Below, in pieces: positions 1-64,000 of a DNA stretch of 64,000 nucleotides. The stretch comes from an uncultured Bacilli bacterium. GTDB taxonomy: Bacteria; Bacillota_I; Bacilli_A; RF39; UBA660. The notes beneath the pieces are model-generated. The model worked only from the letters and a program-made list of their open reading frames with translations. It did not search any database and was not told where the DNA came from. The DNA lies in NCBI GenBank assembly GCA_934098525.1, contig CAKONZ010000002.1, positions 53,442 through 117,441 on the forward strand. The letters run 5' to 3'. The position numbers were made by a program, and so were the translations under genes. Each line of letters starts with the position of its first letter. The first letter of the stretch is position 1.

Positions 1-424
<424 letters not shown>

Positions 425-430
425 CTAATT

Positions 431-469
431 AAATATATTATAAAAATAAGGAAACATTTAATCGTTTCC
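431..469 (-). terminator. intrinsic terminator/attenuator hairpin in the trpS leader
   Basis: Stem GGAAAC / GTTTCC (450-469) has an 8-nt loop. On the minus strand it is followed by TTATTTTTAT, and it sits immediately upstream of the trpS RBS. Confidence 0.5.
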
Positions 470-675
470 TAAAAACCATTAAACTCTTCTTTTAAAGGCC
501 AAAAGGCCAAATAATTTTTAAATTATTAAATTCCCAAACAAATGACAAAATAAAATAACAAATACTACTCATTTTATCATCTCCTAACAAATAAATTATA
601 ACATATAACCAACAAACTTCAACAAATTTTTAAATATTTAAATATTAAAACATATTATTTTATTAGGGTGATAAC

Positions 676-1377
676 ATGTTATTAAATATTATAAACTTAT
701 TAAAATCTTTAATGTTTTTCAAAGCCTCTTACTCAAATAATGTATTTTTAGAACCATTATCTAAAGAAGATGAAGAAAAATATATAGATTTATTATTAAA
801 AAAAGATAAAGAAGCCAGAAATATTCTCATTGAACATAACCTAAGATTAGTGGCTCACATAGTAAAAAAATTTGAAAGTACCAAAGTTGATACAGATGAT
901 CTTATAAGTATTGGAACTATAGGTTTAATAAAAGGAATAGATTCTTATTCTTTAAAACACGGAACAAAAATAACAACTTATTGTGCTCGTTGTATTGAAA
1001 ATGAAATACTAATGTACTTTAGAAGTAATAAAAAAAATAATCAAAATATATCATTAGATGATCCTATTGGATATGACAAAGAAGGAAACGATATAACTAT
1101 ATTAGATGTTTTAAAAGCTCCTAAACCAGATTATGTAGAAGAATTATTTAAAAAAGATAATATAGTATTATTAAACAAATATTTATTAATCTTAACTCCT
1201 CGAGAAAAAGAAATAATAAAAAGAAGATACGGATTTAACGAATATGATGAACAAACTCAAAAAGAAATAGCCAAGGATCTAAAAATTTCAAGAAGTTATG
1301 TATCCAGAATAGAAAAAAGAGCAATTACAAAAATACTTAGAGAATTTATGAAAAATAACAATTTCAATAATGAATAA
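676..1377 (+). CDS. sigK: RNA polymerase sporulation sigma factor SigK (pro-sigma-K, uninterrupted)
   Basis: Sigma-70 regions 2 and 4 are present. The N-terminal ASYSNNVFLEPLSKEDEEKY resembles the B. subtilis pro-sigma-K processing site SYVKNNAFPQPLSSSEEKKY. RBS GGGTGA precedes the ATG. Confidence 0.8.
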   Translation: MLLNIINLLKSLMFFKASYSNNVFLEPLSKEDEEKYIDLLLKKDKEARNILIEHNLRLVAHIVKKFESTKVDTDDLISIGTIGLIKGIDSYSLKHGTKITTYCARCIENEILMYFRSNKKNNQNISLDDPIGYDKEGNDITILDVLKAPKPDYVEELFKKDNIVLLNKYLLILTPREKEIIKRRYGFNEYDEQTQKEIAKDLKISRSYVSRIEKRAITKILREFMKNNNFNNE

Positions 1378-1413
1378 ATTATGATATAATATCACAAAAG
1401 GAGGAAATTAATT

Positions 1414-1911
1414 ATGAATAATATAGTAGAAGCAACAGTAGAAATTCCAGCAGGAACAAAAAACAAATATGAAATAGATAAAGTTAATCATAGAATTAAA
1501 TTAAATAGAGTTCAATACTCTTCAATGACTTATCCAGCAGAATATGGTTTCATCGAAAATACACTAGAAAAAGATGGTGATCCTCTTGACATTTTAATTC
1601 TAACAAGCGAACCAACATTTCCAGGATGTATAATTGATGCCAAAATAGTAGGAGTTTTAAAAACAATCGACAATGGTTTTGAAGATAATAAAATTATAGC
1701 AGTAAATCATACTGATCCTAGATTTGATGATATTGAAAAACTAAGCGACATTAAAGAACATACTCTATCTGAAATTAAACACTTCTTTGCAAATTATAAA
1801 ACATTACAAAATATAAAAGTTGAAGTATTTGACTTTTATGATAAAGAAGAAGCACTTAAAATATTAGAAACTTGTAGAAAAAGATATCAAGAAAAAAAAG
1901 AGGTTGAATAA
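1414..1911 (+). CDS. ppa: inorganic pyrophosphatase (family I)
   Basis: Matches at 165 aa, with EIPAGTKNKYE and DGDPLDIL motifs typical of soluble family I PPase. RBS is AAGGAGG. Confidence 0.9.
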   Translation: MNNIVEATVEIPAGTKNKYEIDKVNHRIKLNRVQYSSMTYPAEYGFIENTLEKDGDPLDILILTSEPTFPGCIIDAKIVGVLKTIDNGFEDNKIIAVNHTDPRFDDIEKLSDIKEHTLSEIKHFFANYKTLQNIKVEVFDFYDKEEALKILETCRKRYQEKKEVE

Positions 1912-1926
1912 CCTCTTTTCTTATTC
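1897..1926. terminator. bidirectional rho-independent terminator (ppa / convergent gene)
   Basis: Hairpin AAGAGGTT-gaata-AACCTCTT is followed by TTTCTTATT. The ppa stop codon lies in the loop. Confidence 0.6.
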
Positions 1927-2535
1927 ATAAAAAGTAACCTCTATCTTTTTAACATAATAATTCTTATCATTTCCTAAATATATTTTTTGAATAGCGTTAT
2001 ACTCTCCCTTTACATCATAAGTTAAAATAATACCATCATTAACTTTTTCTATATCAGAAAGCTTATAAGTCTCTTCATCAAAATCATTCTTTTTAAATCT
2101 TATTTGATAAGTATCATCTGTTATTTTTTTTACATAATCATTTCCATATATATAATCTTTTAAATTATAATTACTTATATTAAAATACTTTTTTATTAAT
2201 TCATTAATGTCATTATAACTTACATCAATATATTTAAAATCATCTAATTCATACAAATTATCATTCTTATAATACACATAATAACAATAAACAAAATAAG
2301 AAATCTTTGTATCATCAAATGAATCTATATTAAATAAAAAACTATTTCCAGTAGAATTTTGAAATACTTTAACATAATCATTGAAATATTCCTCATCATT
2401 CTTATTCTCAATACTAATATTATCATTATCAATTTCAATAGGTTTCTTTTCTTTATAATAAATAAAGCATAAAACAACACACAAAATAATAATCAATATA
2501 AATAATTTAAATCTTTTCCTCATTACTACTACCAC
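1921..2535 (-). CDS. hypothetical membrane-anchored/secreted protein
   Basis: ORF with an N-terminal hydrophobic segment and Y/N/K-rich composition. No recognisable domain. Confidence 0.4.
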   Translation of the reverse strand: MVVVMRKRFKLFILIIILCVVLCFIYYKEKKPIEIDNDNISIENKNDEEYFNDYVKVFQNSTGNSFLFNIDSFDDTKISYFVYCYYVYYKNDNLYELDDFKYIDVSYNDINELIKKYFNISNYNLKDYIYGNDYVKKITDDTYQIRFKKNDFDEETYKLSDIEKVNDGIILTYDVKGEYNAIQKIYLGNDKNYYVKKIEVTFYE

Positions 2536-3154
2536 TCATTCTAATTAATTCAATATTACTATAATCTTTCAATATAAAAGATGAACTAACAACTATATCT
2601 ACATTTTCTAAATAACTTAAATTACTATCATTAATACCACCATCAATACTAATCTTAACATTTAAATTATTATCACTAATAACCTTTCTCAAGCTATTCA
2701 CCTTATCCATCGAAGAATGAATAAACTCTTGACCACTCTTACCTGGTTCAACTGACATAACTAAAATTAAATTACAATCTTTCAAATATGGAATAACTTT
2801 TTCAATTGAAGTTTCTGGTTTAATAGCTATTCCAATCTTAAAACCATACATTTTAGCTTGATTAAAAATACTATCAAAGTTCTTTAACTCTCTATGAATA
2901 GTAATATAATCTATTTTTCTAAGAGCAATTTTTTCTATATACTTAATAGGATCATTAACCATAAAATGTATATCTACCTTTTTTTTACATATATCAATAA
3001 GTTTACATAATTCACTAACAGAAAGATTCTTATTATCAACAAACTTACCATCCATAACATCAAAATGTATATAATCTGTACTAGTATTATTAAGTTTTTT
3101 AATCAAATCAGTATAATCATTATTAGATAAAAATGATGTTGAAACTTCTTTCAT
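2507..3154 (-). CDS. rpe: ribulose-phosphate 3-epimerase
   Basis: HFDVMDG motif and TIM-barrel Rpe length. Conserved position downstream of rsgA/prkC. Confidence 0.9.
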   Translation of the reverse strand: MKEVSTSFLSNNDYTDLIKKLNNTSTDYIHFDVMDGKFVDNKNLSVSELCKLIDICKKKVDIHFMVNDPIKYIEKIALRKIDYITIHRELKNFDSIFNQAKMYGFKIGIAIKPETSIEKVIPYLKDCNLILVMSVEPGKSGQEFIHSSMDKVNSLRKVISDNNLNVKISIDGGINDSNLSYLENVDIVVSSSFILKDYSNIELIRMSGSSNEEKI

Positions 3155-3157
3155 ATC

Positions 3158-3985
3158 CTACCTCTTCTCTATTATCTTTTTATAATTTTCATATCTAGAA
3201 GATAATATTTTTCCACTCATTACAGCTTTTTTTACTTCACATTCTTTTTCATTTATATGCATACAATTATCATACAAACAATTATATTTATCAAAATCAA
3301 TAAAACTCTTTCTAATTTCTTCATCACTAAGATTACTTAAATCAATAGCAGAAAATCCTGGAGTATCTAAAACCTTACCATTATATAAATTAACTAACGT
3401 AACATATCTAGTAGTATGTTTTCCTCTTCCTAAAGCTTTACTTATTTCATTAACTTCAAAATTAAGACTTTTATCAAGTTTATTCATTAAACTTGACTTA
3501 CCAGCTCCTGTTTGTCCAGTAAAAACTGTAGTCTTATTTTTAAATAATCTTTTAATCTTAAAAATATCAGTATTAAATACCACTTTAAAACCTAATTTTT
3601 TATAATACTTTATATATTGTTTTATTTTTTTATATTCATTCTTATTTAATAAATCTTTTTTAGTAAAACAAATAACTGGTTTTATATTATTAGATAAACA
3701 CACTACTAATAGCTTATCTAACAAATAATCAGAAAAATTTGGTTCCTTTAAACTAGTAACAATAAAAGCCTGATCAATGTTAGAAACATTTGGTCTCAAT
3801 AAACTATTTTTTCTTGGTAAAATTTCTAATATATATTTATTTTCAATATCAAAGAAAACATAATCTCCAACTTGAGGAGTTATGTTTTCTACTCTAAATT
3901 TTCCTCTTGATTTACATATATAAGTCTTTTTATCACACAAGACAAAATAATCATTACTAACAATTTTAATTATTTGTCCTTTCAT
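3158..3985 (-). CDS. rsgA: ribosome small-subunit-dependent GTPase A (YloQ/CpgA)
   Basis: Walker A GQTGAGKSSLMN, circularly permuted GTPase layout, and a C-terminal Cys/His zinc finger CMHINEKECEV. Confidence 0.9.
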   Translation of the reverse strand: MKGQIIKIVSNDYFVLCDKKTYICKSRGKFRVENITPQVGDYVFFDIENKYILEILPRKNSLLRPNVSNIDQAFIVTSLKEPNFSDYLLDKLLVVCLSNNIKPVICFTKKDLLNKNEYKKIKQYIKYYKKLGFKVVFNTDIFKIKRLFKNKTTVFTGQTGAGKSSLMNKLDKSLNFEVNEISKALGRGKHTTRYVTLVNLYNGKVLDTPGFSAIDLSNLSDEEIRKSFIDFDKYNCLYDNCMHINEKECEVKKAVMSGKILSSRYENYKKIIEKR

Positions 3986-3988
3986 TAA

Positions 3989-5722
3989 CTATTCTCCCTC
4001 TACATTGGAATCATCAGGTTTATCAGGGGTAACATCATAATTAGTTCTAGCCTTAGCAACAACAATCTTAAATGTCGCACCACTAGTTACTACTGAATCT
4101 GCTTCCCTACTTTGTTCAATTATTACACCAGGTTCATAATCATCTGTTTCTTTATATTCAACTATCAAAGAAACACCCTTTTCATTAGCCCATTCAGAAA
4201 CCTTTTCAACAGTCCAAGCCTCAGTAACAAAATTTGGATACTTCTCAACCTTTTTAGGTATATAAATAGTTATCTTATCACCAGCTTTTAACTCAGTGCC
4301 TGGTTCAACATCTTGTGCTACAATCTCTTGTTTATCATATTTCTTTTCATTTGTATCCTTAACTTCTTTTTCTTCTACATTAACTTCAATACCATACATC
4401 TCAGTAAGTAAAGTTTTAATTTCGATATAATTCTTTCCTGTCAAATCCTCTACTTTATACTTCTTCATACCTGTAGAAATAATTAAAGTAATACTAGTAC
4501 CAGCTTTAACAGTTCTACCCTTCGAAGGATTAGTACCAATAACCTTTCCCTCTTCAACTTTATCAGAAGCCTTTTCAATCACATCAACATTAACATCTAA
4601 ACCTAATTTTTCTAACTCTTTCTCAGCAGTTTCAACTGTATAATTATTTACATCTGGTATAGTTACATCTGGAACTTTAGAAATATTAGGTAAAATTATA
4701 AATATAAATAACAAAGCAAGTATCATCACAAATACAGAAGCTCCAAGAATTACAATCTTTTTATTTTTTTTCTCTTCATCCTCTTCAGTTATTTGTTCAA
4801 CAAAACTTTTATCTTTATTATTATCATTAGTAACTATTTCTTGATTTTCATCTATTCCTTCAGAATATTTAAATTTAATTAATGGTTCATTTTTACGATC
4901 TTTATCTAAAACTGTTTTTAAATCTTCATACATTTCATTAGCATTAGCATATCTATTCTTAGGATTCTTAGCAGTTGCTTTTAAAACAACATTTTCAACA
5001 CTTTGAGGAACATCAGGTAAAACATCTCTAATTCTAGGCATAGGTTCTTTTAAATGCTTTAAAGCAATCTCTACAGCATTATCTCCTCTAAAAGGAAGTT
5101 CTCCTACTATAAGCTCATACATCATAATTCCTAAAGAATAAACATCGCTCTTTAGTGTAGCACCTTTACCACTTGCTTGTTCAGGTGGAAAATAATGAAC
5201 AGAACCCATAGCAGAATTAGTTTGAGTAAGTTGTGTAGCATTTAAAGCCATAGCAATACCAAAATCAGTTATTTTAATACCACCATCATCTTTTATTAAA
5301 ATATTTTGTGGTTTTAAATCTCTATGAATAATTAAATTATCATGAGCAACACTCATAGCACTAGTGATTTGTAGCATAATATCTACAACCTCACTGACTG
5401 TAAGTCCTCCTCTTTTTTTAATTAACTGTTTCAAATTTTTTCCTGGAACATATTCCATTACAATAAAATAGTCCCCATTATCTTCACCAACATCATATAT
5501 TTCTACAATATTAGGATGAGAAAGACTAGAAGCAGACAAAGCCTCACGTTGAAAACGTCTTACAAACTTTTCATCTGTAGCTAAATCCCCTCTTAAGACC
5601 TTTATAGCAACTTTCCTATCTAAAATAGTATCTTTAGCTAAATAAACATTAGCCATTCCACCTTCACCAATAGTGGTTAATATTTCATACCTATCATTAA
5701 CCTTTTGTCCCTTGACTATCAT
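3989..5722 (-). CDS. prkC: Ser/Thr protein kinase with PASTA repeats
   Basis: HRDLKPQNILI and DFGIA kinase motifs, a central TM segment, and C-terminal repeated PASTA-like modules. Confidence 0.9.
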   Translation of the reverse strand: MIVKGQKVNDRYEILTTIGEGGMANVYLAKDTILDRKVAIKVLRGDLATDEKFVRRFQREALSASSLSHPNIVEIYDVGEDNGDYFIVMEYVPGKNLKQLIKKRGGLTVSEVVDIMLQITSAMSVAHDNLIIHRDLKPQNILIKDDGGIKITDFGIAMALNATQLTQTNSAMGSVHYFPPEQASGKGATLKSDVYSLGIMMYELIVGELPFRGDNAVEIALKHLKEPMPRIRDVLPDVPQSVENVVLKATAKNPKNRYANANEMYEDLKTVLDKDRKNEPLIKFKYSEGIDENQEIVTNDNNKDKSFVEQITEEDEEKKNKKIVILGASVFVMILALLFIFIILPNISKVPDVTIPDVNNYTVETAEKELEKLGLDVNVDVIEKASDKVEEGKVIGTNPSKGRTVKAGTSITLIISTGMKKYKVEDLTGKNYIEIKTLLTEMYGIEVNVEEKEVKDTNEKKYDKQEIVAQDVEPGTELKAGDKITIYIPKKVEKYPNFVTEAWTVEKVSEWANEKGVSLIVEYKETDDYEPGVIIEQSREADSVVTSGATFKIVVAKARTNYDVTPDKPDDSNVEGE

Positions 5723-6465
5723 TTAGTATCACACTCCCCATTTTTTACTAAATATGCTATTGAAATATTATCATTTCCACCCCTATTATTAGCTTTTCGT
5801 ATAAGCTTTACAACTTTTTCTTCAACAGACAAATCACTAACCAAAACCTTTTCAATAATTTCATTATCAACCATTGAAGTAAGACCATCAGATGAAAGTA
5901 AAATCTCATCAATGTCCATACTACAATCAAAAATATCTATCTCAACAGGATCATTAATCCCTAAAGCATTCATAAGTATATTTTTTTTAGGATGATTTTT
6001 TGCTTCTTCCGCAGTTAATTCTCCTGCTGTTACTAATAAATTAACTAAAGTATGATCATATGTGACTTTATGTAACTTTCCACCCTTCATAACAAAACCA
6101 GAAGAATCTCCTATATTACCAAATAAAATATAATCATTAGTTACTAAAGCACAAACAAGTGTTGTTCCCATTCCCTTACTTTCAGGATTTTCATCACTAT
6201 GTTTAAAAATCAAACTATTGATTTCATTAGCACTACTTCTTAACCATTCAATAGCGTCAAGCTTACTCATCTTAAAAAAACTTTCATTGAATCGTTTTCC
6301 TAAATAAGAAATAGCAATAGATGAAGCCACTTCACCTGCTCTATGACCACCCATACCATCTGCTATAGCCATCAGATAACTACCCTCATTATTTTTTATA
6401 ATAATTACGCTGTCTTCATTATGATCTCTTACTATACCTGTATCAGTTAAATAAAATGTTTCCAT
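5719..6465 (-). CDS. prpC: PP2C-family Ser/Thr phosphatase
   Basis: IADGMGGH motif and DNIS motif. Overlaps prkC by 4 nt, as in the conserved stp-stk operon. Confidence 0.9.
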   Translation of the reverse strand: METFYLTDTGIVRDHNEDSVIIIKNNEGSYLMAIADGMGGHRAGEVASSIAISYLGKRFNESFFKMSKLDAIEWLRSSANEINSLIFKHSDENPESKGMGTTLVCALVTNDYILFGNIGDSSGFVMKGGKLHKVTYDHTLVNLLVTAGELTAEEAKNHPKKNILMNALGINDPVEIDIFDCSMDIDEILLSSDGLTSMVDNEIIEKVLVSDLSVEEKVVKLIRKANNRGGNDNISIAYLVKNGECDTK

Positions 6466-6466
6466 C

Positions 6467-7483
6467 TTATTCCTCCTTTTTTGCCCTCAATTGTCCACAT
6501 GCAGCAGATATTTTTGAACCAAATTCTCTTCTGATTGTTACATTTATACCTTCTTTTTTAATTATATCATAAAATTTTAAAATTTCATCTTTTTTACTTC
6601 TTTTATACAAAAAATTACTATTTTCATTGTAAGGTATCAAATTAACATATGCATTCATACCCCTAATCAAATTAGCTAACTCTAATGCTTCCTTCTTACT
6701 ATCATTAATTCCATCTAACAAAATATATTCAAAAGTAACTCTTCTATTAGTATTTTTTATATATTCTTTTAAAGCAACTATTAAATCTTTTAATGGATAT
6801 GCTCTATTAACAGGCATAATTTTACTTCTAAGTTCATCATTTGGAGCATGTAAACTAATAGCAAGATTAACTTGATATGGAAGCTTAGAAAACTCTTTTA
6901 TCTTAGGAATAATTCCACATGTAGAAACAGTAATATGACGAGACCCTATATTAAGACCCTTATAATAATTCGCTATACTAATAAACTTAACAATATTATC
7001 ATAATTATCAAAAGGTTCACCTATTCCCATAATAACAATATGTGTAATCCTCTTCCTTATAAGACTCTCAACTATCATAATCTGTAAAATCATTTCTCCA
7101 GCAGTTAAATCCCTTTGTTTCTTTAGTCTTCCACTCTCACAAAAAGAACACCCCATATTACAACCAACTTGACTAGAAATACACAAACTAAGACCATAAT
7201 TATGTCTCATAAGTACACATTCTATATGATTATTATCATGTAATTTAAACAAATACTTATTTACATCCTCATCTTTTTCCTCTTTTACTAACTCTAATCT
7301 ATCCATATTAAAACTATCCTTAAGTTTTAATATCAAATCCTTACTTAAATTACTCATCTCATCAAAAGATGAAACCCTTTTATCATACAACCATTCAAAT
7401 ATTTGTCCAGCTCTATATTTTTTCTCATTAATACTAAGTAAATAATTCTCTAACTCTTCATATGTCAAATTATAAATACTCAT
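6467..7483 (-). CDS. rlmN: 23S rRNA/tRNA adenine-C2 methyltransferase, radical SAM
   Basis: CNMGCSFC radical-SAM cluster motif plus a second conserved Cys near the C-terminus. Conserved neighbourhood. Confidence 0.9.
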   Translation of the reverse strand: MSIYNLTYEELENYLLSINEKKYRAGQIFEWLYDKRVSSFDEMSNLSKDLILKLKDSFNMDRLELVKEEKDEDVNKYLFKLHDNNHIECVLMRHNYGLSLCISSQVGCNMGCSFCESGRLKKQRDLTAGEMILQIMIVESLIRKRITHIVIMGIGEPFDNYDNIVKFISIANYYKGLNIGSRHITVSTCGIIPKIKEFSKLPYQVNLAISLHAPNDELRSKIMPVNRAYPLKDLIVALKEYIKNTNRRVTFEYILLDGINDSKKEALELANLIRGMNAYVNLIPYNENSNFLYKRSKKDEILKFYDIIKKEGINVTIRREFGSKISAACGQLRAKKEE

Positions 7484-7492
7484 AACTTCCTC

Positions 7493-9250
7493 CTATAATT
7501 CCTCATTTAAATACTTTTTTAGTTCTACAGCAACATCTCTTGGTATTATTTTACTAAGATCTTCTATATCAGCTTCTTTTATCTTATTAATAGTCTTATA
7601 CTTTAACAAAAGTTGTTTTCTTCTCTTTTCTCCAATTCCCGAAACATTATCTAAAATACTTGCTAAACTACCTTTAGACTTTATATCTCTATGATAACTA
7701 ATTGCAAAACGATGAACCTCATCTTGCATTCTTGTTAAATACAAAAATAAATTATTATTTAAAACCTTTACTTCTCTTCCATCAGACATAACTATCATAC
7801 TTGTTCTATGTTTATCATCTTTCTTTAGTCCTATAACTAAAATATCAAGTCCCAAAGAATTTATAATATCAAGAGCAACCCTAACTTGATTAAGACCACC
7901 ATCTACTATAACAAGATCAGGAAGCATAGATTTTTCTAAAAGAAGTCTATAATATCTTCTATAAATAACCTCTTTCATAGCAGACAAATCATCTTTAACT
8001 AAAGAATCAATTTTATACTTACGATACTCCTTTTTATTAGCAATAAAATCATCAAAAACAACCATACCACCAACATAATAAGTACCAAACAAATGAGAAT
8101 TATCAAATAATTCAATTCTATGAATATTTCTTCCTAAAATATCATTCAAATTCTTAATAGCCTCCGCTCTAATATCATCATTTCTTTTAATCAACTCTTG
8201 CTTTTCCTTAGAATAAATAGAAGCATTTAAATTAGCCATATTAAGTATTTTCTTCACATCACCCTTTTTAGGAGAAACAACAGAAACACCTAAGCACTCA
8301 GTAAGTGTAGAAGTATCAGCAATATCATTAACCACTATTTGCTTAGGCAAATCATACTTATCATAAAACTCTATAATATATCTATTATAAACATCCTCAT
8401 AATCAATAAAATCATTAATAATTTTGTTATGTTTACCAATAACAACTCCCTCTCTAACAAACAAAACCTCAATAGTCAAAAAATTAGTACTAACATCAAA
8501 ACCAAAAACATCAAAATTATACTTAATATTAGAAACAATAATCTGTTTACTAATAGTAGTCTTAATATCAGAAATAATATTCTTAATCTCAAGAGCCTTT
8601 TCGTAATTTAAAGAATCACTATAAGAAATCATTTGCTTTTCTAACTTTTCCACTATCATTTTGTAATCACCATTCAAAAAAGCAGTTATTTCCTTAACCA
8701 TCTTATCTATAACACTCTTATCTACATCATATTTACAATACCCTAAGCACTGATTAATATGATAATATAAACAAACATCTTTTTTTAAATGATCACATTT
8801 TTTTAATGGATAAATCCTATTAATCAAATCAACAGTATTTCTAGCACTAACAACATTCGGATAAGGTCCAAATAACTTATCCTTAACCTTTTTTCTCTCC
8901 TTTTTTCTAACAATCTTAACACTTGGATACTTCTCATTTGTAAGAGCTATATAAGGATAAGTCTTATCATCCTTAAGTAAAATATTATACTTAGGATTAT
9001 ATTTTTTAATCAAATTAATTTCTAATATCAAACACTCCCTATTAGTATTAGTAACAATATAATCAAAATCATTAATATGTTCAACCAAAGCTTTAGTCTT
9101 TCCAGTATGAGTCTGCATAAAATAAGACTTAACTCTATTTTTTAAATTCTTTGCTTTTCCAACATAAATAATATTACCATCAACATCTTTCATCAAATAA
9201 CAACCTGGTTTAGTAGGTAATAACTTTAATTTTTCTCTTATCAAATCCAT
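7493..9250 (-). CDS. uvrC: excinuclease ABC subunit C
   Basis: N-terminal GIY-YIG (GCYLMKD...IIYVGKAKNLKNRVKSY) and C-terminal HhH. Start is chosen at MDLIREKL, which has AGGATG-type RBS spacing. Confidence 0.9.
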   Translation of the reverse strand: MDLIREKLKLLPTKPGCYLMKDVDGNIIYVGKAKNLKNRVKSYFMQTHTGKTKALVEHINDFDYIVTNTNRECLILEINLIKKYNPKYNILLKDDKTYPYIALTNEKYPSVKIVRKKERKKVKDKLFGPYPNVVSARNTVDLINRIYPLKKCDHLKKDVCLYYHINQCLGYCKYDVDKSVIDKMVKEITAFLNGDYKMIVEKLEKQMISYSDSLNYEKALEIKNIISDIKTTISKQIIVSNIKYNFDVFGFDVSTNFLTIEVLFVREGVVIGKHNKIINDFIDYEDVYNRYIIEFYDKYDLPKQIVVNDIADTSTLTECLGVSVVSPKKGDVKKILNMANLNASIYSKEKQELIKRNDDIRAEAIKNLNDILGRNIHRIELFDNSHLFGTYYVGGMVVFDDFIANKKEYRKYKIDSLVKDDLSAMKEVIYRRYYRLLLEKSMLPDLVIVDGGLNQVRVALDIINSLGLDILVIGLKKDDKHRTSMIVMSDGREVKVLNNNLFLYLTRMQDEVHRFAISYHRDIKSKGSLASILDNVSGIGEKRRKQLLLKYKTINKIKEADIEDLSKIIPRDVAVELKKYLNEEL

Positions 9251-9260
9251 ACAAATCATC

Positions 9261-10031
9261 CTAACTTCGTTTTTTACTAGACATATATCTATTAATATAA
9301 ATAGGTAAATTTAATGACTTACCATTCAAATAATTAATTGCCTCAAGCAAAGTAACATCATCTTTTCCCAGTGTTACACTAAAACTCTTACTAACAACTC
9401 CCGAAACAAATTCTGCCAAATATAACTTATCTTCTAAACAAACTTCATCTTTCTCTTTATTTTCTCTATCACCCAAAAAATCTTTCAAACTTACTGAAAG
9501 AGAAAACAAAATATTTTCATATATATTCTTCTCTAAAGATGTAATTTCATAACCCATATGTTTAGCAAATTCTATTAAATTATCTGCATTATTTTTAATA
9601 TTCTTATAATTATAACTTCTAAGATTAATCATTGGTAAATCTTTCAATGAAGAATAAGCATACTCCTCAGGAACCATAATACATTTTATTTTAGACCTAT
9701 CAATCTTATCCTTAACAAATACCTCATCATTATAATTAATATACTCTTCATTATAATCATAAATAAAATCAACATCTTCAACAATAAAACTAATTCCTTT
9801 TTTAGCAAACCTATTATAAGATGAATTAACTCCATTATCAACATAAATATATCTAATCATAGATATATATTCATCAAAATTATAACCATCAAAATTTCTA
9901 GCCAAATTAACATTTTCTCTTAAAGCAGACTTTTCTGACAATATACCATGTTCTAATATAGAAGAAAACTTAAATAAATTAAAACCAACTGAATGAATTA
10001 AAGTATTTTCACTAAACTTATAATAATCCAT
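9261..10031 (-). CDS. hypothetical protein
   Basis: ORF with no recognisable domain. Likely start at MDYYKF (ATG 10031-10029), preceded by RBS GGTGGTGA and an extended -10 TGcTATAAT at 10047-10055. Confidence 0.4.
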   Translation of the reverse strand: MDYYKFSENTLIHSVGFNLFKFSSILEHGILSEKSALRENVNLARNFDGYNFDEYISMIRYIYVDNGVNSSYNRFAKKGISFIVEDVDFIYDYNEEYINYNDEVFVKDKIDRSKIKCIMVPEEYAYSSLKDLPMINLRSYNYKNIKNNADNLIEFAKHMGYEITSLEKNIYENILFSLSVSLKDFLGDRENKEKDEVCLEDKLYLAEFVSGVVSKSFSVTLGKDDVTLLEAINYLNGKSLNLPIYINRYMSSKKRS

Positions 10032-10115
10032 AATATCACCACCTAAATTATAGCAAAACAACGATATAAATAAAAGAAAAAGAAACAATTAATGTTTCTT
10101 TATAAATGGAAATAA

Positions 10116-11034
10116 TAAGTGTCCGCACATAAAATCACCTTATAAGTGCTAATTTATATTTCTAATAATATCATATTTGAGCTTTTATAATCAAACATTG
10201 CTCTTGGATAATTATTTATCCAATCTTCAATTTGTTTTATAAATGATGTTTTTATATTTGTTATGTCCGTTCCTTTGGGTATCCACCTTCTTATCAATCT
10301 ATTATTATTTTCATTTGTTCCTCTTTCTCCAGAACAATATGGATGTGCATAATATATTTCTGTTCTTTTCTTTTTTCTTAAACATGATTTTTCTAGCCCT
10401 TCATATCCCATAAATTCAACTCCATTATCAAACGTTATACTCTTAAAGACTTTATAAAACTTTCCTTGATATCTTCTTTCAATTCTATCAATCGCTTTTG
10501 CTACTGTCTTTGTTTCTTTATTTGGAAGTTTCATTATTATTTCTTGCCTTGTTTTTCTTTCTGTTAATGTAAATAACACAGGTTTAGTTCCTTGTTTTCC
10601 AATAACTAAATCTCCTTCCCAATGACCATATATTTCTCTTGTTTTTGCCTCCTTGGGTCTATATTCAATACTTTTTTCTGCCGGTATCATTTTAGATACC
10701 CTTTTTTCTTTATTCTTATTATTATATCCCTTTTTGTATATTATCTTTCCTTGTTTTAAATCATTAAATATAACCCCACTTTTAATTGCATTTCTTATTG
10801 TTCTTTCGCTTTTATGCAATAATTCTGCTATTTCTTTCTTGCTCTTTTTATCTGAATTATACCAAGTCTCTATCATTGTCCTTTCTGAATATGTTATATG
10901 TTTATATTTTTTGATTTTTTTGTTATAATTTAAAAGACACATAGTTTATTACCTCCAATGTTAGTTCGCACTTACATTGTATCATAGGTAATTCTATGTG
11001 TCTTTTTTTATGTCCCTTTTCGGACACTTAATTT
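10116..11034 (-). mobile_element. IS30-family insertion sequence (about 0.9 kb)
   Basis: A single transposase ORF is flanked by imperfect terminal inverted repeats. They share TAAGTGTCCG plus ACATAAAA (left 10118-10140; right 11003-11032 in reverse complement). Confidence 0.65.
10154..10942 (-). CDS. IS30-family DDE transposase
   Basis: N-terminal HTH. HWEGDLV, ITFDNGVEF and NENNNRLIRRWIPKGTDI motifs give the IS30 DDE triad signature. RBS GGAGGT is 9 nt upstream. Confidence 0.8.
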   Translation of the reverse strand: MCLLNYNKKIKKYKHITYSERTMIETWYNSDKKSKKEIAELLHKSERTIRNAIKSGVIFNDLKQGKIIYKKGYNNKNKEKRVSKMIPAEKSIEYRPKEAKTREIYGHWEGDLVIGKQGTKPVLFTLTERKTRQEIIMKLPNKETKTVAKAIDRIERRYQGKFYKVFKSITFDNGVEFMGYEGLEKSCLRKKKRTEIYYAHPYCSGERGTNENNNRLIRRWIPKGTDITNIKTSFIKQIEDWINNYPRAMFDYKSSNMILLEI

Positions 11035-11048
11035 TTCAATTTATACAA

Positions 11049-11582
11049 TTAATGTTTCTTATGATCAAACTCAGTATGTCCTTCAATACCATACTTCTTA
11101 GATATTGGATCCTTAAATATTAAACCTTCAAATGGAAATATAGTTGCCACCATATAAAATCCAAATATCAAAAATATTAATATAATACTTAAATATTTAA
11201 ATATAAAAGGAAAACCATCTAATCCTAAAATATAATAAAATATATATTGAGATCCAATTATAGATAAATAAAATATAACAATATCAACTGGTAAAAAAGC
11301 TTTTTTAGTAACACTAGTATATCCATAAAATAAAATAGGAATAACAATAATTATAAATACTAAACTACAAGCTTTAGCAAAAGCATAATTATCTAAATTA
11401 CCATAAACAAAATAATCATACAAACTAAAAAGAAAAGTTGGTGTCAAAGCAATCTTAATATGTTCCCATGTACTCTCATTAACCGCTGCAAACAAACCAA
11501 CAACCTTATTATGCCCACTAATTTCATACAAAAAATGTGATAAAGTTCCTACTAAAGCAATAAGAATAATCGCAATCCACAT
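11049..11582 (-). CDS. hypothetical polytopic membrane protein
   Basis: Five to six predicted hydrophobic helices. No catalytic motif. Confidence 0.45.
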   Translation of the reverse strand: MWIAIILIALVGTLSHFLYEISGHNKVVGLFAAVNESTWEHIKIALTPTFLFSLYDYFVYGNLDNYAFAKACSLVFIIIVIPILFYGYTSVTKKAFLPVDIVIFYLSIIGSQYIFYYILGLDGFPFIFKYLSIILIFLIFGFYMVATIFPFEGLIFKDPISKKYGIEGHTEFDHKKH

Positions 11583-11594
11583 AAAATCATCTCC

Positions 11595-11783
11595 TTAATT
11601 ATTATCTTTTGGTATTACAATAGAACATATAATATAAGCAATTATTCCACTAAAACCTATACAAGATAAAACTATCCAAGCAAGTCTAACAATAGTAGGA
11701 TCCATATCAAAATACTCGCCTATTCCTCCACAAACACCACTAATCATTTTTTCCTTACTTGATCTATACAATCTCTTCTTCAT
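11595..11783 (-). CDS. PspC-domain small membrane protein
   Basis: SGVCGGIGEYF motif characteristic of the PspC domain, followed by one TM helix. Confidence 0.7.
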   Translation of the reverse strand: MKKRLYRSSKEKMISGVCGGIGEYFDMDPTIVRLAWIVLSCIGFSGIIAYIICSIVIPKDNN

Positions 11784-11791
11784 AACTCCTC

Positions 11792-13387
11792 CTAAACATT
11801 TAATTTCATATAATCCTTAGGACACTTATATATTAATATAATGTACAAAATTATAGAAATAATCATAAATATAACTAAATTAATTAAAATTATAAAATTA
11901 ATATCAAAATAATCACTCAATTTAATAACACTAAATATACTTAACAAACAAATTCCAATATTTATAAAAACAGATATCATAGAACTCATACTTTGTTTAA
12001 CAATCTCAGTATCATTAGTATAATTTAATTTTGGATACTTTAAATTAACAACAAGTCCAATAACAGCAGATAAAAATATTATAGCAAATACAACTAGTAA
12101 CAATAATAATAAATAAACAAAACTAGGTCTAAACTTTATAGAAAATATAAAAACAGAAACTAATACAAAAGGTAATTCTATAAAATAACAATACAAAATC
12201 TTAGAATTAAATATCGTCCTAATACTTATAGGTAAACTCTTAGTAATATTAATACTTCTACCCTCTAAAGAAATACTAGAAGATGTAATTGAAGTCATTA
12301 AACATGAAAATAATACCAAACCATAATACAAAAATAAAACCGATATATTTTCACTTATTCCATAATTAGACAAAAGTTTTATAACCATAACTTTACCCTT
12401 AAAACATAATACAAAAGATAAAACAACTAAAATAACTTGCCCAAAAGAAGTATTAAACATATACACAGGAGAAGATAAATATCTTTTAATCTCCTTCTTA
12501 ACCAAAGCCATTATTGGTTTATTAACCCTTATTAAAGAAACTTTATTTTTAGAATAACTCTTATTACCATTCAAACTAGAAATAATTTTAAAATAACTAC
12601 AAGAAAAAATAAAAATAAATAACAAAAATAAAATAATATTAATAAATAATAACTTTATAAATAATAACAAATCAAATTTCTCTAACAAACTTATATAAGC
12701 CCCTATAGGAAAATAAATCTTAGTCAAAACATCATTTATACTACTTGCATTTTCAACCACATTATTTATAAAAGATTCACTATTCATACTAATAAAAAAT
12801 ATAAATAAAAAAATTATAAATGAAAGTATAGTTTGTATAATCTTATTAGACTTAAACTTACTAGAAATAAGTTTTATTAAATAACCAAAAACACTAGATA
12901 TAATCGTAGGAATAAGCGGTAATAACAAAACCATTAATAAAGAAATTACATAGAAATAAAAACTTGGTCTTTCAAAATAAATATATACAAAATATGCTGG
13001 TAACAAAAACAAAGAATTATATATATATTGAAACAAAATAAGTTTAAACACTCTAATAAATAAAATTAATTTTTTACTTATAGGTAAAGAAAATAATAAA
13101 TCATTATTCTTTGATTCAAATAAAATACCTTGTGATTTATAAATACCTTGTATAAAAGTTAAACCAGTTACCAAAGATAAAAACATAGTAAGCATAATAT
13201 ATGTCAAATCATAAAAAGCAAGTTTTTTTGCTAAAAGATAAGCATAAGTACCCATAGAAAAACAAACTAAGCCAAATATAACAATTGGTAATATTATCTT
13301 TCTAACTCTACTAGAATTATTAGAACTAAACTTAAATAAATTCATATCTTCAGTTAAAGAGGCCCTTAAAAGTGAAAAAACTTTCAT
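11792..13387 (-). CDS. ABC-2 family transporter permease (multi-TM)
   Basis: 531-aa polytopic membrane protein immediately downstream of and coupled to an ABC ATPase. Confidence 0.65.
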   Translation of the reverse strand: MKVFSLLRASLTEDMNLFKFSSNNSSRVRKIILPIVIFGLVCFSMGTYAYLLAKKLAFYDLTYIMLTMFLSLVTGLTFIQGIYKSQGILFESKNNDLLFSLPISKKLILFIRVFKLILFQYIYNSLFLLPAYFVYIYFERPSFYFYVISLLMVLLLPLIPTIISSVFGYLIKLISSKFKSNKIIQTILSFIIFLFIFFISMNSESFINNVVENASSINDVLTKIYFPIGAYISLLEKFDLLLFIKLLFINIILFLLFIFIFSCSYFKIISSLNGNKSYSKNKVSLIRVNKPIMALVKKEIKRYLSSPVYMFNTSFGQVILVVLSFVLCFKGKVMVIKLLSNYGISENISVLFLYYGLVLFSCLMTSITSSSISLEGRSINITKSLPISIRTIFNSKILYCYFIELPFVLVSVFIFSIKFRPSFVYLLLLLLVVFAIIFLSAVIGLVVNLKYPKLNYTNDTEIVKQSMSSMISVFINIGICLLSIFSVIKLSDYFDINFIILINLVIFMIISIILYIILIYKCPKDYMKLNV

Positions 13388-13389
13388 AA

Positions 13390-14097
13390 TTATTCTCCTA
13401 ACTCAAGAAATACTTGTTCTAAAGATTCATCACCCTTAACTTCTTTCATATTTCCTGTCTTTATAATCTTACCATTCTTTATAATAGCCACCCTATCACA
13501 AAGTTTCTCAGCAACATCCAAAATATGAGTAGAAAAGAAAATAGTCTTTTTCTCTTTAACCATCTCTCTCATTATTTCTTTCATATCATACACAGCCTTA
13601 GGATCCAATCCTACAAAAGGTTCATCCATAACCAAAACCTTAGGTTCATGAACTAAAGCAGCCATTAATGCAACCTTCTGCTTCATTCCATGAGAAAAAC
13701 TAGAAATATCATTATTAAGCTTATCCTTTATCTCAAACATTGTAGCATACTTATCTATATTCCTTCTTCTAATATCAACAGGAGTACCATACATATCACA
13801 TATAAAATTAATGAAATCTATAGCCTTCATATTCTCATATAAATCAGGATTATCAGGAACATAAGCCATATCAAGTTTACACTCAATAGCCTCTTTTTTT
13901 ATTGACTTATTATTAATCAAAATATCCCCATCATCAAAATCCAATATACCAACCAAACACTTAATAGTAGTAGTCTTTCCTGCTCCATTATGTCCTATAA
14001 AAGCAAAAATTTCTCCATCATTAACAGTAAAACTAACATCATCTAAAACCTTCTTAACACCATCATAAGACTTACTTATATTTTTAATTTCTATCAT
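13390..14097 (-). CDS. ABC transporter ATP-binding protein
   Basis: Walker A GHNGAGKTT, ABC signature FSHGMKQK, and Walker B LVMDEP. Confidence 0.9.
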   Translation of the reverse strand: MIEIKNISKSYDGVKKVLDDVSFTVNDGEIFAFIGHNGAGKTTTIKCLVGILDFDDGDILINNKSIKKEAIECKLDMAYVPDNPDLYENMKAIDFINFICDMYGTPVDIRRRNIDKYATMFEIKDKLNNDISSFSHGMKQKVALMAALVHEPKVLVMDEPFVGLDPKAVYDMKEIMREMVKEKKTIFFSTHILDVAEKLCDRVAIIKNGKIIKTGNMKEVKGDESLEQVFLELGE

Positions 14098-14249
14098 AAA
14101 ATCTCCCCAACACTCAAATCCATTACATAATAATTATATCATAAAATAAGTTAAACTTCTCTCATTCCATTCAACATTGTCAAGAACATAATAAAAAGTA
14201 AAATAACTCAGTTATCAAAGTATAACCACAAGTACCAAAAATAATAAAA

Positions 14250-14777
14250 TTACTTAATCTCATTATAAGATAATAGTTCAATAGCCATAATCATATCAAA
14301 AGCAATAACCTTATTTTTATCATTATTAAAAATATTATTCTTAATAACATCAATAGAGGATTCTAAAGGTACCTCTTCTATTTTATAATTATTTAGTTTT
14401 TCTCTCTCAGTATAATTAACATTTGTCATATCAATTTTTTTATTTGTTTTAACTACATAATAATAAATCTCTGATTTTCTATTTTTTCCAACCTCTGGCC
14501 AATCCCTATTAAAATAAGTTACTTTCATTAACTGTTTTCCAATTTCATCATCACTAATTTCAATTCCTGTTTCCTCTCTAACTTCTCTCTTCAAACACTC
14601 TTCATATGATTCATCATCTTCCAAATGCCCTCCAGGAAATTGTAAAACACCATTTTCATTTCCAAGTAAAATAACATCATTATTTATTATTAAAGCCTTA
14701 ACTCTAATAATAGTTTCTGTAATATCACTCTCTCTTAAATTATCATAATTATATATTATTTCCATACTAAACTCCAA
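14250..14777 (-). CDS. NUDIX hydrolase
   Basis: Nudix box GGHLEDDESYEECLKREVREETG. Confidence 0.75.
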   Translation of the reverse strand: MEFSMEIIYNYDNLRESDITETIIRVKALIINNDVILLGNENGVLQFPGGHLEDDESYEECLKREVREETGIEISDDEIGKQLMKVTYFNRDWPEVGKNRKSEIYYYVVKTNKKIDMTNVNYTEREKLNNYKIEEVPLESSIDVIKNNIFNNDKNKVIAFDMIMAIELLSYNEIK

Positions 14778-14788
14778 AACCTAAACAA

Positions 14789-15271
14789 CTATATTTTCTT
14801 TACATCTATTAACATTCTTGTGTGATATCCTTGCTTCCTATAAAAATTAATTGCCTTATCATTATAAGCGAAAACATCTATAAAAATATACTCACACCCA
14901 ATACTCTTAAAATATTCTTCCATTTTATTCATTAATTTTTGTCCAACGCCATTACTTCTAATATTCTTAGATACTATTAATTCTGAAATTTCACCACTTC
15001 TAGGGCACTTATAATCCAAATAATCATATTCATCATAAGTTCTAACATATCCCATAATTAAACCAATTACTTTATTATTATCTAATGCTAAATAACACTT
15101 TCCTTCATTATTGCCTACTTCTTCTAAATCTAAAACAGCCATCTTTTCTCTATAATCATGATGTAATTGATCTAATTCATCCTTATCTATACTAATTATA
15201 TATTCTTCAAGCTCAACCAACAAATCTTTAACATCTTCTAAATATTTTTCTTCATATTCAATAATTTTCAT
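14789..15271 (-). CDS. GNAT family N-acetyltransferase
   Basis: GNAT acetyl-CoA binding motif region IRSNGVGQKLM and typical approximately 160-aa length. Confidence 0.7.
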   Translation of the reverse strand: MKIIEYEEKYLEDVKDLLVELEEYIISIDKDELDQLHHDYREKMAVLDLEEVGNNEGKCYLALDNNKVIGLIMGYVRTYDEYDYLDYKCPRSGEISELIVSKNIRSNGVGQKLMNKMEEYFKSIGCEYIFIDVFAYNDKAINFYRKQGYHTRMLIDVKKI

Positions 15272-15308
15272 TCTTTACCTCATTCTAACATTATATTTTT
15301 ATTAACAT

Positions 15309-15701
15309 CTATTTTTTTGCCTCAAAAGCCTCATCCCAATCAACATAACCATCATCTTCATATCCTTTACAACTTATTTTTATATCCCAATCCCAAACTC
15401 CTTCTTTAACACAAACAGGTTCAACATATGATTTACAATATGATTTTTTATCAACATCTAAAAATTTTTCTTTATCCATACCTGCATTATATACCAAAAC
15501 CTTATGAGTTATTATTTGACTACCACCATCTACTTGACAATTCGGCGCTATAAGATACATATATCTTTTTAATTCTGTATCTATTTCCCTTTTTATTTCA
15601 TCATATCTTTTACTTTTTTCTTTCTTATCATAATTAACAAAAACAATAATACCCACTAAAAAAATTATAACTATAATTAATATAATAATCTTTTTCTTCA
15701 T
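15309..15701 (-). CDS. hypothetical secreted Cys-rich protein
   Basis: N-terminal signal/anchor and six Cys. No recognisable family. Confidence 0.4.
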   Translation of the reverse strand: MKKKIIILIIVIIFLVGIIVFVNYDKKEKSKRYDEIKREIDTELKRYMYLIAPNCQVDGGSQIITHKVLVYNAGMDKEKFLDVDKKSYCKSYVEPVCVKEGVWDWDIKISCKGYEDDGYVDWDEAFEAKK

Positions 15702-15721
15702 ATAATCATCAACTCCTAAAA

Positions 15722-16414
15722 CTAATTTTCTTTTTCATTAAATACAAACCTTTTCAAAATCTTTATATAAATCATCAAATATGCAATTGATATTAAAAAT
15801 CCTGCACAAACATCACTAGTATAATGAACACCTAAATATATTCTACTAATACCTATCATTACTATCAATAATGATAATATAGTTATCAAAAATATTTTCA
15901 AATACTTATTTTTTATATTTTTATAAATTAAATAAATTATAAATCCATAAAATGCCATACTTATCATTGAATGTCCAGAAGGAAAACTATAACCACTTTC
16001 ATCAATAATTCTAAATTCTGTTGGTCTAGGTCTTTGAAGAATAAATTTTAATAATTGATTTAATATTGTCACTATAATAAGATTAATTACAACTAAAAAA
16101 CCTTGTTTTTTATTCTTTATAAAAATAAACAAAGCAAAAGTAAGTAAAATCAAACAAGAAGCACTGCCAAACCAAGTTATTGCTTTCATGACTGGAGTAA
16201 ATGAATCATTAATTAAATAAGTTGAAATAAGTTTATACCCAATAATATCCCCTTTCATAATTTCATGATTAAAAACATCTTCCGCCAAAGCAAGAAATAA
16301 TATCAAACATATGAATATAATTAATAACTGATAATTATTAATAACAAACTTCTTTATTTTTTCTAACACCATTTCTATCTTAAATTTATTATTCTTTATC
16401 ATATTTTTCTCCAT
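15722..16414 (-). CDS. PAP2-family phosphatase (undecaprenyl-diphosphatase-like)
   Basis: PAP2 motifs KxxxxxxRP (LQRPRP), PSGHS and SRIYLGVHYTSD. Confidence 0.75.
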   Translation of the reverse strand: MEKNMIKNNKFKIEMVLEKIKKFVINNYQLLIIFICLILFLALAEDVFNHEIMKGDIIGYKLISTYLINDSFTPVMKAITWFGSASCLILLTFALFIFIKNKKQGFLVVINLIIVTILNQLLKFILQRPRPTEFRIIDESGYSFPSGHSMISMAFYGFIIYLIYKNIKNKYLKIFLITILSLLIVMIGISRIYLGVHYTSDVCAGFLISIAYLMIYIKILKRFVFNEKEN

Positions 16415-16463
16415 AACTAATTACACTTATATTATAACTTATTTAATTAATTAAGTCGACAAA

Positions 16464-16498
16464 TAAAAATACTTAGAATTTTTACTAAGTATTTTTAT
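16464..16498 (-). terminator. rho-independent terminator downstream of the DD-carboxypeptidase gene
   Basis: Stem AAATACTTAG / CTAAGTATTT with loop AATTTTT and flanking A/T runs. Confidence 0.6.
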
Positions 16499-16504
16499 AA
16501 ACCA

Positions 16505-17653
16505 TTAACTATTTGCTATAGAATATCTTAAATTTCTTAAATACAATTCTAAAATATTTAATTTATCTATATCTTTATCAGTAACTAAATCTTTTTTTAA
16601 AACTATATTTTTTCCATCAAGTATTTCTATTCTACCAAGTACATCTCCCTTTTTTATAGGAAGATTCATATCATTTAATACTACTCTATAATCATATTTT
16701 TTATCCTTATCACTCTTCTTATTTACTAAAATAATATCATCTTTACTAAATAATTCAATATAATCTTTTTTACCTTTATTTACATTCACTCTTTGAATAA
16801 CTTGATTCTTTTTAAATAAAATTTTCCCTTCATATTGATTAAAAATATAATCTAATAAATCACTAGTCTCACTATTTCTTGTATTAGTATCACCATATCC
16901 TAAAGTAACTACTATTACTCTAAAATTATTTTTATTTATTGTAACAGCCATACACTTACCAGCCTCATCAGTAGATCCTGTTTTTAATCCATCAACACCA
17001 TCATAAAATCTAACTAATTTATTTGTATTTACTATCCATGATTCGTTATCAGTACCTTTTCTAATATAATCTTCATATACACTAGTAAAATTCAAAACAT
17101 CCTCATACTCCAATAAATGTTTAGCAATAATTGCCATATCATAAGCACTAGAATAATGCCCTACTTCATCTAATCCTGTACAATTTTTAAAATAAGTATT
17201 TTTTAAGCCATACTCTTTAACCTTATTATTCATCTTCTTTACAAATGCTTCTTCTGTTCCTGATATTCTTTCTGCCATTGCCACCATTGCATCATTAGCA
17301 GATGCCAAAGTAATACCTTTAATTAAATCATTAATAGATATTTTTTCCCCTTCTTCAAGCCAAATCTGTGAACCTCCCATTTCCTTAGCATTTTTTGAAA
17401 CAGTAATAACTTCATCCAAACTAATTACTTTATTCTCCAAACTTTCAAAAATAAGTATTAATCCCATCATCTTAGTAAGAGACGCTACCGAAGAAATTTC
17501 ATTAGCATTTTTATTATATAAAATTTGCCCTGTAGAAACATCCATAGCAACAGCACTCTTAGCATTTTTAGTAACATCAGCCTCTAACTCTAAAGCAAAA
17601 ACATTAAATGGACTTAACAAAATAATCAAAAAACAAATCAATAACTTTTTCAT
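16505..17653 (-). CDS. D-alanyl-D-alanine carboxypeptidase (PBP5 family, DacA/DacF-like)
   Basis: Signal peptide. SxxK (ASLTKMM), SxN (SAND) and KTG (KTGST) motifs. Confidence 0.85.
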   Translation of the reverse strand: MKKLLICFLIILLSPFNVFALELEADVTKNAKSAVAMDVSTGQILYNKNANEISSVASLTKMMGLILIFESLENKVISLDEVITVSKNAKEMGGSQIWLEEGEKISINDLIKGITLASANDAMVAMAERISGTEEAFVKKMNNKVKEYGLKNTYFKNCTGLDEVGHYSSAYDMAIIAKHLLEYEDVLNFTSVYEDYIRKGTDNESWIVNTNKLVRFYDGVDGLKTGSTDEAGKCMAVTINKNNFRVIVVTLGYGDTNTRNSETSDLLDYIFNQYEGKILFKKNQVIQRVNVNKGKKDYIELFSKDDIILVNKKSDKDKKYDYRVVLNDMNLPIKKGDVLGRIEILDGKNIVLKKDLVTDKDIDKLNILELYLRNLRYSIANS

Positions 17654-17753
17654 TTTACACCTCTAATAAATTAAATGTTAACTAAGATTTTTTATACTAA
17701 ATTTTATTTAAAATAATATTATTTAGTGATATTATATTTTTAGGAGAATCAAA

Positions 17754-18704
17754 ATGAAAAAGAAAAACAAAAAAGAAAATAATTTATTGAATAATATCAT
17801 ATTTTTAATATGTATATGTTTTATAGGAATAGGAGTATATTATTTGAAAGTACCATTAAAAAATAAAATTAAAAACATTGAAAACAAAACCGAAGAAAAA
17901 AATAATCAAAATAGTAAAAATAATAATAATCAAAATAACAACAGTGATCAAAAAGAAGATAAAAGTTATGAGATTTATAAAAAAATACCTGGTTTTAAAT
18001 TAAAAAACTTAGATAGATATATAGAATATCATAATAACAAACCAGATCTATCATATGACCAAGTTGTAACATATGTAAATATAGGCTTAGATCATGATTT
18101 CTATTCCTACATAAGTGAAACTGACACTACTTATGGTGTAAACTTATTAGTAAATAAATTTTTAAAATTACCGGATAATTATGAACCAGATGATCTAGAA
18201 GAAATCAATAAAGAATACTTTATAAATGGCAATCTATATGTTAGAAAATTAAGAAAAGAAGCTAAAGAAGCATTTGAAAAGCTGTCAAAAGCTTCAATTG
18301 AAGAAGGATATCCCGTATATGGTCAATCAGCATATAGACCATATTCAATGCAAGTAAATTTATACAACAATGCATTAAACACAATGACAAAAGAACAAGC
18401 TGATGATGACACAGCAAGACCAGGACACTCAGAACATCAAACCGGACTAACCATAGATGTCTCATCAAATAAATATGGTAACATGTTAAATTTTGAAAAC
18501 ACTGATTCATTCCAATGGATGCAAGATAATGCTTACAAATATGGTTTTATATTAAGATACACAAAAAATGAAACCAACATTCATGGTTTCATGTATGAAT
18601 CATGGCATTATAGGTATGTTGGAGTAAAAGTTGCTACAGACATGCATAATAATTATCCTACTCTTACATATGATGAATACTATTACAAATTCATAGAAAA
18701 ATAG
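17754..18704 (+). CDS. VanY/peptidase M15 family D,D- or L,D-carboxypeptidase, membrane anchored
   Basis: N-terminal TM. SAYRPYSMQ, SEHQTGLTIDV and ESWHYRY motifs match the zinc-binding residues of VanY-type enzymes. Confidence 0.8.
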   Translation: MKKKNKKENNLLNNIIFLICICFIGIGVYYLKVPLKNKIKNIENKTEEKNNQNSKNNNNQNNNSDQKEDKSYEIYKKIPGFKLKNLDRYIEYHNNKPDLSYDQVVTYVNIGLDHDFYSYISETDTTYGVNLLVNKFLKLPDNYEPDDLEEINKEYFINGNLYVRKLRKEAKEAFEKLSKASIEEGYPVYGQSAYRPYSMQVNLYNNALNTMTKEQADDDTARPGHSEHQTGLTIDVSSNKYGNMLNFENTDSFQWMQDNAYKYGFILRYTKNETNIHGFMYESWHYRYVGVKVATDMHNNYPTLTYDEYYYKFIEK

Positions 18705-18726
18705 TTCAAATCAAATTGAACTATTT

Positions 18727-29252: not shown

Positions 29253-29370
29253 ATTAACCTCTCTTCATAATTATATAATACATTTTACATTATTTTTATA
29301 AATTAAACAATACTAATAACTTTTTAAACAAAAAAACGACTCATTAAAAAGCCGCTTTAAATTTATAATT

Positions 29371-29447
29371 TGGTAGCGGCGGAGGGAATTGAACCCCCGA
29401 CCTATCGGGTATGAACCGATCGCTCTAGCCAGCTGAGCTACACCGCC
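29371..29447 (-). tRNA. tRNA-Met (CAT), elongator type
   Basis: 77-nt cloverleaf GGCGGTGTAGCTCAGCTGGCTAGAGCG...TTCATAC...CGCCGCTACCA, with encoded CCA and anticodon CAT. The 5' half is close to Firmicute elongator tRNA-Met. Confidence 0.9.
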
Positions 29448-29460
29448 ATAAAACAATGTT

Positions 29461-29489
29461 ATTGTAACATATAAAAATCTATTTGACAA
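29461..29489 (-). promoter_or_regulatory. putative sigma-A promoter for tRNA-Met
   Basis: Minus strand TTGTCA, 17 nt, TACAAT, ending about 13 nt upstream of the mature tRNA 5' end. A divergent plus-strand TTGACA-18-TATAAA lies in the same region for the DUF192 gene. Confidence 0.5.
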
Positions 29490-29559
29490 TACTAAATTAT
29501 ATTTTTTATAAAATATTGTCTAATAAATAAAACTTATATATAATTAAAATGGTGATAGT

Positions 29560-29880
29560 ATGAATATAACAATAAATAATAAAAAGTATTACATAAAAAA
29601 CTGTAAAACCTTTTTCTCTCGTTTACTAGGACTAATGTTTAAAAAAAACATATCTTATGGTTGTTACTTCAAAAAATGTAAAAGTATTCATACATTCTTT
29701 ATGAAAGAAAATATTGATATAATATTTTTAGATAAAAGTGGTCAAATAATAGACATAAAAGAAAATATAAAACCATATAAAATAATAACATCAAAAAAGA
29801 ATACATATAGTATTCTTGAATTACCTAGCAACCTAGGAAAACATTTTAAAATAAATGAAACACTAGATTTATTTAACTAA
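29560..29880 (+). CDS. DUF192 (COG1430) family protein
   Basis: GLMF...HTFFM...IIFLDKSGQI pattern typical of DUF192. Confidence 0.65.
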   Translation: MNITINNKKYYIKNCKTFFSRLLGLMFKKNISYGCYFKKCKSIHTFFMKENIDIIFLDKSGQIIDIKENIKPYKIITSKKNTYSILELPSNLGKHFKINETLDLFN

Positions 29881-32187
29881 TAAATTTAAATAATCAGCTA
29901 CATCATAATAATTTTCAACATATATAAAATGCAACCTTTCTTTAATATAATCATCTACTTCTTGTAGATCTTTTTTATTTGCTTTAGGAATAATAATATC
30001 TCTTATACCTGATCTTTTAGCACCAATAATTTTTTCTTTTAAGCCCCCTATTGGAAGAACATGACCCCTTAAAGTCATTTCTCCAGTCATAGAAATATTT
30101 GACTTAATTTGTTTATTAGTAAGAGCACTTATAATAGCAGTAGTAATAGCAATTCCAGCACTAGGACCATCCTTCTTAATAGCACCTTCTGGAACATGAA
30201 TATGTATATCATTATCCTCCAAAACACTATAATCTATTCCAAATTTTTCATAGTTACTTTTTATATAACTAAGTGCTATCTTAGCACTTTCAACAAATAT
30301 ATTTCCTAAAGAACCAGTAGTAATTATATCTCCCTTACCCTTATAAAAATTAACCTCTATCTTTAAAATATCTCCACCATACAAATTATAACTCATAGCG
30401 TTAACCATACCAACTTCAGATATATCTTTATCATTATAAATATATTTTTCATGTCCCAAATAAATATCAATCTCATCTTCCCCTATTATATAAAATCTTC
30501 TTTGTTCAGGATGAGAAACAAGTTCTTTTACTATCTTTCTAAATATAGATGCAACTAGCCTCTCTAATTCACGAACACCAGCCTCTTTTGTATAACCTCT
30601 TATAATTTTTAATATAGCTTTATCAGTAATAGTAATATTTTCATCTTTTAAATTATAATCTCTAATAATATTTGGAATAGTATAATTTTTACATATATTT
30701 AACTTTTCATATTCAGTATAACTAGAAATCTCAATAACTTCTAATCTATCAAGTAATTCAGGAGATATCTGATCCTTATAATTAGCAGTACAAACAAACA
30801 TTACCTTAGAAAGATCAAACTCCTCTTCAATATAATTATCACAAAAAGCTTGATTTTGTTCCCTATCAAGTATCTCAAGTAAACAAGATGTTGGATCCTT
30901 TTTAGAATCCTTACTCATTTTATCAATCTCATCAATAACAAACACTGGATTACTAGAACCAGCCTTTTTCATACCTTGAATTATCTTACCAGGAGAAGAA
31001 CCTATATAAGTCCTTCTATGACCCATAATTTCAGCCTCATCACTAACACCACCAACTGAAATCTTAGTATAATTTCTTTCCATAGCAAGAGAAATACTTT
31101 TTGCCAGTGAAGTCTTACCAACACCAGGAGGGCCTACTAAACAAATAACAACTGAAGTATTAAAATTAGTCATTTGTAAAAGAGCTAAATGTTCAATAAT
31201 TCTTTCCTTAACATCCTCTAAACCATAATGTGTCTTATCAAGCATCTCCTTTGCCTTAACCAAATCCTTATTATCAGAAGTATAAACATTCCATGGTAAA
31301 GATAACATTGTATCTATATAAGTTTTAATCATTCCAACTTCTGGAGAAGTAATTGGTGTAGACTCATATCTACTAAGTTCAAGCAGTAATCTTTCCTTTA
31401 TACTATTCTTAGCATCCAAATTATTTATCTTAACCTTTAATTCATCAATTTCTTGATCCCTATCAAAAGAAATACCCAACTCTTCCTTTATAGCCTTAAT
31501 TTTTTCTTGTAATATAAACTCTTTCTGAGACTTATCCAAATTCTTAGCAACCTTTTCCTCAATCAAATCCTCTAACTCAACAACCTTCAACTCTTGATTC
31601 AAATCATCAAGCAACATAACAACCCTATTAGTAGGATCAACCTCTAAAACATACTCTAATTTTCTCTCATAATTTTGAGGAATAACATTAGCCAAAATAT
31701 CAGTAACTTTATCTATATCATTAACACCCATAATTGATGACAAAATACTATTACTCATATTAGAATCATGCTCAATATAATACTCAACTTGTTTTATTAA
31801 ACTTCTAGAATAAGCCATCTCTTCTATCTTATCCAATTTTTGTAAACCTATTTCTTCTATATCTGATAACAAAACCTGATCTTCTTTAGTATAAAAATTA
31901 ATTTTAACTCTATTTAATCCCTGTAAAACAATCCTTGTCTTTTGATTAGGTAAATCAAGTTTCATACTAATATAAGCAACAACCCCTATATTAGGTAATT
32001 CATTTTCATTAATTGATTCCTCTAAATAATTCTTTTGATTAACAATCAAAATATGTTTATTATAATAAGAAAAAGCCAAAGAAACCAATTCTTTATCCCT
32101 ATCATTATCAAGTTCTATTCTAATTTCATTATGAGGCAAAAGAACAATATTTTTTAAAACAAATACAGGTAAAGTTGTCTGTTCCAT
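29869..32187 (-). CDS. lon: ATP-dependent Lon protease
   Basis: N-terminal LON domain. AAA+ Walker A GPPGVGKTS, Walker B VFVIDEIDK, and proteolytic DGPSAGIAI with catalytic Ser. Confidence 0.95.
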   Translation of the reverse strand: MEQTTLPVFVLKNIVLLPHNEIRIELDNDRDKELVSLAFSYYNKHILIVNQKNYLEESINENELPNIGVVAYISMKLDLPNQKTRIVLQGLNRVKINFYTKEDQVLLSDIEEIGLQKLDKIEEMAYSRSLIKQVEYYIEHDSNMSNSILSSIMGVNDIDKVTDILANVIPQNYERKLEYVLEVDPTNRVVMLLDDLNQELKVVELEDLIEEKVAKNLDKSQKEFILQEKIKAIKEELGISFDRDQEIDELKVKINNLDAKNSIKERLLLELSRYESTPITSPEVGMIKTYIDTMLSLPWNVYTSDNKDLVKAKEMLDKTHYGLEDVKERIIEHLALLQMTNFNTSVVICLVGPPGVGKTSLAKSISLAMERNYTKISVGGVSDEAEIMGHRRTYIGSSPGKIIQGMKKAGSSNPVFVIDEIDKMSKDSKKDPTSCLLEILDREQNQAFCDNYIEEEFDLSKVMFVCTANYKDQISPELLDRLEVIEISSYTEYEKLNICKNYTIPNIIRDYNLKDENITITDKAILKIIRGYTKEAGVRELERLVASIFRKIVKELVSHPEQRRFYIIGEDEIDIYLGHEKYIYNDKDISEVGMVNAMSYNLYGGDILKIEVNFYKGKGDIITTGSLGNIFVESAKIALSYIKSNYEKFGIDYSVLEDNDIHIHVPEGAIKKDGPSAGIAITTAIISALTNKQIKSNISMTGEMTLRGHVLPIGGLKEKIIGAKRSGIRDIIIPKANKKDLQEVDDYIKERLHFIYVENYYDVADYLNLLVK

Positions 32188-32244
32188 AATAATGCCTCCT
32201 TAAAAAGATTACTTACTATTATACCTATATATTTTTTTTAATCA

Positions 32245-32282
32245 AGAAAAAAAGAAAAAAAATACAAGAAATTAATCTTGTA
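32245..32282 (-). terminator. rho-independent terminator downstream of ezrA
   Basis: ACAAGA-aattaa-TCTTGT followed on the minus strand by a long T-run. Confidence 0.55.
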
Positions 32283-32284
32283 TC

Positions 32285-34000
32285 TTATCTATTCTCACTT
32301 TTATATAAATTAAGAATTTTTTTATAAATATCAGGCTCAACTATATTAATAGATGCAATAGAAGTTTCTAACGCTTTCTTATAATTACCCTTAAAAAATA
32401 ACTGAGTAGCAACATCTAAACCTCTTTCAATATCACTATCTAAAGGCTTATATCTATTTCCATACACTATAGTCATCTCTGCAAGCCTTGCCGTCTTAAC
32501 CATTTCATTAGTAGTATTATATAACTTCAAAGTCAAATCTCTAGCAGTATCAACTCTAATATTTAAAGTCTTTATAGTTATAGGAACCTTATCTAATTCC
32601 TTAACTATTTCAGAAATCGCATCCTGAGCTTCAGAAAGCTCAACAAAATAATTATTAGCAATAATAGGTAGAGGATAATTTCTAATCTTAGCACGACATT
32701 TTTTCAATAACTCTGTAACTTCCTCTAATTGTTCTCTAGCTCTTAACTCATCATCATGCATGCTTCCTAACTCTTTCAAACAATCATTAAGTTCAACCTC
32801 AACATTCTCAAAAGAATTAGACAACTCTTCCATCTTCTCTTTTAATAAAGAATAAGGTTCTTTTTGTTCTTTTAAAGACTTAATAATATTATTAAAAGTA
32901 TTATTAGTATCATAAATCTTTTTATTAACATTATCCAAATCATTTAAATCATCAGTAGTCAAATTATACATACCCTTAATATCATCTAATTGATTATATA
33001 TATCAGTAACAATCTTATTAACCTTAATTATCTTTTCCTTAAATGTTCTAGCTAACTCATCAAAAACCCTTTTACTTCTTTTCTCATTTTCAAAATCATT
33101 TAACAAATTATCTAAATAATCTAAAAATGTCTTAAGTTCAAACATAGAATCTTCCAAATTTAAAATTCTAGCTCTTGATAAAATATCTGCAATCTTATTA
33201 TTAATCTGTTCTATATTATACTCAACCTTCAAATATTCCAAAGGATACTTCTTACTTTGCATAGTTTTATAAGTATCCATAACCTCTTTAATTCTTTCAG
33301 GAATAATTTTTTCTGTCAAAAGAATTAAATCAGGCATCTCCTCAACAACAACAGAAATATGAGCTATCATTTCATCTAAAACTTTAACCAAAGAAACAAC
33401 TTCATTATATTCATTATTTTCCATAGTTTCCTCAAAATCTTGAAATTTCTTCTCTATATTTTCAAGTTGTAACTCAATGTACTTATAAGAATCCTTATAT
33501 GCATCTTGATTTTGATTCAAAGTTCTCTGTAAATCTCTAAACTTAGCCTTTAACTTAGTAACAATCGTTCTATTCTTCTCTTCACTCATTGTTATCTCTC
33601 TAATCTCATCAAGTAAATTATCAGTAGTAACTCTAAGTTTATATATTTCCATCTCTACATCTACTAAATAACTCTTTGCCTCTTTATACTTCTTAGTATC
33701 AACAAGTTCATCAGCATTTATAAGCATATCAGTAATCTTAGAAAACTTCTCATTCTTAATATTATCATATCTATTTTGCCATTCTTCATACTTATCTTCT
33801 AATTTTTCATTTTTCATTATTACTTCTATTTTAGAAAGTTCAGACATTATAGGAGTAGAAACAATTAAATTTCTTTGTCGTTCTAATTCTTTTATTTGTC
33901 TTCTTAATTTTTTAACTCTATTAACTTTTAAAACTATTAATAAAACAACAATAAATATTACTACTACTAAAACTGAAGTACCAATATATAATGTTTTCAC
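32285..34000 (-). CDS. ezrA: septation ring formation regulator EzrA
   Basis: Single N-terminal TM followed by approximately 540 aa of coiled-coil/spectrin-like repeats. Length and architecture are typical of EzrA. Confidence 0.75.
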   Translation of the reverse strand: MKTLYIGTSVLVVVIFIVVLLIVLKVNRVKKLRRQIKELERQRNLIVSTPIMSELSKIEVIMKNEKLEDKYEEWQNRYDNIKNEKFSKITDMLINADELVDTKKYKEAKSYLVDVEMEIYKLRVTTDNLLDEIREITMSEEKNRTIVTKLKAKFRDLQRTLNQNQDAYKDSYKYIELQLENIEKKFQDFEETMENNEYNEVVSLVKVLDEMIAHISVVVEEMPDLILLTEKIIPERIKEVMDTYKTMQSKKYPLEYLKVEYNIEQINNKIADILSRARILNLEDSMFELKTFLDYLDNLLNDFENEKRSKRVFDELARTFKEKIIKVNKIVTDIYNQLDDIKGMYNLTTDDLNDLDNVNKKIYDTNNTFNNIIKSLKEQKEPYSLLKEKMEELSNSFENVEVELNDCLKELGSMHDDELRAREQLEEVTELLKKCRAKIRNYPLPIIANNYFVELSEAQDAISEIVKELDKVPITIKTLNIRVDTARDLTLKLYNTTNEMVKTARLAEMTIVYGNRYKPLDSDIERGLDVATQLFFKGNYKKALETSIASINIVEPDIYKKILNLYKSENR

Positions 34001-34078
34001 ATTATCACCTACCCTACAATATAATACAATTTTAGCATATTTTATACATTTTGAAAACCACTTTTATAAAGTATCATA

Positions 34079-36028
34079 TTATTTTTCAATCATACCTAAT
34101 AAAACATCTTCTGATATTATTCTTATTCCCAGTTCTTTAGCCTTCATATTCTTAGTAGAAGTAGAAGTAACATCATTATTTATTAAATAATTAACATTAT
34201 TAGAAATAGCTTTAACTACTTTACCACCATTTTGTTCTATAAATTCAACCATTTCATCTCTATTATCAAAATGATTTAAACTTCCCGTAATTACAAATAC
34301 CATATCTTTTAAAGCATCCCCTTTAGAAGAACCATCAGGTATTACTATTTCCTTCTTTAAATCCTCTAACTCTTTAAGAAATATAGGATTAGAAAACTCT
34401 AAAACCCATTCCCTTGCTATAACATCTCCTACTCCTACTATTGCACTTAACTCTTCATAAGTTAAATGACAAATTTTTTCAAAATCATTATTAAAATAAT
34501 TACAAATAAGTTTAGCTCTAGAAAGTCCTATATCTGGTATTCCTAAAGCATATATAAAATTAGCCAGCTTTACATTTCTAGACTTCTCTATTGAATTAAT
34601 CATATTATCATATGACTTTTCCCCAAAACCATCAAAAGCTATAATTCTTTCTTTATAATCATCCAAATGATATAAATCTGCATAACTTTTTACAATCCCC
34701 TCATCTATTAATCTACTAAGTATAGAATCAGATATACCATCTATATTCATAGCATTTCTACTAACAAATAAACTAAGTCTTTTAATTAATTTAGCAATAC
34801 AAAATTCATTCATACAATATAAATACTTTACATCATTATTTAAAACAACTGAAGCCTCTCCTCCACATACAGGACATTTATTAGGAATAACAAGATTATT
34901 ACTCTTAGTATCATTACTAGCAACTTGTGGAATAATCATATTAGCTTTATAAACATTAATACTATCTCCAATACCAAGCTCTAATCCTTGTAAAATAGAA
35001 ACATTATGTAAAGATGCTCTACTAACAATAGTTCCCTCAAGCTCAACAGGATCAAAAATAGCAACTGGATTAATAAGACCAGTTCTAGAAACCATCCAAT
35101 CAACATCTCTAAGAATAGTAGCAGCAGTTTCATCCTTCCACTTAAATGCAATAGAATGCTTAGGATACTTAGCAGTCATACCAAGACTATTTCCATATTC
35201 CTTATCATTATAAGTTAAAACAAGTCCATCTGAAGGTATATCATAAACTTTAACCCTCTCTTTAAAATCAGCCACCATTTGAGAAACAGTATCACCTGTT
35301 ACTTTAAAATGTTCAACAACTTCAAAACCAAGTCCTTTTAACCAATCAAAACAATCACTCTTCAAATTTGAAATAAAATCACTAGTCTCAATAAGTGCAA
35401 AAATAATACAATTAACATTTCTTGAAGCAGTAATATTACTATCCAACTGTCTAACAGACCCAGAACATAAATTTCTAGGATTTTTGTACTGACTAGAACC
35501 ATCATCTAACTCTTCATTCATTCTCTTAAAATCAGAATATTTAATAATGGCCTCTCCTCTTACAACAAGTCTCCCCTTATAAGGAATAGTAAGAGGTACA
35601 TTCTTAAATCTCTTTACATTTTCAGTAACAACCTCTCCAATAATACCAGTTCCTCTAGTAACACCACTTAATAATTTTCCATCCTCATATGTCAAAACAA
35701 TAGTCAAGCCATCAAGTTTCCAAGATAATAAACCTTCCTTATCACCAAGAAAATCTACTAACTCTGATACTTGTTTAGTTTTAGCCAAAGAAAGCATTGG
35801 AGCAGGATGCTCTACCTTCTGTAAAGAACTAGATATCTCAGGCTCAACATTTATAGTCGGACTATTAGAAAGGATCATATTAGTCTCCTTTTCTAAACTA
35901 ACCAACTCATCATATAATAAATCATACTCATAGTCAGTCATCATAGATACATTCTTCTGATAATATAACTCTGACGCTTTATTTAAAATAGTAATTAATT
36001 CCTTCATTCTGTTAATTTTTTGTTCCAT
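34079..36028 (-). CDS. ligA: NAD-dependent DNA ligase
   Basis: Adenylation-domain KxDG (KLDGLT), Cys4 zinc finger CPVCGG...C..C, HhH and a C-terminal BRCT. 649 aa. Confidence 0.9.
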   Translation of the reverse strand: MEQKINRMKELITILNKASELYYQKNVSMMTDYEYDLLYDELVSLEKETNMILSNSPTINVEPEISSSLQKVEHPAPMLSLAKTKQVSELVDFLGDKEGLLSWKLDGLTIVLTYEDGKLLSGVTRGTGIIGEVVTENVKRFKNVPLTIPYKGRLVVRGEAIIKYSDFKRMNEELDDGSSQYKNPRNLCSGSVRQLDSNITASRNVNCIIFALIETSDFISNLKSDCFDWLKGLGFEVVEHFKVTGDTVSQMVADFKERVKVYDIPSDGLVLTYNDKEYGNSLGMTAKYPKHSIAFKWKDETAATILRDVDWMVSRTGLINPVAIFDPVELEGTIVSRASLHNVSILQGLELGIGDSINVYKANMIIPQVASNDTKSNNLVIPNKCPVCGGEASVVLNNDVKYLYCMNEFCIAKLIKRLSLFVSRNAMNIDGISDSILSRLIDEGIVKSYADLYHLDDYKERIIAFDGFGEKSYDNMINSIEKSRNVKLANFIYALGIPDIGLSRAKLICNYFNNDFEKICHLTYEELSAIVGVGDVIAREWVLEFSNPIFLKELEDLKKEIVIPDGSSKGDALKDMVFVITGSLNHFDNRDEMVEFIEQNGGKVVKAISNNVNYLINNDVTSTSTKNMKAKELGIRIISEDVLLGMIEK

Positions 36029-36105
36029 ATTTTAGACTCCTATTCAATACTAATAATAACATAATTAAACAAAAAAAAGAAGATAAATTTACCTTCAATT
36101 AAACT

Positions 36106-38193
36106 TTAATCATCTTCTTTTATAATATTTTTACTTCCAATATAAGTAGCCAAAAAATAACATCCATAAATTATACCCATAACAATTACTGTTGATATAA
36201 TAGAAGGTAATAACTGTTCTTTAGAAGCAAGTGTATTAAATATAGACATAGCAAACTGTATTCCAAATATTGAATGAATCATAGCTAAAATAAGTGGTAA
36301 TCCAAAAAATATTGCTATTTGTCTAAATAATGACTTATTTATCATCTTCTCATCACAACCTATTTTTCTTAAAATAATATATCTTTGTCTATTATCAGAA
36401 CTTTCTGTTAATTGTTTCAATGCCAAAATAGCACAACTTACTATAAGAAATATAATTCCTAAATAAATAGCAATAAATACTACTATAATAGACAAACCCA
36501 CACTTGACTCAGTAAGTTGTATCTTAGATTCACCAGCCAAAGTATTATTTTGACTACTAAGTTTTTCAAATAAATAAGATCCCTCTAAAAATAAAGAATT
36601 AATCTCTTTTTTTTCGTCATCATTTTTAGCATTATAATTAGCCACTAAAAACCATAATTTTTGATCAACCTCATCAAAAGCAATATCATCTGGTACTAAA
36701 ACAATTCCAACATTAGTATGACTTGTTGATATTTGAATAAAACCGTCTTTACATTCACTATATTTAGGCTTTAAACTTCTCCCTTTTATATTTATTATTG
36801 TTCCATTCCTTAATCCAAAATTTCTTAAATCAGATATACCATCATAATTACTAAGTATAATATACTCATCATCCCCTAAAGAATACTCTTTATTCCCATA
36901 TAATCTAGCTATTTTATTATAATCAGAAACCTTCATTATTTGTTCAGGCGTATCAAGTTTCATTTTAGGATATTGCTTTTTTATATAATCCAAAGCCTCT
37001 CCCAAAGTATCTTCCCATGTAAAATCACCTATTGCATACATCGAAACCTCTATAACATCTTTTAACTTATTCATATCAAAATCATTACTTTTAAGAGTAT
37101 ATGAAATAGGTTGTTTAGAATCATAAATTAATTCTTTAGAAAAAGTCTCATTACTAGAATTATCATTTGTAATATTAGCAGTTTTATACAAATTCAAATC
37201 AACTGGTGTCATCTTATCTATATCATTTTGCATAGAATTTTTTAAAGCAATTGAAGAAGACAAAGCTGTAATAGTCATAAATAACATTAAACATATTACA
37301 CTCATACTAATCACAGTAGTATTAATCTTATTATGAAGTTGTCTTAAAACAAACATATTAGTACCATTAAAATATATCTTCTTATTCATTTGTACCAATT
37401 TTAATATCAATCCAGAAACAGACCAAAATACTAAAATTGTTCCAACAACACCAAGTAAAACAGAAAATTCAATAGCTCTAGTTGTCTCTTGAAGTGAATT
37501 AAGTTTAAGTATTCCTTTTGTTACTATATAATAAGCATACCCTAATCCAATAATAGAAATTATAAAAACTAAAATACATATTATAGGATTCTTATATTTT
37601 ATTTGTTCATTTTTCTTAACAGCTGTAAGTAAATTAATCAATTTATATCTTGATATTGTAAATGCATTAAATAATATTACTGCCAAATACATTATTGCAA
37701 AATATATACAAGTCTTAATACAAGCCCCTTTAGAAAAAACAAACTCAAAACTACTCATATCAGCTTGAAATAATTTAGCAACCAATATTGACATAAATTG
37801 TGATCCAAAAATTCCTATCACTAACCCTATAACAAGAGAAATCATTCCAATAAATATTGTTTCCATCAATAAAATCTTAGAAATTTGTCCTTTTCCCATT
37901 CCTAAAATCATATATATACCAAATTCTTTTTTTCTTCTATTTATCAAAAAATTATTAGCATATACAATCAAAAGTCCTAATATTACAGCAATAAATATTG
38001 ATACCATACCAAGCATATTTATCATAAGTTTTATCATCTCTTTAGTAGAACTTGAAACCTCAAGCATTGCCTCTTGACTGTCTAAAGAATTAAACATATA
38101 AAACACAGCAACACCCAAAACTAAAGTAATAAAATATATTGCATAATCCTTAAAACTCTTCTTAATATTTTTAATTGACAATTTAAATAACAT
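36106..38193 (-). CDS. BceB-type ABC transporter permease (FtsX-like, 10 TM with large extracytoplasmic loop)
   Basis: 695-aa polytopic protein. Overlaps and follows a MacB/BceA-type ATPase, adjacent to an intramembrane-sensing HK/RR pair. Confidence 0.8.
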   Translation of the reverse strand: MLFKLSIKNIKKSFKDYAIYFITLVLGVAVFYMFNSLDSQEAMLEVSSSTKEMIKLMINMLGMVSIFIAVILGLLIVYANNFLINRRKKEFGIYMILGMGKGQISKILLMETIFIGMISLVIGLVIGIFGSQFMSILVAKLFQADMSSFEFVFSKGACIKTCIYFAIMYLAVILFNAFTISRYKLINLLTAVKKNEQIKYKNPIICILVFIISIIGLGYAYYIVTKGILKLNSLQETTRAIEFSVLLGVVGTILVFWSVSGLILKLVQMNKKIYFNGTNMFVLRQLHNKINTTVISMSVICLMLFMTITALSSSIALKNSMQNDIDKMTPVDLNLYKTANITNDNSSNETFSKELIYDSKQPISYTLKSNDFDMNKLKDVIEVSMYAIGDFTWEDTLGEALDYIKKQYPKMKLDTPEQIMKVSDYNKIARLYGNKEYSLGDDEYIILSNYDGISDLRNFGLRNGTIINIKGRSLKPKYSECKDGFIQISTSHTNVGIVLVPDDIAFDEVDQKLWFLVANYNAKNDDEKKEINSLFLEGSYLFEKLSSQNNTLAGESKIQLTESSVGLSIIVVFIAIYLGIIFLIVSCAILALKQLTESSDNRQRYIILRKIGCDEKMINKSLFRQIAIFFGLPLILAMIHSIFGIQFAMSIFNTLASKEQLLPSIISTVIVMGIIYGCYFLATYIGSKNIIKEDD

Positions 38194-38950
38194 CGTTCAA
38201 CTCACCTCCAAGAAGTGTTTGAACTTCGATAATCTTTTCAAAGAACTCTCTTCTTGTATCATTTCCCTTTACTAACTCATTAAAAATCTTACCATCCTTA
38301 ATAAAAATAATACGATCCGCATAACTAGCAGTAAAAGCATCATGAGTAACCATTAAAATAGTAGCGCCAAGTTTATCATTTAAAGTTGTAAATGACTCTA
38401 GAAGTTGCTTAGCAGCCTTTGAATCAAGTGCTCCAGTAGGTTCATCTGCAAGTACTATTCTAGGATTTGTTATTATTGCTCTAGCAGATGCAACCCTTTG
38501 CTTTTGTCCACCTGATAACTGATAAGGATACTTATTTAAAATATCAACTATATCTAATTTCTTTGCTATATCTCTAACTCTTCTATCAATTTCATTAACA
38601 TTTACCCTTTGAATAGTAAGAGCAAGAGCAATATTTTCATAAGCTGTTAAAGTATCTAGCAAATTAAAATCTTGAAATATAAAACCTAATTCCTCTCTTC
38701 TAAACTTATTAAGTTTATTTCCTCTAAACTTTGTAATATCATCACCATTTATAATGATATGACCAGTTGTTACCCTATCAATAGTAGAAATACAATTCAA
38801 AAGAGTTGTTTTTCCAGATCCTGATGCCCCCATTATTCCAACAAATTCTCCTCTTTTAACATTAAAGCTAATATTATCAACTGCTTTTGTTAAATTTGAT
38901 TTACTACCATAATATTTTTCAATATTTTGTACCTCTAATATATTTTCCAT
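38183..38950 (-). CDS. BceA-type ABC transporter ATP-binding protein
   Basis: Walker A GASGSGKTT, signature LSGGQKQR, and Walker B VLADEPTGALD. Confidence 0.9.
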   Translation of the reverse strand: MENILEVQNIEKYYGSKSNLTKAVDNISFNVKRGEFVGIMGASGSGKTTLLNCISTIDRVTTGHIIINGDDITKFRGNKLNKFRREELGFIFQDFNLLDTLTAYENIALALTIQRVNVNEIDRRVRDIAKKLDIVDILNKYPYQLSGGQKQRVASARAIITNPRIVLADEPTGALDSKAAKQLLESFTTLNDKLGATILMVTHDAFTASYADRIIFIKDGKIFNELVKGNDTRREFFEKIIEVQTLLGGELNDVI

Positions 38951-39046
38951 ATATAAACTCCTTTCATCTATGCCTTATTATAGTAGTATCAAAATAAAGT
39001 TGCCATCGATTTATCTTACATTAATCCTACAATTTTGTAACATTTA

Positions 39047-40069
39047 TCATAATAAATTAACATAACTACTATTAGGAAAAATTATCCTAACACAACAACC
39101 CTTTCCTAATGAAGAATCAAGTTCTATTACTATTCCTAATTTATCACATAACTTTTTACACAAATATAAGCCTATTCCCGTAGATTTTTTCCCTGATAAT
39201 CTCCCATTACTACCAGTAAAACCCTTTTCAAAAACTCTTGCAACCTCTCCCTTTTTAATACCTATTCCATTATCATTAATATATAAAACAACACTATCTT
39301 TTCTCATAGCACTATAAATCTCTATACTTGATAAAACATCTCTATTTCTATACTTTATACTATTTTGTATAATCTGATTCAATATAAATATTATCCACTT
39401 ACTATCAGTATTAACAACACTATCTAAATCATGAGCATTTATCTCAATCTTTTCTTGTATCAAAGCTGTTTTATTTTTCTTAATACTCTCATTAACAATA
39501 TCCTTCAAACAACACTTTCTTATATAATAATCCTTTTCAACCATATTACTTCTAGCATAAAACAAAGCCTGTTCAGTATAGTTTTCTATTGCATCAAACT
39601 CTTTCCCTATACTCTTAGTAATTTTATTCTTATTATTCTCTATTATCATTTTACCAGTAGCAATAGGAATCTTTATTTCATGAATCCATAACTCAATATA
39701 ATCTTTATAATCCTCTTGTAAATATTTATATTTATTAACATTTTCATGCATAGCCTTATCAACAATAGATAAAATATCATTTAAAATTTCTCCCTCAACA
39801 AAATCAGGTTTACTAATAATATCTGTTATTAAATATTTTTCATCTAATTGATTAATTACTTTATAAAGATTATCATAATACTTTTTCTTAAAATAATACT
39901 CATATAATAACCCCAATAAAAAAGAAACAAAAATGACCAAAAAAACATATATCTTAATAAAATTACCAAACGGATATATCATAAAAAATATCTCTATTGT
40001 AATCAAAGAAAAAAGCATTAAAAATATTAATACCAACTTCTCCCTAAGAAACTTAAAAAAACTCATCAA
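39047..40069 (-). CDS. intramembrane-sensing sensor histidine kinase (BceS-like)
   Basis: Two N-terminal TM helices with almost no extracellular loop. HisKA region HEIKIP and HATPase_c G-box GTGIGLYL. Confidence 0.8.
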   Translation of the reverse strand: MMSFFKFLREKLVLIFLMLFSLITIEIFFMIYPFGNFIKIYVFLVIFVSFLLGLLYEYYFKKKYYDNLYKVINQLDEKYLITDIISKPDFVEGEILNDILSIVDKAMHENVNKYKYLQEDYKDYIELWIHEIKIPIATGKMIIENNKNKITKSIGKEFDAIENYTEQALFYARSNMVEKDYYIRKCCLKDIVNESIKKNKTALIQEKIEINAHDLDSVVNTDSKWIIFILNQIIQNSIKYRNRDVLSSIEIYSAMRKDSVVLYINDNGIGIKKGEVARVFEKGFTGSNGRLSGKKSTGIGLYLCKKLCDKLGIVIELDSSLGKGCCVRIIFPNSSYVNLL

Positions 40070-40755
40070 TCCTCTCCCCTTTTTAATATATACCCTTGAC
40101 CTCTCTTAGTCTCAAGTAACTCTTTCAATCCTAATTCCTCTAATTTATTTCTTACCCTTGTAATATTAACAGTAAGTGTACTATCACCAATAAAATCATC
40201 ATTATCCCATAAACAAATCATAATATCTTCACGTGACACAATCTTATCTCTATTTTGAACCAAATATTTTAAAATCCTAAACTCATTCTTAGTAAGTTCA
40301 ATAGACTTATCTCCTCTTTCTATTGTACTTTTATTAATATTTAATATAAAATCCCCTGCATCATAAACATCAGAATTATCATTAACAATACTACTTCTTC
40401 TCAAAAGAGAATTTATTTTAGCAAGTAAAATATGAATATTAAAAGGCTTAGTAATATAATGATCAGCACCATTATTTATACTCAACAACTCATCAATTTC
40501 ATTATCCTTACTAGTTATAATTATAATTGGCATATTAGATTTCTTTCTTACCTCTTTACAAACAAACTCTCCATCAACACCAGGTAAATTAATATCTAAA
40601 AGTAATAACTCTGGATTTATTCTTAAAATATCTTCTATTGTATTATCAAATGATTCTAATCCCTCAGAATAATAACCATTATTATTCAAAAATATCTCTA
40701 ATTCATTTCTTAATTTTTCATCATCTTCCACTATTAAAATCTTCTTCATAAACAT
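40066..40755 (-). CDS. OmpR-family response regulator (BceR-like)
   Basis: Receiver domain with phospho-acceptor Asp (LLLLDINLPG) and a C-terminal winged-helix. 4-nt overlap with the kinase gene. Confidence 0.9.
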   Translation of the reverse strand: MFMKKILIVEDDEKLRNELEIFLNNNGYYSEGLESFDNTIEDILRINPELLLLDINLPGVDGEFVCKEVRKKSNMPIIIITSKDNEIDELLSINNGADHYITKPFNIHILLAKINSLLRRSSIVNDNSDVYDAGDFILNINKSTIERGDKSIELTKNEFRILKYLVQNRDKIVSREDIMICLWDNDDFIGDSTLTVNITRVRNKLEELGLKELLETKRGQGYILKRGED

Positions 40756-40782
40756 CCCTCTAAATGCATTATAACATATTAA

Positions 40783-41337
40783 CTAACACAAACTAAGAAC
40801 CTTTTTCATAGTATTAGCAGTCCTTATAGTTATACTATTTCTTATATCACAACTAGCAGTCTTAACCCACCAATTTGATTTTCTATAATTATTCAAATCA
40901 AAAGACCAATAAATAACATTTCTTTGCTTTTCTACTCTTTCCACCTCATTAGGTTCTCCAATTGTATCATAAACATCTTGAACAGTCACAGGAGGTATAA
41001 CAAAAATCAAATTATCATAAATACTCTTATCATCATTACCCCACCAATCAGGGCAATTATTTAAAATATTTTCAAGTTCAAATGATGTCATAACATAAAC
41101 AGGTATAAAAATTTCAAACCTCTCTTTAATCATTGAAACAATATCTTTTATTATAATATTCTTATCAACACCATCATAATCAAAAATAACATTACCACTA
41201 TTAAGATAAGTACAAACATTTCTATAACCAAAATCTACAAAACAACTCTTTAAATCCTTCATCAAAATCTTATTTTTACCACTTATATTTATCCCTCTAA
41301 GTAAAGCTATATATCTCATAAAAAATAACCCTTTCAA
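40783..41337 (-). CDS. DUF1697 family protein
   Basis: N-terminal ALLRGINISGKNK matches the DUF1697 signature (LLRGINVGG). Confidence 0.6.
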   Translation of the reverse strand: MKGLFFMRYIALLRGINISGKNKILMKDLKSCFVDFGYRNVCTYLNSGNVIFDYDGVDKNIIIKDIVSMIKERFEIFIPVYVMTSFELENILNNCPDWWGNDDKSIYDNLIFVIPPVTVQDVYDTIGEPNEVERVEKQRNVIYWSFDLNNYRKSNWWVKTASCDIRNSITIRTANTMKKVLSLC

Positions 41338-41498
41338 AACTTTAGTAAAATTAAAACATATTACTAAAAATAGTATAACAATAATCTCCTATAACTGTCT
41401 AAGTATTTTTTAAATTTAACTAAAATTAAAAAAATAATTAAAAAATAATAGAATAACATGGTATAATTAAGACAACAATATAAAAAGGAGAAAAAATT

Positions 41499-42158
41499 AT
41501 GAGCTTATTTGATAGATTTAAAAAAATTAATGAAAATGAAAACAATGAAATTAACGCTTCAGGTTGGGATGCAATAACCGAACTATGTGATAAAGTTTAT
41601 CCCAATCAAAAAAATCCAAAACATTATGGAACCATAGTCAGTTGGCAACTTGGAGGAAACGACCCTCTTCAAGGAATAAGTGTCTATGATGGTGGAGATT
41701 ATTGGCATTTTATAACTTATGGATTATCAGAATTATATGAAAAAAAATCCAATATAAAAGATATAAGTGGTTATGGTATGGAATTTACTCTTAAATTAAA
41801 AAAAGATAATTATGAAAATGAAGAAAATGAAATAAAATGTATATGTGGAATATTACAATCCATTGCCAGAATAACTTTTACACAAAAAGAACTTTTTAAT
41901 GTATATGAATATTTATATACAGGTCAAACTGAAGGAATTGATTGTAATAAAAAATCTAATATAACTGGATTTATTACTATACCAGATAATAAATTTCACG
42001 AAATAAATACTCCAAATGGTAAAGTACGTTTCGTTGAATTTATTGGAGTTACCGACAGTGAACTAAAAGCAATTCAAAATAAACAAATAAATGTTAAAGA
42101 ATTATATGAAAAAATTGGTAGTGATGTAACAAACTACAATAGAAATTCAGTTATATAA
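41499..42158 (+). CDS. SUFU-like (suppressor of fused) domain protein
   Basis: Approximately 220-aa cytoplasmic protein. The GWDAIT...YGTIVSW...DYWHFITYGLSELYEKK pattern resembles bacterial SUFU-domain (immunity-protein-type) proteins. Confidence 0.5.
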   Translation: MSLFDRFKKINENENNEINASGWDAITELCDKVYPNQKNPKHYGTIVSWQLGGNDPLQGISVYDGGDYWHFITYGLSELYEKKSNIKDISGYGMEFTLKLKKDNYENEENEIKCICGILQSIARITFTQKELFNVYEYLYTGQTEGIDCNKKSNITGFITIPDNKFHEINTPNGKVRFVEFIGVTDSELKAIQNKQINVKELYEKIGSDVTNYNRNSVI

Positions 42159-42181
42159 AATAAAAATAACTTATCAATAAA

Positions 42182-42219
42182 AAGATGATTAATTTAAAAA
42201 AATTTAATCATCTTTTTCT
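42182..42219 (+). terminator. rho-independent terminator after the SUFU-like gene
   Basis: 14-bp stem AAGATGATTAAATT / AATTTAATCATCTT followed by TTTT. Confidence 0.65.
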
Positions 42220-42269
42220 AATGATTTTATAATTACTTTAACCCTACCAAATCACATCTTCGTTTACAA

Positions 42270-42299
42270 TAACAAAAAAATCAATCTTTCGATTGATTT
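42270..42299 (-). terminator. rho-independent terminator downstream of tRNA-Gly
   Basis: AATCAATC-tttc-GATTGATT followed by T-run on the minus strand. Confidence 0.6.
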
Positions 42300-42343
42300 C
42301 TATATATTAAGTTCAAACCAAGTAGTTCGAACAAATTCGTCAA

Positions 42344-42418
42344 TGGAGCAAATGACGGGAATCGAACCCGCATCCTAGCCTTGGCAAGGCCATGTTCTAA
42401 CCATTGAACCACATCTGC
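42344..42418 (-). tRNA. tRNA-Gly (GCC)
   Basis: 75-nt cloverleaf GCAGATGTGGTTCAATGGTTAGAACA...CTTGCCAAG...GGGTTCGATTCCCGTCATTTGCTCCA with anticodon GCC and encoded CCA. Confidence 0.9.
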
Positions 42419-42526
42419 AATCAATAATACATTGATAGAATAACATTTTTATATAAAAAAATCAATATTAAATTAGAATTTTTTGTATACTTTTAACAAA
42501 TAAAGAAACAATACTATTAGAAAGGA

Positions 42527-42751
42527 ATGAAATATATGAATAACCCACCAATAATAATATCAACTAAAGACTTATCTTACATATGTGATATATTTAATTG
42601 GAACTTCAATGCTTGTAAATTAATAAATAGTTTCATTGAAAATATAACAAATCAAGAAATAAAAGACTATTTAAATGAATTATACTACACTCATAAAAAT
42701 ATATGTGAAGAACTTATAAAAATGATATATTTGGAGGATAATTATGAATAA
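42527..42751 (+). CDS. hypothetical small protein, partner of the Coat-F-like gene
   Basis: 74-aa ORF overlapping the next gene by 8 nt. No recognisable motif. Confidence 0.4.
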   Translation: MKYMNNPPIIISTKDLSYICDIFNWNFNACKLINSFIENITNQEIKDYLNELYYTHKNICEELIKMIYLEDNYE

Positions 42752-43058
42752 TAAAATAGCTAACAATGAACAAACAGTACCAAAAACAATTGAATTAAAT
42801 GATAGAGACTATTTAAACATAGTCCTAGAAACAGAGAAAAACATGTCTAATAACTTATCAATTGCAATTGATGAAGCAAGCAATGAAGTATTATATAATA
42901 AATACTACTCTATATTTAATCAAATAAAAACATCTGCAAGAAACGCTTATAATATAATGTTTAAAAATGGTTGGTATGAGTTAACAAAAGCAAAAGAAGA
43001 AGACTTAACAGAAGAACATACAAAATTAAATGAAAAAATAAATGAATTAACAAAATAG
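42744..43058 (+). CDS. spore coat protein F-like (Coat_F domain) protein
   Basis: LNDRDYLNIVLETEKNMSNNLSIAIDEASNE...MFKNGWYEL resembles the Coat F domain (LNDRDYLNDLL...EKY...A..EA...LFN.MFKKGWY). Confidence 0.55.
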   Translation: MNNKIANNEQTVPKTIELNDRDYLNIVLETEKNMSNNLSIAIDEASNEVLYNKYYSIFNQIKTSARNAYNIMFKNGWYELTKAKEEDLTEEHTKLNEKINELTK

Positions 43059-43090
43059 GATCCACAAATAGATCCTATTTTATTTTCTTT
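43057..43090. terminator. bidirectional terminator between the Coat-F-like gene and rsmI
   Basis: AGGATC-cacaaata-GATCCT followed by ATTTTATTTTCTTT. Confidence 0.55.
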
Positions 43091-43923
43091 AAATTTAAAG
43101 AAGCATTATAAATATCTTTTTTAGAATAATCACTATTTTTACTCAAATAATCAATACCATCTTTTATAGAAAAATTATTTTTAACAACCACATCAATAAG
43201 TAAAGCTTCGATTGAAATATCATTATTAATAACACTTTCTCTAACTATATCATTTTCAATAATAAATACATACTCTCCTAACTCAATATTAGGATTACTT
43301 TCCATTATCTTTAATACATTAGATAATCTTCCATAATAATTCTTTTCATGAATCTTCGTTAAATCAGAAGAAACACTTATCAAAACATCTCCCAAATTTT
43401 CATAAATATATTTTAAAGTTTTTATAATTCTTTTTGGAGATTCATAAAATATATAAGTTCTAATTTTACTCTCTAATATCTCATTTATAACACTTTTTTT
43501 ATCCTTATTTTCTCTAGGAAAAAAACCATAAAAAGTAAAAGTATCAGAATTAATACCACTAACAGATAAAGCTGTAACTAAAGCAGAAATACCTCCTACT
43601 CCAATCACCTCAATTCCTTCCTCTTTAGCCTTTTTTATCAAAACATAACCAGGATCAGAAACACAAGGAGTACCAGCATCAGTTATAATAGCTATATCTA
43701 ACCCACTCTTTAATTTCTCTATAACAGAAGAAGATCTTTCAACCTCATTAAACTTATGATATGAAATCAACTTATTCTTAATATTGTAATAATTAAGCAA
43801 TTTTAAAGAATGCCTAGTATCTTCACATAAAATAATATCAACATTTTCAAGTGTCTCTATAGCTCTTTTAGAAATATCAGCTAAATTACCAATTGGAGTA
43901 GCAACAACAAATAAACTTCCCAT
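43075..43923 (-). CDS. rsmI: 16S rRNA (cytidine1402-2'-O)-methyltransferase
   Basis: N-terminal LFVVATPIGNLADIS...ILCEDTRHS tetrapyrrole-methylase-fold RsmI signature. Confidence 0.85.
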   Translation of the reverse strand: MGSLFVVATPIGNLADISKRAIETLENVDIILCEDTRHSLKLLNYYNIKNKLISYHKFNEVERSSSVIEKLKSGLDIAIITDAGTPCVSDPGYVLIKKAKEEGIEVIGVGGISALVTALSVSGINSDTFTFYGFFPRENKDKKSVINEILESKIRTYIFYESPKRIIKTLKYIYENLGDVLISVSSDLTKIHEKNYYGRLSNVLKIMESNPNIELGEYVFIIENDIVRESVINNDISIEALLIDVVVKNNFSIKDGIDYLSKNSDYSKKDIYNASLNLKKIK

Positions 43924-46466
43924 TACTTCTCACCTCTTTCAACCTCTTTTTTTAACTCATCCAAAACATTTAAAGCATCAATTGGAGTAATCTCTAAAGG
44001 ATTAATCTCTTTTAATCTTTCCTCTATCTTAGAAGTTCTCTTCTCAGAAAAATCAAAAGATAAACTAGTTTGTTCATAAATTTCCTTCTTCTCCTTCTTA
44101 TTCTCATACACATTCAAAACTTCATTTGCTCTTTCAATTATAGATTTAGGTAAATTAACCAAAGAAGCAACATGTATTCCATAACTCTTATCAACTGGAC
44201 CCTTTTTAATTTTATGTAAAAAAGTAATAGAACCCTTATCTTCAACTGCAGAAACATGAACATTCTTCAAATTTCTCAAATTATTTTCCAAAGAAGTAAG
44301 TTCGTGATAATGAGTAGAAAACAATGTCTTACATTTAATTTCATCATGAATGTATTCAAGAATTGCCTGTGCTAAACTCATACCATCATAAGTAGCAGTA
44401 CCCCTACCCAATTCATCAAATAAAATCAAACTATTTATAGTAGCATTACTAACAGCATTATTAGCCTCTTTCATTTCAACCATAAATGTAGATTCACCAC
44501 TAACCAAATCATCACTAGCACCTATTCTAGTAAAAATCTTATCAAATAAAGGCAACTTAGCCTCCTTACAAGGAACAAAAGAACCCATCTGAGCCATAAT
44601 AACAATAATAGCAAACATTCTCATATAAGTTGACTTACCACTCATATTAGGACCTGTAATAAGTAAAATATTTGTATTCTCATCCATAACAACATCATTA
44701 GAAACATATTCCTTCTTAGAAACCTTCTCTACTACTGGATGTCTTCCATCTTTAATATAAATACTTCTCTCATCAACCAATACAGGTCTAACATAGTTAT
44801 TAGACTCAGCAACTACAGCAAGAGATGATAAAACATCTATCTCACTAATAATAGCAGCAACCCTTTGAATCTTTGGTATATATTTTCTGACAATATCTCT
44901 AACCTCTACAAATAAATTATACTCAAGAGCCATACTTTTCTCCTCAGCATTTAAAATCAAATCCTCTTTTTCTTTTAATGCTGGAGTAACATATCTTTCA
45001 CCATTAGTTAATGTTTGTTTCCTAATATATCCATACTCATCCTTTATTTGACTAATACTTCCTCTAGAAACTTCAATATAATAACCAAAAACTTTATTAA
45101 AACCAACTCTTAAACTCTTAATCCCTGTTCTTTCTCTTTCCTTTTGTTCAAGATCTAAAATAAAATCCTTTCCACCACTAGATAAACCTCTTAACTCATC
45201 TAATTCACTACTATAACCATTCTTAATAATATTTCCTTCTTTTATAGTAACTGGAGCATCTTCATTTATAGACTTATCAAGTAAGTTATATAAATCATCT
45301 AAAGTATCAATATCATTTTCATACTTAATCTCTTTTAATATTCTACTTATATCAGGTAAAAACTTAATAGAATTCTTAAGTTGTATTAAATCCCTAGCAT
45401 TTAAATTACCATAACTAATTCTTCCACACAATCTCTCTAAATCATATACATTATTCAAATCTTCTCTAAGTTCTTCTTTCAAAATAAACTCTGTAAGTAA
45501 TGTAGAAATATAATCATATCTTTTTTCTATTTTTATTTTATCTACCAAAGGATTTTCAATCCAATTTTTTAATAACCTAGAACCCATAGCAGTCTTAGTC
45601 TTATCTAACAACCACAATAAAGAATAAGTTCTCTCTTTTAATCTTAAAGTTTCAACTAATTCAAGATTTCTTTTAGAATGAACATCTAACTCTAAATATT
45701 TATTCTTATCTAATATAATTGCTTTCTGTAAATGAGACAAATTTCCTTTCTTTGTATCATTTAAATAAAATAACAAATGCTTTATAGAATTAACAATCCT
45801 AATATCTTTTATATCACTATAAACATAATCATAATCATTATCTAATAAATCATCACTAAACGTTACTAAAATTGAATAATTATTTCTAAAAATATCTACA
45901 ACTTTCCTATCTATAGTATTATTAACAATAAGTTCTTTAATATTCAAACGAATAACTTCACTAACTAACTTATCATAATTATAATCTATTAACTCAGAAT
46001 AAATAGCTCCAGTTGAAATATCAGCATAACTTATAGCATAACAATGTTTATAATCAAAAATACTACCTATATAATTATTATCCTTTTCATCAAGTGATCC
46101 CTGTTCCATTAAAGTACCTTTAGTTACAACTTGAATTACTCCTCTTTCAACAACACCCTTTCTATCAGGAGGTGTTAATTGTTCACAAATTGCAACTTTA
46201 TATCCCTTAGAAACTAACTTTTCTAAATAAGGTAAATAAGCATGATAAGGAATACCACACATTGGTACCCTCTCTTCAAGACCACAACTTTTTCCTGTTA
46301 AAGTAAGTTCTAATTCCTGAGACGCTACTTCTCCATCTTCAAAAAACATCTCATAAAAATCACCTATTCTATAAAACAATATAGCATCACTATATTTATC
46401 TTTTATATCCATATATTGTAACATCATAGGAGACAATTTACTTTTATCTACTTCATTACGTTTCAT
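43923..46466 (-). CDS. mutS: DNA mismatch repair protein MutS (MutS1 type)
   Basis: N-terminal mismatch-binding LSPMMLQY...FYRIGDFYEMF, and Walker A GPNMSGKSTYMR. 847 aa. No mutL adjacent. Confidence 0.95.
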   Translation of the reverse strand: MKRNEVDKSKLSPMMLQYMDIKDKYSDAILFYRIGDFYEMFFEDGEVASQELELTLTGKSCGLEERVPMCGIPYHAYLPYLEKLVSKGYKVAICEQLTPPDRKGVVERGVIQVVTKGTLMEQGSLDEKDNNYIGSIFDYKHCYAISYADISTGAIYSELIDYNYDKLVSEVIRLNIKELIVNNTIDRKVVDIFRNNYSILVTFSDDLLDNDYDYVYSDIKDIRIVNSIKHLLFYLNDTKKGNLSHLQKAIILDKNKYLELDVHSKRNLELVETLRLKERTYSLLWLLDKTKTAMGSRLLKNWIENPLVDKIKIEKRYDYISTLLTEFILKEELREDLNNVYDLERLCGRISYGNLNARDLIQLKNSIKFLPDISRILKEIKYENDIDTLDDLYNLLDKSINEDAPVTIKEGNIIKNGYSSELDELRGLSSGGKDFILDLEQKERERTGIKSLRVGFNKVFGYYIEVSRGSISQIKDEYGYIRKQTLTNGERYVTPALKEKEDLILNAEEKSMALEYNLFVEVRDIVRKYIPKIQRVAAIISEIDVLSSLAVVAESNNYVRPVLVDERSIYIKDGRHPVVEKVSKKEYVSNDVVMDENTNILLITGPNMSGKSTYMRMFAIIVIMAQMGSFVPCKEAKLPLFDKIFTRIGASDDLVSGESTFMVEMKEANNAVSNATINSLILFDELGRGTATYDGMSLAQAILEYIHDEIKCKTLFSTHYHELTSLENNLRNLKNVHVSAVEDKGSITFLHKIKKGPVDKSYGIHVASLVNLPKSIIERANEVLNVYENKKEKKEIYEQTSLSFDFSEKRTSKIEERLKEINPLEITPIDALNVLDELKKEVERGEK

Positions 46467-46567
46467 TTATACTTCACCTAACAATTATTATACAAAAAAA
46501 TAACCACATTTACAAAAAAAATCAATAAAAAAACCTCTAAAATCAAAAATTTTAAAGGTTATATAAA

Positions 46568-48697
46568 CTATTCATCAAAGAAATCATCAAAAAATTGATC
46601 ATCAGTAATATTATTATATTTTTCACTAACAGAAGACAAAGGTTTCAAAGTAGAATTATCTTTCATATCAGTATCTTCAACATAAATATCTTTAACTGTA
46701 TTAACATCTTCAACTTTTTGTTTTTTATTTTTCAAAGCTTCTTGTTCAGCCTTTTCTTCAGCTTCTAATTCTGCTATCTTAGCATCTATTCTTTTAACCA
46801 AATCATCTACAGATATAGAAGAATCCTTATTATTAGAATCAGAACTAGGATTAGCAGAAGATGGTTCAAATAAATTTTGTCCAAAAGGATTAGCAGCAAA
46901 AGGATTGGCTGCAAACGGATTAGCAAAAGGATTTATACTTTGTCCATTTGGAGAATTTACCATATTATTAAAATTCTCTTTTTTCTTGCTCTGAACAAAA
47001 TCTTTTAAACTAAATACTGAAATCTTTTCCTTTTCTCTTTGAACAAATGGATCAGCTTCACCATACTTAACTCCCCAATCTATTTCAAAATTAGGTTTTA
47101 ATCTAGTTTTAAAAGGATCCAATCTAACTCTTTTTACTATAGCTTCAAACTGTTTCATTCTTTGAAGATCTGCTACTGTTGCTAAAGGTCTTGTCTCTTC
47201 ATGTTCTTTATCACCCTTACCAACTTTTACTCTTCTCTCACCACATAACTCAGATATCTCTTTAAGTGCAGCAAGTTCAGTAGTAAGTAAATATAACATA
47301 TTATTACAGTTACTTCTAATAGTTTGAGCATTTTCTTTTCCATAAACAGCATCAAGTCCAGCAAAGTTCTGAATTATCATAGTAAATCTGATTTTTCTAG
47401 AACGAGCTGCTGTAATCATTGTAGTAACGTCCTTCAAAGGAGGCATATTCTGGAACTCATCAAGAATAAAATTAGTTCTTACAGGAAGTTCACCATTATT
47501 ACTATTTTGTGCCACATCAATTAATGATTCATAACATTGCTTAATAAATATTGTAGCAAGAGCATGATAAGTTTTCTTTTCATCTTGAATAATCATAAAT
47601 ACTGCAGTTTTTTCTTTTCCTATTGACTCCATCTCAAAATCACTTCTAGAAAGCATTTCTGAAAGATTTTCACGAGATGCAAACAATCTGATTTTTTGTT
47701 TTAATGTAGAAATAATAGAGCCCTTAGTCTCCTCAGGAGCATAAACAGTACCTGAAGCACAAGTATATGCAGCACCAGCTGGATCCTTAGCATTAAAATA
47801 TTCTTTTATATAATTACTTCTAGGTCCATATTTTTCTTCACCCTCAGTAGTCATCAAAGAAACACTATTAATATTAACCTGCTCCGGTTTAGCATCCTCA
47901 AACAAACCTAAAGTAAGACCTGAAAAATAATCTGCTGCTGTCTTTTCCCAGAATGGGTCTTTACTTCCACCCTCTTCATACAAAATATTAGCAGCTAAAT
48001 CGTCTAACAACTCCATAGCCTTATCACTATTACCATTTCTATATAAACTATATGGTAAAGCAAGAGGATTCCAACAATTTCCTCTTTGTGGCTCTCTGAA
48101 GTTCAAAATAACAATTTTATATCCTCTTTCTTTCAATAAACCAGCACTCTCACGATATATTTCACCCTTAGGGTCAGTAATAATCATTGACTCACCCTTC
48201 TTAGCCAAAATTTTAACCAATGGATGAATAATACATTGAGTTTTACCAGTACCAGTTGAACCTATTACTAAGTTATGACTTTCACCATTATCAACCCACA
48301 TCTTTTCTCCATCATTTATAATTGGAAAACCTGCTTTTTCATAATATGGGTCTTTTACTCTAACTTCACTTAAAGTAGACTTCATTTCTTTTGGTTTACA
48401 CCAATCAGAATAGCCCTTCTTTTCTTTCTTTCCTATAGAAAAACCAAAACCTTCTTCTCTTTCAAAAAAATATGACTTACAAGAAACAAATATAAATACC
48501 ATTAATAACAAATAAAGTATTAATAACGCATCTAAATGATTTACAAAAGCAGGAAATGGATTTAATCCAGCAAAACCTTCACCAGCTGCTGCAGATGCTA
48601 AATTATTAACAAATATAGCTACAACAAATAATCCAACAACAGCAAATATTAAAAATATCAACCAATCTTGTAAAGTAGCTTTAAATTTAAATTTCAT
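46568..48697 (-). CDS. type IV secretion coupling protein (VirD4/TraG/TcpA-like ATPase)
   Basis: Two N-terminal TM helices. Walker A VIGSTGTGKT and Walker B FILDEFQN. The C-terminal tail carries NPFANPFAANPFAANPFG repeats and an acidic end. Confidence 0.8.
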   Translation of the reverse strand: MKFKFKATLQDWLIFLIFAVVGLFVVAIFVNNLASAAAGEGFAGLNPFPAFVNHLDALLILYLLLMVFIFVSCKSYFFEREEGFGFSIGKKEKKGYSDWCKPKEMKSTLSEVRVKDPYYEKAGFPIINDGEKMWVDNGESHNLVIGSTGTGKTQCIIHPLVKILAKKGESMIITDPKGEIYRESAGLLKERGYKIVILNFREPQRGNCWNPLALPYSLYRNGNSDKAMELLDDLAANILYEEGGSKDPFWEKTAADYFSGLTLGLFEDAKPEQVNINSVSLMTTEGEEKYGPRSNYIKEYFNAKDPAGAAYTCASGTVYAPEETKGSIISTLKQKIRLFASRENLSEMLSRSDFEMESIGKEKTAVFMIIQDEKKTYHALATIFIKQCYESLIDVAQNSNNGELPVRTNFILDEFQNMPPLKDVTTMITAARSRKIRFTMIIQNFAGLDAVYGKENAQTIRSNCNNMLYLLTTELAALKEISELCGERRVKVGKGDKEHEETRPLATVADLQRMKQFEAIVKRVRLDPFKTRLKPNFEIDWGVKYGEADPFVQREKEKISVFSLKDFVQSKKKENFNNMVNSPNGQSINPFANPFAANPFAANPFGQNLFEPSSANPSSDSNNKDSSISVDDLVKRIDAKIAELEAEEKAEQEALKNKKQKVEDVNTVKDIYVEDTDMKDNSTLKPLSSVSEKYNNITDDQFFDDFFDE
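46880..46935 (-). repeat. short tandem DNA repeat encoding the NPFA peptide repeats in the coupling protein tail
   Basis: Plus-strand AAAGGATTAGCAGCAAAAGGATTGGCTGCAAACGGATTAGCAAAAGGATT, with a 12-15-nt unit repeated about four times. Confidence 0.6.
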
Positions 48698-48715
48698 AAC
48701 AATCCCTCCTGTTTA

Positions 48716-50506
48716 CTAAAGTCCTCCGCCACTACCAAATGAATCTAACTCTTCTTGAGATAAAATAACAGACATTCTCATTCTTCTAGAACCACAAACA
48801 AACAATGCTTCTCCTTGAGAATATTTCTTTATACTTTCCTTTTCATTATCATTTAAATCAATAAGTAAAGACAAATCTTCAACAGCTTGTTTCTTTAATC
48901 CCATAACTAAATAATAAGCAGCATTATCAAATATTGCCTTACCTTGAGTAATAACAGCTTGTGGTGTAAAATCACTAGGTTGTTGAGTAATAATTATATT
49001 ACCTGTATTATACTTACGACTTCTTCTTTGAATTTGAGCCAAGAAATCAGCTCCTAAAACATTACCACCAGATAATAATACATGAGCTTCATCAACCATC
49101 ATAACTGTATTAATAGAAGAATCCAAACACAAACTCCATGCATATTTCAAAATATTAAAGAACAATGCATTACGAACATTAACATCAGCATTCATTAACT
49201 CTCTAATATTAAATACTATAAAATTACTTTTTGGAGCAATAGTAGTATGTCCATTAAAATAAAATTTCAATTCATTTGTAATAGGTCTAATCTTAAGCTC
49301 TAATCTCTCTAAAATATCTCTTTCATGTGACATTTCTGGACTAGCCATAAGTTTTCCTTTAATAGTAGCATAAACATCATCAAAAGTAGGATAATTCTCT
49401 GATTTATAATTAGAAAAATCTGTATTAAAATCAATACCAAATCTACGATAAGTATCTTGAACTAACTCAATAAAAACATTAAGAACATCCTCTTCTATAG
49501 ATGGATCATAATATTTCATAAATGCTTTTAAAAATTGTAAAGTCTTAGTAAGAACAGTATATCCTAACCCTTGTTTAACTTCATCTTCATCAGCATCAAT
49601 TAATACTTCAAGTGGATTAATTAAACCAAACTCTCCACCTTTACCTAAATCAATATTATCTCCGCCAAATAAATCAGTCATATATTTCAATTCATTTTCA
49701 GGGTCAATTGCAACAACTTTATAACCATTTCTTAAAGCAGATCTCAACATTAACTTAGCAGCAGTAGATTTACCACTACCAGAAGTACCTAATATAATCA
49801 TATTAGCATTATTTCTATTATGTTCTTTTCTTATTTGATATAAAAACTGATTAAATAAAACAACTCCTCCAGAAAAATCAATACCCATTAATGTAGAAGG
49901 ACCTGGATCTTTAATAGTATCAAATATAAAAGGATACATACCAGCCATAGTAGGAGAAGGCATAATTGTACCAACTCTTTCCTCTACATCTTGTTTAGGG
50001 AAAATAGGTAAAATTGATTTTAATACTTTTTCTTGTTCAAACTTAATTGGAACAGCCCTAAGTAACTTAGCATCCAAATAGTTTTTAACTTGTAGTCTCT
50101 TTACCTCTAATTCTTCTTTTGTATCAGCAGTAAGTACTAAGTGCATTTGAAAATCAAAAGTCTTAGCATTATTAGCCGCTAATTGTTGAATATATTCTTC
50201 TAAAGTCTCATAGTCCTGTCTAATTCTTTCCTGTGCAGTAGCATCTTTTTCTTCACTATATCTTTCCTTTAAATCAGCAAGTTGTTTATTTAATAACTTA
50301 CTAAGAGTTTGAAAAGGAACAGGAATATGTTTAATAACAACCTTAACACCAGGCATACTAGTAAGATCAGATAAAAAACCAACCTCTACAGATCTAGGAT
50401 AAGAAATAGCAGTCAATATTGTCATATACTTATCAGCAACTCTAATAGTATCAGGAGTAAACTCTAATCCTTTTGGAGCAACTTCAGACTTAATAGCGCT
50501 TCTCAT
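48716..50506 (-). CDS. VirB4-family T4SS ATPase (TrsE/TcpF/Orf16-like), lacking the extreme N-terminal region
   Basis: Walker A ILGTSGSGKST and Walker B MMVDEAH. The upstream MAGMYPF segment is typical of VirB4 N-domains. Start ATG overlaps the upstream ORF stop as TAATG. Confidence 0.8.
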   Translation of the reverse strand: MRSAIKSEVAPKGLEFTPDTIRVADKYMTILTAISYPRSVEVGFLSDLTSMPGVKVVIKHIPVPFQTLSKLLNKQLADLKERYSEEKDATAQERIRQDYETLEEYIQQLAANNAKTFDFQMHLVLTADTKEELEVKRLQVKNYLDAKLLRAVPIKFEQEKVLKSILPIFPKQDVEERVGTIMPSPTMAGMYPFIFDTIKDPGPSTLMGIDFSGGVVLFNQFLYQIRKEHNRNNANMIILGTSGSGKSTAAKLMLRSALRNGYKVVAIDPENELKYMTDLFGGDNIDLGKGGEFGLINPLEVLIDADEDEVKQGLGYTVLTKTLQFLKAFMKYYDPSIEEDVLNVFIELVQDTYRRFGIDFNTDFSNYKSENYPTFDDVYATIKGKLMASPEMSHERDILERLELKIRPITNELKFYFNGHTTIAPKSNFIVFNIRELMNADVNVRNALFFNILKYAWSLCLDSSINTVMMVDEAHVLLSGGNVLGADFLAQIQRRSRKYNTGNIIITQQPSDFTPQAVITQGKAIFDNAAYYLVMGLKKQAVEDLSLLIDLNDNEKESIKKYSQGEALFVCGSRRMRMSVILSQEELDSFGSGGGL

Positions 50507-51249
50507 TATATAATCACACTCCCTGCCTCATATTTTCTTCCCCCATTTAATAAATTATCCAAAATGGTTCTCAAATCATCATCACTTGTTTGACTACAAG
50601 TAAGATCACAACTACTAATACCATTAATTAAATTTCTAAGTTTCTTTTGTAAGATATCAAGTTTCTTTTCTTTAAATAAAATATAATATTCAATATCTGA
50701 AACCTGATTATTAACAAATATATCACCCTTATTCATATCCTGAGCTATTATCTTTCTAAGTCTAGGATCATTAGTTTTATTAAATAATATTTGCATCTCA
50801 GCTTGATACATAGAAATATCAACTGGTCTATCTGCTATCATAAGCCAAAACTCAAAATCAATAGTATTATAAAAATTCATAAGACCAAAAATTATATTAT
50901 CAGCTTGAAATTGTTCAAGAATGAAAATATTTTTAGGTTGAATTTTTACACCAGTTACCATATACCCATCTTTAGTATAAATAATATTATTTTTAATTGT
51001 CTTTAAATTAAGCCAATTTTCAGTATACCTAGGATTACTTATAGCAGCCTTAGATAACTTCTTACCTCCTGACATTTTAGTAGACATTCCTGACTGTACC
51101 CTCATTCCAGGAGTCATTGCATTATTCATAGTTTGTATAGTTTGAGTATTCTGCATATTTGTTTGATTATTACTTTGATTATTACTAAAATTAGAAATTC
51201 CTTGGGAACCCTGATCTTGGTAATTCATCTGATTCTGTTGGTTGTTCAT
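50506..51249 (-). CDS. hypothetical protein with Q/N-rich N-terminus. Possibly the detached N-terminal domain of VirB4
   Basis: 247 aa. The first approximately 60 residues are low-complexity Q/N/S. The remainder is globular. Translationally coupled to the VirB4 ORF. Combined length (843 aa) equals a typical Gram-positive VirB4. Confidence 0.4.
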   Translation of the reverse strand: MNNQQNQMNYQDQGSQGISNFSNNQSNNQTNMQNTQTIQTMNNAMTPGMRVQSGMSTKMSGGKKLSKAAISNPRYTENWLNLKTIKNNIIYTKDGYMVTGVKIQPKNIFILEQFQADNIIFGLMNFYNTIDFEFWLMIADRPVDISMYQAEMQILFNKTNDPRLRKIIAQDMNKGDIFVNNQVSDIEYYILFKEKKLDILQKKLRNLINGISSCDLTCSQTSDDDLRTILDNLLNGGRKYEAGSVII

Positions 51250-51550
51250 ATTGATAACACCATCCTCTCCAATAATATCTTCTTATATCTTTAAAATAAA
51301 ATCTAAAGATTGTTACTAACAAATACCTACAATTGTGATAATTAGGTATTGGAAACACCAAGAACACCCCTATTAAAAAAGGTAAAAGAGCAAGAATTGC
51401 AATCACTATATTAGTAATTGGAAAGCTCATAAACAGTACAAACGAAATCAATATAGCTATAGAAACCAATATCAAATCAGGTAGTCTCATAAAGCCAAAT
51501 ATTAACCCTTGTTTCTTACTATTTGAAGGAATTATATAATTACCATTCAT
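51191..51550 (-). CDS. small two-TM membrane protein, VirB3-like candidate
   Basis: 119 aa with two hydrophobic helices, positioned immediately upstream of VirB4 as in Tn916 orf17, ICEBs1 conC and pCW3 tcpE. Confidence 0.4.
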   Translation of the reverse strand: MNGNYIIPSNSKKQGLIFGFMRLPDLILVSIAILISFVLFMSFPITNIVIAILALLPFLIGVFLVFPIPNYHNCRYLLVTIFRFYFKDIRRYYWRGWCYQYEQPTESDELPRSGFPRNF

Positions 51551-51579
51551 ATTTAATCATCCCCTTTTTATAAACATAA

Positions 51580-54018
51580 TTAGTTATTTTTAGTTTTATT
51601 TCTATATTCGTCCATTTTTTGTGCAGCAATAAATTCAGCACTATTTTTTGTTATATCTCTATGTAAAACAACATCATCACCTAACTTACTATATAAACTA
51701 GCGTCATTATTTAATTGTTTTTGCAACCAATCTTTATCTATGTTTGTTGCTTTCATTGTATATCCAGCCTTAGATAAATCCGCAGAACTAAGTAGTTTAC
51801 CATTATTATCTCTATAAACTATTGCACCATTTTCTACAGACGGATAAATTTTTTCCCCGTCCGCGTTCACATAAGCATCAACATACCACTGACCATTCGC
51901 ACCAGCTTTCCATGTATCATCCTTAAAGTCTAATTCAATAATGCTAGCCAAATTATCAGAACTAAACAATCCTGAAGTATCCATTTTAATTAAATCATCA
52001 AGACGTTTCTTTTTAGCGTTAACAACTTCGTTAGTACCAGAATTAATCAAATCCGTAATAGCTTGTTTTTCCAACAATTTGATAGAACTCTCTGCATCAC
52101 TTATATTTAAGCTTACATTACTGTTAACACCATTATTATTACTATCAACACCAAATTGCATATTTACATCAACAGTATCGAGACTCTTAGCACGTGCATC
52201 CGCAATATTTGAAGTTAATTGATTGAAATTTGCAGTAAGTGCCATACTTTGTAATTCCACACTACCATTTTTAGAAGCAGCAGTAATAGCATCATTGATA
52301 TCAGTCTCGACACCATTAATCTTTACCTTTGCAACACCTTCGGCCTGAAGATTTTGTAATTCATCAACAGTAAATTTTCTGGATGTAGCACGTGTTTTGC
52401 CAAGATTCTTACCTGTTATTGTTGTTTGAGTTGTTTGGTCTTTTCCAACCTCTTTTTTACCAGTGTTCGACAGATCTTCTTGTGCATTGGCTACTTCATC
52501 AATATGTTGAAGCTGTGCCTTTAATTTTTCGCCTTCTGTTGCAATACCAAAAGTAGCAGCAGCCCTATTTTTAAACATATCCTTAAGCTTTGGGCTAACA
52601 CCAGCACCAAGCAAATCTCCATAAGCACGAGATTTACTTTTTGCAGTTGAAATAGCACTACTTGCACCTTTGCCTTTCCAACCATCCTTTGCACCACTAA
52701 GACCAGCAGATAAACCACCAGAAAGTGAAGCTTTAGCAATTGCCCAATTTCTTCCTTTTTCACCTTTTTGAATATTACTAGCAGCAGCATATCCTCTTGA
52801 TACACCACCAACTGCAGCTGCTGCAACACCAGCAGTTGCAAGTCCAAAACCTTTTTTAGCCATATTAAATGATTCTTTAAATGATCCAGCACCAGAAATA
52901 CCAAAAATTTTACTTATAAAAGATGGTAAAAGTTTTGCAAAAGTCAAAATTCCTAAAATTAAAATTACACCAATATGTTTTTGAGTCAATTTATCACTGC
53001 TAGCTGTGATTATAGTTGTGGCCAGTGAAATAGAAAATAATTTCAAAAACAAATCAAAATAAACCGAAGCGAAACTTTTAAGCCATTGGTTAAATATTTT
53101 ATCTTTAGGATTCAAATAACAAATAAAAGCAATTGGAGCAATAACTCTCAAAACTATAATTTTTAAGTCTCTTACTACAATTTCTATACACATTACAAAA
53201 ATAAAGACAACAAGAGCCAAGCCAATAATAAGATTAATAACAAAGTTTAGATCATACATTTCACCAAGAGCACATACATATCCTACATAAAAGTTAACAG
53301 ACCCCATATATAATATAGCGCCACCAGCCAATCCAGGATAATATAATAAACTGCTATTTTCTTTTTTTAACTCACTATAATTATCATATTTATAACCCTT
53401 TTCATTGTCTTTGGCTTCCCTACAAACTTTTTCATCAACAACGTTATTAGCAATAAGACTTACAAGCTTTGTTGGTGCTGGCATAACAGCCGAAGAAACA
53501 AGCGACTTAGTAAAACTAACAAATTTAGTATTCAAATCAAGCAAACTAGAAAAAACACTACCCACAACAACATAACCAGGTTGCAAATTTTCATATCTAG
53601 AAGCTTTTTTATCATTAGGATTAATAGGTTCAGTTGTATAGTTAACTTTAACAAAATTTGTAATAAAACCATCTGGTCCTATAACAGCAGGTTGTATTTT
53701 ATCAATCATAAAATTATATATCGTATTAAAAGAAATAAGTAAAAGAAAGCAAACAACTATACGCGAAAGCATCTTTCCCGCTCCAGCTTGTTTATCACTA
53801 ACTTTATCAGGATCTATAACCATTTGTAGTAAAGTAATGATTATTCTAAATACCATAAATGTTCCAACCAAAATATAAGCATTTTCTACGACAGGATTAA
53901 TATTAAAAATATCAGTACCTTCAACAGCCAAACTTATTAGAACATTATATAAATAAACACCAACTTTATATACACCAGTAAGGATAAAATAGAAAGCAAT
54001 GCTAATCATAAAAACCAC
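51580..54018 (-). CDS. VirB6-like polytopic T4SS channel protein (TcpH/Orf15-like) with C-terminal soluble domain
   Basis: 812 aa. Approximately 450 aa with at least 6 TM helices, then a G/A/S-rich linker and a hydrophilic C-terminal domain. Position relative to VirB3/VirB4 matches. Confidence 0.5.
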   Translation of the reverse strand: MVFMISIAFYFILTGVYKVGVYLYNVLISLAVEGTDIFNINPVVENAYILVGTFMVFRIIITLLQMVIDPDKVSDKQAGAGKMLSRIVVCFLLLISFNTIYNFMIDKIQPAVIGPDGFITNFVKVNYTTEPINPNDKKASRYENLQPGYVVVGSVFSSLLDLNTKFVSFTKSLVSSAVMPAPTKLVSLIANNVVDEKVCREAKDNEKGYKYDNYSELKKENSSLLYYPGLAGGAILYMGSVNFYVGYVCALGEMYDLNFVINLIIGLALVVFIFVMCIEIVVRDLKIIVLRVIAPIAFICYLNPKDKIFNQWLKSFASVYFDLFLKLFSISLATTIITASSDKLTQKHIGVILILGILTFAKLLPSFISKIFGISGAGSFKESFNMAKKGFGLATAGVAAAAVGGVSRGYAAASNIQKGEKGRNWAIAKASLSGGLSAGLSGAKDGWKGKGASSAISTAKSKSRAYGDLLGAGVSPKLKDMFKNRAAATFGIATEGEKLKAQLQHIDEVANAQEDLSNTGKKEVGKDQTTQTTITGKNLGKTRATSRKFTVDELQNLQAEGVAKVKINGVETDINDAITAASKNGSVELQSMALTANFNQLTSNIADARAKSLDTVDVNMQFGVDSNNNGVNSNVSLNISDAESSIKLLEKQAITDLINSGTNEVVNAKKKRLDDLIKMDTSGLFSSDNLASIIELDFKDDTWKAGANGQWYVDAYVNADGEKIYPSVENGAIVYRDNNGKLLSSADLSKAGYTMKATNIDKDWLQKQLNNDASLYSKLGDDVVLHRDITKNSAEFIAAQKMDEYRNKTKNN

Positions 54019-54105
54019 TCCTTTTTAATAAAGATACCATTACAACATAAATTATAACAAAAAAAAAGACAAATAACAATACAATTATTTATCTTTTTAA
54101 ACTAA

Positions 54106-54447
54106 CTATTTTACAATGCCATTGTCACATTGGGCATTATTAGGATTAGTTGCACAAGTCCAACATAAATCAGAATCAAAATTTTTACCTACTAATCCAA
54201 ATGCAGCTTGAACAATTGTAACAACAAAGAAAATTACTACACCATAAATTAATCTTTTGATTAACATCTTTTGAGCAGCCTTGATTTCCTTATCTTCACC
54301 AGCCATAACAGCTTTACCTAAATCAATCATAGCCATTAAAACTATAATAATTGGAATAGCTATTTTTAAAATATTAATTACTAAACCTATTAATTTCCAT
54401 ATTGCAACTGTATCTTTACAAAAAGTAGCAGCATCTAACATATACAT
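54106..54447 (-). CDS. small Cys-rich two-TM membrane protein (VirB2/pilin-like candidate)
   Basis: Likely start MYMLDAATFCK... (RBS GAGAGG). Two TM helices, and a C-terminal tail DLCWTCATNPNNAQCDNG with four cysteines. Confidence 0.4.
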   Translation of the reverse strand: MYMLDAATFCKDTVAIWKLIGLVINILKIAIPIIIVLMAMIDLGKAVMAGEDKEIKAAQKMLIKRLIYGVVIFFVVTIVQAAFGLVGKNFDSDLCWTCATNPNNAQCDNGIVK

Positions 54448-54530
54448 ATACATAACCTCTCTCTCTACAACAATTATAAAATAGATAAATATTATTGTCA
54501 ACAATTTATTTTTACATAAACTTAAGTTTA

Positions 54531-55520
54531 CTACATATTACTTCTTCTAATCAATTTTTTTATTTCTTCTTTTAAACGATTTCCATCACTTATAGCACCA
54601 TTATATGATCCAGTATAATCAGAATCAGAATCATAAACGCCATCAAATGGTCCAGCAAATCTAACTCCATTAAATTTACAATTTGACAAATCTTTATTAT
54701 ATATTGTTTGTGGATTTATAACTACTCCTATTGCTCCAGTAAAATCAGTATTACAAATTTTTGTTGCATCAAAAGGTCCAACAAATTTAACACCACGGAA
54801 ATTACAATAGCTTAAATCTCTATTGTATACTGTTTGCGGATTTATAACTGCTCCAATTGAATTTGAAAATTTAGAACCAGAAATTTTAACTCCGTGAAAT
54901 TGTCCACTGAACTTAACATTACCGAAATTACAATTTGACAAATCTTTAAAATTGATTTTTTGTGGATTTATAACTGCCCCTCTTGAACCTGAAAAATCAC
55001 AGTTTTCAACTCTAACGTAGCCAAACGAACCAATAAATTCAACTCCAGAAAATTTACATTCAGATAAGCAATGACTTTTAATATCAAATGGAGCAATTCT
55101 AGCACCAACCGATCCTGTAAAATCAGAATTATCAATTCTTACATCATTAAATGATCCAATAAATCTAACTCCGGAAAATTTACAATGACTTAAATCTTTT
55201 TCTATTATTGTTTGTGGATTGATAGTTATTCCCTTAGTACCAGAAAAATCAACACCACGTTTTTCATAAAATGAATGACATCTAAATAATGAAAAATCTA
55301 TACCTGTAAAATCAATTTTATTTAAAAATGGTTTTATCTCCTCACAAAACTCTTTATATTGACTATCTCTACCAACATTTTTATAATCAAAAATAAGCCT
55401 ATATAGTGATCCACTTCCAATATTTAATTTATTTATTTGAACTCTTTTTCCTTCTTCTAAGTTTTTTAATTCTTCTATAAATATTTTTCTTGTTTTTTCA
55501 ATTATGTCTTGACTAATCAT
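54531..55520 (-). CDS. pentapeptide-repeat protein
   Basis: Approximately 100-aa N-terminal domain, then at least five approximately 41-aa modules of the type INPQTIYNKDLSNCKFNGVRFAGPFDGV, built from A(D/N)LxX pentapeptides. Confidence 0.8.
   Translation of the reverse strand: MISQDIIEKTRKIFIEELKNLEEGKRVQINKLNIGSGSLYRLIFDYKNVGRDSQYKEFCEEIKPFLNKIDFTGIDFSLFRCHSFYEKRGVDFSGTKGITINPQTIIEKDLSHCKFSGVRFIGSFNDVRIDNSDFTGSVGARIAPFDIKSHCLSECKFSGVEFIGSFGYVRVENCDFSGSRGAVINPQKINFKDLSNCNFGNVKFSGQFHGVKISGSKFSNSIGAVINPQTVYNRDLSYCNFRGVKFVGPFDATKICNTDFTGAIGVVINPQTIYNKDLSNCKFNGVRFAGPFDGVYDSDSDYTGSYNGAISDGNRLKEEIKKLIRRSNM
54660..55230 (-). repeat. intragenic approximately 125-bp periodic DNA repeat (pentapeptide-repeat modules)
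   Basis: Recurring AAATTTACAATTTGACAAATCTTT...TTTGTGGATTTATAACT units at about 54671, 54800, 54917 and 55166. Confidence 0.6.
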
Positions 55521-55644
55521 AATTCCCCTCCTAATTAATTGGTTATTTTACCATAAATAACCAATTTTGTAAATATTACTGTTAAATTTATTATTTATAT
55601 TTTATATTTATAAAATTTATGATATTATAACAAAGAGGTGAACA

Positions 55645-56067
55645 ATGAAAAATAAATTTATAGTTATTATAATTACTATAATTGTCATATTAGGTGGTAT
55701 TGTATTAATATTTGGTAATGATTCTGATAAATACCTACAAGAAATAACTTATAAAAAACTAGAAGAAAAAATAAAAAGTAATGAGTCATTTCCTTTGCTT
55801 ATAATGTCATCACAATGTATTCATTGTCAATCCTTCGATCCAAAATATAAAAGTGTACTAAATAAATACGAAGTAACATCATATTATATTAATTTAACAA
55901 CTTTAACAAAAGCTGAAAAAACTTCTTTATATGAATTAACACAATATGAAGGAACTCCAACAGTAGTATTCTTTAAAAATGGTAGTATGACAAAAACTAC
56001 AATCGAAGGAGATAAAGATAAAGAAGTAATTATAAGTAAATTAAAATCTTCAGGATTTATAAAATAA
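55645..56067 (+). CDS. membrane-anchored thioredoxin-fold thiol-disulfide oxidoreductase (BdbA/ResA-like)
   Basis: N-terminal TM, then thioredoxin fold with CIHC (CxxC) active site. Confidence 0.75.
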   Translation: MKNKFIVIIITIIVILGGIVLIFGNDSDKYLQEITYKKLEEKIKSNESFPLLIMSSQCIHCQSFDPKYKSVLNKYEVTSYYINLTTLTKAEKTSLYELTQYEGTPTVVFFKNGSMTKTTIEGDKDKEVIISKLKSSGFIK

Positions 56068-56101
56068 AAAATATTTAGCATTCACGCTAAATATTTTTTA
56101 T

Positions 56102-58351
56102 TTACTCATTATTTTTTTCTTTTTCTTTATCTTTTTTTAATAACTCTTCTTTTAAAAATTCTTCATCTTCATTTTTATTCAAGAAATAAATTATTAATGT
56201 ACCAAGTAGTACTATAATTATTACCTTTATAATACTACCCCAAATTATTTCATCTTTTTTAACTTCTTCTTTACTAATATCACTAACTACAATATCATCT
56301 TTTTTCAAAGTATCATCAGTATCTATATTATCTGTATCATCAATTATATTATTAGTTTTAATAATTTTATTATCATCATTATTTTTATTATCATTTTTAA
56401 CTTCTTTTTCTATTAAATCAAACGCTAATAAATCATCTATATTATTTACAGTATAAACACTACCATTTAAATTAACTTCAATATTATCTTTATTAGGTAA
56501 TCTTTTAAAAGTTAATTTTACAAGTAAAGTATTATTAGAAAATTCACCATATCCTAATAATTTCAAAGTATTATTTTCATTAACTAAATAAATATTTTTA
56601 TCTGTTTCATAAGAAACATAATCTATATTAGAAAAATTCAAATTAAACTTAATACCATTAACAACTCCTAAAGTATCTAAATATACTTCATAGTAAACAT
56701 AATTTTCATCATAAGTTTTAACAATTCTATAACTAGCATTTTCAATTTCATCTCCTAAAGTAATTAAATTTAAAATACTAGCAAGTTTAACAACATCTAA
56801 GGTATCTACTTTCTTATCATTATTTATATCTAATAAATAAGTATTATCTAAATCATTATTATTAATTTTATCAATCAATAAACTTAAATCCTCTTCATCA
56901 AGAATACCATTATTATTAATATCCCCATTTATTAATATCTTAAATACATATCCATTATCAACAGTAATAGTATTATTACTATAATCAATACTAAAATTAA
57001 TATATTGATCATTCAAATTCTTTACAAATAAATTATTATCTAAGTCATTTATATTATTTAAAACATTATATAAAATAATATTCTTTTCATTACTACCAAT
57101 ATAATAATTAGATTCATCTAATAAACCAATTTGAATATTATTAATCATTACATCATAAATACTTTTTCTAATATCATCATCTAAATTATCCAAAGCTGTT
57201 AATTTTTCTAATAATTTAATCATTTCATAACTATTATCATTAGAAATAATATTACGTATAATATCATAAACTTTTTCACTACTATAAATATTATAATAAT
57301 TATTCAAATCAACTAAATAATTATTAACAGCATCACTATCACTAGGTTTTCTTTCTAAATAATTATTAATATCATTCATCAATATATTATAAGTATCATC
57401 AAAACCAATCAATTTAATATAATTATCAATTAAATCTTGATCAATACTAATACTATTTTTAACTAAATTATCTACATTTTCATAATCATTTTTTAAACTA
57501 TCAATTCTATTTAATAAATTATTATTACTCAAATTTGAATTATTATTATAAAAACTATTTTCTACTTCAGTTAATCTACTATTAAAATCACTAATATTAT
57601 TATTAATAGTTAAAGTATCTAATACTTCAATAGATAAAATATAATTTTTTATATCACTTTTTATATTTTCTAATAAATCATAAACATTACTATCATTAAT
57701 AGTCATATTAGGAACATTTCCTAAACTAATTTCATTATTATAATAATTATCAACATCATTTTTTAAATTATCTACATCACCAATAATACTATTAAATGTA
57801 TTAATATAATTATTATAAATACCAACTAATTCATTAATCTTATCATCAACATTTATATAATCAGATATTAATACATCATTATCATGAAATATATTATTAA
57901 TAATTAAATTAATAATATTATCCTCACCTAATGTAGATATTATATTAGGATCAATAGCATCATAATCATAATTATTAATTATTAAATCTTCTGTCAAACC
58001 CAAAGAATTATAATTATTTATTAATAAAGTATTATTAGAATTTAATATAAGTCTAGTCAAATTAATAGTGTTATTATTATATACTAATGTTGCATGATTA
58101 GTATTAATATCACTAACATTTTTATAAATAGTATCAACTGCAACTTTATATGCCACACTATCTATATAATTTTGACTACCTTTCTTTTCTAAAATATCAT
58201 TATTAATATTTACTATTTTACTATCAAAATCAGCAAAATAATTTGTAAATTGTGTACTAACAGCATTAACCATCATTACTATAGGCATAAAAAAATTACA
58301 TACCAAAATCAGTAATGTAAATAATGCTATATGTCTTAAACTTTTCTTCAT
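56102..58351 (-). CDS. large N/D/I-rich surface protein with dockerin-like repeat pair and C-terminal TM anchor
   Basis: Start MKKSLRHIALFTLLILV (RBS GGGGAGGA) gives a signal peptide. DINNNGILDEEDLSLLIDKI and DINNDKKVDTLDVVKLASIL form a calcium-binding dockerin-type repeat pair. A beta-rich module and the tail-anchor IIWGSIIKVIIIVLLGTLIIYFL follow. Confidence 0.55.
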   Translation of the reverse strand: MKKSLRHIALFTLLILVCNFFMPIVMMVNAVSTQFTNYFADFDSKIVNINNDILEKKGSQNYIDSVAYKVAVDTIYKNVSDINTNHATLVYNNNTINLTRLILNSNNTLLINNYNSLGLTEDLIINNYDYDAIDPNIISTLGEDNIINLIINNIFHDNDVLISDYINVDDKINELVGIYNNYINTFNSIIGDVDNLKNDVDNYYNNEISLGNVPNMTINDSNVYDLLENIKSDIKNYILSIEVLDTLTINNNISDFNSRLTEVENSFYNNNSNLSNNNLLNRIDSLKNDYENVDNLVKNSISIDQDLIDNYIKLIGFDDTYNILMNDINNYLERKPSDSDAVNNYLVDLNNYYNIYSSEKVYDIIRNIISNDNSYEMIKLLEKLTALDNLDDDIRKSIYDVMINNIQIGLLDESNYYIGSNEKNIILYNVLNNINDLDNNLFVKNLNDQYINFSIDYSNNTITVDNGYVFKILINGDINNNGILDEEDLSLLIDKINNNDLDNTYLLDINNDKKVDTLDVVKLASILNLITLGDEIENASYRIVKTYDENYVYYEVYLDTLGVVNGIKFNLNFSNIDYVSYETDKNIYLVNENNTLKLLGYGEFSNNTLLVKLTFKRLPNKDNIEVNLNGSVYTVNNIDDLLAFDLIEKEVKNDNKNNDDNKIIKTNNIIDDTDNIDTDDTLKKDDIVVSDISKEEVKKDEIIWGSIIKVIIIVLLGTLIIYFLNKNEDEEFLKEELLKKDKEKEKNNE

Positions 58352-64000: not shown

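Follow-up and report, generated by a model that had tools for sequence, protein, structure and literature searches.

The VirB4 locus of this uncultured member of the Bacilli is best explained, with a probability of roughly 0.85, as an intact type IV secretion ATPase module encoded by three overlapping, coupled genes, in which the split of VirB4 is ancient and lies in the linker between two subdomains. The same split is common to pGO1/pSK41-type plasmids and to Bacillus conjugative plasmids; it is widely conserved and already known rather than new. The module would combine a VirB3-like two-helix membrane anchor (119 aa), a TrsD-like first N-terminal subdomain (247 aa), and a TrsE-like VirB4 core (596 aa) that provides the remaining N-terminal domain together with the Walker A/B ATPase domain. 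The first-pass annotation had described a module of two parts; its split stands, but a third collinear piece, the VirB3-like ORF that it missed, also belongs to the module. In what follows, the window is the whole 64-kb stretch of DNA that was analyzed.

Gene Structure of the VirB4 Locus

Table 1. Features of the type IV secretion locus, in window coordinates
Feature	Position	Strand	Basis or remark
TrsD-like gene, 247 aa	50506..51249	minus	ORF list; stand-alone VirB4 N-terminal subdomain
Q/N-rich low-complexity extension, residues 1-62 of the 247-aa protein	51064..51249	minus	composition, predicted disorder
TAATG stop/start overlap, TrsD-like gene/VirB4-core gene	50504..50508	minus	read from sequence
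VirB4 core ATPase, TrsE-like, 596 aa	48716..50506	minus	second half of N-terminal domain and RecA-like C-terminal domain
Walker A GTSGSGKS, residues 240-247 of the 596-aa protein	49766..49789	minus	translation; position checked against TrsE alignment numbering
Walker B acidic pair D472-E473 (MMVDEAH) of the 596-aa protein	49088..49093	minus	translation and TrsE alignment
VirB3/PrgI/TrsC-like membrane protein, 119 aa, two hydrophobic helices	51191..51550	minus	NF045975 match
VirB6/TrbL-like polytopic membrane protein, 812 aa	51580..54018	minus	Pfam TrbL_4
Small pilin-like membrane protein, 132 aa listed (113 aa in public gene call)	54106..54504	minus	weak T4SS_pilin match
VirD4-type coupling protein, 709 aa	46568..48697	minus	NF045973 and Pfam T4SS-DNA_transf

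Direct reading of the sequence confirms the earlier observation that the 247-aa and 596-aa ORFs share one nucleotide: the plus strand reads CATTA at this point, giving TAATG on the coding strand, where the stop codon TAA and the start codon ATG have one base in common. Together the two ORFs encode 843 aa, or ~780 aa without the Q/N-rich tract. At its 3′ end, the 119-aa ORF shares 59 nt with the TrsD-like gene. It lies in the same frame as the 596-aa ORF, with the 247-aa ORF in the +1 frame. A Shine-Dalgarno-like GGGAG is situated 12 nt 5′ of the ATPase ATG, a distance that is rather large.

The 596-aa ORF has the RecA-like C-terminal domain of a VirB4-family ATPase, with the motifs GTSGSGKS and VDEAH, and its residues 202-594 match the VirB4 C-terminal domain of PDB entry 4AG5 (E 2.7e-49). 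As ~200 residues precede the ATPase domain, the ORF starts inside the canonical VirB4 N-terminal domain, which is what had been proposed at first pass. An N-terminal domain of ~400 residues on the ATPase polypeptide itself, for a total of ~800 aa, is not present; the domain is divided between the 247-aa ORF and the opening ~200 residues of the 596-aa ORF, a division that recurs in 87 of 87 related loci. Residues 5-588 match positions 295-891 of the NCBIfam model NF045975 (E 8.4e-102), with a score of 341.4 bits against a curated cutoff of 590; the scores for TIGR00929 (76 against 643) and NF045971 (164 against 325) are likewise below the cutoffs for those models. Judged by these profile matches, the ATPase is a clear VirB4 homologue and the equivalog of no curated subfamily.

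A Separately Encoded N-terminal Subdomain of VirB4

The 247-aa protein constitutes the VirB4 N-terminal subdomain, encoded separately. That it covers the VirB4 N-domain, as the first-pass annotation had suspected, is borne out by alignment to the N-terminal part of both a fused VirB4 model and fused relatives. The model is NF045975 (VirB4_plasma, 894 positions), representing the Mbov_0397-family VirB4 of mycoplasma integrative and conjugative elements (ICEs), which is the best-scoring model for all three ORFs. Residues 63-236 of the 247-aa protein match its positions 92-277 (E 5.8e-13) and residues 6-89 of the 119-aa ORF its positions 2-92 (E 3.8e-4), so that with the ATPase the three ORFs cover the model collinearly (2-92, 92-277, 295-891). 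The mycoplasma protein is one fused VirB3-VirB4 polypeptide, whereas the window has three genes, and the ATPase score of 341 bits stays below the equivalog cutoff of 590.

A search with the 247-aa protein yielded 4699 homologue clusters, of which the best 120 are all stand-alone proteins of 158-260 aa. Fused VirB4 relatives bear the TrsD-like domain at their extreme N terminus (residues 10-137 and 27-169), and the concatenated 247-aa and 596-aa sequences align end to end with fused relatives of 800 and 839 aa. The junction falls in a variable linker, across which one 38%-identical fused relative is continuous. Searching PDB sequences with the 247-aa protein returned nothing meaningful, and a local Pfam scan assigned no family to the 247-aa or the 119-aa ORF; the public precomputed annotation, unlike the local scan, lists PF26593 “TraC-like.”

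Structure prediction points in the same direction. In a Foldseek search with the predicted 247-aa structure, the top 10 PDB matches are all TrwK/VirB4, the best being the TrwM/VirB3-TrwK/VirB4 complex of R388 (PDB 7O42, 8RTB), to which the modeled TrsD-like domain appears most similar. The mean pLDDT of the model is 63.8, only moderate because the disordered tail pulls the value down. TrwK, unlike the window proteins, is a single 823-aa chain; its sequence identity is ~10%, and the R388 system is Gram-negative and includes an outer-membrane complex. Residues 15-400 of R388 VirB4, its N-terminal domain, are wrapped by VirB3 (PMC9259494), an arrangement that offers a model for how a VirB3 protein may grip that domain.

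Conservation across RF39-like Bacilli

The gene arrangement was compared among 87 related loci from 80 species-level metagenome-assembled genomes (MAGs) of RF39-like gut Bacilli, drawn from independent assemblies. The stop/start overlap between the TrsD-like and ATPase genes is present in all 87, as ATGA in 73, TAATG in 12 and a longer overlap in 2, and a VirB3-like homologue lies directly upstream of the TrsD-like gene in every one. Complete copies of the ATPase are 594-599 aa long, the exception being one interrupted MAG copy (L007). The ATPases are 64-84% identical to that of the window, the TrsD-like proteins 50-67% and the VirB3-like proteins 34-57%, ranges that indicate selection on every piece. 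Further upstream, the VirB6/TrbL-like gene is conserved in 78 of 85 loci and a pilin-like gene occupies the equivalent position in 61 of 85.

These observations bear on two ways in which the split might be more apparent than real. According to the first, raised at first pass, a frameshift mutation or a sequencing or assembly error, such as a miscalled homopolymer, cut a once-continuous VirB4 and left a pseudogene or an artifact. Fused full-length relatives do exist, at 28-38% identity, and a 247-aa ORF in the +1 frame superficially resembles the product of two compensating frameshifts. Yet the frame pattern recurs, with an overlapping stop and start, in all 87 loci of the 80 genomes, an identical 247-aa protein occurs on three separate contigs, stand-alone homologues number in the thousands, experimentally studied conjugative plasmids are split likewise, and the junction sequence contains no homopolymer. 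The pseudogene reading is rejected because the split overlap is conserved in all 87 loci, and its probability is negligible. What the comparison upholds is the other possibility that the first-pass annotation had named, a real arrangement of two genes, the first with a disordered N-terminal extension, for which the VirB4 N-terminal alignment and the predicted disorder also speak.

The second holds that programmed ribosomal frameshifting at the overlaps produces some fused TrsD-VirB4 or VirB3-TrsD-VirB4 protein, like the mycoplasma enzyme. The collinearity of the three ORFs with the fused protein, the frame order A, A+1, A that is kept in ~80 of the 87 loci, and a Shine-Dalgarno-like GGAGAGG upstream of the VirB3-like/TrsD-like overlap would all be compatible with such a device. 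Against it, the junction sequences vary among loci (GCCATTATGA, GCCAGTATGA, ATATAATGAG and others) with no canonical slippery heptamer, the VirB3-like/TrsD-like overlap ranges from 16 to 116 nt with an unconserved VirB3-like C-terminal tail, and ATGA and TAATG are ordinary termination-reinitiation overlaps. Because the junctions are not conserved slippery sites, programmed frameshifting is set aside as very improbable. A 59-nt overlap in locus L002, which seemed to be conserved, proved to be an artifact of the gene caller's choice of start; it is 32 nt when counted from the conserved MNNQ start.

Relation to TrsD/TraD and to Known Systems

TrsD has been described as resembling the N-terminal portion of VirB4 (PMC12102498). 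For the 247-aa protein, that homology is seen in its match to NF045975 positions 92-277, in the fused relatives, and in the Foldseek matches to TrwK. Position provides further evidence: TrsD/TraD is expected to be a soluble protein of ~200-230 aa whose gene is flanked by a VirB3/TrsC/PrgI-like gene and the gene of a short VirB4-like ATPase, and the order 119, 247, 596 aa in the window is that of pSK41 and pIS56-68.

Profile comparisons are more graded. The window protein has no match to the TrsD/TraD family model NF041427 at E<=0.1, a model whose name we take to cover pIP501 TraD as well; 14 of 29 aligned relatives, which are distant stand-alone homologues, match it at E<0.01. This 29-sequence alignment (A1) was too divergent for finding loci, for which a narrower one (A2) was used. 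A broad family profile detects pSK41 TrsD with 97.2% probability (E 3.4e-11), and a narrow one (A3) does not do so significantly (E 0.19). From the missing NF041427 match and the narrow-profile result it follows that TrsD membership rests on transitive, superfamily-level evidence, and the profiles support placing the 247-aa protein in the TrsD/TraD superfamily, not in the curated family NF041427. Literature searches for “split VirB4,” for RF39 with a type IV secretion system (T4SS), and for TrsD with TrsE gave nothing on point, and the word TrsD is absent from the searchable main text of Guglielmini 2014. A paper on pELF was set aside, since TraD there is a VirD4 homologue.

The arrangement is not unusual for a T4SS; it is the TrsD/TraD plus TrsE/TraE organization of pGO1/pSK41-type Gram-positive systems (PMC12102498). 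In TrsC-TrsD-TrsE of pSK41/pGO1 from Staphylococcus aureus, overlapping or adjacent genes encode a small membrane protein, a soluble protein of ~227 aa and a short VirB4-like ATPase of 672 aa, an order that the window shares. The window ATPase aligns with pSK41 TrsE (BLASTP E 1e-44) such that its residue 21 meets TrsE residue 50. A CD1115-family VirD4 and a TrbL-family protein are also shared, and a CagC-family protein holds the position of the window pilin-like protein. Unlike TrsD, the window protein bears the 62-aa Q/N-rich tail, and the relaxase, CHAP hydrolase, TopB and SSB genes of the pSK41 tra region were not found near the window module.

In pIS56-68 from Bacillus thuringiensis, the order TrbL, VirB3-like, TrsD-like, ATPase is again that of the window, the products being TrbL, a PrgI-family protein, a 227-aa hypothetical protein and a 630-aa DUF87 ATPase. 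Matches are significant for the TrsD-like protein (E 4e-14) and the ATPase (E 2e-83), at an identity of only 27-29%, and in the alignment of the two ATPases window residue 9 corresponds to plasmid residue 24, placing the split points within ~15 residues of each other. The window VirB3-like gene occupies the TrsC position of pSK41 and the PrgI-family position of pIS56-68, with weak pairwise similarity to both. The Bacillus system differs in being plasmid-borne, in its adjacent MobP3 relaxase, in having VirD4 upstream rather than downstream, and in having no Q/N tract.

The Q/N-rich Tract

The ~60-residue low-complexity start reported at first pass is real: residues 1-62 of the 247-aa protein are 40% Q+N and 5% charged, against a background of 8.8% Q+N in 11 large window proteins and a maximum of 27% in any 60-aa segment of these. 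The tract is itself the sole open frame over this stretch, includes a 12-nt tandem duplication at 51162-51186, is predicted to be disordered (pLDDT ~30), and is covered by no homologue profile. In composition it corresponds to what is called prion-like, a Q/N-enriched low-complexity segment of at least ~60 residues. The suggestion of a prion-like extension holds to that extent, but nothing beyond composition speaks for it; the length of the tract is variable, and the sister clade has none.

A different view of the TrsD-like protein is that, though derived from the VirB4 N terminus, it now acts independently as a regulator, substrate adaptor or assembly chaperone, with the Q/N tract as an interaction or phase-separation module. 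It evolves faster than the ATPase, as the identities above indicate, and the composition of the tract is kept across the nearest clade. The gene, however, always directly precedes the ATPase gene, to which it is coupled, and on its own the ATPase is missing ~185 residues from the start of a normal N-terminal domain. The tract, moreover, spans 40-111 aa within the nearest clade; the sister clade has 9-20 aa in its place, and TrsD and the B. thuringiensis plasmid homologue lack it. An independent role is unlikely, and because of this variation in length and these absences from the sister clade and plasmid homologues, the comparative data argue against a conserved role for the tract.

The Module and Its Genomic Setting

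The companions of a pGO1-like system of type MPF_FATA are present: a CD1115-type VirD4 (NF045973 conju_CD1115, 316.5 bits against a cutoff of 250; Pfam T4SS-DNA_transf, E 1.6e-56), a TrbL/VirB6-like protein (the 812-aa protein; Pfam TrbL_4, 36.1 bits against a cutoff of 27) and, only weakly, a pilin/CagC-like protein (T4SS_pilin, E 0.032, below cutoff). A Pfam scan of 48 ORFs in the 64-kb window, none shorter than 90-120 aa and 5 of them without any match, detected no relaxase, integrase, or CHAP/SLT hydrolase domain. The nearby relaxase and peptidoglycan hydrolase expected of a conjugative element are therefore missing among the scanned ORFs. The neighbors of the module are housekeeping genes such as mutS, topA, dnaE, ileS, lon and ligA, a relaxase-free setting that we consider more interesting than the split.

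A relaxase-free copy of the module is spread through uncultured RF39-like gut Bacilli. In a sister clade, a SpoIID-domain gene lies inside the module.

A T4SS with TrsD, PrgI/VirB3, VirB4, VirB6 and VirB2-like components is also found in Patescibacteria (PMC12102498). Like that of the window, it has MPF_FATA-type components with a separate TrsD, is chromosomal, and lies in reduced genomes, usually without a nearby relaxase (PMC12102498); it belongs to a different phylum, and its VirD4 is usually not beside VirB4, whereas the two are adjacent in the window.

How the Split ATPase May Work and What It Implies

From the gene structure, conservation, homology and collinearity of the three pieces, we infer the following assembly of an intact, coupled module. 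Ribosomes ending the TrsD-like gene could restart on the ATPase gene at the stop/start overlap, so that the two proteins should be made in about equal quantity. Non-covalent docking of the TrsD-like protein on the N terminus of the ATPase would next restore a whole VirB4 N-terminal domain; by analogy with VirB3 in R388, the VirB3-like protein would hold this composite surface at the membrane. The first 62 residues would be a disordered tail that slippage produced in a genome of 25% GC and that is tolerated and probably dispensable.

A more tentative proposal concerns the six-part module from the pilin-like protein to VirD4, which might be a chromosomal, relaxase-less T4SS, widely retained in the reduced genomes of RF39-like gut Bacilli and co-opted beyond the self-transfer of an element. 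If that is true, the module could serve, for example, contact-dependent exchange with partner cells or DNA uptake, it would parallel the essential TrsD-containing T4SS of Patescibacteria, and an entire branch of monoderm T4SS would have the split VirB4 as its ancestral form.

Annotations mostly label the 247-aa gene and its relatives, which number in the thousands, “hypothetical protein”; they are better read as a detached VirB4 N-terminal subdomain (TrsD-like), and a short ATPase beside a TrsD-like gene should not be flagged as truncated or pseudogenized. The collinearity of the three ORFs with the fused mycoplasma VirB3-VirB4 indicates that one, two or three polypeptides, divided at linkers between domains, can make up the same machine, and it provides a concrete hypothesis for the function of TrsD/TraD.

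Gene Order and Junctions of the Module

All six genes of the T4SS region are encoded on the minus strand and run in the transcription order given in the table. The first-pass annotation had read the 247-aa TrsD-like ORF and the 596-aa VirB4 core ATPase as joined by TAATG with one shared nucleotide, and the sequence agrees: CATTA at 50504-50508 of the plus strand is TAATG on the coding strand, with one base common to the TAA stop of the first ORF and the ATG start of the second. The 119-aa VirB3-like ORF and the 247-aa ORF likewise overlap, by 59 nt (51191-51249, minus strand) in different frames. Relatives (loci L002-L086, from species-level MAGs) show overlaps of 16 to 116 nt at this point, with a mode of 20. 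The start codon of the TrsD-like gene comes just after the W-R-G-W-C-Y-Q-Y codons conserved in the VirB3-like gene and overlaps the Y-E-Q codons that follow, and the VirB3-like tail beyond the motif is unconserved.

Features of the T4SS module and of other window genes discussed in the text
Feature	Length (aa)	Coordinates	Strand	Remark
Pilin-like	132	54106..54504	-	First in transcription order
TrbL_4/VirB6-like	812	51580..54018	-	Second
Small membrane protein (VirB3-like)	119	51191..51550	-	Third
Flagged ORF (TrsD-like)	247	50506..51249	-	Fourth
ATPase (VirB4 core)	596	48716..50506	-	Fifth
VirD4-type coupling protein	709	46568..48697	-	Sixth
Pentapeptide-repeat protein	329	54531-55520	-	Between thioredoxin-like and pilin-like genes
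Membrane-anchored thioredoxin-like protein		55645-56067	+	Divergent, upstream of T4SS module
ORF	769	56102-58411	-	No Pfam match
ORF	262	10154-10942	-	HTH_38 domain; sub-threshold integrase-core (rve) match

VirB4 Identity of the Two Proteins

The 247-aa ORF is a detached N-terminal subdomain of VirB4. Its partner, the 596-aa protein, carries Walker A (GTSGSGKS) and Walker B (VDEAH) motifs and matches the VirB4 C-terminal domain crystal structure 4AG5 over residues 202-594 (E 2.7e-49). As this match begins at residue 202, about 200 residues precede the ATPase domain, consistent with the earlier proposal that a Walker A/B-containing ORF starts inside the VirB4 N-terminal domain. Moreover, the three overlapping ORFs give collinear profile matches to NCBIfam NF045975, an 894-position model of the fused VirB3-VirB4 of mycoplasma ICEs, with positions 2-92 matched by the 119-aa ORF, 92-277 by residues 63-236 of the 247-aa ORF, and 295-891 by the 596-aa ORF.

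HMMER, run exhaustively against 1.8 billion representatives, recovered 304 relatives of the 247-aa protein, most of them stand-alone proteins of about 180-240 aa with identities down to 22-30%. Two of the relatives, 800 and 839 aa long, are complete VirB4 proteins in which the domain occupies residues 10-137 and 27-169, and the 247- and 596-aa proteins, when concatenated, align with both from end to end; with the NF045975 match, this places the flagged ORF on the VirB4 N-domain. The junction falls at the site of a variable 25-30-residue linker in these two fused proteins and is read straight through in one 38%-identical relative. A word-indexed search returned 4699 homologue clusters, the best 120 of which are all stand-alone (158-260 aa). 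In an AlphaFold model (56 homologues), residues 63-234 form an alpha/beta domain whose ten best PDB matches (Foldseek) are all chains of R388 TrwK/VirB4. Public precomputed annotation assigns PF26593 ("TraC-like") to the exact 247-aa protein, for which a local Pfam-A scan gave no family at E<=0.1; a version or threshold difference probably accounts for the discrepancy.

Conservation of the Split

Five independent contigs carry a 63%-identical relative in an unchanged gene order. In a survey restricted to one genome for each GTDB species, about 400 encoding stretches turned up; the 80 best loci derive from MAGs titled uncultured Mycoplasma sp. ("Mycoplasma sp. CAG:611" among them), Tenericutes, Bacilli, or Erysipelotrichaceae, which we take to be RF39-like gut Bacilli. 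Across the 87 loci compared, VirB3-like, N-domain, and ATPase homologues are always consecutive, the ATPase and N-domain genes never share a frame, and at every locus the stop codon of the N-domain gene overlaps the start codon of the ATPase, as ATGA (73 loci), TAATG (12), or longer overlaps of 8 and 11 nt (one locus each). Relative to the window proteins, ATPase homologues share 64-84% identity, N-domain homologues 50-67%, and VirB3-like homologues 34-57%; the ATPase measures 594-599 aa in every complete contig save for an interrupted copy in locus L007.

Of the two readings first offered, a genuine two-gene arrangement or a gene pseudogenized by frameshift, the first is borne out and the second ruled out, because a frameshift error or recent pseudogenization cannot yield an overlap pattern kept in all 87 loci. 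No conserved slippery heptamer was found before the junction in these loci, and hence no case for programmed frameshifting is seen. ATGA and TAATG are ordinary termination-reinitiation overlaps. In L007 (2195-3982) the VirB4 frame is broken after 198 codons while the tblastn match runs on to full length; the break is an assembly mistake or else a true pseudogene of this single genome.

The TrsD/TrsE Arrangement in Plasmids

Distant stand-alone homologues of the 247-aa protein (HMMER, E 1e-9 to 1e-13) also match NCBIfam NF041427, "TrsD/TraD family conjugative transfer protein"; among 29 aligned family members, the VirB4 model is matched in its N-terminal part by 28 and TrsD by 14. The Staphylococcus aureus plasmid pSK41 encodes trsC (135 aa) and trsD (227 aa) followed by TrsE, a 672-aa DUF87 ATPase, along with a CD1115-family VirD4 and a TrbL-family protein. 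Its TrsE matches the window ATPase (E 1e-44), with residue 21 of the latter at TrsE residue 50, and its TrsD is reached by the broad family profile (97.2% probability, E 3.4e-11). The narrow profile does not reach pSK41 TrsD, and the window protein has no match to NF041427 itself.

Direct matches in a tblastn search of plasmids were confined to conjugative Bacillus plasmids. In pIS56-68 of Bacillus thuringiensis the order is MobP3 relaxase, VirD4 (CD1115), a small hypothetical ORF, TrbL, a PrgI-family protein, a 227-aa hypothetical protein matching the 247-aa protein (E 4e-14), and a 630-aa DUF87 ATPase matching the window ATPase (E 2e-83). As the ATPase alignment starts at plasmid residue 24 and window residue 9, genuine conjugative plasmids have VirB4 cut at this very point. 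Judged by sequence, the window locus is a TrsD/TrsE arrangement, with TrsD membership at the superfamily level. It is a divergent TrsD plus short-VirB4 member with a lineage-specific disordered tail; the two-gene arrangement itself is not novel.

The Q/N-rich Tail

The low-complexity start of about 60 residues remarked on at first pass is confirmed: residues 1-62 are 40% Q+N, against a background of 8.8% in 11 large window proteins, where no 60-residue stretch exceeds 27%. The tract is the sole open frame over its stretch and is therefore translated. Of the suggested prion-like or disordered extension, the disorder stands as a prediction (pLDDT about 30 in the AlphaFold model). Proteins of the nearest clade (L001-L034) typically begin MNNQMNN and have 40-111 low-complexity residues, enriched in N, Q, S, M, and G, ahead of a conserved Y-T-E-N-W motif. 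Sister-clade N-termini span only 9-20 residues (e.g. MAKKVTSGY), and TrsD and the Bacillus plasmid homologue lack a Q/N tract. Its variability, its predicted disorder, and the lack of a counterpart in relatives suggest that the tract grew by slippage in a 25%-GC genome and do not indicate a conserved, prion-like functional module. The tract contains a 12-nt tandem duplication (SNNQ SNNQ). The VirD4 coupling protein ends (~46568-46900) in low-complexity repeats, NPFANPFAANPFAANPFGQNLF, and then an acidic/lysine-rich tail, so that disordered tails in the module are not specific to the TrsD-like protein.

A Proposed Composite VirB3-VirB4 Unit and Its Genomic Setting

Three overlapping genes, each under selection, have been shown jointly to cover the VirB3-VirB4 unit. 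In R388, residues 15-400 of VirB4, its N-terminal domain, mediate dimerization of VirB4 and are wrapped by VirB3 (PMC9259494). Termination-reinitiation coupling would yield TrsD-like protein and ATPase in matched quantity; the former may dock on the first ~200 ATPase residues, completing an N-terminal domain that the VirB3-like protein could tether to the membrane beside the VirB6-like protein, with the Q/N tail as a putatively flexible appendage.

The six-gene T4SS module is conserved across related loci, and the window's flanking housekeeping genes were not found in the ~2-3 kb of flank covered for other loci. Pfam scans of 48 window ORFs (lower size limit 90-120 aa; five without a match) detected no relaxase, integrase, or CHAP/SLT hydrolase, and outside the module the ORFs with a family are housekeeping genes: mutS, rsmI-like, topA, rnhB, pyrimidine-nucleoside phosphorylase, dnaE, ileS, lon, ezrA, ligA, uvrC, rlmN, a PASTA kinase, and PBP5-type carboxypeptidases. 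The 262-aa HTH_38 ORF, 35 kb from the module, is probably an IS30-like transposase remnant. GC content is 17-32% over 1-64000, GC skew is strongly negative along the whole length, and almost every gene is on the minus strand; the module, at 29-32%, lies slightly above its surroundings (about 25%).

Several neighboring genes vary. A thioredoxin-like homologue holds the same position in 11 loci, and the pilin-like protein has cysteines at its C-terminus. The pentapeptide-repeat protein has no counterpart in other loci, and the 769-aa ORF, in the window's most AT-rich stretch (17% GC at 56001-58000), has no homologue in related loci. Some relatives have a large additional gene between VirB4 and VirD4: L040 (8373-10691) carries an extra 773-aa gene with a SpoIID (peptidoglycan-lytic) domain and L018 (8512-11253) an extra 914-aa gene with a prepilin-type N-terminal methylation motif; neither is present in the window. 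A PASTA-domain Ser/Thr kinase, PBP5- and VanY-type carboxypeptidases, and a Coat F-domain protein (3989-5722, 16505-18704, 42744-43058) indicate that the organism makes peptidoglycan, yet "Mycoplasma sp." or "Tenericutes" is the title given to related public records.

A relative is encoded by about 400 species-level genomes taken to be RF39-like gut Bacilli. The module resembles the T4SS of Patescibacteria, which is chromosomal, mostly relaxase-less, and TrsD-containing (PMC12102498). What might reward more study is the apparently chromosomal, relaxase-less spread of such systems among RF39-like Bacilli.

Follow-up and report, generated by a model that had tools for sequence, protein, structure and literature searches.

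The window analysed here, a 64-kb stretch from the chromosome of an uncultured gut bacterium, contains a block of type IV secretion system (T4SS) genes on the minus strand. The operon runs in the order pilin-like gene, VirB6, VirB3-like gene, VirB4 N-terminal domain, VirB4 ATPase and VirD4, and a gene for a membrane-anchored thioredoxin (Trx) is encoded on the opposite strand near its 5' edge. The features of the locus are as follows:

46568..48697, minus strand: VirD4-like coupling protein, 709 aa (PF02534, 1.6e-56; NF045973, CD1115 family, 316.5 bits with a cutoff of 250)
48716..50506, minus strand: VirB4 ATPase domain, 596 aa (NF045975, 8.4e-102, positions 295-891; also CD1110 family)
50506..51249, minus strand: VirB4 N-terminal (TraC-like) domain as a separate ORF, 247 aa (NF045975 positions 92-277; PF26593, TraC-like)
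51191..51550, minus strand: VirB3-like small membrane protein, 119 aa (NF045975 model positions 2-92)
51580..54018, minus strand: VirB6/TrbL-like polytopic membrane protein, 812 aa (PF19597, TrbL_4), immediately downstream of the small gene
54106..54447, minus strand: VirB2/T4SS_pilin-like membrane protein with two helices (the small protein), 113 aa when started at the ATG at 54447
54473..54501, minus strand: sigma-70 promoter with a perfect consensus match (TTGACA-N17-TATAAT), just ahead of the small gene
54531..55520, minus strand: pentapeptide-repeat protein, 329 aa, no transmembrane (TM) segment predicted (Pfam Pentapeptide families)
55645..56067, plus strand: membrane-anchored thioredoxin-fold oxidoreductase, 140 aa (TM helix 2-23, active site C58-I-H-C61, T104-P105)
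56067..56098, no strand assigned: perfect 13-bp inverted repeat AAAAATATTTAGC-attcac-GCTAAATATTTTT, read from the sequence, between the convergent Trx and 769-aa genes
56102..58411, minus strand: Asn-rich surface protein (p769), 769 aa, with an N-terminal signal/anchor and a C-terminal TM segment

Gene content of the T4SS block

The VirB3-like protein, which is kept in related loci, aligns with the N-terminal part of NF045975, a model of mycoplasma ICE VirB4. We ruled out that the split VirB4 is a pseudogene, because the identical three-ORF layout is found in all related loci that carry VirB4. The block is flanked by housekeeping genes (mutS, ligA, ezrA, lon, pdp, topA and rnhB), and a scan of 50 window ORFs gave no match to a relaxase or integrase family; a few ORFs that are short or lack a match have no assignment. 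The association of a relaxase with VirB4/VirD4 by which a conjugative T4SS is recognized was thus not seen in the ORFs scanned. An integrative and conjugative element was also considered and is not supported, given the housekeeping flanks and the lack of a nearby relaxase or integrase; the only transposase found lies approximately 36 kb away.

Two further proteins of the locus were assessed for cysteines. VirB6 was rejected as an alternative substrate of the thioredoxin: its loop cysteines, C199 and C249, are not conserved, its C-terminal 430 aa are free of cysteine, and its cysteines are unconserved outside a membrane helix. The p769 protein (TM segments 28-46 and 726-744) has no match in Pfam; all three of its cysteines fall within the first 38 residues, which leaves the mature part without any. 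Its gene is kept beside the Trx or pilin gene in six related loci (L006, L011, L012, L018, L023 and L024). In one sub-clade, p769 is the outer neighbour of Trx; its membership of the system is uncertain. The inverted repeat between p769 and Trx is a candidate bidirectional terminator. A consensus terminator scan of the region, which needs at least three G-C pairs, returned no match; it missed this repeat because the stem is AT-rich and has two G-C pairs.

The small protein is a VirB2-like hairpin

The small protein is encoded within the minus-strand ORF 54106-54504, and its C-terminal end reads ...DLCWTCATNPNNAQCDNGIVK. A length of 132 aa had been assigned to it earlier, which we correct: the TTG start codon that this length implies adjoins the -35 box of the promoter, and the true start is the ATG at 54447 or that at 54453. 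In an identical contig (L001), the gene is called as 113 aa; residue numbers below follow the 115-aa version that begins at the alternative ATG at 54453. The ORF and its sequence bear out the expected Cys-rich membrane protein with two TM segments, placed by hydropathy at residues 21-39 and 71-89. The original prediction of four cysteines in the C-terminal tail holds for the number but not for the position: the 18-residue tail has three (C97, C100 and C109), and the fourth, C12, lies in the N-terminal tail, ahead of the first membrane helix.

A search for homologues of the small protein found 228. The T4SS_pilin model (PF18895) was matched at E<=1 by 39 of 47 aligned relatives (best E 4.9e-5), whereas TrbC (PF04956) was matched by only three of the 47. 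Against PF18895, the window protein reaches 15.8 bits (E 0.014), under the gathering threshold of 26.6, and paralogues in three loci (L141, L142 and L143) carry precomputed matches to this model. The AlphaFold2 model (pLDDT 80.7) is a hairpin of helices 16-51 and 54-91 with short tail helices. A Foldseek search of the PDB with this model retrieved just generic helical hairpins at E>1, a result that speaks neither for nor against homology to VirB2, and a PDB sequence-profile search with the alignment gave no significant match. The protein is a membrane hairpin of two helices, and its relationship to T4SS_pilin is weak but consistent.

Genes for VirB3, VirB4 and VirB6 adjoin the small gene in the window and in approximately 45 related loci, and the VirB6-like gene comes after the pilin-like genes in approximately 50. 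In relatives, pilin-like genes often form tandem arrays of two to eight paralogues, some of them fused to large extracellular domains. The perfect sigma-70 promoter is the only one in the 64-kb window, where 0.11 would be expected by chance, and nearly all related loci have a near-consensus promoter (10 to 12 of 12 positions) ahead of their first pilin-like gene, with about the same spacing. A lone perfect promoter whose position is conserved in relatives fits an abundant structural subunit. Because relatives match PF18895, the model is a hairpin, the place ahead of TrbL_4/VirB6 and VirB4 is fixed and the promoter is conserved, we conclude that the small gene encodes a VirB2-like hairpin and, behind a strong promoter, is the leading gene of a chromosomal T4SS operon.

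Paired cysteines in the two tails

Cysteines of the small protein are strongly conserved in the tails. All 257 relatives that were compared have a cysteine in the N-tail, and 256 of them have one in the C-tail as well; the 47-sequence alignment shows no variation at C12 and C97. Among representatives of 50%-identity clusters, 144 of 148 keep both an N-tail and a C-tail cysteine. The four exceptions lack the one in the N-tail, and three of these have little or no sequence ahead of the first helix. The total of tail cysteines is even in 243 of the 257 relatives. The patterns of one N-tail cysteine with three (176 sequences), one (31) or five (9) in the C-tail indicate that additional C-tail cysteines have been gained or lost pairwise.

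Averaged over the 257 relatives, the loop between the helices has 5.75 Lys and Arg residues vs. 0.84 in the N-tail and 2.24 in the C-tail; both tails are net acidic, and only two relatives have a cysteine in the loop. A loop that is rich in Lys and Arg, and free of cysteine in all but two sequences, places itself in the cytoplasm by positive-inside statistics and both Cys-bearing tails outside. The proposal would have failed had the Cys tail been cytoplasmic; these values predict it to be extracytoplasmic.

The thioredoxin is related to PDI and PedC-like proteins

The Trx protein has a Lys-rich N-terminus followed by one TM helix and the catalytic domain. Its hydrophobic anchor, CIHC motif and score against the Thioredoxin model (PF00085, 37.7 bits with a gathering threshold of 23.5) agree with the earlier description of a CxxC thioredoxin with an N-terminal membrane anchor. 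In several relatives, a lipoprotein lipobox (LTGC) takes the place of the anchor. A signal-anchor, or a lipobox in relatives, puts the Trx domain outside; with one TM segment behind a Lys-rich N-terminus, the topology check thus places it in the extracytoplasmic compartment. The AlphaFold2 model (pLDDT 89.8) is a classic thioredoxin fold, in which the CxxC motif starts the helix 59-75. Residues C58, C61, F64, P66, T104 and P105 are invariant in alignments of 27 and 42 sequences, and the C-x-H-C form of the active site occurs in 137 of 146 relatives (94%). The active site of DsbA is CPHC and that of PDI is CGHC, both similar to C-x-H-C. The likeness to DsbA is functional only and not one of family membership: no Pfam profile of the DsbA family matches, and the catalytic domain of 115 residues has no insertion.

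In the PDB profile search, PDI a-domains lead at 1.9e-15, and the Bta structure 1zma follows at 4e-6. The PedC-like Pfam family (PF20207) has precomputed matches for the identical protein and for all 120 relatives listed. On the other hand, the NCBIfam equivalog for PedC/BrcD (TIGR01295) gives E 1e-8 and 35.2 bits, well short of its cutoff of 120, so that the kinship with PedC holds only at the level of the Pfam family. Foldseek searches with the model matched many thioredoxins with probability 1.00 (target-normalised TM scores of 0.72-0.83), and 1zma was matched as well. In sequence and fold, the family of PedC/PapC/BrcD and Bta is thus the closest to the window Trx.

A thioredoxin of the ResA, CcmG or TlpA kind would deliver reductant, keeping extracytoplasmic cysteines reduced for cofactor attachment or as a protection from oxidation. 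A membrane-anchored thioredoxin fold with CxxC is common to ResA and TlpA, ordinary reducing thioredoxins dominate the structural search, and a few family members have CSAC, CTSC or CKFC in place of an active site with His. However, neither Redoxin/AhpC-TSA nor ResA/TlpA models in Pfam and NCBIfam match the protein at E<=0.01, its minimal fold lacks the insertions of ResA and TlpA, and its CIHC site is not of the C-x-P-C type, with C-x-H-C in 94% of relatives and PDI a-domains closest by sequence. Neither a partner of the CcdA/DsbD type nor cytochrome-maturation genes were found among the window ORFs scanned. A reducing role is thus very unlikely. The concern that the thioredoxin homologues might be generic ResA/TlpA housekeeping genes is not borne out, as ResA/TlpA- or DsbA-type matches are lacking and PDI, PedC/BrcD and the bacteriocin transport accessory protein of pneumococcus match best. 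Against an oxidising role, the genes next to Trx include no partner for its reoxidation (DsbB, VKOR or BdbC-like), and an oxidase would need a source of oxidising power in a gut anaerobe.

Kinship with PedC also raises the thought that the small protein is a bacteriocin- or holin-like peptide for which the PedC-like Trx serves as maturation factor, with the T4SS being unrelated. PedC is a putative thiol-disulfide oxidoreductase, and its co-production raises the potency of pediocin, which has four cysteines (PMC4919988). In support of this thought, Trx belongs to the PedC-like Pfam family and matches TIGR01295 weakly, and pediocin-type substrates also have four cysteines (PMC4919988). We give it almost no credence, for the small protein is a hairpin of two TM segments without a leader, its relatives match PF18895, VirB6 and VirB4 always come next, there are often two to eight paralogues, some with large extracellular domains, and neither an export ABC transporter nor an immunity gene was found from VirD4 to the 769-aa protein. 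PedC remains comparable in that its four-Cys pediocin substrate is analogous to the four-Cys pilin; the difference is that PedC belongs to a bacteriocin locus, whereas the window Trx has T4SS genes and housekeeping genes as neighbours, and its proposed substrate is an integral membrane hairpin.

Linkage of the thioredoxin to the pilin operon

Between 43.1 and 64 kb of the window, Trx is the sole plus-strand ORF of at least 80 aa outside longer minus-strand ORFs, in line with the original prediction that it is the only plus-strand gene of the cluster. That it is encoded opposite the small gene is right as to strand; however, the two genes do not directly adjoin, as the 329-aa pentapeptide gene (54531-55520) stands between them. 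Among 84 related loci, a pentapeptide gene of this cluster is present in just two (L001 and L002), both of the same lineage as the window, and it is probably a lineage-specific insertion rather than a conserved part of the pair. In relatives, Trx and the small gene are true neighbours in divergent orientation; as raw ORFs, most such pairs are separated by 20-190 bp.

In 24 related species-representative genomes, Trx lies at the 5' edge of the operon and is divergent from its leading pilin-like gene; the same divergent pairing was seen in six of 14 Trx-centred metagenome loci and in all four of a further set of Trx-centred loci. The outer flank of Trx varies and is of at least seven kinds (PBP, PrsW-like, ABC, p769, patatin and others), and the adjacency persists down to approximately 34% Trx identity. 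The Trx family is narrow: a profile search found approximately 140 clusters of proteins of approximately 141 aa, those of seen origin come from metagenome-assembled genomes (MAGs) of uncultured Bacilli, and in the contexts examined the gene mostly adjoins the pilin/T4SS operon. As a side observation, the lower half of the matches in a metagenome scan with 11 Trx sequences (at most 30% identity) consists of unrelated generic thioredoxins that share the GTPT motif.

Exceptions do occur. On the VirB4 tree, the linkage maps to one clade, so that many loci may reflect a single ancestral event followed by inertia. Within this clade, L008, L011, L021 and L033 have sufficient upstream sequence and no Trx there, and in L037 four genes, and in L013 and L036 one gene each, separate Trx from the pilin gene. 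In the sister clade, none of 19 loci has a local Trx, yet the Cys pairs are kept; thus, a local Trx is not indispensable for the family. Trx relatives away from pilin genes (37-74% identity) lie beside c14-like Cys-rich secreted proteins (L087 and L096), beside a c31-like membrane protein (L088 and L094) or beside a T2SSE ATPase and Cys-rich prepilin-like genes (L091), and in L138 and L139 large Cys-rich proteins of the prepilin type (N_methyl) are encoded within a few kb of Trx. The c31 and c14 genes open the same long apparatus operon in the sister clade.

The adjacency might have no functional meaning, a thioredoxin gene simply happening to border the T4SS block in one lineage. The restriction of the linkage to one clade would agree with this, as would the intervening genes in the window (pentapeptide), L037 (four), and L013 and L036 (one each). 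The pairing has nevertheless been kept over dozens of species despite rearranged outer flanks, the predictions put the Trx domain into the same compartment as the Cys-bearing tails, and the narrow Trx family is found almost only in a T4SS context; we consider an accident of gene order very unlikely. Conservation of the cysteines in 257 relatives, together with an adjacency that recurs over many species and flanks, exceeds chance.

More serious, though in our judgement doubtful, is the explanation that Trx is a general extracytoplasmic oxidoreductase for many exported proteins, including prepilin-like proteins, Cys-rich surface proteins and T4SS pilins, and that its position is conserved synteny. 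On the one hand, Trx relatives adjoin other Cys-rich exported genes (L087, L096, L088, L094 and L091), the large N_methyl proteins of L138 and L139 are Cys-rich and close to Trx, and just one Trx-like gene was found in the 64-kb window. The sister clade has very Cys-rich apparatus proteins as well as Cys-bearing pilins with no local Trx, so that disulfide formation must be available genome-wide there. On the other hand, adjacency to the pilin operon survives at least seven outer flanks, down to approximately 34% Trx identity; four of the off-site relatives adjoin c31 or c14 genes, the openers of the sister-clade apparatus operon; and the other exported proteins of the window cluster avoid cysteine. 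Organisms that lack a broad disulfide proteome typically show such avoidance.

Co-conservation of the two genes is thus real in the 24 genomes, the six of 14 metagenome loci and the four further loci, but it fails in the sister clade and in L008, L011, L021 and L033. Likewise, the notion of a dedicated enzyme-substrate pair stands in that the linkage recurs and the compartments agree, and falls short in its exclusivity, given the single clade, the exceptions and the other Cys-rich neighbours. From these sequence comparisons, it is plausible that Trx and the pilin form a pair that is specific to the apparatus, not strictly to the pilin.

A putative disulfide staple

A thioredoxin of the predicted disulfide-forming kind lies beside a pilin-like protein that has cysteines at both of its outward ends, and the enzyme therefore probably staples these ends together. 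The small protein is the likeliest substrate because it is the sole conserved Cys-bearing exported component of the cluster in the window genome; in relatives with larger apparatus operons, the Trx family probably serves several Cys-rich components. On balance, we lean towards the following model, in which an extracytoplasmic Trx of the PDI/PedC kind would form a C12-C97 staple in the pilin of a relaxase-less T4SS as a counterpart of pilin cyclisation. The hairpin would be inserted with its loop, rich in Lys and Arg, in the cytoplasm and both tails outside. There, the Trx domain would act as an oxidase or isomerase of the PDI/PedC kind, making the invariant disulfide between C12 of the N-tail and C97, the first cysteine of the C-tail, and would also secure the right pairing of the second, co-varying pair in the C-tail, C100-C109. 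The staple would lock the termini together on what is presumed to be the exterior of a pilus or channel that VirB6 and VirB4 assemble.

This N-to-C staple would be the functional counterpart of the head-to-tail peptide cyclisation in VirB2, TrbC and TrhA pilins. The VirB2 T-pilin, RP4 TrbC and R27 TrhA are hairpin pilins of two helices; prior to assembly, a covalent bond links their termini outside the cytoplasm (PMC12037004, PMC13434634, bioRxiv 10.1101/2022.04.28.489814). The invariant pair of N-tail and C-tail cysteines would give the same joining in the window family; however, the classical bond is a peptide bond made by a dedicated peptidase or cyclase (TraF for TrbC), whereas in the window family a thioredoxin would make it as a disulfide. 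The staple would be a cheaper equivalent of ring closure in classical conjugative pilins. The cyclic pilins belong to diderm systems, and the pilus of the window family is a putative one.

The F plasmid offers a second comparison. Its TrbB is a CxxC disulfide isomerase/chaperone of the thioredoxin fold; the gene belongs to the T4SS set, and the protein works on components of the T4SS outside the cytoplasm (PMC11315126). TrbB and TraF are like the window Trx in that a thioredoxin-fold protein is encoded inside a T4SS gene cluster; unlike Trx, which is membrane-anchored in a monoderm, TrbB is soluble and periplasmic in a diderm F-type system. In addition, the F pilin, TraA, is without a disulfide, whereas the substrate proposed here is the pilin-like subunit. 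Trx is not a member of the TrbB family, since it scores 26.7 bits against TIGR02738 (E 3.8e-6, aligned over residues 31-84 only), far under the cutoff of 132.

The comparison originally made was with the Bdb oxidoreductases of Bacillus and the ComGC pseudopilin; the role of BdbDC with ComGC in Bacillus subtilis is discussed in PMC7212644 and PMC10246001. ComGC, the major subunit of a DNA-transport filament in a monoderm, needs an extracytoplasmic thiol-disulfide oxidoreductase for its disulfide, and the window pair is proposed to work alike. However, BdbD is DsbA-like with a helical insertion and partners the quinone-linked BdbC, whereas the fold of Trx is minimal; ComGC belongs to the type IV pilins and is not a VirB2-like hairpin, and the bdb genes do not adjoin comG. 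The comparison is therefore fair as a working analogy but does not extend to family membership, given the minimal fold and the lack of a DsbA-family match.

Implications for relaxase-less T4SS

A parallel in genome organization comes from Patescibacteria (CPR), whose MPF-FATA-type T4SS are chromosomal and mostly relaxase-less, with VirB4, VirB3 and VirB6 and two to 11 tandem VirB2-like/PF18895 genes (PMC12102498). Reduced genomes and tandem pilin-like arrays (two to eight genes in loci related to the window) are shared; the difference is that Patescibacteria are another phylum, whereas the relatives of the window are uncultured Bacilli or gut MAGs labelled 'Tenericutes'. By a term search, PMC12102498 contains neither 'disulfide' nor 'thioredoxin'; 'cysteine' occurs once there, for an amidohydrolase domain. 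Literature searches on RF39 T4SS, PF18895, Gram-positive VirB2 disulfides and T4SS-linked thiol-disulfide oxidoreductases found no description of the pairing.

Gram-positive T4SS classes have been stated to be without virB2 homologues (PMC12102498). The window locus and its relatives show that gut Bacilli, which are monoderm, have a VirB2-like family of very large size: at 50% identity, the small-protein family counts over 8,000 representative clusters, and the species-representative genomes of uncultured gut bacteria in which relatives of the relaxase-less chromosomal T4SS occur number at least 178. We suggest tentatively, as a possibility short of an even chance, that in walled gut Bacilli with reduced genomes a large and so far unrecognised VirB2-like family is disulfide-cyclised by a T4SS-linked thioredoxin and forms a pilus or channel for DNA uptake or cell-cell interaction. 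The cyclised pilins would then form a genuine pilus or channel of a chromosomal relaxase-less T4SS that is not conjugative, a repurposing such as that proposed for Patescibacteria.

The family has a conserved covalent feature, the putative disulfide staple from N- to C-tail, and the gene for a candidate maturation enzyme lies alongside. With Trx, the PedC/Bta family of thioredoxins, tied until now to bacteriocin maturation, gains a branch associated with T4SS. If the proposal is true, there would be a second chemical route, besides peptide cyclisation, to joined pilin termini; the pilus would be detectable and purifiable via thiol chemistry and by reducing vs. non-reducing gels; and there would be a way into the function of relaxase-less chromosomal T4SS.

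Genomic context of the T4SS block

The window has a G+C content of ~25%, and its minus strand carries almost all genes. Located between mutS and pdp/topA, the T4SS block (46568-58411) is chromosomal, and its flanks hold chromosomal housekeeping genes (mutS, ligA, ezrA, lon, ileS, dnaE, pdp, topA, rnhB, uvrC, and a PASTA kinase gene). The block comprises the following features:

46568-48697, minus strand: VirD4-like coupling protein (CD1115 family; NCBIfam cutoff exceeded)
48716-50506, minus strand: VirB4 ATPase, 596 aa (positions 295-891 of the mycoplasma ICE VirB4 model)
50506-51249, minus strand: VirB4 TraC-like N-domain, 247 aa (positions 92-277 of that model)
51191-51550, minus strand: VirB3-like protein, 119 aa (positions 2-92 of that model)
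51580-54018, minus strand: TrbL_4/VirB6-like membrane protein
54106-54504, minus strand: small pilin-like protein, raw ORF
54531-55520, minus strand: pentapeptide-repeat protein, 329 aa
55645-56067, plus strand: thioredoxin, 140 aa
56102-58411, minus strand: 769-aa protein without a Pfam match

VirB4 is encoded by three consecutive, slightly overlapping ORFs (48716-51550, minus strand). A frameshifted pseudogene is ruled out, because all related loci with VirB4 have the same split, which is thus a genuine architecture. Neither a relaxase nor an integrase was detected among the window ORFs near the block. The sole mobile-element gene found in the window encodes an IS30-like transposase (HTH_38 plus rve; 10154-10942, minus strand), ~36 kb from the block.

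The original prediction described a thioredoxin encoded opposite the small protein. The thioredoxin gene is indeed on the plus strand, but the pentapeptide-repeat gene separates the two; among 84 related loci, this intervening gene is confined to the window's lineage. Its product appears to be cytoplasmic, with 10 cysteines and an internal periodicity of ~46 residues. On the other side, a perfect 13-bp AT-rich inverted repeat (56067-56098) lies between the convergent genes for the thioredoxin and the 769-aa protein; a consensus terminator scan missed it, and it is likely a bidirectional terminator. The 769-aa protein is Asn-rich and has a signal or anchor at its N-terminus, a C-terminal transmembrane segment, and dockerin- or EF-hand-like D-x-N-x-D repeats. 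In one sub-clade it adjoins the thioredoxin or pilin gene in a conserved manner, and it could serve the T4SS as an adhesin.

The small pilin-like protein

The raw ORF of the small protein starts at a TTG adjoining the -35 box. On the minus strand, TTGACA-17 nt-TATAAT is followed by GAGAGAGAGG and three ATGs. Of these, the second (54447) is normally spaced from the ribosome-binding site and yields a 113-aa product, which is also the gene call on the identical metagenome contig L001; residue numbers here follow the 115-aa form (ATG at 54453) used in the alignments, whose C12, C97, C100, and C109 correspond to C10, C95, C98, and C107 of the 113-aa product. The promoter sequence TTGACA-N17-TATAAT (54473-54501, minus strand) is the sole perfect match in the 64-kb window, where 0.11 would be expected. 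At about the same distance 5' of the first pilin-like gene, nearly all related loci (L005-L084) have a promoter close to consensus (10-12 of 12 positions; TTGACA-17-TAxxxT), even when the genes of a long operon precede that gene.

We found 228 homologs of the small protein at E<=0.01 in a protein collection clustered at 90% identity. When 1.84 billion cluster representatives were scanned in full with HMMER, 8,188 hits passed E<=1e-3 and 3,342 passed E<=1e-10. Of the 47 aligned relatives, 39 matched the T4SS_pilin model (PF18895), with a best E of 4.9e-5; the window's own protein scored 15.8 bits, below the 26.6 threshold. Fold and sequence searches of the PDB with this protein returned nothing informative. 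Its AF2 model (pLDDT 80.7) is a helical hairpin (residues 16-51 and 54-91) with short helices in the tails (8-14 and 95-102).

The most conserved part of the protein is the connecting loop, DLGKAVMAG-EDKEIK-AQKMLIKR. Across 257 relatives, mean Lys+Arg counts are 5.75 (loop), 0.84 (N-tail), and 2.24 (C-tail), and both tails are net acidic. Because Lys and Arg are concentrated in the loop, the positive-inside rule places the loop in the cytoplasm and predicts both tails to be outside.

The original prediction counted four cysteines in the C-terminal tail. This was incorrect: the tail holds three (C97, C100, and C109), and the fourth, C12, is in the N-terminal tail. Among the 257 relatives, a cysteine is present in the N-tail of all 257, in the C-tail of 256, and in the loop of 2. 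The total number of tail cysteines is even in 243 of them, with N+C patterns of 1+3 (176 proteins), 1+1 (31), and 1+5 (9). All 47 aligned sequences have C12 and C97, and C100 and C109 are gained or lost jointly across relatives. We infer that a C12-C97 disulfide links the two tails and that C100-C109 forms a second, optional bond. Of 148 representatives of 50%-identity clusters, 144 kept the signature of cysteines in both tails; the N-tail cysteine is missing from the other four, in three of which few or no residues precede the first helix.

The window has a single pilin-like gene. In most related loci (L005-L084), 2-8 tandem paralogs precede VirB6 (e.g., L038:9974-14719, L050:9989-18242, and L011:10462-12699). 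Later paralogs end in a conserved ...TCGIG motif and have a single pair of N-tail and C-tail cysteines. Some paralogs are fusions of a large extracellular module to a C-terminal pilin-like two-helix module; those in L038 and L050 are Cys-rich or look hydrolase-like.

As to other substrates in the window's cluster, cysteine is absent from the mature 769-aa protein and from the C-terminal 430 residues of VirB6, and the VirB6 loop cysteines are not conserved; thus, the small protein is the sole conserved Cys-bearing exported component.

The membrane-anchored thioredoxin

The protein belongs to the thioredoxin superfamily and to a PedC-like Pfam family: it exceeds the Pfam Thioredoxin threshold and has a precomputed match to PF20207 (PedC-like). 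Matches to PedC/BrcD (TIGR01295), PDI domains, and F-type TrbB were weak and sub-threshold, failing the curated PedC/BrcD and TrbB cutoffs. A PDB profile search placed PDI a-domains at the top (1.9e-15) and also matched 1zma, the pneumococcal bacteriocin transport accessory protein (4e-6); Foldseek with the AF2 model (pLDDT 89.8) matched thioredoxins and 1zma. The model consists of a transmembrane helix (residues 2-23), a linker, and a minimal thioredoxin fold, with the thioredoxin domain at residues ~26-140.

The CxxC motif and N-terminal membrane anchor that had been predicted were both confirmed: two alignments, of 27 and 42 relatives, show C58, C61, F64, P66, T104, and P105 without variation and the hydrophobic anchor conserved. 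The active site is C-x-H-C in 137 of 146 relatives. The oxidases DsbA (CPHC) and PDI (CGHC) share this pattern, reductive thioredoxins having C-x-P-C instead. Several relatives have a lipobox (LTGC) in place of the anchor; therefore, independently of the anchor, the thioredoxin domain is predicted to be outside the membrane. Thus, charge statistics for the cysteine tail and the anchor or lipobox for the thioredoxin agree with both parts being extracytoplasmic. The thioredoxin gene has no neighboring DsbB- or VKOR-like gene whose product might recycle the enzyme.

An alternative to a dedicated partner is a generic ResA/TlpA housekeeping protein. On the one hand, profile comparison gave no ResA-, TlpA-, or DsbA-type match, and the protein is not of the DsbA or ResA type. 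On the other hand, some of its relatives are encoded away from a pilin gene.

Association of the thioredoxin with the apparatus operon

A pilin-centered scan, with each species represented by a single genome, detected relatives in 178 genomes, all of them uncultured gut MAGs labeled Bacilli, Tenericutes, or Mycoplasma sp. CAG, a group classed as RF39 in GTDB; they include complete MAGs such as OZ006981.1. In 24 of the 80 loci examined, a thioredoxin homolog precedes the first pilin-like gene in divergent orientation, mostly with a gap of 20-190 bp between raw ORFs. In this co-conservation check, which had been proposed originally, the linkage is confined to one clade: on the VirB4 tree, all 24 loci fall within a clade of 26. 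Four further members of this clade stop at a contig edge, and the gene is absent upstream in L008, L011, L021, and L033, where upstream sequence suffices. The sister clade (n=19) has no local thioredoxin. While the pilin side is constant, the outer neighbor of the thioredoxin gene is of at least seven kinds (the PBP/mraZ region, PrsW-like, ABC transporter, the 769-aa protein, and others).

All four thioredoxin look-ups in the protein collection gave the thioredoxin followed by two or three pilin-like genes and then by TrbL_4, TraC-like, VirB4, and VirD4. In the metagenome scan, a pilin gene adjoins the thioredoxin in 6 of 14 true family members. Elsewhere, two lipoprotein-type members are divergent from Cys-rich secreted proteins of the c14 type, two from a c31-like membrane protein, and one (L091) adjoins genes for a T2SSE ATPase and Cys-rich prepilin-like proteins. 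The long sister-clade operon starts with c31 and c14, and its last genes are those of the pilin and the T4SS. Because members away from the pilin adjoin c14, c31, and T2SSE-type genes, the family follows the apparatus operon at its 5' edge and not solely the pilin gene.

In L091 (1518-5241 and 10393-12108) and L138/L139 (11416-14441), genes for large, Cys-rich proteins of the prepilin type (N_methyl) and for a PilB/ComGA-like ATPase lie within a few kb of the thioredoxin; such proteins are possible further substrates of the same oxidoreductase. The sister-clade operon (L040-L084; e.g., L057:6290-9132, L063:1381-6252, and L049:6894-7124), conserved ahead of the pilin and T4SS genes, encodes a T2SSE-family ATPase (VirB11/CpaF-like), a weakly RcpC/CpaB-like protein, DUF5411, two polytopic membrane proteins, a 75-aa Flp-like Cys-rich peptide, TadE-like proteins, and an extremely Cys-rich protein of 1,228 aa. 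In some of these loci, a pilin-like gene follows the operon and T4SS genes are absent within 10 kb.

A proposed oxidoreductase-substrate pair

The original observation is confirmed in part, with the corrections given above, and the original proposal of an oxidoreductase-substrate pair is partly supported by these sequence comparisons. Neither a cytoplasmic cysteine tail nor a ResA/TlpA identity, the two outcomes that would have spoken against the proposal, was found. However, the thioredoxin looks apparatus-associated rather than strictly pilin-dedicated, and the association is clade-limited.

Functionally, the thioredoxin resembles the T4SS-encoded TrbB of the F plasmid (PMC11315126), and the pair resembles BdbDC with ComGC (PMC7212644, PMC10246001) and PedC with pediocin (PMC4919988). 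A close parallel to the T4SS context is the relaxase-less MPF-FATA of Patescibacteria with VirB2-like arrays (PMC12102498); searching its text for disulfides and thioredoxin as terms gave no hit. Our literature searches found no description of a thioredoxin paired with a T4SS pilin.

Gene identities and order, the conserved promoter, cysteine and charge statistics, active-site conservation, and synteny are established; beyond them, we propose the following mechanism. The hairpin would be inserted with both tails outside, where the anchored thioredoxin would oxidize and proofread C12-C97 and C100-C109. VirB2, TrbC, and TrhA undergo head-to-tail cyclization (PMC12037004, PMC13434634, bioRxiv 10.1101/2022.04.28.489814), and the N-to-C staple may be a stand-in for it. 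In a putative polymer built by VirB6/VirB4, the basic loop would be on the side of the lumen, lining it, and the variable tails, stapled together, would be on the outer face.
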